Source: Okamejei kenojei
Lineage: Eukaryota
NCBI GenBank assembly: GCA_035221665.1
Contig: CM069160.1
Location: 4,836,001-4,900,000, forward strand
Direction of reading: 5' to 3'
Length of the DNA: 64,000 nucleotides
The number at the start of each line of letters is the position of its first letter. Positions within the stretch are counted from its first letter, which is position 1. The notes under the pieces are model-generated. The model had not been told where the DNA came from, searched no databases, and worked only from the letters and a program-made list of their open reading frames with translations. Of this stretch, positions 1 through 64,000 are shown in pieces. The position numbers and the translations under genes are program-made.

Positions 1-72
1 ATATCTTTCACTCATTGTTCCTTATCTCTCCACATCACCGTCTATATCTCTCGTTTCCCTGATCCCTGACCA

Positions 73-104
73 GTCTGAAGAAGGGTCTCGACCCGAAACG
101 TCGC
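73..104 (+). ncRNA. Minimal hammerhead-ribozyme-like motif in a Penelope terminal repeat
   Basis: CTGAAGA (75-81), an extra A, stem GGGTC-TC-GACCC, then GAAAC-GTC (95-102). Stem I is only about 2 bp, so activity is uncertain. Confidence 0.55.
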
Positions 105-695
105 CTATCTCCTTCGCTCCTTAGATGCTGCTGCACCCGCTGAGTTTCTCCAGCTTTTTGTGTACCCTCGATTCTCCAGCATCTGCAGTTCCTTCTTTAA
201 AACATTAGGAGCAATTAGCAGCACAAGAATGGAGCGGTATCTGAAACGTAATTACAGTTCCAGGCGACTACGCCCTGCCATTCCATTCCATTTGCTATAG
301 AGTGCGAAAAAACAAAGTGCTGTAGTAACTCAGCAGGTCGGGTAACATCCCTGGAGGACATTGACAGGCGCTGTTTCAGTTTGGGATCCTACTTCAGACT
401 GACAATTAGTCACCTATCCTTTTTCTCCAAAGATGCTGCTCGACCCGTTGAGTTACTCCAGCGCTTTGTGTCTATCGTCGCCTTTCTATGCTCCCCGGAG
501 TTGCGACCTGACCTGCTGAGTTACCCCAGCACTTTGTGTCTTTTTCTTTGTTGTAAATCGGCATCAACTCTTCCTCGTGTCTCCATTGCAGTCAATTGTT
601 TCGTGCTGGTCCAATGGCATCGCTCGACAACTGGTGACGACCCGTCGTATTTTGATTCTGATTGCATGATGAGATCCTGCCTTGATGTTGGTGAA

Positions 696-794
696 AAAGG
701 GTCTGAAGGAAGGGTCTGGACCCGAAACGTCGCCTATCTCCTTCGTTCCTTAGATGCTGCTGCACCCGCTGAGTTTCTCCAGCCTTTTGTGTAC
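696..794 (+). mobile_element. Short Penelope terminal-repeat insertion with a 16-bp target-site duplication
   Basis: ccttgatgttggtgaa at 680-695 and 795-810 flanks a copy of the 73-165 repeat. Confidence 0.8.
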
Positions 795-854
795 CCTTGA
801 TGTTGGTGAAGTTTGGCTCAGTTGCTGCTGTTGATGCGAGAGGTTGTGCATGAA

Positions 855-906
855 ATGGTTCTGTTCATCTTGCTGAGTTTCTTCTGTGTACAAGGGACTC
901 AAGCCG
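855..906 (+). CDS. MHC class I exon 1 (signal peptide [18 protein letters not shown])
   Basis: ATG in good context (gaaATGg), a hydrophobic 17-aa leader ending T-Q-A, and a consensus donor G|GTAAGT. Phase 1 matches the alpha1 acceptor. Confidence 0.8.
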
Positions 907-3900
907 GTAAGTTAATGATTCTCATTTTATTCGCAACTGGCTGAAAGCGTCTTGACTTTATCTCAATCTGGACAGGAGGTGACTCAGGTTAAAAATGCTC
1001 GCGTTAGTCTGAGGTACATGCGGAGGTTAAAAGGGTTTAATCTCCCGTCTTTCAGTACAATCCAGACTGGAATTTCTGCTTTGATTTGCACCATGCCCCG
1101 TTTCATTTGAGGAAGAAAGAACTGCAGATATTAGTTTAAACTGATTTTAACTCGTGTAAAACAAACAGGAGCGAGGCACTCACTAGAGTTTCCTCGATGC
1201 TCCGCTCTTGCTCTCCCTTCCCCCCTTCGTAACAAGGACAGAGTCCCCCTTGTCCTCACCTCCCACCGCATCGTCCGTCCCACACAGCATATAATCCTCC
1301 ATCATTTTTGCCACCTCCAACAGGATCCCACTACTAGCCACATCTTCCCATCTCCACCTCTTTCTGCTTTCAGTGGAGACCGTTCCCTCCGAAATTCCCT
1401 GGTCAACTAGTCCTTTTCCACCCAAACCGCCCTCTCCCCAGGTACTTTCCCCTGCAACCGTAAGAGATGCAACACGTGTCCCTTTCCCTCCCCCCCTCGA
1501 CTCCATCCAAGGACCCAGTCTTTCCAGGTGAGGCAGAGGTTCACTTGCACCTCCTCCAACCTCATCTACTGTATCCGCAGTTGCAGGTGGCAACCTCTCT
1601 ACATCAGCGAGGCCAAGCGCAGGCTCGGCAATCATTTTGCTGAACTACTCTGCTCAGTCCATCTGAACCTACCTGATCTCCTGGTTGCTCAGCACTTCAA
1701 CCTCTCCTCCCATTCCCAATCTGACCTTTCTGTCCTGGGCCTCCTCCATTGTCAGAGTGAGGCCCAGTGCAAATTGGAGGAACAGCACCTCGTATTTCGC
1801 TCGGGTAGTTTACAACCAAGCGGCATGAACATTGACTTCTCTAACTTTAAATAGCCCTTGCTTTCCCTCTCTATCCCCTCCCCCTCCCCAGTTCTCCCAC
1901 CAGTCTTACTGTCTTCGACTACATTCTACCTTTGTCCCGTTCACTCCCCTGACATCAGTCTGCAGAAGGGTCTCGACCCGATAGGTCGCCAATTACTTCT
2001 CTCCAGAGATGCTGCCTGCCTGCTGAGTTACTCCAGCATTTTGTGTCTACCTTCGAGTTAAACCAGCATCTGCCGTTCTTTCCTACACAAAGTGCATTGT
2101 TTGACAGGTTCAAGTTCATGGCCAAATGTCGGAAGAGAGTGCGGCACAAGTAGAATGCAAAATCAGTAAAAGATTAGCACAATCACTAAAGATTAGCAAA
2201 GTCAAATGTGGGTCCTTTGAAGGTTGACACAGGTGAAATTATTATGGGCAACAAGGAAATGGCAGAAGAGTTGAATAGGTACTCCGGATCTGTCTTCACT
2301 AAGGAAGACACAGACAATCTCCCAGATGTACTGGAGGACATTTTCATTAGGTGTGAAATAGTATTGGGTAGGGTAATGGCACTGAAGGATGATAAATCCC
2401 CTGGGCCTGATGGTCTGCATCCCAGGGTCCTCAGGGAGGTGGCACTGGAAATAGTGGACGCATTGGTGATCATTTTCCAATGTTTAATAGATTCAGGATC
2501 AGTTCCTGTGGTTTGGAGGATAGCTAATGTTATCCCACTTTTCAAGAAAGGAGCGAGAGAGAAAACGGGGAATTACAGACCAGTTAGACTGACTTCGGTG
2601 GTGGGAATGATGCTGGAGTCAATTATTAAAGGGGTAATAATGGGGCATTTGGATAGCAGTAAAAGGATTAGTCCAAGTCAACATGGATTTATGAAAGGGA
2701 AATCATGCTTGACCAATCTTCTGGAATGTTTCACACACTGTGGATTTTGCTATTGACTGAGTGACAATTCTTAGCTCCAAACGTGCGGTCGTCATGTTTA
2801 CGTGGTTCATTAATGATTTGGATAAGGGGATTGAAAGTTTTGTGGCCAGGTTTGCAGATGATGCTAAAATAGGTGGAGGGACAGGCAGTGTAGAGGAAGC
2901 AAGGACTTTGCAGAAGGACTTGTTCAGGTTAGCAGAGTGGGCACAGAGGTGACAGATGAAATTCAGTTTAGCAAAGTGTGGAGACATGCATTTTGGTAAT
3001 AAGAATAAAGGCATAGATTTTTTTACAAATGGAGGGAGAAATCCAGAAATCTGAGGTGCACAGTGACATGGGAGTGTTGGTGCAGGACTGCCAAAGAGTT
3101 AATTTGCAAATTGAATCGGTAGTCAGGAAGGTGATTTATATCAAGAGGGCTGGAATACAAAAACAGAGATGTAATTCTGAGTCTCCAAAAGCACTGGTCA
3201 GGTCACATTTACAGTACAGTGTGCAACTTTGGGCCCTCTATCAGAGGAAGGATGTGCTGGCTCTGGTTCAGAAGAGGTTTACAAGAATGATTCCATGAAT
3301 GAGTGGGTTAGCATATGATGAGCGTTTGATAGCACTGGGCCTCTACTCGCTGGAGTTGAGAAGGTTCAGGGGAGAACCTCATTGAAATTTACAGAATAAT
3401 GAAAGGCATAGATAGAGTGGATGTGGAAAGAATGTTTCCACTGGTGGGTGAGTCTAGGACCAGAGGTCATGCCTCAGAATTAAAGGATGCTCTTTTAGAA
3501 AGGAGGTGAGGAGGAATTTCTTTAATCAGAGGGTAGTTAATATGTGGAACTCATTGCCACAGAGGGCTGTGGGGGCCACATTGGTGGATTTTTTTAAGGC
3601 AGAGATCGACACATTTTTGATTAGAACGGGTTATCATGAGGAGAAGGCAGGAAAATGGGATTAGGAGGCACAGATCAGCCATAATCGCATGGTGGAGTAG
3701 ACTCGATGGGCCGAATGGCCTAATTCTACTCCTGTAATGTGAACGTGTACAGGTTAGGAGAGTGGGAAGAGAAGTGGCAGATGAAATTCAGTTTAGCAAA
3801 GTGTGAAGACATGCATTTTGGGTATAAGAATAAAGCGTAGATTATTTTACAAATGGAGAGAGAATCCAGAAAGCGGAGGCGCATAGTGACATGGGAGTAT

Positions 3901-6900
3901 TGGTGCAGGACTCCCAAAAGGTTAATTTGCAAATTGAATCCATAGTCAGGAAGGTGATTTATATCAAGAGGACTGGAATACAAAGCCAGAAAACGCCACC
4001 ATGTCGCCCGATTTGTAAGAGTGTCAAAGGTCACAGGGAGATGACAGGAGAATGGCGTTGAGAGGGAACGATAAGTCAGCTATTATTTAAATTGTGGAGT
4101 AAACTCCATGGGCTGAACAACCAAATTCTGCACTTTATGAAGTGAGTCAAAGTTCAGAACATGAGGGATGATCTTTTTATTTCTCCCCAGACTGGTGTGC
4201 CTGGAACCAAAATTCACAGTTTAAAAATAAGAGTTCAGACATTCTTATGGCACCAAAACATGGTAACACTTGTGTATTGTGTGTCTCTGTGACTATATGT
4301 GTGGAGAATGCTTTGAAAATAAGAGTAGGCAAAAGGGCATTCCAAATGATGGGATGCACATGTCATTGTAAAGGGGGCCCTCAAATTATTGATCTGTAAA
4401 ATGCTAAATCCTTCTATCCAGGGATGCTGCCTGTTCCACTGCGTTACTCCAGCATTTTGTCTCGCTCTTTGGTGTAAACCAGCATCTGCAGTTCCTTCCT
4501 ACATACACACAAGAAGGATTCCAACAATGGGTTCTGTTTGTATGGAGTTTATACGTTCTTCCTGTGACCGCTCGGGTTTCCTCTGGGTGCTCCGGTTTCC
4601 TCCCAAGTTCCAAAGACGTGTGGGTTTGTAGGTTTATTAGCCTCTGTAAATTGCCCTGAGTGTGTAGGATGTGAAACAGGGAAAACATAGAACTAGTGTA
4701 TGGGTGATTGATGGTCAGTGCAGGCTCAGTGGGCAGAAAGGCCTGTTTCCATGCTGCATCTGTTAAAAAAAGATTGGTGAGCATGATACCAGAATTCAAA
4801 CGTGACGGAAAAACCAACACATTTTAGTTTGTACCCACAAGAACACCCAAGAATGTTTTTATTCAAAGAGAACAACAAAGTAATAAAGATTTGCAGGTAC
4901 AAAGTCCAACTGTGAGCATTGCTTAATCTAATCTTATACTTACACAGGGAGGCTGTCCCATTGAGGGGTATGAGAACAAAGGGGGAACTGAGGGGGTGGG
5001 GATGCCACCAAGAATGAAGGGGGAACTGGTGGGGGTGGGGTCTGCTGCCATGTGCGGCAACAGGCAGTGGAGAGGACTGTTCGGTGCTTTTGTAACTTTG
5101 TCTGTGCCAACACTTAGCGACACATTTGTACTGCCTAGGTTCAGCTTAGTTTATTGTCACGTGTACCGAGGTAAAGTGAAAAGCTTTTTGTTGCGTGCTA
5201 ACCAGTCAGTAGAAAGACAATACATGATTACAATCAATGCATTTACAGTGTAGGGATACATGATAAGGGAATAATGTTTAGTGCCAGGTGAAGCCAGCAA
5301 AGTCCGGTCAAGGATAGACTGAGGTTGTGTGGAAAACAAAGCATTTCACTATACCCAGGTACCCTAGGTACATGTGACAATACAGTATCATTCATTCTTT
5401 CCTTCATTCATCGGTCCTATTCCCCCCACCTTATTTTCCATAGAACACAGTCACCCATGGTCGCCAATGCTCCTTTGATTTTTTTTTTGCCATTAACCAG
5501 TGTTGAGCTGGTTAATGGGTTTTGTGAAATACAGCACAGTGGTGCAATGGTAGAGAACTGCTGCCTCATACTGCCAGAGACCCAGGTTCAATCCTGACCT
5601 CGGGTCTGTCTATGTGGAGTTTGCACGTTTTCGCTGTGACTGCGTGAGCTTCCTCCGGGTGCTCCGGTTTCATCCCACACCGCAAAGGCATGCAAGTTTG
5701 TAGATTAATTTGCCTATGTAAATTGCCCCGAGTGTAATGAGTGGACGAGAATGTGGAATAACTAGAGTGAATGGAAGATCAATGGTCAGCATGGACTCAG
5801 TGGGCTGAAGGGCCCATTACCATGCTGTAACTATAAACTAACCTAAAGACCAATAAAATTACTGATGTGTTGCAAGTGGCTGGATTCAAAACTATTTAAT
5901 CTACTGAAGACGGGTTCAGACTGAAAAAATTACCTGTCCATTCCATCCACAGATGCTGCCTGACTCATTGAGTTCCTCCAGTATTTCATTGCTCAGGATT
6001 CCAACATGTCTCTATATAATCTACTTGTTTGAACAGCACTGTTGTTTGGTATTAATGTGATATTTTTGCATTAGAATTTCATGATGAAATGTTCATACCT
6101 TGAACAAAGGGCAGTCACGGTGGTGCAGCACGAGACAGTGAATGTAGTGCCGGAGACCCGGGTTAGATCCCGATGTCTGTACGGAGTTCGTACGTTCTCC
6201 CCGTGACCTGCGTAGATTTCCCTGAGATCTTTGGTTTCCTCCCCCATTCCAGTGTAGGTTTGTAGGTTAATTGGCTTGGTAAATGTAAAAAATGTCCCTA
6301 GTGAGCGTTAACGTGCGGGGATCACTGGTCAGCACAGACCTGGTGGGCCAAAGGGCCTGTTTCCGCACTGTATCGCGAAACATAGCCATGTTGAACATTG
6401 TTGAAAAGCATAGTAAAAGCCTTGTCCCACTGTACGAGTTCATTCAAAGAGTTCTCCCGAGTTTGGCCTGATTCGAACTCGGAGATTTACGGTGATGGCC
6501 ACTCGTCAGTACTCGGGGCTCTCGTGGACATTTTTCAACATGTTGAAAAATTTGCACGAGTCTTCCCGAGCTTACCTGCCGTTAGCATGTCTTCCCGAGT
6601 ACCTGCCGTTAGCATTACGAGCCGCTAAGAGACGTCCCCGAGGTCCGACGTACTCGCTACGTTCATTCTCCGTGCTTCTCACGAGTTAGATTTTTTTAAA
6701 CTCGTGAGAGTTCTTGAATGAACTCGCATCGTGGGACAGGGCCATAATTCATTAATGCTTGCAAGAATAGTAATGTTAAAATTGACTTTAGTAAAATACA
6801 GAAAATGCTTTGCAATATGCAGCAAGTCATATATGGGAAGGAAAGCAGAGCTAGTGTTTCACGCCAGAGACCCTTCAGGACCGGGAAGGAGTAGAAAGAA

Positions 6901-9900
6901 GAATTGAGGAACTGAAGATGCTGGTTAACAAAAAAAAGACACAGTGTTGGAATAACTCAGTGGGACGGGCAGCATTACTGGAGAACGTGGGGTGGTGATG
7001 ATTCAGGTCAGGACCATTCTTCAGACTGATTGTGGGGATAAATAAAGCTGGCATGGAATAAAAATATACATCAATCATAATTGATTTAAATGGCACACAG
7101 GATGCCAGGTTTTATTTGCACTCTATTTGTAGACACAGAACAAAGCTGCACAAGGCAGGATGTACAGGACGGAACTGCTGATGCTGGTTTAAACCGAAGA
7201 TAGACACAAAGCTGGAGTAACCTTGTGGGACAGGCAGCATCTCTGGAGAGAAGGAATGGGTGACGTTTCGGGTCGAGACCCTTCTTCAGATCCTTTGTCT
7301 CCTTTTCACCTCTAGCCGTTGCCACTTACTCCACCCATCTACTTATCAAAATCCGTTGTCATGTCGGACCAGCTTCTCGTTTTCACCTAAAAAATAACTT
7401 ACAATGGCCTGTTTCCTTTATCATCGTTACTTTTTTGCATATCTTTCATTCATTGTTCTTTATCTCTCCACATCATTGCCTATATCTCTTGTTTCCCTTA
7501 TCCTCAACTAGTCTGAAGAAGAATCTTGACCTAAAAAGTCACCCATTCCTTCTCTCCAGGGATGCTGCCTGGCCCGCTGAGTTGCTCCAGCATTTTATGT
7601 CTTATCACCTGTATCACTTGCCAGGCTTTTTCCCAGCCCCACCTCTCTTTTTCAGCTTTCTATTACAATCAGTCTGAAGAAGTGTCTGACCCAAACATCA
7701 TCTGTCCATTTCAGACTGCAGGAGTACGTGCTGAGTGGACAAAATCGCTCCAGATATTACCTGACCTGCTGCGTTCCAGCAGCTCTTTGTGTTTTGCAGT
7801 GGATAGTATATATGATGTGAATATTGGTGGTTTGATTACTAGGTTGCAGATGACATGTACATCGATGTATTCATAAACATTGAAGAAGGTTGTCTATGGA
7901 TACAGTGGGATACAGATTATCTAGAGAGCTGCATGGAGCAATAGCAGAAGGAATGTAATCCAGACATGTGTGAAGTTGTGTGCATCGGCCTGTTATGTCC
8001 TTGGGTTGCAGGTTCATAGTTACCTGAAAACACCAACAAGGGTAGACAGGAAAGCAAAGAATGCACTTTGGCATGCTTTTCCGCTTAGACATAGAAACAT
8101 ATAAAATTGGCACAGGAGTAGGCCATTTGGCCCTTCAAGCAGCACCAACATTCAATATGGTCATGGCTGATCAACCAGAATCAGTACCCCGTTCCTGCTA
8201 TCTCCCCATATCCCTTGATTCCGTTAACCCTAAGAGCTAACTCTCTCTTGAATACATTCAGTGAATTGGTCTCCGCTGCCTTCTGTGGCAGAGAATTCCA
8301 CAGATTCACAACACTCTGGGTGAAAAGGTTTTCCCCCATCTCAATCCTAAATGGTCTTCCCTTTATTTTCCTGCATCTAGCCTGTCAAATCCCTTAATAG
8401 TTTTCGGTGTTTCTATAAGATCCCCTCTCATCCTTCTGAATTCCAGTGAATATAAGCCCAGTTGATTCATTATTTTATCATATGTCAGTCCTACCATCCC
8501 GGGAATTAACCTGGTGAACTTTGCTGCATTCCCTCAATAGCAAGAATGTCCTTCTTCAAACTAGGAGACCAAGACTGCACACAATACTCCAGGTGCTGTC
8601 TCACCAGGGCCCTGTATAACTGATAGACTCAGTCATCAAGTATATGAGTTGAGAAATCAAACAAAACATTGGTTAGGCTGCACATGGAGTGTTGTGTAGA
8701 GTTCTGGTCGCTCCACTACTAATGTTACTGTGCGGGGATCACTGGTCGGCTGTGGGCCGAAGGGCCTGTTTCTGCAATGTATCTCTAAACTAAAAAGGAT
8801 GTGATGGCATCAAAAATAGTGCAAAAGGGTTTTGCCAGGTTGTTGCCTGGAATAAAGGTCTGTGGTTATGTGAAGAGATTTGATAGGCTGCATTTATTCT
8901 CACTGGAATGCAGGAGTGAAATAATGAAGGCTATAGATACTGTAGTGTCGGAAGGATATTCAGATGCTGGTTTAAACCGAAGAAAGACACAAAAAGCTGG
9001 AGTAACTCAGTGGGACAGGCAGCATCACTGGAGAGAAGGAATTAGTGACATTTCGGCTCAAGACCCTTTTTATTCAGGTTGAGACATATCTTCAGGAAGG
9101 ATCTACAGATGCTGGTTTACACCGAAGACAGACATAAAATGCTGGAGAAACTCAGCAGGACAGGCAGCATCACTGGAGAGAAGGAATGAGTGACGTTTCT
9201 AAACATCATCCATTCCTTCTCTCCAGAGTTGCTGCCTACCCTACTGAGTTACTCCAGCATTTTGTGTCTATCTTTGGGGTATAGTTAGGATAGAGAGTAA
9301 CTCTTTCCCAGGGCAGTGGAGACTAGAACTGGAGGTTTAACGTGATGGGAGAGAAATGTCAAGGGGATCTGAGCAGACATGTCTCACCGCAGTAGTTATC
9401 TGGAATGAGCTGCAGGGGAGATGGTCGAGGCAGACATAATCACAATGTCTATAAAACATTTGGACTTTTGGTAGGAAAGTCAGGGAGGGATAAGGGCATA
9501 ATTCATGTAATTGCAGATAAACATCTCGGTCAGCATAGACAAGATTGGGCAAAAGGGCCTGTTTTATATGCTGCATGATTCAGTTTATTTTAAGATTATT
9601 TCTGTGGTTTTCATGTTGCTATCTCTATTAGCCAGAATAAGCACTGAAAATGACTATCAAGCAGGCTGTACCAGAGAGATCACTGCTTGAACCAAAGGAA
9701 GTGAGATATGTAAAATAGGTTCTTTAGTTTTTTTTAGTTTAGCTATACAGTGTGGAAGCAGGCCTTTTGGCCCACCGAGTCTGTACCGGCCAGCGACTAA
9801 CCCGCACACTAACACTATTCTATGCAAACGAGGGACAATTTTACACATGCATCAAGCCAGTTAACCTACATTCCTGCACGTCTTTGGAGTGTGGGAGGAA

Positions 9901-12900
9901 ATCGAAGATTTCGGCGAAAATCCACGCAGGTCACGGGGAGAACGTACTAACTCCGTACAGACAGCACCCACAGTCAGGATTGAAACCGGGTATCTGGCAC
10001 TGCAAACACTGTAAAAGGCAGCAACTGTGCCACTGTGCCGTCCTTATTGGTAACTTTATGTGATCTTATTTTGTTAGGATGCAAATTCTATGGGAATGCT
10101 TTCTCAAAGAGATAGATAATGATGTTAGAAATAACGAACTGCAGATGCTGGTTTGTACCAAAGTGTGTCACAAAATGCTGGAGTAACTCAATGGGTCAGA
10201 CAGAATCTCTGTAGAGAAAGGATGGGTGATGCTGGGTGAAGCTTCAGGTTGGGACCCTTCCTCAGACTGATGCTTCGGGTTTGGGGCCCTTCTTCAGACT
10301 AACCCTGCATGAGACTGAAGTAGGGTCTTGACACGAAGTGCCATCCAGTCTTTTTCTCCAGAGATGCTGCGGTCTTGGTGAGTTACTTTAGCACTTAGTG
10401 TCTAAGGTTGATAATGAGTTGTTCAATCCTGATTTTTTTTTTTTGTGATGTTAATTTCTGCACGTTCACAGGGCAGACTGTGAGAGTAAACAGTTGAATA
10501 ACTAGTCGAGCAGGAAATGTGTGGTATTTGAGGAAGTGTGAATGTGGGGCCTCACCGGTGAGATGATAGGGGAACTCCCTGACAAAGGAGAATGTGGTGA
10601 ACTATCAGAAAGTCACCAGGAGGTCATATCAAAGCAGAAGTTAAATGTTACATTGATAATTTTAGAGCCTGCTCTTGATGTACTGGCATGATGCAATCCG
10701 ATGTGGGCAACTTACTGTATATTGCAGCTCAAAATGATATAGAGATACAGCATGGGAACTGGCTCTTCAGCCCACCAGGTCCACGCTGAACAGCGATCCC
10801 CATACAGTAGCAATATCCTATAGACTAGCAACAATTTATAATCTTTACCAAAGCCTATTAAACTACAAACACGTCTTTGGAGTGTGGGAGGAAACTGGAG
10901 CACCCAGGGAAAACCCACAGGTCGAACGTAAAAACTCCACACAGACAGCACCCATGGTCAGGATTGAACCTGGCGGTCTCTTGTGCTGTAAGGCAGTAAC
11001 TCTACCGCTGTTCCACCGTCACCCTTTTGTGGGGGATCATGACAGAAGCCTCCTCGTGGCGATCCCTGGAACCGACGACACGATGCACTCTGTGACGCGT
11101 CGGGCGACCAATTCTGTCAACATGTTGGACGACGACAGGAGCCAACAGCGAGCTACATGTCGTCTGACACACGAGTGAATGAACCCCTGTTAGACTAATC
11201 AACTGAAGGTTACGACATAAATATGATGTGATGCAACTAATTGGGCGTGCAGCATAGAGAGTGCAGCACAGAAACAAGCCCTTTGACCCATCAAGTCCAT
11301 GCTAACCTTTTTGGTTCCTGATCTCTTTTTATCTTCCTGATATTTCCAATACCTACCCCTAGATTTTACTATTTAACGACACATGGAGTAATGTATGGTG
11401 GCCTGTGAACCAAATAACTGCCGTGACTTACATTTGTGGGTGGAATATCTGAATATCATATTATTTCCAAATGTTGATCAGTAAGGGCGGCACAGTGGGG
11501 CTGTGATAGAGTTGCTGCCTTAAAGTGCCAGTGCCCCAGGTCCGATCCTGACTATGGGTGCTGTCTGTAGGGAGTTTGTACATTCTCCTCATGACCAGTG
11601 TGGGTTTTCTCCAAGATCTTCACTTTCCTCCCACACTCCAAAGACGTACAGGTTTGTAGGTTAATTGGCTTGGTATAAATGTAAATTCTCCTTCGTGTGT
11701 AGGATAGTGTTAACGTGTGGACTCGTGCTGAAGGGCCTGTTTCCACACTGTATGTCTAAGCTAAACTAAAATAACCTAAGTTAGCTTGACATTTAAAATC
11801 ATATACAGCATAGAAACAGGCCCTTCAGCCCACCTTATCTATGCCGGCCAAGATGCCCCATCTACCCTTGACCCACCTACCTATATTTTAGCTTAATTTA
11901 ATTTATTATTAATGTCACGTGAAAATGTTTCGTGTTTGCTATCCAGTCAGTGAAAAGACTACATTACAATGAAGCCGTTCACAATATATAGATACAGGAT
12001 AAAGGCTATCATGTGCAGTGCAAATTAAGTCCAATTGGTGTTTTGCCGATTTCCCCCCAAACCTTTCCTATCCATAGAAATTTCTATTGCTTGACAATAA
12101 TTGTATTCTTTTATTTGTGTCTAGGGCCTCACACACTGATCTATTACTACACCCTGAACCACGGGAGTACTCATCTACCAGAATATAGTGTGGTGGGTGT
12201 TCTGGACGGTTGTGAGATACAGTATTATGACAAAAACATGGCCATTACAGTTCCAAGACAGAAATGGATGGCGGCTGCATTTGACAGGAGATACTGGGTA
12301 ACAAATACGGTTTCCGAAAATGGTTTCCATGGAATCATCAAAGGGCAAGTCGACGAGTGGATGCGGAGGCATAACGAAACAACAAGTTAGTTCATTCATT
12401 TGAATAAATTTGGATTGTGATCAATGTTAATAAAAAAATCTCTCAGAAATACCTCGCTGTGCCAGAGATCCAGGTTAGATCCTGACCTCGAGCAAGTTTA
12501 CACGTTCTCCCTGTGACCACACATATTTCCTCCAGGTGCTCCAGTTTTGTCCTATATCGTGTAAATGTGCAAGTTTGTAGGTTAATTGGGCTCTGTAAAT
12601 TGTTCTCGTTGTGCTCGTTGGGTGAGAATGTGGATAACATACTGTAGATGTGTAGGATTGAACTGCAGATGCTGGTTTACAGCACAGACACAAAATGCTG
12701 GAGTAACTCAGCGGGACAGGCAGCATCTCTGGATAGAAGACTCTTTGCATACCTTGGGTATTCATTATGAACACATATTCATCTATTCATGTTTCATGAT
12801 TAATTACTTTTTAAGACATTGCTTTTTGTTACCTCTTTGGTTACACATGAAACAAATTATATTTAATGTTTGACTCTGGACAGGGTAAGGTGTGTACGAT

Positions 12901-15900
12901 ACATCAAAATATGCACTGGGCATAATTTCTATCAATTTTCCATACCTTGCAATATTTATTATTATTTTCAAATTACATGTGAATTAATGTGAATAAGACA
13001 TTTATTGGATTATCGTCAGATTCATTGAACCATGTTTATTGAATCATATTGCCTTCAAAAATAAGATGTTTTATTTGCATTAATCATGGTGCGCATATTA
13101 TCTGCAACATTGTTATGTTTATGAGATTTATGAGCAAATTGCTGGGCCTCAAGATTGTGAACAAGAGAGAGAGTTTGGGCAAGCTAGGGCTTTATTCCAT
13201 GGAGCACAGTAGGCTAAGGGGTGATCTTATAGGGGTGCTTAAAATCATGAGGGGAATTGATAGAGTGTATGCGCGGAGCCTTTTACCCAGAGAAGGGGAA
13301 TAAAATGCCAGAGGACATGGGTTTAGTGTGAGAGAGGAAAGATTTGATTGGAACTGGGGCGCAATCTTTGTGCTCAGAGAGTGTTAAGTATATGGAATGA
13401 GCTGCCAGAGAATGGAGCTGAGGCAGGTACAATAACAATATTTAAAAGACACTTGGACAGGGACATGCATGGGAAAGGTTTTGAGTGATACAGTATATAC
13501 CCATTGCAGGGTAAATGGGACTAGCTTAGATGGGGTATCTAGATTAGCATGAACATGTTGAGCCAAAGGGCTTGTTTCCATGCTGTGTGACTCTCTCTAT
13601 GACTGCTTTATAGCAAAGAGCCCTGCTGCCTCACAGCTCCAGTGATCCGGGTTCAATCATCTCCAGTGCAATCAGTGCGGAGTATAAAGGGCCTGTCCCA
13701 CTTACGTGTCCTTGGCATGCAGATTACGCGACCTCGTCGTCGCGTTGAGGCGCACGGGCATCCAGTGGCCGCGCGGGGCCGGTCCCACTGAGAGGCGCGG
13801 AGGGGTATGTCGTTGTGCGCGGTATCGTGCGGCGCTCCGAAAGTTTGTAGCGAACGAATTCTTCGCGCGCCACCGGCCTGTCGCGTAACTGACGGCCAAA
13901 GTGGGACAGGCCCAAGACCCTGGCGCGACGCAACGTCTCACCTCCAGCAGCAGCAGAAGGAGGCAAACGATCGCCGAGCTCGGCCTGGGGTTCACCGGCC
14001 GTTACGGTCCGGATCCGCTCCCACTTCTACTCCCAGAGCGGGGCCAAGAAAATTGAAGATAGACACAAAATGCTGGAGTACCTCGGCAGGACCGGCAGCA
14101 TCTCTGGATAGAAGGAATGGATGACGTTTCGGGTCAAGACCCTTCTTTCAGACTGAAGAAGGGTCTCGACCCGAAACATCACCCATTGCTTCTCCCCAGA
14201 GATGCTGCCGGTCCCGCTGAGTTACTCCAGCATTTTGTGTCCATCTTCAAATGACGTTACACGCTCCAGACGGCTGTGCAGGCGCATGAAGTCGCAGGCG
14301 ACCTTCGCGGGACCGTCGCGCCTCAACGTGACCAGGAGGTGGCGTAATTAGCGTGTCAAGGACAGGTAAGTGGGACAGGGGTTTAAGCATTCTCCCTGTG
14401 ACAATGTTTGTTCTCCAGTTTCCTCCCACATACCAAAAATGTGCTGATTTAGTAGATTAATCCACCGCTGCAAATTTCTCTTCGTAAAGGTGCATTTGTG
14501 GCATTGATAGAAATGAGGAAGATCCGTTTTGGGCAAAATTAGTGTTGTTCTCTGGGCTAAAGTGGGCTCAGGAGGCTGAAAGGCCTCTTTCTCATGACAC
14601 TTGGAATTATGGACAGTTATTTACCCTTGAATTGCCTTCTCATTTTAGTCACAAGTGTAAAATTGAACGAATTGTCTGGATTGAACTATTTAAAAAATGT
14701 AGATAAAAGGAAGTGCAGATGCTGGCTTATACAAAAAAACACAAAGTGCTGGAGGAAATCAGCAGGTGAAGCAGCATCTCTGGAGAACATGGATAGGTGA
14801 CATTTCGGGTGAGGATCCTACTTCAGACTGAAGTCGGGTCACGTTAGAACATGCTTTGTACTCACACTCCCATGTTGGTTTTCAAGGATGTTTGTTATTC
14901 ACAGCTTGTAGATGTTACATATTCAGCAGAGAGAAGACGAGACAAACTAAAGCACCTGTAAAACACAACTAAAAGACTTCAGAAAGAAGCTTGAAAAGAA
15001 GGCTCATATCTAAACAACGTACTTTCAAGAGGGAGTTAGATTTAGCTCTTAAGGCTAAAGAAATCAAGGGATATGGGGAAAAAGCAGGAACGGGGTCCTG
15101 ATTTTAGATGATCAGCCATGATCATATTGAATGGTGCTGCTGGCGTGAAGGGCCGAATGGCCTACTCCTGCACATATTTTTCAAAGTTTCAATAATTAGT
15201 ATAGAGTCAGCTATTCATGGTATTTCTTGAAAACACGAAAACGAGAGAAACTAAAAGACCTGCAGAACAACTAAAAGAATGCAGAAAGCAGCTTGAAAAG
15301 AAGGCTCTTGATCTATACAACATCATTACTTTTTATTTGGCTGTCAATGTTTATGGTGTTTCTTATTGGAATGAAACCATCGTCCAAGTGTTGTCCCTTC
15401 CTTATTGCTCCTGGGGGCTGGTTGGCATTAGCTCATTACCTTCGTCCTAATAAAGGGTTGTTGTTCACAGTTGTGCCAAGGCTTTTATCAGTTATAACCT
15501 TGAGTTCACAAGCTGTTCTTTATCTCTGGGCTAAAGTTCCCAGACTCTTAATTTCAAGGAGTGAGCAGTTTTTAAGCAAACTCACCAGCAAATCCTTACA
15601 AATTTCTACACCCCCTCCTCCCCCCCTCCTTTGATTCACCTATCAATGCCAGAGGGAATGATTCACCTAAAGCCCCTGCCCCACTTGGGCGACCTCCACC
15701 GCGACCTCTGGCAAGTTTGCCCGCGACCCATAGTCCGGCAAGGTCGCCACGAGGTCGTAGGAGGTCTTTGTCACTCTCCTTCATGGTCGAGAGTGGTCTC
15801 CGCGTAGTCGAGGGTTCAGCTAGGTCGTGGCGTATTTTTCAAAATGTTAAAAGTTGACCGCGACTAAAAATAGGTCGCCGTGGGAAAAATCTATATTTTT

Positions 15901-18900
15901 TTAGTCGTAGGTCTAGTCGAAGCCGGTTGTAGTCGGTCGTGATGCTAGTCGTAGGTAGTCGAAGTAATATAAACAAAGAAACATAGAAAATAGGTGCAGG
16001 AGGTGGCCATTCGGCCCTTCGAGCCAGCACCGCCATTCATTGTGATCATGGCTGATCAATAACCCGTGCCTGCCTTCTCCCCATATCCCTTGACTCCACT
16101 TGCCCCTAGAGCTCTATCTAACTCTCTCTTAAATCCATCTAGTGAATTGGCCTCCACTGCCCTCTGTGGCAGGGAATTCCATAAATTCACAACACTAGAT
16201 GAAAAAGTTTTTTTCTCACCTCGGTCTTAAATGACCTCCCCTGCATTCTAAGAGTGTGGCCCCTGGTTCTGGACTCGCCCAACATTGGGAACATTTTTCC
16301 TGCATCTAGCATGTCCAGTCCTTTTAGAATTTTGTATTAAGATAAGATAAGATGCATTTATTTGTCACGTGTGCCAATTGGCACAGCGTAATTAAATCAC
16401 CATACAGCCATACATTAAAATAAAGAACACAACATGGAGTAGATAGGAATCAACATAAAACATCCCCCCACAGCAGGATCAAAATTTCCCACTGTGAGGG
16501 AAGGCACCAAAGTCAGTCTCTTCCCCTGATGTTCCCAATGTTCCCCCGTGGTCGGGGCCTCCCCGAGCCCCGAACCCCCTGCAGTCGCCACTACGGGGTG
16601 CTCCGGGGTGAAAGAAAGGTCAGTGGAAAAAAAGGTAATTTAAACAGCAGAATGTCACCTCTTTCACACCAAGGCATGTTCATTCATAGCTGGAGAGCTT
16701 TTTGCAGAGGGGACGTGTTTTAGAGATGACACCAAAAAGGCAGCAGCGCAGGGGGAGGGCACAACCCTCAAAAAAGCCTGCTATACAGGTGTTGCCCACC
16801 CAGGCGGAGTCCATCACATCACTGTTGTGATGAACATTGTCCCACATCTCCGCTCCATCCGACCCACAGCACGCGGAGGGTGGGGGCTGAACCGAGGGAT
16901 GTGCACCTTCGGCCGCTTTCAACTTGGTGCTTGGGTTCGGATTACCCAGTCACCTATGGCTTGTGTGGGGAAAATGAACCCCATACTCCCATCTCCCCCT
17001 TCTCTCTCCCCTCTTCTCTCTCTCCCCCTTCTCTCTCCCACCTCTCTCTCCCCCCTCCCTCTCACCTGGTCTTGGATCAAAGACTTGCACTGAAGTCCCC
17101 ACACTCTGTCCACACCTTATTAACCTGTTGACTGCCACGTTTTTATTTCACAATTGGCCATGACCTGAGTATACCCGGGGGTGACACTGAACAGGTTAAT
17201 AAGGAACAGTTTCCTAGGAAACGGCAAGCAGATGGACCTAAAGATCGTAGCCTGTGCACTATCCAGAGATGCTGCCCTGACCGGCTGAGTTACCCCAACA
17301 TTTTGTGTCTTTCTTAATTTTAGGAAGGAACTGCGGATGCTGATTGAAACCGAAGATTAACACAAAAAGCTGGAGTCAATCAGTGGGTGAGGCAGCAAGT
17401 CTGGAGAAAGGGAATAGGTGATGTTTCTGGTTGCGACCTCTATCACACCTGCCACCAAAATGTCACATTCCTTTTCACCTGAGATGCTGATGTCACAGCT
17501 TCTGGTGTCTTTCTTTTGTCTTTCTTAAATTGTGTTGACTTCATGCATGTGGCAATCAGGTGGTTTATATTATTGGCAGAAAATCCCATTGAAAGTAGGA
17601 AGTATTCTGCATTATAAGCACAGGGGGAATGGACATGCATATGTTACAATGCCCTGTTACAATGTCCTGTTACCGTGACTCCCATGACTTATGTATGAGT
17701 TATTTAATCACCAGTTCCAGTGTGAGGAAGGATGACAATGGCAAAGGAATGGAAGCTTGCATAACCAAAAAGGTTTTAAATTTAATTAGAAAGAAAAAAA
17801 AAGAAAGTGCATGTAAGGTTCAGGAGGATGGAATCAGGCAGGAGCTTTGAGGAATGTAAAGAAAGGAGGGAATAACTCAGGTGTGTGATTAGAGGGTGGC
17901 ACAGTGGCACAGCTAGAGAGTTGCTGCCTTGCAGCACCTGCAGCGTTGGAGACCCGCCGTCGATCCTGACTACGGATGCTGTCTGTAAGGAGTTTGTACG
18001 TTCTCCCCGTGACTACGTGGGTTTTCTCCGAGATCTTCGGTTTCCTCCCACACTCCAAAGACACTCTAAAGTATGTAGGTAAATCGGCTTAGAATAAATG
18101 TAAATTGTCCTTAGTGTGGGCTGAAGGGCCTGTTTCTGCGCTGTATCTCTAAAGCTTAAAACTAAAGGGGCCAATAGAGGCCACAAATTGGCTTTGGCGA
18201 GTCAGAATACAGAAAATCCCTCATCTTTTTCAATGTCTCAAGGTCAGCTTATTGTCACATGTACAAATTAAGGTGCAATTAAATTCAGATTACAATACAG
18301 TCACACTAAAAAAATGCAAAGGCCGCCAACACCTCGATGTTAGGCTTCAGTGTGGACGGAGATAAGATACGGAAAAAAAAAAATGTCATCTACATCGAGG
18401 TAAGAGATTAGAAAAAGTTTCCTCCATCCCCCATACTTTGCATTTGGTTTCACCAAGAAAGACATGGAGAAAAGCAAGGACTTTTAATAGTAAGTACAGC
18501 ATATAATCCTCCAACATTTTCGCCACCTGCAACAGGATCCGACATCTTCCCATCTCCACCACTTTCTGCTTTCCGCAGAGATCGTTCCCTCCGAACCTCC
18601 CTGGTCAACTCGTCCCTTCGCACCCAAACCACCCCCTCCCCAGACACTTTCTCCTACATCCGCAGGAGATGCAACAACCGTTCCTTTAGGTCCGCCCTCG
18701 ACTACATCCAAGGACCCAAAGCCTTTCCAGGTGAGGCAGATGTTCACTTGCTCCTCCCCCAACCTCATCTACTGTATCCGCTGTTTCCGTTGTCATCTTC
18801 TGTACATCGACGAGACCAAGCGCAGGCTCGGCGATCATTTTGTTGAACACCTCCGCTCAGTCCATCTTATCCTCCCTGATCTCCCAGTGGCTCAGCACTT

Positions 18901-21900
18901 CAACTCCCCCTCCCATTTCCAATCTGATGTTTCTGTCCTGGGCCTCCTCCATTGTCAGAGTGAGGCCCAGCACAAATTGGAGGAACAGCACCTCATATTT
19001 CGCTTGGGCAGTCTACACTCCAGCGGTATGAACATTGACTTCTATAACTTTCGATAGCCCTTGATTTCTCTCTCCGTCCCCTCCCCCTTCCCAATTCTCC
19101 CACCAGTCTTACTGTCTCCGCCTACACTCTTATCTTTGTCCCTCCCCTGAACATCAGTCTGAAGAAGGGTCTCGACCCAAAACGACGCCCATTCCTTCTA
19201 TCGAGAGAAGCTGCCTGATCCGCTGAGTTACTCCAGCATTTAGTGTCTACCTTTGATTTTAACATCTGCAGTTCTTTCTTACACCTGGAGAATCAATGTG
19301 GAGAATGCTAACATGCAGGGGCACTTTGAAGTTAAGCAAGAAGGAGATGTTGGGTCACTTGAAGAGAAATGTGGATAAATCCCCAGGACAGAGGGGTGTA
19401 GTGGATGATGATAATAATAATAATCGTTGAAAACATTAGTGCCATGCTGGTTTTTGACTGGCACGATGACGGAGCAACACACATCTCTGTCTTCCATGCA
19501 GCTGGCAAGCTCCTCTTTTATCTCTACAGGTGGGTCTTCCATAAACATCTTCAGCATCATCTTGATTGGCCGACCCAGGTCTCGTCTTCCATGGGTGGGT
19601 TCCCACAGCACAACCTTGTTTGCTGACATTTCTTGGTGGCGGAGCCAGTGACCTGCGAGCCTCATCCTTCTCAACGTGATCTTCTCGGTCAGAGGTGGAG
19701 TCTCCCCATAGAGCTGGGTGTTGGTGATGTGGTCCCTCCAACTGACATTTTGAACTATTCTGAGCATTCGGATGTAGGTACCATCGAGAGACTTGGACAG
19801 TGCTGGAGTGAGAGTCCATGCCTCACACCCGTACAATAATATGGTCTCTACAGTTGCATGGAAGGCCGAATATTCAGACTGTAGTTCAGTGACAAGTAGA
19901 GTTCTGCAGGGGTCTGTCCTGTGACCCTTGCTACTTGCGACATATATAAATGACTAGGACCCTGGTGTTCAGAAATGACCCCAGTCATAACAATTAATCA
20001 AATAATGATTTTGTTTTTTCTTTCAGATTATCATTATGTTCAAGGACAGTTTGGTTGTGAGGTGAGCGATCACAGTCCCAATGTAGGGATATTGAAGTTG
20101 GCTTTTGATGGAAGAGATGCATTTAGTTTTGATAAGGACAAACTAAAGTGGACGGTGCATGACCCAATAGCTGAGACCTTCAAAGAGAAATGGGACAAGA
20201 ATGAAAAAATGAACCGTTATTTCAAGAGCTTGTTAGAAAATGACTGTGTGGATCTATGGCATACATACTACGCAATTGGAAAGACATACCTGACCAGAGA
20301 AGGTGAGTTCAGAACAAAGGATGTTGTTTTGTGATGGTAGGCAATTAGTAATATTTCACTGTTTTTGAGGCAATGAGTAATATTATCTCTGACCCAATCA
20401 TGACAGAGGGAAAGGTAATTCGGCCCATTGAGTCTATGCTAGTTTTCAATGCAATGTCGACGAACTGTTCCACAACTCTCTCTCACAACTTGCACTCAGC
20501 TCCCTCGGATTCTCCGTTCACTCAGTTCCACTACGGATAATTTGCAATGTCCGACTAGCTCACTGGCACGTTTTTGGTATATGGAACAAAACTGGATCAC
20601 ATGGAGGAAACCAACTGAGTCATAAGGTCATAAGTGATGGGTGCAGCATTAGAACATTCGGCCCATCAAGTCTACTCCGCCATTCAATCATGGCTGATCT
20701 ATCTCTCCCTCCTAATTCCATTCTCCTGCCTTCTCCCCATAACCCCTGACTTGCATACTAATCAAGAATCCATCTATGCCTTAAAAATATCCATTGACGG
20801 ATTCCAAAGCCTTCTGTGGCAAATAATTCCACAGAATCACCACCCTCTGACAAAATATATTCCTCCTCATCTCTTTCCCAAAAGAATGTCCTTTAATATT
20901 GAGACAATTACCTCCAGTCGTAGACTCTCCCACCAGTGGAGACATCCACTCTATCCAAGCCGTTCACTATTTGGTATGGTTCAATGAGGTCCCTCCTTAT
21001 TCTTCTAAAATCCAGCGAGTACAGGTCCACTGCCATCAAATGCTCATCATATGTTAACCCATTCATTCCTGGGATCATTCTTGTACACCTCCTCTGGACC
21101 CTCTCCAGAGCCAGCACATCCTTCCTCAGATATGGTGCCCACAATTGCTCACAATGCTCCAAATGTGGCTTGACCGATGCCTTATAGAACCTCAGCATTA
21201 CATCCCTGTTTGACAGGGAGAAAGTGTAATTGATGTCTTTCATATTAGTTAACCATGGATATACTTGACCACGTTTGACAGCCCCTAATACGATTGCATC
21301 TCTATCACACATCTCTATAGAGCATAGCGTTAAGCTTCGAAGGGCAACATTTACACGAGATGTGCAGGTCAAGTGTTTTTTGTACAGAGAGAGCTTGATA
21401 CCTAGAATGCGCTACCAGGAGTGGTGGTAGAGGAGGACATGATAATGGTGCTTAAGAAGGTTTTAGACAGGCTCGTGGATATGCAGCGAATACAAGGATA
21501 CGGATCACATGCGGGTAGTGGAGATTAGTTTTGATTTAGTTTAAAGATAGAGTATGGAAACAGGACCTATGGGCCACTGAGTCTGCACTGACCAGCAATT
21601 GCCCATTCACTATTTCTGTCCTACAAGCTGGGGACAATTTACAAAAGCCAATTAACCTGCATGTCTTTTGTATTTGGGAAGCAACCGGCGCCCCCAGAGA
21701 AAACCCACAGGTTGACATGTGGAACTGAGTTTGATAGGCTGCAACATGTCCAGACACAACATGTCCAAGGGAACGTACAAACACTGTCCAGACAGCACTC
21801 TAGTCAGGACCGAACCCGGGTCTCTGATGTAAGACAGCCACTCTATCACTGTGCCATTGTGTTGCGTTAGTTTAACTTGGTATCCTGTTCGACATGGACA

Positions 21901-24900
21901 TTACAGGCTGAAAGTCCTGTTCCGGTGCAGTACTGGTCTGTGTTCTATATATTCTCATTGGGCTGGGCAGGGCAGGGATATGTTTTCCACTCATCCAGCC
22001 TCCATGGTGAATACATCCTCCCAGTTTAAATCTGATTCAATTAGTCAATCCATTTCTTCCTTCCCTCCCCCTGCTCTGCTCCCCATTCTATATTTCGAAA
22101 TAGTCATTCCCTGTTTCGCTCCTTGGTCTGCTCTACTATCCCCACAACTTTCCTCTACTTTCCTGTCTTGGCGCATGCAACATCTATCCATTTACTTCTT
22201 CCCTTCCCACTGTCCATAGACCCAGGCAGTTCTTCAACGTGAAACAGCGTGAAACACTTGCACTTCCAGTCAAATCTACTGCATTTGGTTTTTATGACGT
22301 AATCTTCCACATTGCATCAATGAAACAAATTAAGTGGCTGCTTTCTGGAGAACCCACATTCAATCCATGGGACTTTCTAAGATTCACAATTCCTGCCACT
22401 TTAATTCTCCATTCAACACCCACCATGATCCATCCATCTGTACCTCTTACACTAGGATAACAAGGCTGAAAGTAACCTTGAGGACCAACAACTCAGCTTC
22501 TGCCTGGACATGTTGCAACTTTCAAACTCAATTCCACATTCAACGAGTTGCATTCCCTGTTGATAAAAGAACTGGTCATTTCAACTGTTAAGTTAAAGTC
22601 AGAAAGAACAGATGCAAGAAGTATGAAGAAGGATCCCAAGCTGAAACATTACGTAACATGTCTTCCAGTGGCTGCCTGAGCCACTGAGTTACACCCGCAC
22701 GTTTTTGTGTTTTTTTTAAATTACAGTTACGTTATCCACCTGCAAAATCACGACAGCCTGACATACATGAATACTGCAGTATGTGCTGCATTTTATGTAA
22801 CTATGTTTAGTTTCATGCATGCAGAGATGCAGTGAAATGGTTTAGATGGAACGGCAGATGCTGGACACCCCATCCCTTCTCTCCAGAGCTGCTGCCTGTC
22901 CCGCTGAGTTACTCCAGCCTTTTGTGTCTATCTGCAGTGAAATGGTTTTTCGGCATTCTCTCCAGTCAAGTCATACTGTACATAAGTACAATACGTCCTC
23001 TTCTGGGACAGCTCGCAGAGATCCACCACATTCCAGGACTATCTTGCAGCTTCCAAGTCTCTGAAAAGTCTGTTTTTACCCCAAGGAAATACCCAATTTC
23101 TCATTTTCTCATGATAAGGCCCAGTGTCATAACAGCACTGGATTGGTGAAGTAGAGGCGCCTGCCTCAGTTTAAGTTTTTCTGTTTCAAGATTGTAATCG
23201 AACCCTCGTCACTGGAACTGTGCCGCAGTGCCACCCCATTGTGTATCAGTCTCAATTGTCTTTCAACATGCTGGAATCATTTGTTTTTTTAACCTTTTTA
23301 GACTTTTTTCATGAATTGTTCAGCATAAACAGTTATGCTACAACACTTAAGAGCAGCTGCCACTTAGTTCCAGAGACGTAACAACACAAGAGATGGTGTT
23401 GGAAGAATGATCAAACTCACACATAGTGGTTAGAATCCATAGACTATTATTAGTAACTCTGCAGAGGAAACACAAGGTGCTTTATTCTCAGCATGCTTAC
23501 TGCGAGTCTACCAGAGAGAGCGAGAGAGAGAGAGAGAGCTCCCTGATAAGCCTGTGGGCGGAGCCACAGTATGAGTGACACTAATCTACAGATAGGCACA
23601 GGGGTACGTTTAGATTTATTATTGTCACGTTTAGTTTGGAGGTACAGCATGGAAATAGGCCTTTTGGCCCACTGAACCTGTGCTGACTACCCAAACATTA
23701 GTTCAATCCTACACACTAGGGACAATATACAGAAGCCAAAAATCTTACAAACCTGCACGTCTTTGAATGTGACCGAACTGGAGCACCCGGAGATTACTCA
23801 CATGGTCATGGGGAGCATATATGAACTCCATATAGACAGTACCCATTGTCAGGATTGAACTTGGGTCTGTGGTACTGTAAGCAGCAACTTTCCCGCTGCG
23901 TCACTGTGCTGCCCATGTACTGAGGTACAGTGTAAAGCTTTGTTTTGCATGCTATCCAATTGGATGAGACAACAACATACATATATATGATCAAGTCAAA
24001 CTCAGGTACTGTAGGTAGAGTAAAGGGGAAGGTACAGAGTGCAGCATATAGTTCTCAGCAATGTAGCACACCAATTCCATTAGAGAAGGGTTTCAACACG
24101 AAACGTGACACATTCCTTCTCTCCAGAGATGCTGCCTGACCCATTGAGTTACTCTAGCATTTTGTGTATATCTGCGGTTTAAACCAGCATCTACAGTTCC
24201 TTGCTACATAGTTCCATAAACAAAGTCCACTGTCTATAATGGAGTAGTGGTCAATTGGACAGTACCCTAGCTGACGGAACGATCATTCAGAAGCCTGATT
24301 TTCTCCTCGGTTATCAAGTTTCCGAGTAAGCCATTTGATCCTGAAACCTGCCCACCATTCAATATGTCCATGGCTGACGTTCCTCGGGCCTCAACTCCTG
24401 TTCGGTGCCAGTTCCTCATTGCACTGAATTCTGCAATCTTTCAAAAGTTTAACGACCGCCACATTAAATACTTCCAATGATTATGTCTTCACAAATCTCT
24501 GGGGTTGAGAGTGCCAGAGAATGACCACACTCCGCAAAAAGAGATTTTATAAACAATGACTGGTCCTTTTCATCTCTTATTGAAGAAGAGTGAAAATACT
24601 GCCAATTTTAAGCTTGTCCCCTCCCCAATTGGCCCTCATTTTGTAACATTATTTATTATTATCAATAATGTGCCGTAGTGAAAAGATTTGCCGTTGGTAT
24701 TAGTTTATTATTGTCACATGAACTGAGATATAGTCTAAAGTTTGTCTGTGTGTTATCCAATCATATCATACTACACATGTGCAATCAAGCCATCCACAGG
24801 TAGAACAGTGCAAAGAGAACAATATTCAGTGTGCAGAATTACAATATCATAGCATTACAGTTACAGAGAAAGTGCAGATCAAAAAGAGTTGCAAGGATCA

Positions 24901-27900
24901 CAATGAGATTGGTTGGAAGATCAGGACAACACCTTATCTTACATGAGAATCATTCAGTAGTCCAATAACAGTGGGGAAGAAGGTGTTCCTGAATTTAATG
25001 GTACGTGCTTTCAAACTTTCTTGTGTACTGTCTTAACAGGGAGCGTGCGATCCCTTTTAAACCACGTGGTTGGTTGATGGTGATGAAAGAGGCAAAATGG
25101 GGCAGATGTGGACAGTAACTTGGTGGTTGTAGTAGACTGAATAATATTTTGTGGTGAGTGACTGTGCAAGTTTTACTGAAGGTGAAAATAACCAACTTAC
25201 TGTCTTGTAGTTTCCCCTGAGGTCACTCTCGCTGCCCGCCCTGATGATCATTCAGTCCTGTACTGCACTGTGTTTGGATTTTACCCACCGGCTATCAATG
25301 TCAGCTGGTTGCAGAATGGTCAACATTTCTCTGAGACCAAATCTTCTGGGGTCATACCCAATAACGATGGAACATATCATCTAACGTCTGTCCTTGAGTA
25401 TGATCCGTATGATGGGAAACAGTATTCCTGTCATGTCGATCACAGCAGCCTGCCCGGTGGGAAGACCATCATCTGGGGTAAGAACATTAAATATTATTTA
25501 GTAGATAATCATTATCTTCTGTTGTTTCCATTTTAATCATTGTGACTACATCCCATATTCCAAGATGCTTAAACTTTATTTGTTTAGTGGTGTTGCTCTA
25601 AGCAATCACATAATCAGCACCCACTCTCCACTTGAGCAGAAGACTTTGTCAACAGAAAATTTATCAAAAGTAAATAAATAACTGATATACAAGGAAGGAG
25701 TATTTGGGATTCTCAGTGGTGGAACTGAAATCCATGAAAGGTACGTTTAAATAAAAAAAATAATCTTTCCTCATGATGTGATTAACAGCAAGGCACTGGG
25801 GGAGCACATGCCCCAATCCGAATCAGTGGTCTGAAGTGCAAATGATTGAGAGCTTCATGTTCCTTGGCATGAATACATCCAATATTCTGTCATGGACTGA
25901 CCACATAGCCAAGGAGGCACACCGGCACATCTACTTCCTCAGGAGACTGGGAATATTCATCATGTCTCTGGTGACTCCAGCAAACATCTACAGATGCCGC
26001 TTGAGAAAGCATGTTGTGAGTTGCATCACATCTTGATTTGGGAACTGCACTGCCCAAGACTGCAAGAATATACACAGAGTTAAAGATCATCACACAGGCC
26101 AGACTTCCTACTATTGACTCAATCTACACCTGGTTGCCTTGGAAAACGAGCCTTATCCCACCCCGGTCATTCCTCCTTCCTGCTCCCATCAGGCAATAGG
26201 TACAGAAAGTTAAAAATATGCACTGCCTGACTCAGGAACACCCCCTTTCCATCTGTTATCAGGCTTCGGAAGTGTCCTTCCAGAATGTATGTTTAATGCC
26301 CGATTCACCTCAACCTCATAACACATTGAATATTGTCTGTGGAACTGATGCGATACAATGTTGAGAACTATATTCTGTACTCTGTATCCTCCTCTTTGCT
26401 CTATCTATTGTTTTTGAGTTTTTTATTTATGTATAGTATCTAATTTGTTTGGATAGCATGCAAAAAAACCTTTTCACTGTATCTTGAAACATCTGGCATT
26501 AATTAAAACGAAACCTAATGAAGTAAGTTCTGTGACGCAAGTTACAGCTTCTGCAACGAAAAATATAACTGCCGGACAAACAGTGATCGTACCAATTTGA
26601 TTCCAGGTATGCTGCACTAACCTACACAAATGCTCACTTTTGAAGATTCCCTCGAACAATGCACAACTAAGGAATCTGATGTTTCACTCTGAAGACTGTT
26701 GACATACTCCGAAACTTAATTTCCAACCTATCTATCTATCATCAGCATTCTAGGCTACAGCACCATCAGTCCCTTCACCTGCTCTTAATGCCAACGATAA
26801 GTAGTTCACTTTCGTGCATTGATTCCCAACCTGCAGTTGCCGTTTCCCAACCTGAACACTCCTTTAAGACAACTCTCTGCTTGCTCTTAATTGTTTTTCC
26901 ATTCATGCTAATTATTACCCCCAATGTCATAAGCCATGTGCCTTTGCATCACTTGATCAGATATCTTATGAAACTCAAGATATTCTGGCGACATCTGGTG
27001 GTCAGACCACTTATTGCTAGAACCCTCGTCAGGGGAGCTGGGACTATCATGTGCTAATTATTTGTTCTGAAGAAGGGTCTTCGCCTATCTCCTTCGCTCC
27101 TTAGATGCTGCTGCAACCCTGGGACTATCATGTGACAGGGTTTTTCAGTCAGTCAACTGGGGGTACACAAAAGGCTGGAGAAACTCAGCGGGTGCAGCAG
27201 CATCTAAGGAGCGAAGGAGATAGGCGACGTTTCGGGTCGAGACCCTTCTTGTGTGCCCGATTACAACGGCAGGAACGTTGCGCAAATCCTTACTAAACGC
27301 GAGTGTGCCGAAACAGTTTATCTTAAAAAAACATTGATTTGTTCACGACGCTTGGACCTCTACATTTTAGAAACATAGAAACATAGAAAATAGGTGCAGG
27401 AGGAGGCCATTCTGCCCTTCGAGCCAGCACCGTCATTCATTGTGATCATGGCTGATCGGCCCCTATCAATAACCCGTGCAAATATATTGTATTTATTTTG
27501 TTTCTCATTCCAATTTTGTTACCTATTCTGCTTTTCCATCATTTTGTTTTTGAATTTTAGGCTGTGCACACCTGCAAACTACTGCTGCTCGAATATACAT
27601 TGTCTGCGGGTTCCTGTTGCATTTTCAAAGAATTCTAATCAATTTCTCAAACAAAGTTTGAAGAAGGGTCCCAAAACGAAATGTCAACTGTCCATGTGTA
27701 GGGAGATAGATGGACACACATTGCTGGAATAACTCAGCTGGTCAGGCAGCATCTCTGGAGAAAAGGAATAGCTGATGTTTCGGGTCACAATCCTTCTGAC
27801 TGAGTACATGTTCGCCAGAGATGTTGCCTATTCCGCTGAGTTACCCCGGCATTTTGTGTCTATCATGTATATTCTTTCCACTGACTGGTTAACACGTAAC

Positions 27901-30562
27901 AAAAGCCTTTCACTGTACCTCAATACTCGTGACAATAAACTAAACTAAAGCTTTTGTGTAAATCAGTATCTGCATCTCTTTCTTTCTAGAATTTTCCCAT
28001 TAATGCCCTGTTAATGCACTTTATTATTTTGTTATTATTAAATGTTCTGCATTACAGCATGAAATATCCAGCATTTTCCCCAAAACAGATGTTCGGTGAT
28101 ATAGGGTTAAAGCTTTCTGCTTTAACTTTCACCTTCTTTCTTGAATTAAGTTGTGGCTGTGATGGTCCCATAGATCATACAGTTGTACAGAACAGATATT
28201 GTCCCCTTTGCCATGCTGCAGAACTCCATGATTCAAAACAACATATTTATATACCTTGAAAAGCGCCAAAGATAGACACAAAATGCTGGAGTAACTCAGC
28301 GGTCAGGTAGCATCTCTGGAGAAAAGGAATAGGTGGCATTTCGGGTCGAGACCCTTCTTCATCCTGAAGTCTTCAGACAGTGCCAATCTATTTAGATGCA
28401 CAGCTTAACAATTGATTTGTAAAATGATGCATTCTTATTTTTCAGAAGGAAATAGGAAGAAAGACAGGCACATAGGCCTTATTGCCGTGTGTGTGCTGAT
28501 ATTACTGGCTATTGTCTTGGCAGTTATTGTTTGGTGGAGAAAAAAGAGGAGAGGTAAGATGGAAACACTGTGATGCACTGTTGCTAATAAAGTATTGGGC
28601 TTGAAGAAATGATTGATCTCAAGTAGGGTAAGGCAGCAGCTACACCTGAAATGCCTCGCCAGTCACCACTGTCAACTAGCCTTTGTGCTGTTGTTAAATG
28701 TTTTTGATAATCAGATATTTGAAAATTGTGAATTCAGAGTAACATAAATAGGTAGACATTATGGATTCACTGTGCCAAATCCTAGAGATATCATCGAAAG
28801 GTACAGCATACAAGCAGTCCTTTTGGCCCACTGAGTCCATGCGACCCACCAACCACCTGTTCTCATGAATTCTATCTTATTGCACCTTCTCATCCAGTCA
28901 CCCACCTACTAAGGGCAATTTACAGTGGTCAATTAAACTATACTTGTACCTGTCCAAGTGTGTTCTAAATGTTTTTTTTAATACCTGCCTCGACTCCTTC
29001 CCCTGGAATGTTCCATATTTCCACTTCCTATGGTTCCGAATAACTCGTTTCCTTCTCACCTTAAACCTAAGTCCTCTGGTTCTTGATTACACAAGGCTGG
29101 TTAAAAGATTCCGTGCATTCAATCTATCTGTTCCCCTTGATTTTATAAACCTCTATATGATCATCCCTCAGCCACTTGGATGCCAAAGAATAAAGTCCAA
29201 GCGTGCCCATCCTCTCCCTGAATCTCAGGCCCTGTTAATGACATCCTTCCGATAGTGGAGTGACCAACACTTAACGCAATACTCCATATGCGGCCGCACC
29301 AGCATCTTGTACAACTGTAGCAGAACATCCCAACTGTTTTATTCAGTACCTTGACATGTTATTGATGTTCATGATTATTCTGTTCTTTGTGCCTGGGCCA
29401 TTTTGACTTTGTCACATTTTACTTGGTTTATGATATTGTATAGGATTTGCAATCACACCTCCCAATTGACTAAAATTATCCCAATTAACTAAATGCCTAC
29501 TATGACATTTAACTTATTGCATTATATTCAGTAAAGGGTAGAAGCTGCAGTTTTTTAAAAAAAGGGCAGGTTTTTATTACACTCTATGTGGTGTGTGCCT
29601 GGGAAGCACTGCCAGGGATGGTGGCGTTTGGTGTGCACCTTCCTGGGTGCATGGAGATGCAGGGGTTGGAGGGACATGAATCATTTGCAGGCAGATGCTG
29701 CCTAACTGGTGTCTGTCCGACTGATCTGGAGGCATTTCAATGCGATCTGATCGTCAGGCAGGGAATACTTCCAGTGACCCAATGTTGCGGAGTCGCTGAA
29801 TTTTACGGTGCATGGGAATGCCCCTGTAATAGAGGAACAGGTCCGTTGTCCAACAATGTTTTTGCTGAACATGATGCAACTTGAGGCAGAGTGGCGCAGC
29901 TGATAGAGCTGCTGCCTCAGAGCGTCAGAGACATCAGTTCAATCCTAACCTCGGTTGTCGGCTGTGTGAAGTTTGCATGTTTTCCCCATGACCGCATGGG
30001 TTTCCACTGTACTCCAGTTTCCACACACATACCAAAGATGCCAGGGTTTATGGATTAATTGGTCTCTGTAATTTGACCCTAGTGAGGAAGCGAAAGTTGG
30101 AAACGTAGAACTTGTGTGGACGAAACTATTTGAAGGAGTATTGAGTTTTTTGTTTAGTTTAGAGAGAGAGCATTGAAACGGACACTTCGGCCCACTGAGT
30201 CCGCACCAACCAACGATCACCCACATAATATAGGGACACAAGTCAATTAACCTACATACCTGCACGTCTGTCTTTGGAATGTGGGAGGAAACTGGAGCAC
30301 CTAGAGAAAACCTATGCAGTCACAGGGAGAAGGTACAAATTCCGTACAGACATCACCCGTAGTCAGGATCAAATCCGGGTGTCTGGCCCTGTACCATTAT
30401 ATCTGGAAGGTGGATGTTATGTGGGATGGATCAACAGTTAAAGCGAATAAACAAGTTGCATCTTTCTGAGTTCTGTTCTCTGCCATTTCTTAGTTCTCTA
30501 ATATATAATTTCCCTCCTCAGATTATCAAAATATTCAACCAAACCAGAACGTGCACTGCTAA
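855..30562 (+). CDS. MHC class I heavy chain, probably a non-classical lineage (6-exon spliced model, 334 aa)
   Basis: Exons 855-906, 12125-12385, 20027-20302, 25211-25477, 28446-28553 and 30522-30562 join in one open frame (1005 nt including stop). All introns are phase 1 with GT-AG ends, the canonical class I layout. The first and last exons are less certain than the middle four. Confidence 0.9.
1170..2090 (+). mobile_element. Penelope-like retroelement 3' fragment (GIY-YIG endonuclease remnant plus terminal repeat)
   Basis: ORF 1528-1854 [30 protein letters not shown]...EQHLVFRSG...GMN is a decayed Penelope GIY-YIG domain, followed by the recurrent ccagagatgctgcctg...gagttactccagca repeat. 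Confidence 0.85.
2186..3730 (+). mobile_element. CR1-type LINE, truncated ORF2 (reverse transcriptase) and 3' end
   Basis: [51 protein letters not shown], with stops and deletions. 3745-3990 re-duplicates about 2930-3165. Confidence 0.9.
4520..6380 (+). repeat. Three tRNA-derived HE1/V-SINE-like SINE copies (about 4520-4765, 5535-5845, 6113-6380)
   Basis: Shared head gcacagtgg..cag..gtagag..gctgcctca...ggttcaatcc, body ggagttt..acgttctccccgtgacc and tail gaagggcctgtttcc. Confidence 0.8.
6417..6744. mobile_element. MITE (PIF/Harbinger-like) with TAA target-site duplication
   Basis: TIRs aagccttgtcccactgtacgagttcattcaa / ttgaatgaactcgcatcgtgggacagggcca. TAA at 6414-6416 and 6745-6747. Internal 2x repeat tcttcccgag..tacctgccgttagcat. 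Confidence 0.8.
7259..7291 (-). ncRNA. Minimal hammerhead-ribozyme-like motif
   Basis: Reverse complement reads tctgaagaagggtctcgacccgaaacgtcacc; core identical to 73-104. Confidence 0.5.
8089..8620 (-). mobile_element. CR1 LINE 3' fragment
   Basis: acatagaaacat tail plus ORF2 C-terminal sequence shared with 39396-40570. Confidence 0.75.
9730..11770. repeat. HE1/V-SINE-like copies (9730-10040 -, 10740-11020 -, 11485-11770 +)
   Basis: Same consensus. Further copies at about 17897-18165, 21535-21860, 23630-23915, 29885-30390, 42250-42540, 48913-49140, 52050-52385 and 61490-61800. Confidence 0.8.
12125..12385 (+). CDS. MHC class I exon 2 (alpha1 domain)
   Basis: Acceptor tgtctag|, donor |gttagt. 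[10 protein letters not shown]...VGVLDG...PRQKWM...RRYW...MRRHNETT shows H3, Y7, D29, Y59, R84 and the N86 glycosylation site. 261 nt. Confidence 0.95.
13130..13600 (+). mobile_element. CR1 LINE 3' fragment
   Basis: [31 protein letters not shown]. Confidence 0.75.
13688..14383. mobile_element. GC-rich MITE (PIF/Harbinger-like) with TAA TSD, inserted in a SINE
   Basis: Imperfect TIRs of about 65 bp: agggcctgtcccacttacgtgtccttgg... / ...caaggacaggtaagtgggacaggggtt. TAA at 13685-13687 and 14384-14386. Confidence 0.85.
15671..15966. mobile_element. Truncated MITE of the same TIR class
   Basis: taa|agcccctgccccactt left end and a CpG-rich body with gtagtc repeats. Right end not found; it abuts a CR1 tail. 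Confidence 0.55.
18495..19285 (+). mobile_element. Penelope-like retroelement 3' fragment
   Basis: ORF 18731-19057 [34 protein letters not shown]...EQHLIFRLG; same family as 1170-2090. Confidence 0.85.
19404..19865 (-). mobile_element. RTE/RTEX-like LINE 3' fragment
   Basis: YGCEAWTLT...[19 protein letters not shown]...[11 protein letters not shown]...[14 protein letters not shown] is the RTE-group C-terminus, ending in an (ATT)n(ATC)n microsatellite tail at about 19404-19423. Confidence 0.8.
20027..20302 (+). CDS. MHC class I exon 3 (alpha2 domain)
   Basis: Acceptor ttttctttcag|, donor |gtgagt. HYVQGQFGC...AFDGRD...KWT...KEKW...CVDLWHTY shows the C101-C164 pair, Q96, D119, G120, K146, W147 and Y171. 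276 nt. Confidence 0.95.
20620..21210 (-). mobile_element. CR1 LINE 3' fragment
   Basis: [36 protein letters not shown]. Confidence 0.8.
25211..25477 (+). CDS. MHC class I exon 4 (alpha3, C1-set Ig domain)
   Basis: Acceptor tcttgtag|, donor |gtaaga. VSPEVTL...[17 protein letters not shown]...PNNDGTY...[10 protein letters not shown] contains the Ig C1 GFYP and YxCxVxH signatures. Confidence 0.95.
25795..26480 (+). mobile_element. Rex1/Babar (L2-group) LINE 3' fragment, decayed
   Basis: ESFMFLG...[21 protein letters not shown]. Related fragments lie at about 47720-48720. Confidence 0.65.
26986..27003 (-). promoter_or_regulatory. Candidate CTCF site in MHC class I intron 4
   Basis: Reverse complement gaccaccagatgtcgcca closely matches the CTCF core CCACCAGRKGGCGC (one core mismatch). 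Motif match only. Confidence 0.35.
28446..28553 (+). CDS. MHC class I exon 5 (connecting peptide, transmembrane helix, basic stop-transfer)
   Basis: Acceptor atttttcag|, donor |gtaaga. [36 protein letters not shown], in frame with alpha3. Confidence 0.92.
30522..30562 (+). CDS. MHC class I candidate exon 6 (cytoplasmic tail [13 protein letters not shown])
   Basis: Polypyrimidine acceptor tttccctcctcag| in non-repetitive sequence. The phase-1 reading gives a YxxPhi motif right after the basic stretch. TAA at 30560-30562; possible ATTAAA signal at 30595-30600. No transcript evidence. Confidence 0.65.
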
Positions 30563-31553
30563 CCAAACGCTGAGTAGAAGATTTCATGGATGTGATTAAA
30601 ATGCAGGAACTGAAAAAAATTGGAAGAGTTAAATTATGTTTATCAAACATGACAGAAATTCTCAATAGACTGCCCTGCATTTGTACAAATTAGAGCTGTC
30701 TAGCAATTAATTTTGATAACAGCTGATATGACTGAGGCCTCAACCCCTTTACTGTGCTTATTCCACATAAGACACAATTCCCTGTTCTTTTAGAATATAT
30801 CCACACACGATCCATCAATTCACCACCCTATCATGCCTCTTTAATACATTCATAAGGTTAACTGTTTCTTGTCATCTACAAGGGACACTGATCACTGAAT
30901 CAGTGATTTCAGCCATTCACGGTTAGGCAACACTTGCTTATTCCAGAAATCTCTTCTGGGTGATATCCAATATTAATATATCCTTTCTTAAATCTGAGGA
31001 CCAACCTGTGCACAGTGCTCCTGATATGTCCTTAGCAACATCATGTCCCATAATTACAATAGTAACCTACCTTTGAATGCCAATATGCTAATCACCTTCT
31101 GCGTTGTATGCTGCATCCACCTGCTGGCTTTTCTTTTGCACTTTAAGCACTTGAATCTCTTGTACTCCACTCATTTGCAATCTCACTCCATTTAGATAAT
31201 AGCTTCCTTTTAATTGCTCTTGCCAGAGTGTGTGAGCACATATTTTCCATTATTAAACTCCATTTGCCATGTTTATGATCATCTAACAAAGAGTCATAGA
31301 GCCATATAGCACGGAAGCAGGTACTTCAGCCTAATGCTCCAAGCAGAACAAGATGTTACATTTAGGCTAGTCACATTTGCCAATGTTTGGCCCACTTTCC
31401 TCTCAATATATTCTATCCATGTATCTGTCCAAGTGTCTTTTCAATGTTGTTATTCTACCTTCTCTGGCAGCTCATTCCATAACACCCAGTAACCTCTTAG
31501 TAGAAAAGGTTGCCTCTTGGGTTCCTACTAAATCTTCCTCCTCACCTTAAACC

Positions 31554-32198
31554 CAGGGGCGCAGTGCTGCCGGAGCTCACCGGGGCACCGATCTGGCACC
31601 TCTGTTAAAGAAAATAATAAACAGCGTCGAATTATAACTAGCGGATGTGTGGTCGGGGTAAACTGATTAAAAGAGGGGTAAGGGGAAGACCCATCACTAC
31701 TGAGGTTCCCTGTAGGAGGGGGGAGCACTAGGACGCAGCTGAGTCAGAACATGTGATGTGTGCATCGTTTGTGGTTGTGGGCCTGGTGCTGAGCCTATAA
31801 CCCTGGTGGGTGTGTAGCTGAGTGGGTGTGAGGGTGTGTGTGTGTGTGAGTGAGTGTGTGTGTGAAGGTCCCAGAGCTGTGGGATAGTCAGGGTGAGTCG
31901 TATCTTGCCAGCACCTCTGTAAAAATACATGACAATCGTCTTTTTCTTTACTTGCTTCAGAATGATATTTCATGATAATTAGTGAGTGCAACCGTGCAAT
32001 ATTTTGTCAGTATTAAATTAAGTGTTATATGTTTTAATGTACTAGCTATACACTGGGATGTAGTGATAGGCTATAATCTTGTTTGACCCTCTAGGGAGAC
32101 TAGCTTGCTCCCCCCACCCCCCCCCCCCCCCCCCGCAGCAAAATCTGGTGATGCCCCTGTTTGACAGCTCCGACACCTAAAAAAATAGCATTGAACTG
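31554..32198. mobile_element. hAT-like non-autonomous DNA transposon with an 8-bp TSD, inserted in a CR1 3' end
   Basis: Termini CAG...CTG; cttaaacc at 31546-31553 and 32199-32206. Host LINE sequence resumes after the TSD. Confidence 0.7.
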
Positions 32199-35100
32199 CT
32201 TAAACCTGGTTTTGCTGGTTCTTGATTACCCTACCCTGGGTAAAATAAATCCTGATCAATCGCCCTCATGATTTTAGAAAGCTCTCTAAGATCCCCAAAT
32301 TAAATGGTTTCAATTATAGATAGAGTAAGACTTTGTGGTTATTTCCAACAAGAATTTTAGACTAAAGAAAGGCCAGTGGAAGTACTTGGTCAAACAGCAT
32401 CTGTGGAGGCAAATGACATATACCAACATTTCAAGTCAAGGCACTGCATTAGATTTGAAGGAGAGGATGGCCAGATTCTAACAGCTTGAAGGGGGAATGG
32501 GGCAGAGGCTGGTAAGTGGCAGGTGGAATCAGCTGGGAAGGTGATGATGGGCAGATGGAGCAAAGTTGGTGTAGGGGTGGTTGTGGGAGAACAAATGAGC
32601 ACCAGTGGTATGGATAAGCTGAAATGTGAAAACTTTATATTCATACCATCATACACAGTAAGGTACCCAGGTGGATTATCAGATATTTTACTTAAAACTT
32701 TCAGTGCCCAAGGATAATGACAGATGGGTCAGTGTGAGAGTGGGAAGAGGTGTTAAAATACCATACAATGTCTCAGGATTCTCTTTACTTCAAAGGGTAC
32801 GTGCTCTACAAAATGGTTGACGTCTAAGCTAGTTTCTCCAAAGTAGAGAAGACCACAGTGTGAGCAGTGAATGCAGTAGGGAAATTTGAAAAAGGTGAAA
32901 GGTGAACCTCTGTCTCACTTGAAAAGTTTATTCTCCTGTTGTTCGCCTCTTCCTCCTCCTCCTCATACATGTTTCCATTTACCCATTATCCTCTCCCCAC
33001 CTGGTTCTACGTTTGATCTACCAGCCTCTGTCCCTATTCCTCCCTGATTGCTATATATGGGCAATCCATCCTCTTCCCTCACATGCCTGGTGCAGATTCT
33101 TGACCCTATTTGTGATATCAACCATTTGTCCCAATAATTTTGTTTGAGCCATTGAATGTTTTCAGTCTTCTTTTTTTAGATGCAGATTCCATTAGCTACA
33201 GTCATTATTGGATAGAATATATTTTGTTTTAACATTGCATTTAGTCTGAGACTCAGCACCAGTAAATGTTGTTACATGAAGCTTGGTTATTTGATGATGT
33301 CAAAACGTCTTGATTGTTTGAACTTTGTAGATTTCTAATCTAATGCATAGAATGTATCATCGATATGAATATAAACTTGTCCACAGTGATTGGCGGCACA
33401 GTGATCAAGTTCATTTTATGTGGCTGACTTGGTACAAGTGCTGCTCTTGATATTTCACCAAATAATAGTTGCCTGTAGAATGTGCTTGATGAATAGACCA
33501 TTGAGTGCAAGATTTTTGGAAATAGATGGGCATGAAATCCAAGTAAGCACATTGGATTGCACCCTGTTTTATAGTGGCTTCATGTTGCAAAGTAAAGGCA
33601 AGATATATGGAATATGCAAGATATAATATGAAAGATATAATATGCAAGGCAAAAAATAAATTGTTGTTAAGAAAATGTATTGCCATCCATTTATTTGCAA
33701 CAGCATCAATCACAGTTATCTTACGTCAAAGTTGATTTTGTATGGTTTTTTTTAAAAGAAAGGGAACAAAATGACCAAAATGAATTGGTAGTGAAAGCAA
33801 TACAAGGTTGTAGTGGAAACAAGTGTGTAGAAACAGGCCACTCTGCCTATCCCGTCAATACTGCTGCATATAGTCCACATGAGCCTCTTCCCACATGCGA
33901 TCTGCAAAATAGTTGGCTAGTCTATGCTGGATTCTCCAATGTAGAACCGACTGTTCCTTTCTCCTTTGTGTTTGCCCAGCCTTCCCCTAAATGCAATTCA
34001 TTCATCTGGATCCTCATTGTCACCAGTATTGGGTGGGAGAGGAGGAGAGGGAGCATTCTCTGTAGAATTCCCTGCTGGATTTTATGGTGGAAATGTTTTC
34101 ACCAATGTGATTCATTTAAAACCTTTATGTATCACCCTTCAGCCACTTCTCAAAGGGGTGGAGGGCAGGGGGTGGAAGACTTACCCAGGGAGATTCGATG
34201 ACCATGTTTTATTTATTTTATCCAAAAAAGTTTTAAATATAGGTTAGTACATTTTCAGTGCTGTGCTTAAAAAAATACAGTAGTATTCTTTTTTTGCATC
34301 TTGAGTTAACACATTGAAACAGCAATGGATGGCGTGTTCAGAATTTGTTTTCTGATTTGTCCTCGCTTTGTGAACACCAAACCAATGTATGCATCTGTCT
34401 TATCTGCAAAAAAGGCATAGGCACCAGGGTATCTTTTCCTTTTAAGTTATCATGCTCTTCGATGCAGAGGAAATGTGGCCAGGATAAATACAAAAATGTT
34501 GAAATGTAGAATATAAAATTAATAGGAATTCAGGCATTTGAGCCTCAACTATTATTCCATGTGATAAATTATGACCCACATTTATTACCTTGATCCTTTT
34601 ATTTCTCCTCATCATCTGTGATCCTTTGACCATACGAATAACATATAACTGTTTGAATAAATGTAATGATCTGTGTTCAATTGCTTCCAGTGGTATAACA
34701 TTCCACACGTTCATCATTCTGTGGAAGAAGTAATCGCTCTTCGTCTCAACTTTATGCCTGAGCTTCAGATTCTGACTACTGGGTCCTGAACTGACCTGAT
34801 TTCCCTCTTGAATATATGTATACGTACATATATACACGTNNNNNNNNNNNNNNNNNNNNNNNNNNNNNNNNNNNNNNNNNNNNNNNNNNNNNNNNNNNNN
34901 NNNNNNNNNNNNNNNNNNNNNNNNNNNNNNNNNNNNNNNNNNNNNNNNNNNNNNNNNNNNNNNNNNNNNNNNNNNNNTTTCATATTGTTTACCGTGTGCT
35001 ATGCTTACGTGTAGCGAGTAATGTCACTGTACTATCTGGGACATATGACAATAAAACACTCTTGACTCTCATGAATCTGTACAGACCTATATGAATTTTG

Positions 35101-36414
35101 TAGTAGTTTTAGAATGGTCCTAATCACAGATGTAAAACTAATCGCCCAAATTGCCCTTCATACATTTGTCCTCCCATCCCTGAAATATGATGAACGTTCA
35201 CAACACTCCCTCCATAACAAGAACATTCTTCCTAAGATCAGGAGACTAAAACTGCAGATGCTGTGGTCTTGGCAAGTATATTTCTCAGAATAACATGATG
35301 TATCTTTAGAAAGGGATCAGGGGAAATCTCTTCAGTCAGAGGGTGGTGAATCACAAATTAATTTCTTGGAGGTCTGGAAAATGATCAATCTTTGCTGGGA
35401 AAAATGGATGGGGAGGCAGTTCACGTTGATGGAAGGTTTGAGGGCTAGATGTCACAGGGAGAGAGGACAAGGACATATATGCAACGTGTGTTCGGAATTT
35501 CAAATGTATGTCATGTAGATGTGTAGTTGGGTCCATTATGCCCATAATGCATTGGAAAATGGTAAACAGCGTTTTCACCTAAAATGAAATGTTCTGCTAA
35601 CGGCACTGAATGGTAAGCAAGTAGGTTGGCTTTGGGAAACAATTTGATGCTTGAGAAAATGCGTCGGCTCGCTTAGAATAACTGGGAAATTTATGGAGCA
35701 GCCTACGAGGATATTTACAGTGTAGTAAAAGGATAAGATAAACCTTTCTTTCTCAGAGACATGCAAGAATAGCTCGGTGCTTGATTTAATGCAGAACCTT
35801 TGAAAGACAGTGGCTGGGCCTTCAAGATCTCCATACCAGCCGTCATAAATAGGAGTCTCCAATGGCAGAAGTATGAGACTTGATAGTATTTGCCACTGCT
35901 TCTATCATTTAACACATTGAGCCGAAAGCTATGAGATTCGTTGCATTTTTTAATGCTTTGTCGTGTAATTTGATGTAATAAAGATAGTCAGTTGTACCCC
36001 TGAAACATTATTTCTCTTTTCATTGATCCGAATCCTATTTATGTTTCATTACAAAAAGAGAATTGGATAAACTTATTGTGAGCAGGAAAATGAAAAAGTA
36101 CAGTCTAAGGGCTGGGGTTGAACAAGTGATTTTCTCCAGTAGAGAGGATGCATTGGCCTGATAGGATGAATGGTCTCCATCAGTACAGTAAATATTTAAA
36201 TGATCCATTGTTTTGTATTTATCATTGTATATCAAATACAATGATCAAATAGGGATATGGATAGAGAAATATTTTGGCCTGTTTATATGGTGCGAAATAA
36301 CCCACCCCAGAACAATAAATAGTTGTGAATTTACACTTAATATCATCTGTCACTGAACCAGAGTGCAGAGGTTCTCAAATTAATTGAGGAATAGTATTAA
36401 GGCGACTGGAAGTG

Positions 36415-36796
36415 ACAGGAAAGCAGACTATTATCTAAATGGTGGCCGATTAGGAAAAGGGGAGATGCAGCGAGACCTGGGTGTCATGGTACACCAGTCA
36501 TTGAAAGTAGGCATGCAGGTGCAGTAGGCAGTGAAGAAAGCGAATGGCATGTTAGCTTTCATAGCAAAAGGATTTGAGTATAGGAGCAGGGAGGTTCTAC
36601 TTCAGTTGTATAGGGTCTTGGTGAGACCACACCTGGAGTATTGCGTACAGTTCTGGTCTCCAAATCTGAGGAAGGACATTATTGCTATAGAAGGAGTGCA
36701 GAGAAGGTTCACCAGACTGATTCCTGGGATGTCAGGACTGTCTTATGATGAAAGACTGGATAGACTTGGTTTATACTCACTAGAATATAGGAGATT
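36415..36796 (+). mobile_element. CR1 LINE ORF2 fragment
   Basis: KKANGMLAFI...LYRVLVRPHLEYCVQFWSP...VQRRFTRLIPG. Confidence 0.85.
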
Positions 36797-38985
36797 AACC
36801 ATATAACCATATAACAATTACAGCACGGAAACAGGCCCTCTCGGCCCTTCCAGTCCGTGCCGACCATTTGTTTTCCCCTAGTCCCATCTACCTGCACTCA
36901 GACCATACCCCTCCATTCCCTTCACGTCCATATACCTATCCACTTTACTTTTAAATGTTAAAATCGATCCTGCCTCCACCACTTCTGCTGGAAGCTCATT
37001 CCACACAGCCACCACCCTCTGAGTAAAGAAGTTCCCCCTCATGTTACCCATAAACTTCTGTCCCTTAATTCTCATGTCATGCCCTCTTGTTTGAATCTTC
37101 CCTACCCTCAATGGGAAAAGCTTATCCACGTCAACTCTGTCTACCCTTTCATCATTTTAAAGACCTCAATCAAGTCCCCCCTTAACCTTCTGCGCTCCAA
37201 AGAATAAAGACCTAACTTGTTCAACCTTTATCTGTAACATAGTTGCTGGAACCCTGGCAACATTCTAGTAAATCTCCTCTGTACTCTCTCTATTTTGTTG
37301 ACATCCTTCCTATAATTAGGCGACCAAAATTGTACACCATACTCCAGAATTGGTCTTACCAATGCCTTGCACAATTTTAACATTACTTCCTACTCCTATA
37401 TTCAATGCTCTGATTTATAAAGGCCAGCACACCAAAGGCTTTCTTTACCACCCTATCTACATGCGATTCCACCTTCAGGGAACTATGCACAGTTATTCCT
37501 CGATCCCTCTGTTCCACGGCATTCCTCAATTCCCTACCATTTACCATTTACGTCCTATTTTGATTTGTCCTGCCAAGATGTAGCACTTCACACTTAACAG
37601 CATTAAACTCCATCTGCCATCTTTCAGCACACTTTTCCAAATGGCCCAAATCTCTCTGTAGACTTTGAAAATCTACTTCATTATCCACAACACCACCTAT
37701 CTTAGTATCATCTGCATACTTACTTATCCAATTTTCCACCCCATCATCCAGATCATTGATGTACACGACAAACAACAGTGGACCCAACACAGATCCCTGA
37801 GGCACTCCACTGATCACCGGCTTCCAACCTGACAAACAGCCATCCACCATTACTCTCTGACATTTCCCATTCAGCCACTGTTGAATCCATCTTGCTACTC
37901 CGCCATTAACACCCAAAGATTGAACCTTCTGAACCAACCTTCCATGGGGAACCTTGTCAAAGGCCTTACTGAAATCCATATAGACAACATCCACTGCTTT
38001 ACCCTCATCAATTTCCCTAGTCACCGCTTCAAAAAAATTCAAGAAGGTTTGTCAAACATGACCTTCCAGGCACAAATCCATGTTGACTGTTCCTGATCAG
38101 ACCCTGTTTATCCAGATGCTTATATATATTATCTCTAAGTATCCTTTCCATTAATTTGCCCACCACTGACGTCAAACTAATAGGTCTATAATTGCTAGGT
38201 TTATTCTTTGAACCCTTCTTAAACAATGGAACAACATGCGCAGTACGCCAATCCTCCGGCACTATTCCCGTTTCTAATGACATTTGAAATATTTCTGTCA
38301 TAGCTCCTGCTATTTCTACACTAACTTCCCTCAATGTCCTAGGGAATATCCTGTCAGGACCTGGAGACTTATCCACTTTTATATTTTTCAAAAGTGTCAG
38401 TACTTCCTCCTCTTTGAATCTCATAGTTTCCATAGCTACTCTACTTTTTTCCCCTTACCTCACAGAGTTCAATATCCTCCTTAGTGAATACCGAAGAAAA
38501 GAAATTGTTCAATATCTCCCCCATCTCTTTTGGCTCTGCAGATAGCTGTCTATTCTGGTTCTCTAATGGTCCAATTTTATCCCTTGTTATCCTTTTGCTA
38601 TTAATATAGCTGTAGAAACCCTTTGGATTTACTTTCACCTTTCTTGCCAAAGCAACGTCATATCTTCTTTTAGCCTTCCTAATTTCTTTCTTAAGATTCT
38701 TTTTACATGCTTTATACTCCTCTAACACCTCACTTAATCCATGCCTCCTATAATTATTGTAGATATCTCTCTTTTTTCGAAACAAGTGTCCAATTTCCCT
38801 TGAAAACCATGGCTCTTTCCAATTTTTACTATTTCCTTTCAACCTAACAGGGACATAAAGATTTTGTACTCTTACAATTTCCCCTTTAAATGTCCTCCAT
38901 TTCTCTTCTACATCCTTCCCATGAAACAAAGTGTCCCAATTCACTCCTTAAAATCCTTACGCATTCCCTCAAAGTTAGCCTTTTG
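36797..38985 (-). mobile_element. Young CR1 LINE, 5'-truncated (about 2.2 kb)
   Basis: Frameshifted ORF2 pieces: [44 protein letters not shown]; accatata repeat tail. Confidence 0.92.
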
Positions 38986-39395
38986 CATGCTGTATCTCTG
39001 AACTAAACATCACATTTCTCCATATTTCATTTGTAAATTCAGAGTTCATTCTGATAACCTGCCAATGTCCTATTTAAACTGTTACAAAATCCTCCTCGCA
39101 GTTTAGCTTATGAATTGCAAAGGAAGGCTTTCAAATTTGACATGAGCCAATAAATCTACAACTTAATTTCTTCTTTGCGTTTGCTCATGTTATCCAATTT
39201 AGTGACTGTGGTGCAAAATTAACTGAGAATCTTGCCTAGTAACTATTTCATTTGTCATTCAAAAAAACCTATGTCTGCATGTGAAGGAACAATACATCAA
39301 TAGAACGTAAATTATGAACAAAATTATCAATAACTGCATAATATTAGTTGCATTTGTTGCTTTCAAGTTTGATAACAATCGTTTTAGATATATAA

Positions 39396-41840
39396 ACATA
39401 GAAAATAGGTGCATGAGGAGGCCATTTGGCCCTTCAAGCCTGCACCGTCTTTCATTTTGATCATGGCTGATCATCCACAATCAGTAAACCGTGCCTGCCT
39501 TCTCCCCATATCCCTTGATTCTGCTAGCCCTCTGGAGCTCTATCTAACTCTCTTTCAAATTTGTTTCAGTGAATTGGCCTCTACTGCCTTCTGTGGCAGA
39601 GAATTTCCACAAATTCACCACACTTTGTGTGAAAAAGGTTTTTCTCATCTCAGTTTTAAATCGCCTCCCACTTGATTCTTGGACTGTGGCCCCGGGTTCT
39701 GGACTCCCCCATCATTGGGAATTTATTTCCTGCATCTAGCTTGTCCAGTCCTTTTATAATTTTATTAATTTCTATAAGATCCCATCTCATCCTTCTAAAT
39801 TCCAGTAAATACAAGCCCACTCTTTCCAATATTTCCACATACGACTGTCCCGCAATCCAGGGGATTAACCTCGTGAATCTACGTTGCACTGCTTCAATAG
39901 CAAGGATGTCCTTCTTCAAATTGGGAGATGGAAACATAGAAAAATAGAATTTAGGTGCAGGAGCAGGCCATTCGGCCCTTTGAGCCTGTACCGCCATTCA
40001 ATATGATCATGGCTGATCATCCAACTCAGTATCCTGTACCTGCCTTCTCTCCATACCCCCTGATACCTTTAGCCACAAGGGCCATATCTAACTCCTTAAA
40101 CTGTGACCCCTTGTCCTGGACTTCCCCAACATCGGGAACAATCTTCCTGCATCTAGCCTGTCCAACCCCTTAAGAATTTTGTAAGTCTCTAGAAGATCTC
40201 CCCTCAATCTCCTAAAATCCAGCGAGTACAAGCCAAGTCTATCCAGTCTTTCTTCATATGGAAGTCGTGCCATCCCAGGAATCAGTCTGGTGAACCTTCT
40301 CTGTACTCCCTCTATGGCAAGAATGTTTTTCCTCAAGTTAGGAGACCAAAACTATACGCAATACTCCAGGTGTGGCCTCACCAAGACCCTGTACAACTGC
40401 AGTAGAACCTCCCTGCTCTTGTACTCAAATCCTTTTGCTATGAATGCCAACATACCATTCGCTTTCTACACAGCCTGCAGCACCTACATGCCTAATTTCA
40501 ATGACTGGTGTACCATGACACCCAGGTCTCGCTGCATCTCCCCATTTCCTAATCGGTCACCATTCAAATAATAGTCTACCTTCCTGTTTTTGCCACCAAA
40601 GTGGATAACCTCACATTTATCCACATTATACTGCATCTGCCATGCATTTGGCCACTCACCCAGTCAATCAAAGTCATCCTGCAGCCTCCTAGCATCCTCC
40701 TCACAGCTAACACTGCCCCCCAGCTTCGTGTCATCCGCAAACTTCGAGATGTTGCATTTAATTCCCTCGTCCAAATCATTAATGTATATTGTAAATAGCT
40801 GGGGTCTCAGCACCGAGCCTTGCGGCACCCCACTAGTCACTGTCTGCCATCCTGAAAAGGACCCGTTCACTCCTACTCTTTGCTTCCTGTCTGCCAGCCA
40901 GTTCTCTATGCACATCAATACCGAGCCACCAATACCGTGTGCTTTAAGTTTGTATACCAATCTCTTGTGTGGGACCTTGTCGAAAGCCTTCTGAAAGTCC
41001 AGATACAACACATCCACTGCTTCTCCCTTATCCACTCTACTGGTTACATCCTCAAAAAATTCAATAAGATTCGTCAGACATGATTTACCCTTCGTAAATC
41101 CATGCTGACTTTGTCCAATGATTTCACCACTTTCCAAATGCGCTGCTATCCCATCTTTAATAATTGACTCTAGCAATTTCCCCACTACCGATGTTAGACT
41201 AACTGGTCTGTAATTCCCCGTTTTCTCTCTCCCTCCCTTTTAAAAAAGTGGGGTTACATTAGCTACCCTCCAATCCTCAGGACCTACTCCAGAATCTAAA
41301 GAGTTTTGAAAAATTATCACTAAGGCATCTGCTATTTCTGGGGCTACTTCCTTAAGTAATTTAAGGCATCTGCTATTTCTGGGGCTACTTCCTAAATGCT
41401 GCATACAATCCTCCAGAATGTGGTCTCACCAGAGTCTGTACAACTGCAGAAGGACCTATTCACTCCTGTACTCAAATCCTCTCGTTATGAAGGCCAACAT
41501 CCCATTAGCTTTTTCACTGGCTGCTGTACCTGCATGCTTACTTTCAGTGACTGGTGTACAATGATACCCAGGTCTCGTTGCGCTTCCCTTTTTCCTAATC
41601 TTACACCACTGACATAATATTCTGTCTCCTTGATCTTACTGCCAAAGTGGATAACCTATCATGTATCTACATTATGCATGGCAGATGCAGTATCTGCGCA
41701 CTCACTCAACCTGTCCGAGTCACCCTGCAACCTCCTAGCATCCTCTTCGCAGTTCACACTGCCACCCAGCTTTGTGTCATCTGCAAATTTGCTAGTGTTA
41801 ATTTTAATCCCATCATCTAAATCATTAATATATATTGTAT
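39396..41840 (-). mobile_element. Stack of CR1 LINE fragments (second subfamily)
   Basis: [21 protein letters not shown] and FADDTKLGG (twice); acatagaaaa-type tails at about 39396 and 39933. Confidence 0.9.
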
Positions 41841-44800
41841 AAATCAATTAATTCAAAATAAATGCTTTAGAACTGCCTCTTCCAATTCACTTAATTTTAT
41901 TAAATAATGGCTTGCAATAATTAGTTGTTTCTTCTTTACTATAATTTAACTATAAATAAAATTTATAAATAATCGTTTATTCACATCCATAACCCAAATG
42001 TTGATTTATTTCATTTCTGTTACCGTGCAAATAAAGGTCAACAAAAGTGCTGGTTTTAAGCTAATTAAATAGTTACTATGCAAACCTGTTTTTTACTTTT
42101 TTAAATTTGACAGCAGCTGATATTTTCTGCCTTTTTTTTTCAAAACTATAGTTTCATGTGTGAAGATATTTCTCATGGCTTGCTGTTAAATTCAAAATCA
42201 GATCCTGATTACATAATATACAAATTAGTGGACACAGATTTGTGTTGCTGCACAGTGGCGCAGCTGGTGGAGCCTCTGCCTCACTGTGCCAGAGACCCAG
42301 GTTCAATCCTGACCTTGGTGCTGACTTTGTGGAGGTTGCATGTTCAGCCTGTGACTGTGGGTTTGCTCCGGTGCTCCGGTTTCTTCAAATATCCTAAAGA
42401 TATGCCGTTTGTAGGTTACTAAAATTGCCCCTATTGTGTAGGGTATAGATGCGAAGGTGAGATAACATACAAGCAGTGTAATTGATAGCTGGCATGGACA
42501 CAGTGGGCTAAAGGGGCTGCCTCCATGCTGTATCTGTGAAATCAATCAATTAATAGCCCACTTAGGTGAGCAGTGTTGTTGGTGAAAAACATGGAGAATA
42601 TAAGGATTACTTAAATTCATTACATTTGTTGATGTAGTGACCTGCTCCTCATTCTCCATAAACAGAGAGTCAAGAGTCAAGACATTGTCAAATGTCCCAG
42701 ATAGGACAATGACATTTTTACTTGCAGCAGCACAACACAATATGTGAAAACAGCACGTTGTAAAGCATAAAATAAACGAGAGCGAAAAAAAAGTTCAATG
42801 TGTGTCGATACACACATACTCACAAATACACGCATATATAGATCATTCGTAGACATACGTAAACAGAAACAAACGATACTAGTGCAACAGTAACAATGCT
42901 AGTCTCTGTAGTTCAGAGCTTATTTAAGGTTGTGGTGTTTTATATCCGAATGGCTGCAGGGAGAAGCTGTTCCTGGATGTTACAGTTTTCAGGCTCCTGT
43001 ACCATCTTCCGGATGGCAGGGTGAAATGAGTGTGTGGCCAATAACTGCCACAAAGCTTGAAATGAGGCATTCTCCCTGGAACAAACTTTGGGCAAGATGG
43101 AGAAATTCCTAAAAAATCCACAAGCTTCTTAGACTTAGTACATACTACAGTACAGCACAGGAACAGGCCCTTCGGTCTGCAATGTCGGTGCCGAACATGA
43201 TGTCACGTTAAACTAATCTGTGTGTACATAATTCATACCCCTCCATGCCTTGCATATCCGTGCGCCCATCTAAAAGCCTCTTAGACGCCATCTCTGCCTA
43301 CACCATCACCGGATAAACCACCAGGTTCTGTGTTGTATATATGTGTTAAATGTATGTTGTTGGAGTTCCTAGCTTGTTTTATGTGTGGGACGGGGAGCTT
43401 TTTCCAATCTCTTACCTCTACGGAGATGCAACTTATTTTCCGTATCGTATCTCTGTCTAAACTGCGGCCTAACAGCGAGGAGTTGGCGGCCTCTACTGGA
43501 GACAGACCTCGAGAGTTCCACCGCGGGTGCCTGCGGACTTTAATATCACGGAGCTCGCCGTCCCTGGTTAGAAACCGACTTCGGCAACTCCAAGCCGCAG
43601 GAGATTCAACCGCCCCGACGCTGGAGCTTCATGGCCCAGGTGACTTTAGTGCATGTAGCACCTCTGCCCTTTGATGACAAGGCTCGATAAAGTTAGAGTG
43701 TGTGTAAGGTGAATGTTATATTTACATGAGTTCTGATTGATAGCGTAACCAGGGGATGTGACACAGTGTCACATGTTCAGCCAGAGATTGCATTAATCAA
43801 TAACTTAGAGTCATAGAGTAACATAGCGTGGAAACAGGCCCTTCGGCCAACTTGCCGGCCAACATGTCCCTGCTAAACTAGTTCCACCTGCCCGCATTTG
43901 GCCCTTGCAGCATTCGTGTTGATACAGAGTGCAGCACAAGAACAGGCCCTTCAGCCCAACATGTAAACTCACAACTAATCCCATCAGTCCTGCACATGGT
44001 CCATATCCCACTATTCTCTGCCTGTGTATGTCTCCGTGCATCTATCATATCTAGTGTACTCTCATAATTGCATATACTTCCATCAGGTCTTGCCCCAGCC
44101 TCCAAGTTCCCAGAGAAAACAATCCAAATGTGTCTAACCACGCCTTGTGATGGAAATGTCAAAGACTAGAAGGCATAGCTTAAAGGTAGGATGGGGCAAT
44201 ATTAAAAGGTAATGTTCGGCGCAAAATCGTTGTACACAGCGATGAGTGTCTGGAATGCGCTGCTCGGGGTGGTGGTTCAGGCAGATAAGATAGAGGTATT
44301 TAAGAGGATTTCGATACACACTTCGATATGCAGGGATTGCAGGAACATGGATCACGTGCGGAAGAGGTTAGTTTAATTTGGCATCATGCTGGGCGTGGAT
44401 ATTGTGGGCCATAGGGTCTGTATCACTGTTGTATTCTGCTTTATCCTGATAAACCAATTCTGCATCCTCTCCAAAATCTTCAACCTCCTGTACTGTGTTG
44501 AGCAGAACAGCAAACAATACCCTAAATCTGGACTAACCGCACTTTTCACATGTTCTCACTTTATTTTAACACTTTAAAATTTACAGATCTGCATGCAGGG
44601 TGCATAATGTTGTAAATTAAATCATATGTTGATATTATCCGGGTCAGTCCTTGAGTGAAAGTACGTCCATAAGAAGTGTCTGCGGCTTGTTTTCAGTATT
44701 AGTTAGGGATATGGTGAGAATAGAAAGATTTTAATTTTGCTGGTCATGCCCCTTGTTTGAAATGTACCGTATTTTACATTTACGTTTTGTGTACCTTTTT

Positions 44801-45164
44801 TGAGATAATTATATTTCATGAAAAGTTAGGGAAATGCTTCCTGTGTCTAATATTATGCACGGGTTATGCTACAAGCCGCCCAATATTCAGCACTAATTTA
44901 AAGAACATATGTACGTAAATCACAGAGCAGTGTAAAAGCAATTTAATAGATTAATTTGTGGTCAATAAAACGGAAAGTCCTTCGAGCGAGAAGTACTCCA
45001 CACTTTGTAGGGAATTGGGTAAGTGGTGGAAATGTCAATTTCGAAACACTTTGGGAACAATGACCACAATTCTATATGTTTAAAGATGGTTATCAGAAAG
45101 GAAAAGTGTGGTTTTCGAATTAAAGTCCTGAATTGAAAGGGAGCTGATTTCAATTGAATCAGAT

Positions 45165-46637
45165 ATAACTATATAACAACTACAGCACGGAAACAGGCCC
45201 TCTCGGCCCTTCCAGTCCGTGCCGACCATTTGTTTTCCCCTAGTCCCATCTACCTGCACGCAGACCATACCCCTCCATTCCCTTCACGTCCATATACCTA
45301 TCCACTTTAGTCTTAAATGTTAAAATCGATCCTGCCTCCACCACCTCTGCTGGAAGCTCATTCCACACAGCCACCACCCTCTGAGTAAAGAAGTTCCCCC
45401 TCACGTTACCCCGAAACTTCTGTCCCTTAATTCTCATGCCATGCCCTCTTGTTTGAATCTTCCCTACCCACAATGGGAAAAAGGTATCCACGTCAACTCT
45501 GTCTATCCCTTTCATCATTTTAAAGACCTCAATCAAGTCCCCCCTTAACCTTCTGCGCTCCAAAGAATAAAGACCTAACTTGTTCAACCTTTCTCTGTAA
45601 CATAGTTGCTGGAACCCTGGCAACATTCTAGTAAATCTCCTCTGTACTCTCTCTATTTTGTTGACATCCTTCCTATAACTAGGCGACCAAAATTGTACAC
45701 CATACTCCAGAATTGGTCTTACCAATGCCTTGTACAATTGTAACATTACTTCCCTACTCCTATATTCAATGCTCTGATTTACAAAGGCCAGCACACCAAA
45801 GGCTTTCTTTTCCACCCTATCTACATGCGATTCCGCCTTCAGGGAACTATGCACAGTTATTTCCTAGATCCCTCTGTTCCACAGCATTCCTCAATTCCCT
45901 ACCATTTACCATGTACTTCCTATTTTGATTTGTCCTGCCAAGATGTAGCACTTCACACTTAACAGCATTAAACTCCATCTGCCATCTTTCAGCCCACTTT
46001 TCCAAATGGCCCAAATCTCTCTGTAGACTTTGAAAATCTACTTCATTATCCACAACACCACCTATCTTAGTATCATCTGCATACTTACTTTATCCAATTT
46101 TCCACCCCATCATCCAGATCATTGATGTACATGACAAACAACAGTGGACCCAACACAGATCCCTGAGGCACCCCACTGGTCACCGGCTTCCAACCTGACA
46201 AACAGCCATCCACCATTACTCTCTGACATCTCCCATTCAGCCACTGTTGAATCCATCTTGCTACTCCGCCATTAACACCCAAAGATTGAACCTTCTTAAC
46301 CAACCTTCCATGGGGAACCTTGTCAAAGGCCTTACTGAAATCCATATAGACAACATCCACTGCTTTACCCTCATCAATTTCCCTACTTATCGCTTCAAAA
46401 AAATCAAGAAGGTTTGTCAAACATGACCTTCCAGGCACAAATCCATGCTGACTGTTCCTGATCAGACCCTGTTTATCCAGATGCTTATATATATTATCTC
46501 TAAGTATCCTTTCCATTAATGTGCCCACCACTGACGTCAAACTAATAGGTCTATAATTGCTAGGTTTATTCTTTGAACCCTTTTTAAACAATGGAACAAA
46601 ATGCGCAGTACGCCAATCCTCCGGCACTATTCCCGTT
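45165..46637 (-). mobile_element. Young CR1 LINE, 5'-truncated, near-identical to 36800-38272
   Basis: Same ORF2 motifs and 3' tail, with long identical stretches shared with the 37-38 kb copy. Confidence 0.92.
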
Positions 46638-48291
46638 AACGGTGAATATAAATTGATCTATCCCAGGTTTTATGGGAAGCAAAGGAAGATATTACTAGAG
46701 CTGTTACTCTGACTGGGGGCATCAACGGAATATTGCAAGGGGCAGTGGAGCATTGTTGCATTATATACATACATGGCTTGGATATGAACGTTGGTGGACC
46801 TACTGGGGGCACGGAAATTGGTGGCTACTGGACAGTGAAAGAGCATATGGAAGAATAGAAAGGTACGTGGATCAGCTGCTAAGTTGAGAGGAGCACTGGC
46901 AGATATAACTTTATCAGGACATAAGAGAGTATCAATTTTGGGATGGACAAATAGAACAAATGGCACCAATGACATGGATGAAAGGGCAGTAGATAGAGAC
47001 GTGTGAAAATGCACACCTCCAGATTGAGGAGACCGTCTCTTCCCAGCTGTTATCAGGCAGTGAATCATCCTGCCACAACCAGAGAGCAGTCCTGAACTAC
47101 TGTCTACCTCATTGGTGACTCTCAGACTATCTTTGATCGGACTTTACAGGATTTACCTTGCACTAAACGTTGCTCCCTTATCATGCATCTGTAAACAATA
47201 AATTGCTCGTTTGTAATAATGAATTGTCTTTCCACTGACTGGTTAGCACCCAACAAAAGCTTTTCACTGTACCTCCGTGCAAGTGACAAACTAAACTGAA
47301 CTGAACACTGTTGTTTTGCTGGTAGATTTTAAGGCGACTGGATTATAAAGTGATTTCGCACTGATTTTCCCAGATGGCATACGGCAGTCTGTGTGGGTAG
47401 AAATGGGGAATAGCTGGAGTGTAATTAGAGAAATGTGAAATAATTGTTTCAGATTACTGCATTGATGGAAAGGATGGGACCAGTGCAGGGTCATAAAAGC
47501 AAATTCCCGTGTGCTCGAAGGAAGGTTTCCACGCTGTAGAGGGAGGTTATTTCGAAGGGTGCTGTGATCGCAGTAAACCTACTTTGAAAACATATTAAAA
47601 GGGTAGAATAAGGATTTGCACGGACAAATAGCACTACAAGGCAGGACTCGAGTAAGAGAAGGGATATCATGTTCAGAGGCGAACTCCAACTGCAGTATGA
47701 AATTTCAACAAGTGCAGCTTGTCCAACAAGTGTAGTCCAACTCCTCCTGGATCACCCATATTGAAGCAACCACCAAGAAAATGCACCAACGCCTCTACTT
47801 CCTTGAAGGCTTAGGACGTTTGGCATGTCCTCTACAACTCTCAACAACTTCTACAGATGCACCATAGAAAGCATTTTATCAGGATGCGTCACAGCTTGGT
47901 CTGATAAAAGCTCCATCCAACACCGCAAGAAATTGCAGTGAATTGTGAACGCAGCCCAGATCATCACACAAACCAACCCCTCCTATTGACTCCATTTATA
48001 GCTCACGCTGCCTCAGCAAGGCCAGCAGCATAATGAAGGATCAGTTGCACCTGGCCACGCCTTCTTCTCCCCTCTCCCCTCTCCCTTCGGGCAAAAGGTG
48101 TAGAAGTGTGAAAACGCACACCTTCATATTCAGGGACAGTTTCTTCATGCTATTGTCAGGAAACTGCATAATCCTACCACGATCAGAGAGCAGTGCTGAA
48201 CTACTATCTACCACTTCAGCGACTCTCGGATTATCCTTGATAGGATTTTGCTGGCTTTACCTTGCATTAAGCGTTGTTCCATTATTATATA

Positions 48292-48658
48292 TCGTGGCGG
48301 TAAGGTCGAGGATGAGGGTCCAGACTAAGAACGATCCAACCTACAAGACCTCAACGGCGGACCAGGCGGACGAAGTTTTCTTGAAATCAACGGCTGTGAA
48401 GGCGGATGAAGACTGCAACAGATCCATCAGCTCCAGTCGTCTTGGTTCCCTTGCCATTGGAATGAGTTGATTGATTTGTGAAGGACCTTGTCCTTCTTGG
48501 AGTGCAACATCGAGCACACGTTAAACAAACACACGCACAGGCGTCTTCGTTCTGTGAGCTGCAAAGCCAGGATTGGATTCATAAGCCACCCGAGAGTCCA
48601 TAAAGACAACAGAACGTAAACCATCATCCTCGACCTCGAGGGATCGCCACGACGGCGG
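48292..48658 (+). mobile_element. Short RTE-derived element nested in a Rex1/Babar 3' end
   Basis: The 3' part encodes CKARIGFISHPRVH (RTE C-terminal motif) and ends catcctcgacctcgagggatcgccacgacg. Host tail sequence resumes at gtatctgtacact. Confidence 0.55.
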
Positions 48659-49289
48659 ATCGTGTATCTGTACACTGTAATGGCTCGATTCATGTATTGT
48701 CTTTCTGCTGACTGGACAGAACTGAATTATCATTAGACCTGGCTAAAACTGTAAGCGAACTGATGCCAAATGTTCCCGTGTACGACACGTTGCTGTAAGA
48801 TAGAGCGGGGTAGAATCGGTGGGTGGAACTGGGGCTGAGTGAGGAGTGAGCTGTGACGCCGCAGAGATAGGATGTCCCGTGATGGTAGAAGATCCATCTA
48901 TTCAGAGATAGGGACGGCACAATCGCGCAGCTGGTAGAACTGCTGCCTCACAGCACCAGAGACCATGGGTACGATCTTGACCTCAGGTGCTATCTGTGTG
49001 GAGTTTGCATGTTCTTTATGTGACCACAAGGGTTTTGTCGGGTGATCCGGGTCCCTCCCACATCCCAAACACGTGCATATTTGAGGTTAATTGGCCTCTG
49101 TATAATGTGCAGGGAGTTGCTGCGAAAGTGGAAAAACAAAACTAAGGCCTCGCACTCTGACAACCCCTAATCAGCCCTTGTTTTTCCAACTGCTGGGAGA
49201 TCTTTGTTCTCAGAATCCTTTCCAATCACTCTCTCATCACCTTTGTGATCACTGGCCGTTAGTTCCCAGGTTTCTCCGTATAGACCCTC

Positions 49290-49490
49290 TAGAATAAATG
49301 CACAGCTTCCCAATATTCTGATATTTCATCCATGGCTGGGAACCGCTGGGGTTTAAGCTTCCCAAGCGAAATATGAGATGCTGTTCCATTAATTTGCTTG
49401 TTACCTCACTCTGACAGAGGAGGTGCTCCAGGACAGACAGGTCTGTATGGGAATGGGAAGTGGAGTGAAAGTGTTTGGAGATCGGGAGAT
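49290..49490 (-). mobile_element. Penelope-like GIY-YIG fragment
   Basis: DLPISKHFHSTSHSHTDLSVL...[15 protein letters not shown] within ORF 49249-49602. Confidence 0.75.
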
Positions 49491-49545
49491 CGCGGACTGA
49501 TTGCAAGTTTCCAAGGCGGACTGATTGCAAGTTCTCTTCCGTTGG

Positions 49546-49582
<37 letters not shown>

Positions 49583-50037
49583 CGGTGGAGGTCTCTCTCC
49601 AAAGGCGTCTTCCCCCTTTACGTTGGGGACCTGGGGTGGAGAGTTAAGGAATAAGAATGTCTTCCTGCTAAGGAATAAGAATGTCTTCAATGCAGGTATA
49701 ATTTGAGGATGGATGAGGGATATTCCAGCGGGCAGGGTACTCAGACACATCCGCTCCGCAGGCGACCTGTTGCGCAATCGGTAGATTAGCGGGGGACATG
49801 AAATACGGGGCATGACTCTACTGACTAATATATGAAATATATTTAACAATTATATCAACGGAACTGTGACGAGATATCGGCGCAGGTTAAAACAAGAGTC
49901 AGCAGGTGACAATCACGGTATAAAGGGCTCTGATTCTGTGATGCCGTGTTCATTGAGTCGTTTTCTGTTGAAACGGTGAGCTGCGGTTGTGTGAAGGAAT
50001 AGGGACAACGGCGAATTTAGAGTCGCCAGCTCCAGTG

Positions 50038-50939
50038 TTACATCCGCACCAGTTTCAAGAGATTACTCAAAAACCGGGTTACATGGCTAATCGCGTTCTT
50101 CACCTCCTCTCTGAATTTTTTCTGTGTCATTCCGTAGATACACGTGTTGGCGCAGGAGTTGACATAGATAAGTAGGACACCCACCTCATTGGCGATATAT
50201 GAGGGACTCGTATGATTTCCATCGGCGGGACTGACAGTGACTCGAGTGCAGACGAAGGTCACAGTTTCCGTTGTCCACAGCAGTATATAGACGCCGGACA
50301 CAGTGAAGAGTAAAACTATGGATTTACGCCGATTCTCCGCCTCGGTGTCATTGCCTTCCAGCCCTTTCAGCCGCCGGCGGACCCTGCTGGCCGCTACGGT
50401 GTTCCTGACCGTCAGACCGTTGAAGAATAGGATCAGAAGGAAAGGGAGGAATGAGAGGGAGATGCTACACATCCAGGAGAACATGATCCACCAGATGGAG
50501 GTCAGATAGGCGGCTTTGGGCCAGCACCCCCAGTTCACATTGTCCTTGGTGAAGCGCGGCTCGTACATGAACAAAAAGGGGATGTACTTTATGCAGCTCA
50601 GCGCACACATGGACACAATGACTGTGACGGCCGTCCTATCCGTGCAATATGTGAGTCTCAGCTTCGGGCAGCAAATGCTGACAAAACGGTCAAAGGTGAA
50701 AGACACGGTTAACCAGACGGAGTAGTCCAGGGTGACGATCCGCAGGTAAACGTCGGACGGACACACTGCGCTGAGGGAGAGGAAAGAGTTCGGGTTGTAG
50801 TAACCGTAGATTCCTTGCAGCAACACGTGGAAGATGATCACCAGCAGACCGGACATTGCCATCGCCAACATGTAACGCGTGATTCCTTTGGTGAGACCAC
50901 ACTTTCCCCGGCACAGGACCGCAGCCGTCAGTACGTTCG
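50038..50939 (-). CDS. GPR139-like class A GPCR, exon 2 (TM1 second half to C-terminus)
   Basis: Seven-TM hydrophobic pattern: ANVL, CGLTKGITRYMLAMAMSG, SVWLTVSFTFDRFVSICCP, FLLILFFN, ENRRKSIVLLF, NSCANTCIY. Acceptor cttcctccag| at 50940. Motifs match the GPR139/GPR142-like group. Confidence 0.9.
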
Positions 50940-51126
50940 CTGGAGGAAGCACAGAACACTTCGATATCATTATTTAAACAGAGCAACCAATACAACAGAA
51001 CACAAAGTTTCTGCGATCAGTGCGATGCCATCAATTCAGATGAATCGCTGAGGCAACCAAAAGTAAAGATAATTCGTTCATTAGTGAAAGTAATGCAAAA
51101 ACAGCATAACACGGTGCTCTACCTAT

Positions 51127-52020
51127 AGGGAGGTTTCACGGCAGTCGGGTCACGACCCATGACCCGTACTGTTGCTACGCTACGCCAAGTGGAGTACACG
51201 CGATGAACTGCAGGTAAGCACTGACCATTGTTTCCAGCGAGGCGGGCCCGTTAAAACCCGCCGAAATGATACATTTTTTCGGTGTAAATAATTATAGAAA
51301 TCGGGATAAGCGTGAGGAACATTTAGCTGACTTCATAATTCCAAAGGTGAGGAGAAATGACGGTAGATAGAAGCGAGAGCTGAAGGGACAACAACAGCCA
51401 AAGTGCGAACATTTGCCGTTTGCTCACTGCATTTCATCAACAGTAAGGCATTATTTGTGTTTTTTCTTGATTCCTTTGGCATCTAAAAAGTTTCAGAAGT
51501 GATAAATCTGGCTGTGAAATTTAAAAATCGCCCATGGTTCTCAAGTGGGTTTTTACATAAAAAAAGAAAACGCCTCTGAAGCAAAATTTACAGCCACATT
51601 TATCACTTCTGAGACTTTTTAGATACCAAAGGAATCAAGAAAAAACACAAATAATGCCTTACTTGATGAAATGCAGTGAGCAAACGCGATAATTCCCAAT
51701 ATTTTCAATTCCGATATCTGCACGGCCAATGTTCGACAAGCACTTTAGCTGTTGTTGTCCCTTCAGCTCTCGCTTCTCTTCACCTTCATTTCGCTTCACT
51801 TTTGGAATTCTGAAGTCGGGTACATGTCTCTCACGCTTACCCGATTTCCACTATTTATTTACAGCGCAAAAATTCAACATTTTGGCGGTTTTTAACAGGT
51901 AGGAAAGTACCCGTTTCGGGTATTAACAACACATACCGGAAGCTGCGATGTCCTCATGATGGATTCAGCGGCTCCGTGCGTCAAGCCCTATGACCTGGAG
52001 ACCTTACGTGCAACCCCCCT
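51127..52020. mobile_element. Foldback MITE (ISL2EU-like termini, AT TSD) in the GPCR intron
   Basis: AT|AGGGAGGTTTCACG...CGTGCAACCCCCCT|AT. Long internal inverted arms: about 51250-51525 versus 51580-51895. Confidence 0.8.
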
Positions 52021-53199
52021 ATTGTACAAATACAGAGCTTGATTGTATTTGGTTTAGTTGAGTTTAGAGATACAGCGCGAAAACAGGCCCTTCGGCCCAC
52101 CGGGACCGCGCCGACCAGCGATCCGCATGTTAACACTATCCAACACACACGAAGGAATTGTTTTACATTTACGAAGCCAATTAACCTACATGCCTGTCCG
52201 CCTGTGGAGAGCGGGAGGAAAGCAAAGATCTCGGAGAAAATCCACGCGGTCACGGGGAGAACTTACACACCCCGGACTGACAGCAGCCGTAGCCGGAATC
52301 GAACCCGAATCTCCAGCGCTATGAGGCAGCAACTCAGCGACTGAGGCAGCGCTGTAAGGCAGCAACTCTACCGCTGCGCCACCGCGCCCGCCCCCTACTA
52401 TTTGTGTAGAGTGTATATGCTCTGATTGGATACCGTGAAAAACAAAGCTTTTCACTGTATTTTGGTACAGGTGACAATAGTAAACCTTAACCTAAACGTA
52501 CCCACTGACCTATTCCCCAAACTAACTGGAGAACAAGACTCCACCTTGGACGCCCATCGCTAATATCACTTGGCGCCATTCACAACATGTATGTGCTCCA
52601 ACATACCAATGGACCTCTCATTCGAGCTGACACAATGAACGTGAAAGGACCCAGTACCTGACCCAAACAGAATCACTGTCTACAGTATTGTGCTTCTTGT
52701 TGGTAAAAGAGCGGCACACTGGCCCAGCTGGTAGAGGTGCTGCCGCACAGCGCCAGAGACACGGGAGTACATGTGAAAGTGAGATGACATCCAAATAGTG
52801 TGAATGGGTGATTGATGATCAGTGTGGCCTCCGTGGGTCGATGCTGTATCTCGAAACTAAATTACAATTCTGATTACGCTTAGTTATTGGTTATCTGTTA
52901 CATGTCGACCCAAATGAACAGTAAAATGGAGTCTGGGTGTTAGAAACCCGAAATTCTATACAATTATTGGTGAAAATATTTAGTTGGCAGCATCTGTGGA
53001 GATAGAGAGGCGGGATTTAATATTTCAGGAAGATATTTATTCGGCGGGCCTCGAACGTTGTTTAACTGGCAGAGAAGAAGGAGTGTTGGTGGGAACACTG
53101 ATGTGTGCATTGTGGCGAGGACTCCTTAAAATGGGAGAGATAATGGGGAGGTGCCGAGTGAGAACATAACTCGCTGAATGGGAACAAATGGCGAATCTT

Positions 53200-54060
53200 T
53201 GCACACAGGGCGAGGAAGAGCGAAAAAGCGAGACAAGCAGACAGAAAGATAGGATAAGGGGGAGAGAGTAGAAATAGAGAAATGGAGAGATAGTGAGAAA
53301 AAGAGACGAGGGGCGAAATAGATATAGAGGAAGACTGGGAGAAGCAAATGGAGAGATAGTGAGAANNNNNNNNNNNNNNNNNNNNNNNNNNNNNNNNNNN
53401 NNNNNNNNNNNNNNNNNNNNNNNNNNNNNNNNNNNNNNNNNNNNNNNNNNNNNNNNNNNNNNNNNNNNNNNNNNNNNNNNNNNNNNNNNNNNNNNNNNNN
53501 NNAAGCTGAGAGAGGCTGACAGAAAAAGAAGCAGAGAAAAAGAGACGGAGAGAGGCCGAGATAGAAAAAAAACAGCGAGAGAGAGAGGTAGGTAGAAATA
53601 AAAGAAGAGAAACGACGATACAGGGAATGATGCAGACCGAGAGAGAGAGGGGGAGACAAACAGAGAAGGAAACACAGAACACGAGTAACAGCGGGACAGA
53701 GAGTCAGCGACAGAAGTAGAGATAGCAGAGAGAAAGGCAGAGANNNNNNNNNNNNNNNNNNNNNNNNNNNNNNNNNNNNNNNNNNNNNNNNNNNNNNNNN
53801 NNNNNNNNNNNNNNNNNNNNNNNNNNNNNNNNNNNNNNNNNNNNNNNNNNNNNNNNNNNNNNNNNNNNNNNNNNNNNNNNNNNNNNNNNNNNNNNNNNNN
53901 NNNNNNNNNNNNNNNNNNNNNNNNNNNNGCACAGACCCAGATGGAGAAAGAGATAAAAAGAGAACCAGAGACACAGAGGGAGATAGACCGAGACCGAGCG
54001 AGGGAGAATAAATATAAAATAGAGACTTCGTGAGAAAATGAGAGAGAGAGGGGTAGAAAG
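53200..54060. repeat. Purine-rich (AG) low-complexity tract with two assembly gaps, in the GPCR intron
   Basis: Degenerate gaga/agaa repeats flanking N runs. Confidence 0.85.
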
Positions 54061-54256
54061 TCCTTGAGCCGCATTTTGTATATTGAAACTATTCCCTTGT
54101 CCGCTGGGAAGGGGACGTCTGCGGTTTCATTTCAGAAAGACCAGCGAACGGCAGGCAGAGAGTGGAAGAAACACTGGGGATACCGAGGCAGAAAGGTAAA
54201 TCATCGGGAACATTGGGACTGGGCAGCCACGCGTTGATCAACGTGACCGGACTTAC

Positions 54257-54326
54257 CAGGGAAGCCAAACGCCGCCAGAATTGGATAAGAAACCTCCTTC
54301 ACGTACAGAATCAGAGCCCGCCCCAT
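54257..54326 (-). CDS. GPR139-like GPCR, exon 1 (MGRALILYVKEVSYPILAAFGFP)
   Basis: Kozak gccacaATGg and donor G|GTAAGT. 70 nt (phase 1) joins exon 2 to give YPILAAFGFPANVL, a complete TM1. Spliced CDS is 972 nt, 323 aa. Confidence 0.85.
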
Positions 54327-54659
54327 TGTGGCAGAGTCGCAGTGTCGACAGCGAACCCGGGGACACGATGGAGCAAGGAGCGCGGCTGAGATACCCATTT
54401 AGATCCCCGTCAATCCTCCAGTGGATTTCAGGAGTAACCGTAACAATTACATCAATCACAAGCTCTTGAACAAACAACTTTTCACCCCCTGATAAATTAA
54501 CTAATTCTAATAATCTCACGGTGGAGGATTGCTTGGTGTGAAAAATAATATCATATAGACGGGGGGCTCTTTCTCGCCCGTCCCTTGAACCAAGGATCAA
54601 TATGCTGGGCTTTTCCTGTGACAGTTTCAAGTCTCGGAAATCCGAGATATGATCGTGGG

Positions 54660-55190
54660 TAGCTAGCAACCCAAGGGGATGAACATTGATTTCGTCAATT
54701 TTAGTGACCTTCCCCCCACCCCCCCCCCCCCCACCCCCATCCTCACTCCACTTTCCCCTCGCTTGCCTGTACCCCCTACCCCTGGTGCGCACCCATTCCC
54801 CCCCCCCCTCCCTCCTTTCCTCCTCCCCACCCCCTTGCACATATATTGCTCCTTCTGGACTTACTCCTCCATCACTCCGATCCACTCCTTATTGGACATC
54901 TTTTGATCTCCTTGTCTCCCTTTTGTCTCATTTTGAGCTCGTTTGTTCCCACTACCTTTACCTCCTTTCAACCGTAGCCTTTGTGTGCACATCTGACACT
55001 CAAATCCTCCCCTCACCTTTATCCACCTATCCCTTGTCAAGCGTTGTCCCTCCGCTCGCACCCCGGACCGCGACAGTAGCGGCTACACTCCAGCATTCTG
55101 CCCTTCCCCATTCCACTATAACCTGAAGAAAGGTTCGACCTGAAGCGACTCAGACCCGTTCCATCCACAGATGCCGCCTGACACGTCCTC
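54660..55190 (+). mobile_element. Penelope-like 3' end (decayed), pyrimidine-rich
   Basis: gggtagctagcaacccaaggggatgaacattgatttc matches the ORF end, followed by a C/T-rich tract and ctgaagaaaggttcgacctgaa. Confidence 0.6.
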
Positions 55191-55425
55191 AGCACATCGT
55201 GGTCAATACATGATGCTGAGGGCGTGAGACAGCGTAATTCGATGGTCCCTTTGGAAACATAGAAACGTAGAAACATAGAAAGTATGTGCAGAGGTAGGCC
55301 ATTCGGCCCTTCGAGCTAGCACCGCCATTCAATATGATCATGGCTGATCATCTATAATCAGTAGGTACACAAAAATGCTGCAGAAACTCGACGGGTGCGG
55401 CAGCATCTATGAAGCGAAGGAAATA

Positions 55426-55460
55426 GGCAACGTTTCGGGCCGAAACCCTTCTTCAGACTG
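55426..55460 (-). ncRNA. Minimal hammerhead-ribozyme-like motif (variant stem II with UUCG loop)
   Basis: Reverse complement reads cagtctgaagaagggt-ttcg-gcccgaaacgttgcc; core kept while stem II and its loop vary. Confidence 0.5.
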
Positions 55461-57231
55461 TCAGTAGAGGGAAGGTAAAGCTTGATATTACTTCTGTGCA
55501 TCGGAGGAGTATTGTGACAAACAGATGAAGTGACCATTAGTTATCGGGTTGAGTACAATGTTACACATCTTAACCGGCTGACGTTTCAGATCTCTTGACA
55601 CACTAATCGCGGTAATTGAAGAGTTAAATGAATTCGCTCAACCTATTGGCATCGAGGAAGTGATGGACGCTCCAACGGACCAGTTCGCCAGAATTTGGTA
55701 AAGACAACCGAATCTGGTTAAGTTGCAAGGAGGCCGGGAAATATTGGCTCTGTCTCCTTTCTCACGGGTGTTGCCTGGTCGGCACCTTTATATCAGATTT
55801 TATATTTCAGATTTCATATTTACCACATCTCCAACTTGTTCTTTTATTTTCACCCAACATCCTCCCGGCGCTAAGCACCTATCTGTGTTATTAGAAACTA
55901 ATCGCACTTTATTCTTGCCTCAATGCAATCAATTCGCTCTCAAGATTCAACCACGCACTAAGGACATCGTGCCTGCTAGTTTATTAATCCGCATCCAGAT
56001 TTTGCGCATTGCATGCCTGAAAATATTACCGTGAAATCCAATTTAAATGTCCTACACCTCACGATAACCTTTACTCCCTAGTAATAGACATCTCTGTCCT
56101 CTGCCACTTCTGTTCATAAACCCCCCCCCCCCCCCCCGCTCCGCTCCAATTTTACATAGGTCTAACAGCCTCCACTACCAAAATCCGCTCCAAAGGAAAC
56201 GCCGCTGCTTATCCAACTTCCCTCGTAGACGAGATAATTCACTCGAGGCAAACATCTTGGTAAATCACCAAAACTGCATATTCATTAAGCGTGGCGACCA
56301 GAATGCGAACGGAATTCCACCTGCGGCCTACCCCACGTGCTATATTTTTGCTCCATATCCCACTTCCATTCATATTCTACGGCTGGCCTACGAACCGATG
56401 TAACGTGCAGGGAAGAACAGTGGATGCTGGTTTAAACCGAAGATACACACAAAATCCTTGAGAAACTCCGCGGGACAAGCAGCATCTCTGGAGAGAAGGA
56501 ATGTGTGACGTTTCAGGTCTAGACTCTTCGTCAGACTGGGGTCACGACCTTCACTACTACACCGGAGACATCTCAGCCAGAGCACCGACATTTGTTCCTT
56601 GTTTCCCCACAACGTCATAGGTCAGGCCTGCGGGGGGGGGGGGGGGGGGGGGGGGAGCTTATCTCACGACCATAAACGGCTCCCCTTCCATTATACCAAT
56701 TCAGGACTTCAACGCTCTCTTCCATAATACCAAGCTTCCATGACCTCCACACTAAACAGGAACAAAAATAATGTCTTTGGGACCACGCTCAACTGCAGCT
56801 CAATACACAGATGGCCCCACTGGTGTTTAAGGGCATCATTTTGCGCCATTGCAATCCTTTCCCCGTCATTTATTTACAGAATCGTTTGGGGGGTCGTCTT
56901 TAACATTTGTCAAGAATATCTCATGTACCTGTTTTGCCCTCCTGATTTCCATCTTGAGTGCATTCCATAACCCGTAAATCCACGAGGGATTAGTTTGGTT
57001 CCAGCTACCCGCTCATGACATGTATGACGTCCATTTTCCAGGCCAGTCTTTCAATATCCCTCGCCAGTCGGAGTTCGTTAGACTTGCCAATGCTGGGCTA
57101 CACTGTAACAGTCTAATGGACTTGCCGACCCTGAATCACAGTTCTAAAAGCCTCCCCTATCAGCATTTCCATGTTTCATGTGTAATTCCACCAGCAACAG
57201 CTGCCTGTCCTTTATTTCCTTTGTGTTTAAT

Positions 57232-57325
57232 AGTATGTATGTATGTGGGTGCGTGCGTGCGTGTGTGGTGCGTGTGGGTGCGTGCGTGCGTGTGTGTGTG
57301 TGTGTGTGTGTGTGCCGTGAGTGCG
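57232..57325. repeat. (GT)n/(GCGT)n microsatellite
   Basis: Direct inspection. Confidence 0.9.
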
Positions 57326-60269
57326 TTAAATGTGTATCTATGTTCAACGTTCAAGGTTTCAAGGTCAGTTTATCCTCACATGTACCAATTAAGGTACAGT
57401 GAAATTTTAGTTAACGTACTGTCACACTGAGTGAAATTTAGTGATCTTTAGATTGAGTGGGGGGTTCAGGGGGGTGGGGGGTTGGAGGAGACTTTTTCTA
57501 ATCTCTTTCCTCGACGGAGCTGCTATTTATTTCCGTATCGTATCTCCGTCTAACATCTGCGGCCTAACATCGAGGAGATTGGGAAGACCGTCTTCGAGAA
57601 GCTCCACTGCGGACTTACCATCGCGGAGCCCGCGATCCCTTTGCCAGGTATCGACCTCGGAGCTCCATCCATGGATGCTTGTGGACTTTAACATCACGGA
57701 GCCGGCGGTCTTTGGTCAGAGACCGATTTCGAGGACACCCAGCCGCGGGAATGTGTAGAAACTCCCCGACGCGGAAGTTTTGACCGCCCCGACGCGGCAG
57801 TTTCGTTCGCCCCGATGCAGGGGCTTCGACCGCCGGCTATGGGAGCTTCGATCGCCCCGACGGATGGTTCGACTGCCCTACCGCGGGAGAATAAAGAGGA
57901 AAAGTTTGGACTGTTTCTCCTTCCATCACAGTGAGGAATGTGGGGAATCTGCTATGGTGGAAGTTTATGTTGACTTTTATTTAATTGTGTGTCTTGTTGC
58001 TTTTTTTCGTGTGACTCTATGGTAATTTGCACATCACTGTACCTTAACTTTCCCCCAATTTACGACGTGGATGAATTCATCTTTCCCGTAAGTACAATAA
58101 ATTAATAGCAATATGGTCACTGGTCCCATCGCCCTCCCCACCAGACACTATCGCCAAAGAGACACAAAATGCTGGAATAATTCAGCGGGACAGGCAACAT
58201 CTCTGGAGAGAAGGAATGGATAACATTTCGGGTCGAGACCCTTCTTCAGGATCAATACGCTACAGAATTCAAACACTATAGCGACATGTCCAGCGTCCAT
58301 TGCTCGTNNNNNNNNNNNNNNNNNNNNNNNNNNNNNNNNNNNNNNNNNNNNNNNNNNNNNNNNNNNNNNNNNNNNNNNNNNNNNNNNNNNNNNNNNNNNN
58401 NNNNNNNNNNNNNNNNNNNNNNNNNNNNNNNNNNNNNNNNNNNNNNNNNNNNNNNNNNNNNNNNNNNNNNNNNNNNNNNNNNNNNNNNNNNNNNNNNNNN
58501 NNNNNNNNNNNNNNNNNNNNNNNNNNNNNNNNNNNNNNNNNNNNNNNNNNNNNNNNNNNNNNNNNNNNNNNNNNNNNNNNNNNNNNNNNNNNNNNNNNNN
58601 NNNNNNNNNNNNNNNNNNNNNNNNNNNNNNNNNNNNNNNNNNNNNNNNNNNNNNNNNNNNNNNNNNNNNNNNNNNNNNNNNNNNNNNNNNNNNNNNNNNN
58701 NNNNNNNNNNNNNNNNNNNNNNNNNNNNNNNNTGAGAGTGTGTATCTATGTTTCAACGTTCAAGGTTTCAAGGTCAGTTTATTCTCACATGTACCAATTA
58801 AGGTACAGTGAAATTTTAGTTAACGTACTGTCACACTGAGTGAAAAGCAACAAGACACACAACCACATAAAAGTGAACATAAACATCCATCACAGTGGAT
58901 TCCACATTCCTCACTGTGATGGAAGGCAATAACGTTAAATCTGCTTCCTCCTGTTCTCCCGCGGTCGGAGCAGTCAAACCATCCGCAGTCGGGGCGATCA
59001 AAGCCCCCGCAGCCGACGATCGAAGCCCCCGTCGGGGTGATCGACGTAGTCGTGTGTATGTTTACCGGTGTGTACATGTGTGTGTGTGTTCCTCGTGCAT
59101 AGGTGAGTGGGGACGTAGCGCAATGGTAAGAAATTATGTTACATAAAAGCATTCATGAAGGAAATATTACTGACTATCGCAAATGAGAAAACAAAACAGA
59201 ATTAGTGCACAAGATGCCTCTGGATAAAAGTAGTAGGTGGGGTTTCGGTTGGAGACCCTGCCAAAGATAAAGTCTGAAAAAGATTCCCGGCCCGAAATGT
59301 AAAACTATGCCTTTTTTCCAGAAATACTACCTGACCGGTACGTTTCTTACTACACATTGGATTCCTCGACGTCAAGCCACTTTGCGAAAATGATCCCTGC
59401 TGAACATGATGCCAGCTAAACTAATCTCCTCTGCCAGCACGTGTTCCATATGCCTTTATTTCCTGCACATCCACCTGCTTATCTGAAAATAGTTTAAACG
59501 CCCCATCATGTCTGTTAACACGACCATCATCGGCAGAGCGTTTCAGACGCCCACCACTCTCTGCGTGGAAATCGTGTCCAGCAAATTTCGCTGAGACTTT
59601 GCCCAGAACACAAAAAAAGATATTCAGTCATCATAAACCGAGAATGGATGAAATCTGATGTAATTTAAAAAAAAAAGCTGGGGCAGGTTTTCAGGTTCAG
59701 TGTTTTTAATGCAACATCTTCATTTCTTGCAATAAGATGCAAATATGAAGATTACACGGTGTCTACAGCATTATTTCACGACAGGGTGCAAATTGAACCG
59801 AGAAAATGACGCAAAAATAGCAAGCAAATGGTGCAGACAAGTAACTACGGATGCTGAATGCAAACTATAACTGTGTAGGAATGAGGCAGGATCTCTAGAG
59901 AACAGAGGTAGGCAGCGATTCAGGTCGGGACCCTTCCTCAGACTGATTGTACTGTGCTGTGAGTGGAGGGGGACTTGGAAAAGCGAGAGACACAGTAAAG
60001 CATCGCAGGTAATAGATCGATATAGGCGAGGGGATGGGTGTTGTTAGGCAAATGGTTGGAACAGACGCCAGGCATAATCGTACTGGAGGGAAAGGGTTAT
60101 TACGAGAAGACAGGACGAGAGATGATCGGGCCAAAGTCTGGTAAATTATAGACGGAGGTAGGTGAAAGAGGGGTTGATTGGAAATGGTTGGACTAAGGCC
60201 AGAGATGAAAATGATCAAAATGTGTGACCATAAGAAGATAAGGAATGATGGGGCGTGTTGTAGAGCAGA

Positions 60270-60975
60270 GGGATCTAGGAGCGAGGGTGCATGGTTCATT
60301 GCGGTTGGACTCGCGAGTAGATAAGGTGATCAAAAGGGCTTTGGCACATTGGCCTTTATCAATCAGAGTATTGAGTATAGACGTTGGGAGGACATGCTGC
60401 AGTTGTATAAGATCTTGATGAGGCTGCATTTAGAGTATTGTGTTCAGTTCTGGACACCATGTTATAGGAAAGATGTGTCAAGCTGCAATGGGTACAGAGA
60501 AGATTTACGAATATATTGCCTGGACTTAAGGGTCAAAGCTATAGGGAAAGGTTGAGTAGGTTGATAATCTATTCCTTGGAGCGCAGCTGGGCGAGGGGTG
60601 ATCTTATAGACGTGTATAAAATAACTAGAGGAACAGATCGGGTAGATGCACCCAGTTTCTTGCCCAGAGTAGACGAATCAAGGACCAGAAGACATCGGTT
60701 TAAAGTAAAAGGGGAAACGGTTTAATAGGAATCGGAGGGGCAACGTTTTCAGACAAAATGTGGTGGGAGTATGAAACAATCTGACAGTGGAGGAAGGTGA
60801 GGCAGTGACTATCTCAACGTTTAGGAAACTGTTAGACAGGTACATGGATAGGACACATGAATAGGAGGGATAGCGTGCAAACGCGGGCAGGTGGGACTTC
60901 TGTAGTTGGGACATGTTGGCCTATGTGGGTAAGTTGGGCTGAAGGGCGTGTTTCCACACTGACACTATGTATGAC
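60270..60975 (+). mobile_element. CR1 LINE 3' fragment
   Basis: AFINQSIEY...LHLEYCVQFWTP and YSLERSWARGDLIDVYKI. Confidence 0.8.
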
Positions 60976-62028
60976 TAAGGATAGGTGAATTGTGGAGGCC
61001 GAGGGTGGAATTTAGGTGGAAGGGGATTGGGAAGTGAGGTGGAGGCGAAAACGGGATATGTGTGCGCATCCAGTTGGGATACAAGAAAGAGAGATGAAAG
61101 CAAGTTGGTTGAGAATATTACACAACACAAAGTTACACAATAGTGGCGGGCCGGCACACTCCCGGAAAGAATGCACGACTTGCCGGCCGTGGTCAGGCGA
61201 CTGAGGAGGATTGACCCGCCCTGGACTGACGACCAAGGAGGACTCGCCCGCCTCGGACCTTCGACGGAGGAGCCACCCGATAAGCCCGGCTCACCCTCCG
61301 CGGACCAACCGGTGTCGACGGGAACCGTGCCACCGAGAGCAAGGAGGGACCGAGAGCGAGGTGGATCAGCGAGGGCAAGGAGGACAGGCGAGAACAATGG
61401 AGGGACCCGTCGTGCGGGCTGCTCCGAGAATATATGGCAGAATTGGTGGGGCGGGGGGAGGGGGTGCTGCTTCCACGTGCGGGCGTTAATTCAGAGATAC
61501 AGCGCGGAAACAGACCCTTTAGCCCAACCAGTCCACACCGACCAGCGATCCACGCACATTAACACAACTCTACACAATACTCTACAACCAAGGGACATTT
61601 TGAAAAAAAACATTTATATATATATGCCAATTAAACTACCAACCTGTACATCTTTCAAGTGTGGGAGAAAACTGGAGATCTCGGAGAAAACCCACGCAGG
61701 TCACGGGGAGAACGTAGAAACTCCGCACAGACATCACCCGTAGTCACGATCGAGCCCGGGTCTGTTGCACGGCAAGGCAGCAACTTAACCGCTACGTGAC
61801 GTCCAGATAATTTATGTTTCATTATTACCAAAGCTTAAGTACCAAGAAAATATGCGTTAATGGTTTTAAACAGGTGAAAGGCGCACTGCTTTTGAACGAG
61901 TGAGAATAATGGAGCCATGAGGTGAAATCATTAAAATAAGGAAGAGTCCTATTCCACGAGTCCACTCTGGGTGAAATCGAGATCACAGAACAGCACCATC
62001 TTGTGGAAGAATAAAGCGAAGGGCAGAG

Positions 62029-62953
62029 TCACATCTGAACTCTGGTTCCAGACCACTGCCGTGCCAGTTTCATAGGTTTACTAAATACCCCAGCTAAATA
62101 TTTAACCGCGTTTTTCACTTCCTGTCTGAACCTACTCTGGGTCATCCCATAGATACAAGTGTTGGCACACGAGCTGATGCGCATGAGCAAGACGCCCACT
62201 TCATTGGCGATGTAAGAGGGGCTTGTGTGATCCCCGCCCACGAAATTCACAGTGACACGAGTGGAAATGTAGGTCACAGTTGACGTTGTCCACAGCAGTA
62301 TGTAGGCGCCGGACACCGTGAACAGCAAAATAATGGACTTTGTCCGATTCTCAGTCTCAGTGTCCTTGCCATCCAGTGCCTTCAGGCGCCGGCGGACTCT
62401 GCTGGCCGCAACGATGTTCCTGACCGTCAACCCGTTAAACACCAGAACTAGAAGGAAGGGGAGGAAGGAGAGAGAGATGCTGCACATCCACGAGAAAGCC
62501 ACCCACCAGATGGAGGTGAAGTAGGCGGGTTTGGGTCGGCACCCCCACTTGACACTGTCCACAGTGAAGCGTGACTCGTACATGAAGTTAAAGGGGATGT
62601 ACTTTATGCAGCACAGCGCGCACATGGACACAATGACCGCGGCGGCCGTCCTATCCGTGCAATAGATGAGTCTCAGCTTCGGCAGCAAATGCTGACAAAA
62701 CGGTCAAAGGTGAAGGACACGGTTAACCAGACGGAATAGTCCACGGTGACGATCCGCAGGTACACATTAGAAGGACAAACTGCGCTGAGGGAGAGGAAGG
62801 AGTTAGGGACGTAGTAAATGTAGATTTCCCGGAGTAACACGTGCAAGATTATAACGAGAAGGTCGGAGATTGCCATCGCCACCATGTAACGGGTGATTCC
62901 TCTGGAGAGCCCGCACTTTCCCCGATGTAGGATCACAGCCGTCAGCATGTTCG
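62029..62953 (-). pseudogene. Second GPR139-like GPCR exon 2 with a 1-bp frameshift (pseudogene or sequencing error)
   Basis: Collinear paralog of 50038-50939 with acceptor cttccttcag| at 62954. The + strand reads cttcggcagc at 62677-62686 where the intact copy has cttcgggcagc. CCPKL becomes CCRS*, splitting it into ORFs 62673-62948 and 62029-62688. Exon 1 not found in the window. Confidence 0.8.
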
Positions 62954-63139
62954 CTGAAGGAAGAACAAAAATGCAATGGAATTAATATTTCAATGGAACC
63001 AAAATTTAATGGAATTAAGATTAGGTTTGGGGGCTGCTAGAAAGCACGAGGGGCTCAGATACGGTGAATGAACAAGAGCCACATGATATCAAGTTAAAGT
63101 CGAGAACAAATGGGGCAATGGGGTAAAATCTATCTTAAT

Positions 63140-63411
63140 GGGGAGTCCACGAGTCCGTTCTGGGTGGAATCGAAAGTACAGAACAGCAAGATCTTGTGGA
63201 AGAATAAAGCGAAGTCGACGTCACATCCCAAGTCTGGTTCCAGGCCGCTGCCGCGCCAGTTTCTTGGGTTTACTAATTACCCCAATTACTAATTGGGTTT
63301 ACTAATTAATTAAATATTTAAGCGCGTTCTTCACTTCATGTCTGAACGTACTTTGGGTCATCCTATAGATACACGCGTTGGCACACGGGTTGAAGGGCAT
63401 AAGCAAGGGAC
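63140..63411 (-). pseudogene. 3' remnant of a third GPR139-like copy (TM7, C-terminus, 3' UTR)
   Basis: Aligns by eye to about 61944-62195 (shared atcttgtggaagaataaagcgaag, tctggttccag and gttggcacacg). Carries a duplicated ttgggtttactaatta and ends where a LINE begins. Confidence 0.8.
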
Positions 63412-63429
63412 GTACTTAATATGAAGCTT

Positions 63430-64000
63430 TACCACAGAGTGTAGGGAACGGTCTGGTAGATGAGGTATCTGAGGTAGATACCCCAGCCAGCTGTGTTGTA
63501 CAGCTGGCTGGGGTATTCACGAGGATCTCTAACCTGTCTCTATCTCTGGCAACAGTCCCCAAGTGCCTGAAGTCAGCTACCATAGTGCCGGTGCCGAAAA
63601 AGACAAAAATCACCAACTTGAACGACAACCTTATCGTTAAGGTTGTCGTTCAACAATTGGTGTTGCCTTAACACCAATATCCATGAAGTGCTTTGAAAGG
63701 CTGGTCCTCTCACACAACAAATCCAGCATCCCTGCCTCACTGGACTCACATCACTTTGCATTCAGGGCAAATAGATCCACAGAGGGTGCCATCTCTCTGG
63801 CTCTTCACACTGTCCTGACCCACCTGGAAAGACAGGGCACGTACGTGAGGATGCTTTTCATAGACTACAGCTCTGCCTTCAACAGGGTCATCCCCATCAA
63901 GCTCACCACCAAATTCCACCAGCTAGGCCTCAGCTCGCCGATATGCGACTGGATCCTGAATTTCCTGACGGAGCGACCGCAGGCAGTGAGACTGGGCCCG
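63430..64000 (+). mobile_element. Rex1/Babar-type LINE RT fragment, continuing past the window edge
   Basis: Decodes to [39 protein letters not shown] and YVRMLFIDYSSAFN. Confidence 0.8.

Follow-up and report, generated by a model that had tools for sequence, protein, structure and literature searches.

A stretch of 64,000 nucleotides from the skate Okamejei kenojei (contig CM069160.1), the whole of which is referred to here as the window, contains an MHC class I-like locus whose predicted groove looks only partly classical. The initial annotation placed the encoded chain among non-classical molecules with both groove ends remodelled, and considered that it might represent a new lineage. The locus raises three questions: whether it is a genuine and expressed gene, to which class I lineage it belongs, and what kind of ligand such a groove might hold.

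Gene structure and transcription

Tblastn searches with skate orthologues revealed a complete six-exon MHC class I gene on the + strand of the window (positions 834-30562). The gene model comprises 341 codons, a length similar to that of the skate orthologues; every exon border is of the GT-AG type and in phase 1, and the reading frame is open across all six exons, with good splice sites. The leader exon (834-906, +), defined with the orthologues P0154 and P0156 and by reading the sequence, begins with an ATG at 834; its 24 codons are followed by the initial base of a Gly codon that the intron interrupts, and the donor is G/GTAAGT (a slash marks the exon border).

The alpha1 exon (12125-12385, +, phase 1; borders AG/GG and A/GTTAGT) was defined by its borders, translation, PDB match and alignment. 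It carries the codons of Y7 (12142-12144), Y59 (12292-12294) and R84 (12367-12369), together with an N86 sequon (NET) and the lineage motif GFHGIIKGQ. The alpha2 exon (20027-20302, +, phase 1; borders CAG/AT and G/GTGAGT), identified by its borders, translation, Pfam and PDB matches and covered by contigs of four runs, encodes D122 (20116-20118), F143 (20179-20181), K146 and W147 (20188-20193), L159 (20230-20232), L167 (20254-20256) and Y171 (20266-20268), as well as G97, F99, A123 and the cysteines C101 and C164. It is followed by an alpha3 exon (25211-25477, +), recognised by Pfam and by a contig junction with the alpha2 exon, which encodes an Ig C1-set domain with both cysteines. The next exon (28446-28553, +; tblastn) contains the connecting peptide, the transmembrane segment and a basic stop-transfer sequence ending in RKKRR, and 34 of its 35 residues are the same as in Amblyraja P0154. 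The last exon (30522-30562, +; tblastn) encodes the cytoplasmic tail [13 protein letters not shown] and ends with a TAA stop codon (30560-30562). The tail motif YQNI has the form Y-x-x-hydrophobic, and such a motif is also carried by the orthologues.

The limits given to the locus in the initial annotation (12125 and 20302) coincide exactly with the start of the alpha1 exon and the end of the alpha2 exon, and the strings that it quoted ([17 protein letters not shown] and DGRDA) occur in the in-frame exon translations.

The exons of the window gene were kept unjoined, and similarity searches and trees were run with them one by one. Pfam recognised the alpha2 exon alone as MHC_I with 55.8 bits (cut-off 28.3), and the alpha3 exon as C1-set with 72.2 bits; the alpha1 exon alone matched no family in the Pfam search, and in the PDB it does match class I chains. 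The features of the class I plan are present, namely a C1-set domain with two cysteines, the C101-C164 pair in alpha2, one domain per exon and phase-1 introns. Because of the Pfam scores of alpha2 and alpha3 and the complete six-exon phase-1 model, we conclude that this is a real gene and not a chance open reading frame.

The gene is transcribed, since a contig exists in which the alpha2 and alpha3 exons are spliced together: in X3 contig record 25 (807 nt), positions 20027-20300 are joined directly to 25209-25346, with 1 and 0 differing letters, respectively. Records 17 and 24 of the X2 contigs stop at the same alpha2/alpha3 exon borders. The G at 20116, within the D122 codon, is present in a spliced contig. 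In alpha2, the contigs of one organism from two runs depart from the window sequence at two sites (20136 and 20163), both synonymous; samples were very few in number, and rare variants are lost in contigs.

Orthology

When the alpha1 exon was compared by phmmer with 1.84 billion representatives, three matches reached E<1e-30 (identity of 87, 64 and 63%), and the next single-domain match was down at 46% identity. Per-exon trees were built from the lineage of the window gene, a sister lineage (described below) and classical UAA sequences, leaving out MR1. In these trees the window gene is nested in a skate clade, then a ray clade, and then an elasmobranch clade. For alpha1, support was 99/99 for the skates, 96/92 for the rays and 99/95 for the lineage together with its sister lineage; for alpha2, it was 99/97 for the lineage and 98/94 for the two lineages combined. 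The alpha3 tree recovered the skates and the rays (each 100/99), and the whole lineage at 68/95, which is not a starred clade. UAA is placed elsewhere in each tree, and starred branches separate it from the lineage in alpha1 and alpha2.

The best PDB match of all three ectodomain exons is chain A of entry 9CH4 (E of 1.4e-36, 2.6e-34 and 1.3e-33), the runner-up matches for alpha1 and alpha2 reaching only 1e-10 to 1e-14. This chain of 268 residues, deposited under the molecule name “Ig-like domain-containing protein”, is about 60% identical to the window protein (53/84, 54/89 and 48/87 in the three exons, counted by hand on the alignments). By similarity it appears to be a carpet-shark-type orthologue, nearest to Stegostoma P0172. 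It shares Y7, Y59, [10 protein letters not shown]97, F99, F143, K146, W147, L159, L160, L167 and Y171 with the window protein and differs in having K84, Y122 and L168 (R, D and W in the window).

By these trees and matches the window gene belongs, as an orthologue, to a non-classical MHC class I lineage that is old among elasmobranchs. The per-domain trees that the initial annotation had suggested thus keep the gene outside UAA, but the idea of a new lineage had to be abandoned, because the gene is clearly orthologous to annotated genes of skates, rays and sharks and to the solved chain 9CH4_A. Identity with classical UAA is ruled out by F143, L159 and the position in the trees.

Groove residues and their conservation

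The groove was aligned with classical UAA of Triakis scyllium (P0075 and 12 further sequences, all 13 of which we take to be UAA alleles); the alignment is gap-free in the alpha1 helix and in alpha2. HLA numbering is our own mapping through conserved landmarks rather than an alignment to a human chain. Conservation was assessed in 24 proteins of the lineage (skates, sawfish, manta, stingray and eight sharks), which are 60-93% identical to the window gene across the three ectodomain exons.

The alignment bears out the residues read in the initial annotation: Y7, Y59, R84, K146, W147 and Y171 are present, T143 is replaced by F, Y159 by L and W167 by L, and position 123 is A. The last of these had been counted as a loss of F/Y123, which says little in sharks, because the 13 classical Triakis alleles themselves have S there. 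All six proposed beta2-microglobulin contacts (T10, Q96, A117, D119, G120 and D122) do exist in the window, and the first five are retained in 21-24 of the 24 relatives (the last four of these in 24/24). D122, the strongest single argument of the initial annotation for beta2-microglobulin binding, is however not conserved: it is found in the window alone, with Y in 23 relatives and F in one.

Triakis UAA has all eight anchors (Y7, Y59, R/Y84, T143, K146, W147, Y159 and Y171) in 13/13 alleles. In the lineage, Y7, Y59, K146, W147 and Y171 are retained in 22-24 of 24 relatives, whereas T143 and Y159 each occur in 0/24; L159 is present in 24/24 and a hydrophobic residue at position 143 in 22/24. 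R84 was found in 10 of 24 relatives, exclusively skates, the others having Q (8), K (4) or E (2). In the groove, F99, L114, F156 and W147 occur in 24/24 and G97, W81, Q77 and I74 in 23/24, and the complete lineage signature (GFHGIIKGQ, G97, F99, L114, F156, L159 and L167) is present in the window and in 20-24 of the 24 relatives. By this comparison, five anchors are retained across the lineage, six in skates and two in the sister lineage; the half-retained pattern is mostly a trait of the lineage.

Across 41 positions, presumed to line the groove (HLA pocket residues, not taken from a structure of this protein), the window is the same as Amblyraja at 41/41. Seven of these positions vary among 10 skate proteins, compared with 16 among the 13 Triakis UAA alleles. 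Of 265 ectodomain residues, the window has only 4 that none of the relatives share. In the aligned proteins, groove residues were thus shown to be nearly fixed across skates and largely so across sharks and rays. The non-classical status proposed at the outset is upheld, because two of the eight anchors are replaced lineage-wide, both the alpha1 and the alpha2 tree place the gene apart from the UAA clade, and groove variation among skates is low. The accompanying claim of hydrophobic remodelling is true of either groove end, but the groove as a whole has shifted only modestly: by a crude count, 23 of 41 mapped positions are hydrophobic in the window, versus 19-21 (UAA) and 25-29 (sister lineage). 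Five charged groove residues (E67, E80, R84, K146 and D163) are retained.

Ligand of the groove: proposed explanation and alternatives

The locus is an intact, transcribed skate gene from an old non-classical lineage of elasmobranchs, and in our view its ligand is likely to be a non-peptide, most probably a lipid. Both ends of the groove have been rebuilt, the A end by Y159->L and W167->L, and the F end by T143->F, L81->W and a position 84 that is free to vary; a small residue (G97) lies in the middle of the floor. Ordinary peptides would then not be gripped at both termini. The ligand is probably a conserved hydrophobic or amphipathic molecule, most likely a lipid as reported for the shark genes UFA and UGA, whose apolar part could be taken by F70, I73, I74, F99, L114, L116, F143, F156, L159, L160 and L167, leaving the retained polar cluster (Y7, Y59, Y171, D163 and K146) free for a head group. 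The tail motif would route the protein via endosomes for loading, as in CD1, and the ligand would be displayed to T cells of limited diversity. Against a lipid stands the crude count, by which the groove exceeds classical ones in hydrophobicity by little (23/41 versus 19-21), and a groove with five to six of its eight peptide anchors still in place would be compatible with a specialised peptide binder as well.

Some mammalian class Ib molecules bind narrow sets of peptides or N-terminally modified peptides, and the skate protein could be a specialised peptide presenter of this kind, in which Y7, Y59, Y171, K146 and W147 still grip the backbone while L159, L167 and F143 merely narrow the choice. 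The persistence of these five anchors in 22-24 of 24 relatives since the shark-ray split argues for their use, the groove is just modestly more hydrophobic than that of UAA, and the alpha2 exon scores about equally against classical chains and MR1 (55.1 and 53.7 bits). We nevertheless regard such a function as improbable. T143 and Y159, invariant in 13/13 Triakis alleles, never occur in the lineage, bulky W81 and F143 occupy the F end, and R, Q, K and E interchange at position 84, the site that secures the C-terminus of the peptide in classical molecules. The endosomal-type tail is moreover atypical of classical peptide presenters, and lipid binding has been reported for CD1-like shark genes (a personal communication cited in PMC12562908). 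There is a similarly small chance that the protein combines both modes, the polar, classical-type A-end cluster (Y7, Y59, Y171 and D163) and K146/W147, preserved since the shark-ray split, gripping a polar head group or a short peptide part and the rebuilt hydrophobic centre holding an acyl chain; the ligands would then be lipopeptides or amphipathic molecules rather than lipids of the CD1d type. The multiplication of the gene in skates (10 distinct Rhinoraja proteins) would in that case represent a small family of such presenters, and position 122, on the beta2-microglobulin face, may have reverted in this species from the lineage Y to the classical D.

Two further explanations would remove the presenting role or the function altogether. 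A class I-like receptor, chaperone or transport protein, with its conserved groove residues needed for folding or for contact with a protein partner, would be in keeping with the lack of a Pfam family for the alpha1 exon alone, with the low MHC_I scores of the orthologues (74-83 bits versus 175 for UAA) and with the occurrence of zinc-alpha-2-glycoprotein chains among the alpha2 matches (E of 3e-11). This is very improbable, given that the protein has a membrane anchor, an alpha3 domain with its C1-set fold intact, a sequon at N86 and conserved floor residues (Q96, A117, D119 and G120, 24/24), like beta2-microglobulin-bound presenters, that the most conserved residues are those that would point into the groove, and that UFA and UGA are described as ligand-bound in PMC12562908 and PMC10751288. 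Hardly credible is a decaying duplicate, in which Y122D at an otherwise fixed aromatic site would mark relaxed constraint: the lineage is indeed multi-copy in skates (10 distinct proteins on one Rhinoraja longicauda record) and D122 occurs in 0/24 relatives, but all six exons have open frames and good splice sites, 4/265 ectodomain residues are unique, the groove equals that of Amblyraja at 41/41 positions, a spliced contig carries the G at 20116, and both contig variants (20136 and 20163) are synonymous.

The protein is a non-classical and probably non-peptide presenter. Its lineage is already annotated, with a solved structure and reported lipid cargo, and the gene is an intact, expressed skate addition to it and not a molecule of a new type. 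It does provide a residue-level view of the classical anchors retained by an old shark and ray lineage. The “half-classical” appearance is an intermediate lineage trait, lying between UAA (8/8 anchors) and a more hydrophobic sister lineage (2/8). This gradation marks residues worth mutating and bears on how the presentation of non-peptides came about early in jawed vertebrates, be it out of or alongside that of peptides.

Comparison with known class I systems

Classical UAA shares its exon plan and domain lengths with the window gene and aligns to it without gaps in alpha2 and in the helix of alpha1; it also has Y7, Y59, R84, K146, W147, Y171, C101, C164 and the N86 sequon. It differs in retaining T143, Y159 and W167 in 13/13 alleles, in having R/Q97, D116 and R/W156 (G, L and F in the window), and in its Pfam MHC_I score (175 bits versus 73.9 and 83.3 for full-length lineage orthologues).

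The 12 shark and ray proteins of the P0007 type, which carry the annotation “MHC class I-related gene protein-like”, form the sister lineage, with 41% identity. This lineage shares G97, A123, M152, Y155, F156, L159, L160, D163 and Y171 with the window lineage, and 9CH4 is likewise its best solved relative (E of 3e-60). In contrast to the window lineage, it retains only W147 and Y171 of the eight anchors, has W167 and C99, and is more hydrophobic (a mean of 27.9 of the 41 groove positions versus 23.0). The Leucoraja members of the two lineages, P0007 and P0157, are both listed with a 127,421-base contig, which is probably the same one.

MR1 is also a conserved non-classical class I chain, and its match to the alpha2 exon is gap-free (53.7 bits). 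This score is not above that of a classical chain (55.1 bits) and the alpha1 match is weak (E of about 0.01), so that no orthology is implied.

Sequence comparison revealed no closer kinship of the gene with CD1 than with the remaining class I chains. Scores against Pfam MHC_I_3 (PF16497, the CD1-type model) were below the cut-off of 35 for the alpha2 exon (20.0 bits), P0172 (29.8) and P0007 (22.7), with none for P0154, and there was no CD1 chain among the 60 PDB matches listed for alpha1 or alpha2. The likeness to CD1 would be one of working only, i.e. a non-polymorphic class I-like chain, a Y-x-x-hydrophobic tail (the human CD1b tail also ends in YQNI) and the reported lipid ligands of shark genes. 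To our knowledge CD1 retains none of the classical anchors, unlike the window lineage with its five.

A parallel is provided by UFA and UGA, described in PMC12562908 as CD1-like and of single or low copy, their lipid binding being suggested by a crystal structure and mass spectrometry (personal communication cited there). UFA is also presented as CD1-like in PMC10751288, where unpublished data are cited for its position in the MHC-Ib cluster. The window gene resembles them as a non-classical gene of sharks and rays with a reported solved structure and an endosomal-type tail, MHC linkage being stated in the papers, and the window and sister lineages would fit UFA/UGA as a pair of related old genes. 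It departs from the single or low copy number given in PMC12562908, as there are 10 distinct proteins on one record in Rhinoraja longicauda, and 3 each in Pristis and Pristiophorus. A non-peptide ligand would fit what these papers report of the CD1-like genes, and the lineage of 9CH4 is very probably one of the pair named UFA and UGA.

Gene structure and expression

The alpha1 exon of the class I gene begins at 12125 and the alpha2 exon ends at 20302; their in-frame translations comprise 86 and 91 residues, respectively, and contain the strings quoted in the initial annotation. A leader exon (834-906, + strand), located by tblastn with skate orthologues, lies far upstream of alpha1. Downstream of alpha2, also on the + strand, follow a C1-set alpha3 exon (25211-25477), a transmembrane exon (28446-28553) and a tail exon of 13 codons (30522-30562). 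All five introns of the model have GT-AG borders and phase 1, the total of 341 codons equals that of the Amblyraja and Leucoraja proteins, and only a single set of class I exons was detected in the window by tblastn with the skate orthologues. The encoded protein has a class I build: it matches Pfam MHC_I and C1-set, possesses the two disulfide pairs and carries the N86 sequon.

An 807-nt X3 contig from the same organism as the window covers 25209-25346 and, directly adjoining, 20027-20300 (0 and 1 other letters), which is the splice between alpha2 and alpha3 predicted by the model; the overlap of two bases corresponds to the AG common to the exon end and acceptor. In run X2 (a related skate), contigs begin or end at the same exon borders as the model. 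Contig matches of this kind indicate presence only, not level of expression. Within organism A, the contigs differ from the window in alpha2 only at 20136 and 20163, both differences being synonymous.

Read-through of the alpha3 donor (25478-25536) adds 19 residues before a stop. The C-terminus of the Leucoraja model P0157 (311 residues) agrees with 15 of these 19 residues, and that of Rhinoraja P0180 is similar. The added stretch may reflect a membrane-less isoform, or only common intron sequence taken up by gene prediction.

Phylogenetic placement

The window gene is a plain orthologue of an elasmobranch lineage that has already been annotated, structurally solved and, very probably, named (UFA or UGA); the suggestion that it might represent a new lineage is not upheld. 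The spliced model was searched one exon at a time, without joining the exons. With the alpha1 exon, phmmer returned 235 matches at E<=0.001 from 1.84 billion representative proteins, three of them at E<1e-30 (87, 64 and 63% identity), the best later single-domain match reaching 46%. A word-based search yielded 17 proteins at E<=1e-20 among 1,351 candidates. In NCBI the lineage matches are gene models that go only by names such as "class I histocompatibility antigen, F10 alpha chain-like"; they belong to skates (Leucoraja, Amblyraja, Rhinoraja), to other rays (sawfish, manta, stingray) and to eight sharks. Over the three ectodomain exons, identity to the window is 92-93% in Rhinoraja, 91.7% in Amblyraja, 89-90% in Leucoraja, 62-73% in other rays and 60-67% in sharks, so that the window represents one more skate species.

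In the PDB, chain A of 9CH4 was by far the best match of the three exons (E 1.4e-36, 2.6e-34 and 1.3e-33, exon by exon), with identities, counted by hand on the printed alignments, of 53/84, 54/89 and 48/87 for alpha1, alpha2 and alpha3; the runner-up matches of alpha1 and alpha2 had E values of 1e-10 to 1e-14. Special kinship to CD1 or MR1 was ruled out on Pfam and PDB scores.

Maximum-likelihood trees were built per exon (45, 42 and 42 rows for alpha1, alpha2 and alpha3) from the window exon, 20 lineage proteins, one protein of the sister lineage (P0007 type), four proteins of the classical UAA type and 19 proteins hand-picked from the best 150 of the 235 phmmer matches. Near-duplicate Rhinoraja proteins (P0178, P0183, P0184, P0186) and partial or fused models (P0001, P0152, P0153, P0155, P0160-P0163, P0169, P0179, P0180, P0182) were omitted, and rows without a 55-residue match were dropped (Hypanus, gar and salmon from alpha2; P0036, P0039 and P0083 from alpha3). 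In the alpha1 tree the window falls within a skate clade (99/99), nested in a ray clade (96/92) and then in a clade of lineage plus sister (99/95). In alpha2 it lies within the lineage clade (99/97) and then lineage plus sister (98/94), and in alpha3 within skate (100/99) and ray (100/99) clades, the lineage as a whole not being a starred clade there (68/95). UAA-type sequences were placed elsewhere in all three trees, which contained no CD1, MR1 or named UBA/UCA/UDA/UEA rows.

The sister lineage compared here comprised 12 proteins from sharks and rays. In Leucoraja, one sister copy and one window-lineage copy are each listed on a longest contig of 127,421 bases, and probably lie on the same contig. 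The structure 8GM8 was rejected as representing the sister lineage, since P0007 matched 9CH4 best (E 3e-60; 8GM8, E 3e-32). Members of the sister lineage are present in 12 or more sharks and rays, and nearly all of these proteins have precomputed PF16497 matches. Three Callorhinchus milii proteins (32-33% identity) also have such a match, so that a related gene may be present in chimaeras; the proteins concerned in these two observations are P0200-P0210, P0231, P0240 and P0246.

Peptide anchors and groove

No gap occurs in the alpha1 helix or anywhere in alpha2 when the window is aligned to classical class I of Triakis scyllium, so that the residue assignments are independent of gap placement; HLA numbers are our own mapping via conserved landmarks. 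Every residue read earlier was recovered (Y7, Y59, R84, D122, A123, F143, K146, W147, L159, L167 and Y171).

All 13 Triakis UAA alleles carry Y7, Y59, R84, T143, K146, W147, Y159 and Y171. The 24 lineage relatives have Y (22) or F (2) at position 7, Y (23) or Q (1) at 59, K (23) or R (1) at 146, W (24) at 147 and Y (22), L (1) or F (1) at 171. Position 84 is R in 10 (all skates), Q in eight, K in four and E in two; position 143 is F in 18, L in three, S in two, M in one and T in none; and position 159 is L in all 24. The 12 sister proteins show F (9) or a gap (3) at 7, W (9) or L (3) at 147 and, without exception, H59, Q84, L143, R146, L159 and Y171. The earlier count of six retained anchors out of eight is therefore correct for the window, but only five hold across the lineage, R84 being kept in skates only.

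Both ends of the putative groove are rebuilt: the A end through replacement of both Y159 and W167 by L (position 167 is not among the eight anchors; 23 of 24 relatives have L there and 13/13 Triakis alleles have W), and the F end through replacement of T143 by F and of L81 by W, position 84 being unconstrained. At the floor centre the window has G97 and L116, whereas UAA has R or Q and D, respectively. F99, L114, W147, F156 and L159 are present in 24/24 relatives, and I74, Q77, W81 and G97 in 23/24. Of 41 positions, drawn from the HLA pocket literature and taken by us to line the groove, none differs between the window and Amblyraja, and seven vary among 10 skate proteins, as against 16 among the 13 UAA alleles of one shark. 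The putative groove residues of the lineage are close to fixed.

D122, previously listed as an intact beta2-microglobulin contact, is present but peculiar to the window copy: the 24 relatives have Y (23) or F (1), and it is one of four ectodomain residues (of 265) common to no relative. Contigs from two runs of the window organism have G at 20116, and that of a related skate has T, giving Y122. Being unique to this copy, D122 was ruled out as a sign of a conserved contact.

An additional cysteine (12211-12213; alpha1 exon residue 29, approximately HLA 31) forms part of an LDGCE motif; 22 of 24 lineage proteins share it, and both the sister lineage and UAA lack it. No partner for it is obvious in skates, and in three sharks position 63 is likewise a cysteine.

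Copy number and genomic surroundings

Rhinoraja longicauda has ten distinct lineage proteins (11 XP accessions; P0164, P0178-P0186) on one 41.5 Mb chromosome-scale record, apparently nearly identical to one another by reading. Pristis and Pristiophorus have three each and most sharks one. Although the lineage is described as single or low copy, in skates it resembles a multigene family of small size.

The class I gene is followed downstream by GPR139-like receptor ORFs at 50038-50970 and 62029-62948 (both - strand). In Leucoraja erinacea, the 90% cluster of the lineage includes a GPR139 protein and fused class I/7-transmembrane models, on one 250 kb contig, which points to a neighbourhood common to skates. 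Within the alpha2-alpha3 intron (20473-24292), stretches at about 20655-21170, 22869-22935 and 24120-24180 draw thousands of contigs (90-95% likeness, four of four runs); these are high-copy interspersed repeats. Reverse-transcriptase-like ORFs lie on the minus strand at 37548-38944, 40664-41185 and 45240-46627, and runs of N at about 34.8 kb, 53.2-53.9 kb and 58.3-58.7 kb.

Discussion

The view of the product as a non-classical, probably non-peptide presenter is a reasonable one. According to this proposal, the molecule would no longer bind ordinary peptides by their two ends; its ligand would instead be conserved and hydrophobic or amphipathic, a lipid being the likeliest, and would be loaded in endosomes and displayed to T cells. 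The tail carries the motif YQNI (Y-x-x-hydrophobic), kept by orthologues in varied form. Against this proposal, however, stand the modest hydrophobicity of the groove (by a crude count 23 of 41 positions, compared with 19-21 in UAA and 25-29 in the sister lineage), the five charged residues kept in it and the absence of a special sequence tie to CD1. So does the conservation of five anchors over a very long time, which a narrow peptide or lipopeptide binder would also explain.

The gene is no novel kind of molecule; it is of interest for particular features, namely the graded anchor loss, D122 and the copy number in skates. One report (PMC12562908) describes the CD1-like shark genes UFA and UGA as single or low copy, and states, citing a personal communication, that binding of lipids resembling those of human CD1d is suggested by a crystal structure and by mass spectrometry. 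Another, from 2023 (PMC10751288), gives UFA a CD1-like binding region and places it alongside UDA and UEA in an MHC-Ib cluster (unpublished data cited there). In our literature searches these were the only two papers to mention shark UFA/UGA; the searches found no primary paper tying a sequence, or the structure 9CH4, to either name, and nothing relevant on 9CH4 itself. The window and sister lineages fit the UFA/UGA pair well. In its anchors the window lineage stands between classical UAA, which keeps all eight, and the sister lineage, which keeps W147 and Y171 alone.

What the first reader, a model, noticed from the sequence alone, without database searches (positions are those of the whole stretch)
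28446..30562. MHC class I chain with a CD1b-like YQNI endosomal sorting tail
Seen: splicing the TM exon to the acceptor at 30521 gives [20 protein letters not shown]. Established: YxxPhi motifs bind AP-2/AP-3 adaptors, and the human CD1b tail is RRRSYQNIP, with the same basic run, spacing and YQNI tetrapeptide. Inference: this cartilaginous-fish class I molecule may load cargo in endosomes or lysosomes rather than the ER, either convergently with CD1 or as an ancestral trait. The ectodomain keeps several peptide-anchor residues that CD1 lacks, so the combination of groove and tail is the notable part. The exon is missing from the ORF track.
Basis: partly seen in the sequence, partly recalled or inferred. 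Interest (0 to 1): 0.85.

Follow-up and report, generated by a model that had tools for sequence, protein, structure and literature searches.

The report
Skate UGA class I sorting tail
The tiny last exon is real and gives this skate nonclassical MHC class I gene a CD1-like tyrosine sorting tail that rays and sharks have kept since they split. The gene belongs to the already named, reportedly lipid-binding UGA lineage, and its trafficking has never been tested.

Summary
Observation confirmed. TM exon 28446-28553 joined to the acceptor at 30521/30522 reads ...[20 protein letters not shown]. All six coding exons are open, phase 1 and GT-AG. RefSeq models of two other skates carry the same tail, as do three full-length proteins from 1.4-3.5 kb assembled contigs, which can only be spliced transcripts because this gene spans 30 kb.

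A Y-x-x-(I/V) motif sits 5-7 residues after the membrane span in 9 of 9 batoid and 8 of 10 shark species examined. Sharks end exactly at Y-N-x-V/I.

Its alpha1 and alpha2 exons match PDB 9CH4, "shark nonclassical MHC class I, UGA" (released March 2026), far better than any other solved chain. A 2025 review calls UGA CD1-like and lipid-binding, citing a personal communication. So the CD1 analogy is not new, although I found no paper that describes the tail.

The tail tyrosine aligns with the conserved Y-x-x-A tyrosine of shark classical class I, which suggests an inherited tyrosine retuned to a canonical sorting signal.

Trafficking is untested. The RNA-read test on this genome could not be run.

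The scan noted similar CD1-like class I genes 83 kb and 171 kb upstream in this genome.

Verdict: new member of a known kind, moderate interest.

The parts
834..906 (+). Leader exon ([24 protein letters not shown] plus 1 base), with donor gtaagt at 907
   Evidence: tblastn of skate orthologues P0154 and P0001 matches 834-935.
12125..12385 (+). Alpha1 exon (G)[13 protein letters not shown]...RRHNETT, phase 1 at both ends
   Evidence: Pfam MHC_I. Boundaries. Best PDB match is 9CH4 (UGA) at E 1.4e-36, against 1.9e-10 for the next chain.
20027..20302 (+). Alpha2 exon (N)[10 protein letters not shown]...YLTRE, phase 1 at both ends
   Evidence: Pfam MHC_I at 6e-15. Boundaries. 9CH4 scores E 2.6e-34, against 7.6e-14 for the next chain. 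It nests in the batoid clade of the family tree.
25211..25478 (+). Alpha3 (Ig C1-set) exon
   Evidence: Pfam C1-set at 2.8e-16. Boundaries. 88-91% identical to skate orthologues.
28446..28553 (+). Connecting peptide, transmembrane span and basic stop-transfer run (..[27 protein letters not shown]), with donor gtaaga at 28554
   Evidence: tblastn of orthologues. Same exon end in all family members.
30522..30562 (+). Last coding exon: (D)[12 protein letters not shown] plus stop. Acceptor ttccctcctcag at 30510-30521.
   Evidence: 12 of 13 residues identical to the L. erinacea tail found in RefSeq and in transcript-sized contigs.
30524..30535 (+). Codons of the Y-Q-N-I tyrosine-based motif. The tyrosine is the seventh residue after the membrane span.
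   Evidence: The motif is conserved as YQNI, YQTI, YENI or YESI in batoids and as YN(A/V/T/I)(V/I) in sharks.

Best explanation
This is the terminal coding exon of a skate gene of the UGA lineage of nonclassical MHC class I, an elasmobranch lineage whose shark member has been crystallised and is reported to bind lipids like CD1d.

The exon adds a very short cytoplasmic tail after the basic stop-transfer run. The core of that tail, D-Y-Q-N-I, is a canonical Y-x-x-hydrophobic sorting signal placed 7 residues from the membrane.

The most likely mechanism has four steps. The heavy chain assembles with beta2-microglobulin in the ER and reaches the surface. The mu subunit of AP-2 binds the tyrosine motif and internalises it through clathrin pits. 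It then cycles through endosomes, and possibly reaches late endosomes or lysosomes through AP-3, as CD1b and mouse CD1d do. There it can exchange its cargo before returning to the surface.

Shown here: the exon, its use in related skates, lineage membership, and conservation of the motif across rays and sharks. Inferred: adaptor binding, endosomal routing and cargo exchange.
For: Gene anatomy:
- All exons are phase 1 with GT-AG sites.

Use of the junction:
- RefSeq models of A. radiata and L. erinacea carry it.
- So do three full ORFs on contigs of 1.4-3.5 kb, although the gene spans about 30 kb here.

Conservation of the motif:
- Skates have YQNI or YQTI, and 9 Rhinoraja paralogues all keep YQTI.
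- The sawfish and Mobula have YENI; stingrays have YESI.
- Sharks of five orders end in YNAV, YNVI, YNTV, YNIV or YNVV.
- Flanking residues vary.

Orthology:
- The family tree follows the species tree, and the window nests among the batoids with 98/99 support.

Lineage:
- The window's alpha1 and alpha2 exons match 9CH4 at E 1e-36 and 3e-34, against 1e-10 and 1e-13 for the next chains.
- 9CH4 is titled 'shark nonclassical MHC class I, UGA'.
- Stegostoma P0172, whose tail is RRQRGYNVI, is close to 90% identical to 9CH4 by my count from the printed alignment.

Literature:
- UGA is described as CD1-like and lipid-binding (PMC12562908).
- In CD1b, CD1c and CD1d the same kind of short basic tail with YXXZ drives recycling to intermediate and late endosomes (PMC5002277; PMC11481681; PMC5002281).
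- From established knowledge (Bonifacino and Traub 2003), lysosomal YXXO signals lie 6-9 residues from the membrane, often at the C-terminus. This fits the shark tails especially.
Against: - No trafficking, adaptor-binding or expression data exist for any UGA molecule in what I could read.
- A few family members lack the motif: Pristiophorus has AFQIY, Rhincodon has GYSLT or GRQVFL, one Heptranchias isoform ends in DAA, and two Pristis and one Hemitrygon paralogues differ.
- Grimholt et al. warn that transport routes cannot be predicted with certainty from sorting motifs (PMC4364491).
- Lipid binding by UGA rests on a personal communication in a review.
- The family is multi-copy in skates, so this copy could be a weakly expressed paralogue.
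Confidence: 0.6

Rival explanations
1. The tyrosine is simply the tail tyrosine that all class I molecules inherit, the counterpart of the classical Y-x-x-A such as human Y320. It does what it does in classical class I: modest internalisation, a role in cross-presentation, or phosphorylation. There is no CD1-type specialised endolysosomal loading pathway.
For: MAFFT aligns the UGA tyrosine with the tyrosine of the Triakis scyllium classical UAA tail ...KTGYNPAKTSD. Classical-type tails from sturgeon (DYSKA), giant salamander (GYAAA) and a snake (NYNSA) show the same Y-x-x-A. The groove keeps 6 of the 8 peptide-terminus anchors.
Against: UGA differs systematically from the classical tail. Residue +3 is I or V rather than A, which makes a canonical AP-binding motif. 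The tyrosine lies 5-7 rather than 10-11 residues from the membrane. The serine-rich distal tail is absent, and shark tails end at the motif. UGA is reported to bind lipids (PMC12562908).
Confidence: 0.2
2. The motif serves another tyrosine-dependent function, such as basolateral sorting in epithelia through AP-1B or phosphotyrosine signalling by SH2 docking, rather than delivery to antigen-loading compartments.
For: Y-x-x-hydrophobic motifs are also basolateral signals (established knowledge). The CD1d tail is needed for retrograde signalling in intestinal epithelium (PMC11481681). Skate YQNI and sawfish and Mobula YENI fit a pY-x-N Grb2-type site.
Against: N at +2 is not conserved: Rhinoraja has YQTI, stingrays have YESI and sharks have YNxV. 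The residue at -2 is R, so it is not an ITIM. Only the Y and the hydrophobic +3 residue are conserved, which is the adaptor-binding signature.
Confidence: 0.1
3. In this particular genome the copy is a silent or decaying paralogue, and the tail exon, although homologous, is not used. The motif then has no function at this locus.
For: The family is expanded in skates, with at least 10 RefSeq proteins on one Rhinoraja chromosome, and the scan noted further CD1-like class I genes nearby. No RNA run holding the alpha3 exon was found.
Against: All six coding exons are open with canonical splice sites, both disulfide cysteine pairs and the N-glycosylation site. Each exon is 86-92% identical to expressed orthologues, and no lesion was seen.
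Confidence: 0.07

Closest known systems
Shark UGA nonclassical MHC class I (PDB 9CH4, released 2026-03-18), described with UFA as CD1-like in PMC12562908
   Same: Same lineage. The skate orthologue P0154 is 58% identical to 9CH4 over the ectodomain. The window's alpha1 and alpha2 exons hit it 20 or more orders of magnitude better than any other chain. The family tree is orthologous across sharks and rays.
   Different: The crystallised construct ends before the membrane span, so it says nothing about the tail. Skates carry many copies rather than one or a few. Batoid tails have 8 extra residues after the motif, ending in an invariant Cys.
CD1b, CD1c and CD1d cytoplasmic tails (huCD1b RRRSYQNIP, pig CD1d RRRVYQNIQ)
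   Same: A very short tail, a basic run directly after the membrane, then Y-Q-N-I or a similar Y-x-x-I/V close to the C-terminus (PMC5002277 Table 2; PMC5002281). The ectodomain is also reported to bind lipid.
   Different: It is not a CD1 family member by sequence. No CD1 chain is among the 60 best PDB sequence matches or the 50 best Foldseek matches, which are UGA, MR1, classical class I and ZAG. It keeps 6 of 8 peptide-terminus anchors. Adaptor binding is untested.
Classical class I tail tyrosine (shark UAA GYNPA; human Y320 from established knowledge)
   Same: A tyrosine at the start of the exon after the TM exon aligns with the UGA tyrosine.
   Different: The classical motif has Ala at +3, lies further from the membrane, and is followed by a serine-rich tail.
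Teleost class I with endosomal sorting motifs (Atlantic cod clade 1, stickleback U genes)
   Same: MHC class I heavy chains carry tyrosine or dileucine sorting motifs in the tail, proposed to route them to endosomes (PMC3760826; PMC4364491).
   Different: Those are lineage-specific additions to long tails of peptide-binding U genes. Here the motif is the whole tail and has been conserved since the shark-ray split.
Lysosomal membrane protein signals (LAMP1 GYQTI-COOH type; established knowledge, not tested here)
   Same: The shark tails (RRQRGYNVI-COOH, RRRRAYNAV-COOH) and Rhinoraja YQTI share the short distance from the membrane and the C-terminal placement.
   Different: Batoid tails are not C-terminal. 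The glycine before the tyrosine occurs only in the orectolobiform sharks (Stegostoma, Rhincodon).

Membership tests
UGA lineage of elasmobranch nonclassical MHC class I | Sequence closest to the named and crystallised shark UGA rather than to classical UAA or other class I | tested here: met
   Window alpha1 exon: 9CH4 at 1.4e-36, next chain at 1.9e-10. Alpha2 exon: 2.6e-34 against 7.6e-14. Entry title.
UGA lineage of elasmobranch nonclassical MHC class I | Orthologues in both sharks and rays that form one clade apart from classical class I | tested here: met
   In the alpha2-exon tree, the 22 family rows and the window exon group apart from the UAA, sturgeon and salamander outgroups (that fork 85/90). 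The batoid clade holding the window has 98/99 support.
UGA lineage of elasmobranch nonclassical MHC class I | Single or low copy number and MHC linkage, as stated in PMC12562908 | tested here: inconclusive
   At least 10 RefSeq proteins lie on one Rhinoraja chromosome, and scan notes record further CD1-like class I genes 83 and 171 kb away. No classical MHC gene lies in this window.
UGA lineage of elasmobranch nonclassical MHC class I | Lipid bound in the groove | not testable with these tools
   Only a personal communication in a review. My AF2 model was poor, with pLDDT 62.
CD1 family | Clusters with CD1 sequences | tested here: not met
   No CD1 chain appears among the best 60 phmmer matches or the best 50 Foldseek matches.
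CD1 family | Loss of the conserved peptide-terminus anchors | tested here: not met
   Y7, Y59, R84, K146, W147 and Y171 are kept. Only T143F and Y159L differ. This is read against the Triakis UAA alignment and the anchor list in PMC4364491.
CD1 family | Short tail with a tyrosine-based recycling motif near the C-terminus | tested here: met
   [18 protein letters not shown] here. CD1 tails are listed in PMC5002277 and PMC5002281.
Y-x-x-hydrophobic (AP mu-subunit) sorting signals | Tyr, two arbitrary residues, then a bulky hydrophobic residue, in a cytosolic segment | tested here: met
   YQNI directly follows a 22-residue hydrophobic span and a basic run.
Y-x-x-hydrophobic (AP mu-subunit) sorting signals | Conservation of Y and of the +3 residue while neighbouring residues vary | tested here: met
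   17 of 19 species. Residue -1 is D, A, G or E; +1 is Q, E or N; +2 is N, T, S, A, V or I; +3 is I or V.
Y-x-x-hydrophobic (AP mu-subunit) sorting signals | Binding to AP-2 or AP-3 and tyrosine-dependent internalisation | not testable with these tools
   No adaptor sequence was available by reference for complex prediction, and the tail is shorter than the tool's 30-residue minimum.
Classical MHC class I (UAA) | All eight peptide-terminus anchors | tested here: not met
   T143F and Y159L.

The most novel reading that the evidence does not exclude
The CD1-type pathway, in which a beta2m-associated class I-like molecule is pulled into endolysosomes by a short Y-x-x-I/V tail to sample lipids, already existed in the common ancestor of sharks and rays and perhaps of all jawed vertebrates. 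Its sorting signal was made from the tail tyrosine that classical class I still carries as Y-x-x-A. If so, the CD1 tail motif, the UGA tail motif and classical Y320 would be one homologous element retuned by a single +3 change and by truncation.
Probability: 0.2. Interest if true: 0.75.

Novelty: new member of a known kind. Interest (0 to 1): 0.45.

Why it matters
CD1 genes are known only from reptiles, birds and mammals, and when endosomal lipid presentation arose is an open question. A shark and ray lineage reported to bind CD1d-type lipids also carries a conserved CD1-type sorting tail. That adds the trafficking half of the CD1 phenotype, and simple tail-chimera experiments could test it. 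It also suggests how such a tail could be derived from the ordinary class I tail. The lineage, its structure and its CD1-likeness are already known to specialists, and tyrosine motifs in fish class I tails have precedents. The gain is therefore incremental.

Tried and rejected

The transcript-sized contigs could therefore not be aligned to the window.

Exons were searched one by one by reference, and full-length database orthologues stood in for the whole protein.

4. The alternative tail of L. erinacea isoform X5 (AGEFDVH...), which comes from read-through fusions with the downstream GPR139-like gene, has no tblastn match in this window. I rejected it as an alternative last exon here.

5. ITIM and Grb2-type readings of the tyrosine were rejected because the -2 and +2 residues are not conserved.

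6. The AlphaFold model of the orthologue was poor (pLDDT 62). It was used only to retrieve the 9CH4 title, and no groove analysis was attempted.

7. Literature searches for a primary paper on shark UGA or UFA, or for 9CH4, found none in the held library. PMC7002201 is not held.

8. Complex prediction was not used, because no adaptor sequence was available by reference and the tail is under 30 residues.
Full report
**1. The observation**

- After an acceptor cag at 28443-28445, the exon 28446-28553 encodes a connecting peptide, a 22-residue hydrophobic span and a basic run (..[27 protein letters not shown]). It ends with one extra G before the donor GTAAGA.
- A strong acceptor (ttccctcctcag) ends at 30521.
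- In phase 1 the next exon reads [13 protein letters not shown], with a stop at 30560-30562.

The rest of the gene is intact and uses phase 1 throughout:
- leader exon 834-906
- alpha1 exon 12125-12385
- alpha2 exon 20027-20302
- alpha3 exon 25211-25478

All have GT-AG introns, both disulfide cysteine pairs and the N-E-T glycosylation site.

By itself the motif is not statistically remarkable. 22 of 427 AG dinucleotides in the 7.4 kb downstream (5%) would give Y-x-x-hydrophobic within 12 residues if used as acceptors.

**2. Is the exon used?**

I could not test this on the window's own species.
- The run search with the alpha3 exon found only partial holders, none on record as RNA.
I worked beside those places afterwards and masked them in scripts.
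Exons were searched separately by reference.

A phmmer search with the alpha2 exon found a 90% identical Leucoraja erinacea protein. Its 90% cluster holds these members:
- Amblyraja radiata XP_032898133.1, ending ...WWRKKRRDYQNIPPNQNVPC
- L. erinacea XP_055521885.1, ending ...[20 protein letters not shown]
- three further full-length 334-aa proteins with the same end, on contigs of only 3455, 1992 and 1435 bp

The gene spans about 30 kb here, so those contigs can only be spliced transcripts. This is an inference, but a strong one. The window's tail is 12 of 13 identical to the Leucoraja tail.

The alternative long tail of L. erinacea isoforms X1-X5 comes from read-through into a downstream GPR139-like gene. 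It has no counterpart in this window.

**3. Conservation**

A search with the Amblyraja protein recovered the family in rays and sharks.

| Group | Tail after the basic run |
|---|---|
| Amblyraja, Leucoraja | DYQNI.. |
| Rhinoraja (9 paralogues) | DYQTI.. |
| Pristis | AYENI.. |
| two Mobula species | DYENI.. |
| Hemitrygon, Hypanus | DYESI.. |
| Heptranchias | DYNIV (end) |
| Heterodontus | AYNAV (end) |
| Stegostoma | GYNVI (end) |
| Scyliorhinus (two species) | DYNTV, DYNIV (end) |
| Cetorhinus | DYNVV (end) |
| Carcharodon | DYNIV (end) |
| Mustelus | EYNAV (end) |

- All batoid tails are followed by eight more residues ending in Cys.
- Exceptions are Pristiophorus (AFQIY..), Rhincodon (GYSLT or GRQVFL), one Heptranchias isoform and three batoid paralogues.
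- Counting the window, 17 of 19 species keep the tyrosine with I or V at +3, while positions -1, +1 and +2 vary. This is the signature of an adaptor-binding Y-x-x-hydrophobic signal.
- The tyrosine is 5-7 residues from the membrane.
- A tree of the alpha2 exon follows the species tree and puts the window inside the batoid clade with 98/99 support. The motif therefore goes back at least to the shark-ray split, roughly 250-300 million years ago by my own knowledge.

**4. What the gene is**

- The Amblyraja orthologue matches PDB 9CH4 at E 9e-118 and 58% identity. The next chains are MR1 and classical class I, at around 1e-48 to 1e-44.
- Foldseek gives the title of 9CH4 as "Crystal structure of shark nonclassical MHC class I, UGA", released 2026-03-18.
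- The window's own alpha1 and alpha2 exons match 9CH4 at 1.4e-36 and 2.6e-34. The next chains score 1.9e-10 and 7.6e-14.
- Stegostoma P0172, with the tail RRQRGYNVI, is close to 90% identical to 9CH4 by my count from the printed alignment.

A 2025 review states, as a personal communication from M. [quoted passage not shown] It adds that their crystal structure and mass spectrometry suggest lipids like those bound by human CD1d (PMC12562908). An earlier paper mentions UFA in the same sense (PMC10751288).

The gene is therefore a skate member of an already named lineage, not a new kind of class I. I found no paper in the held library that describes the UGA tail.

**5. Comparison with CD1 and with classical class I**

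- The human CD1b tail is RRRSYQNIP. CD1b, CD1c and CD1d tails in many mammals are short, basic and carry YXXZ, which drives recycling to intermediate and late endosomes. CD1a lacks the motif and stays out of late compartments (PMC5002277; PMC5002281; PMC11481681). The resemblance in length, basic run, spacing and tetrapeptide is real.
- Membership in CD1 is not supported. No CD1 chain is among the best sequence or fold matches.
- Six of the eight peptide-terminus anchors listed in PMC4364491 are retained. T143F and Y159L are the changes.
- The UGA tail tyrosine aligns with the tyrosine of the classical shark UAA tail (Triakis ..KTGYNPAKTSD..). Other classical-type tails show the same Y-x-x-A. 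UGA looks like that element with A replaced by I or V, moved 3-4 residues closer to the membrane, and with the serine-rich distal tail removed. This is a short alignment and a weak inference. It favours "inherited and retuned" over pure convergence.

**6. Mechanism and rivals**

Best reading (0.6): the tail is a functional tyrosine-based signal that internalises UGA through AP-2 and routes it through endosomes, perhaps to lysosomes, where cargo is exchanged. All of those steps are inferred.

Rivals:
- It is the ordinary class I tail tyrosine with classical-type function (0.2).
- It serves basolateral sorting or signalling (0.1).
- This copy is a silent paralogue (0.07).

Grimholt et al. caution that routes cannot be predicted with certainty from such motifs. 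Tyrosine and dileucine motifs in cod and stickleback class I are precedents.

**7. Verdict**

Both sequence-level refutation tests were passed, and function is untested.
- Novelty: a new member of a known kind.
- The earlier scan noted two similar CD1-like class I genes, 83 kb and 171 kb upstream in this genome. This is one copy of a local family.
- Interest is moderate. The conserved tail supplies the trafficking half of the CD1-like picture of UGA and is easy to test, but specialists working on UGA probably know it already.

Noticed in passing
window 50038-50970 (-) and 62029-62948 (-): Two GPR139-like receptor genes lie downstream on the opposite strand. The second is split into two overlapping ORFs (62673-62948 and 62029-62688), which suggests a frameshift. 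In L. erinacea the neighbouring GPR139-like gene is fused to the class I gene in RefSeq isoforms X1-X5. These look like read-through or model artefacts.
   Followed up: partly
window 30536-30559; proteins P0154, P0164-P0167, P0188, P0191: All batoid tails carry an 8-residue extension after Y-x-x-I, ending in an invariant C-terminal Cys (..NQNVHC, ..NQNRRC, ..NQNLRC, ..HRNVNC). Shark tails stop right after the motif. A C-terminal cysteine could be lipid-modified, as the cysteine in the CD1a tail is, but this was not examined.
   Followed up: no
proteins P0164, P0178-P0186 (Rhinoraja longicauda): At least ten UGA-type RefSeq proteins lie on one 41.5 Mb contig. The lineage is therefore expanded in skates, unlike the 'single- or low-copy' description in the review. 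Scan notes report more CD1-like class I genes 83 kb and 171 kb upstream of this window.
   Followed up: partly
proteins P0202 (Scyliorhinus torazame) and P0205 (Cetorhinus maximus): Annotated isoforms skip the transmembrane exon and join alpha3 directly to D-Y-N-x-V. This predicts a soluble form and confirms the shared phase of the exons.
   Followed up: no
They were left out of all later searches and masked in scripts.
   Followed up: no
window 36531-38944, 40088-41185, 45240-46627 and elsewhere: Several reverse-transcriptase ORF fragments of retroelements and many short interspersed repeats fill the introns and flanks. N runs (assembly gaps or masked stretches) occur near 34840-35000, 53200-53900 and 58300-58730.
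   Followed up: no
protein P0019 (L. erinacea XP_055486430.1, same contig as UGA paralogue P0157): A second, divergent class Ib gene (41% identical in alpha2) sits next to a UGA copy in Leucoraja. Its predicted tail shows no Y-x-x-hydrophobic motif. It could belong to another lineage such as UFA, but it was not identified.
   Followed up: no
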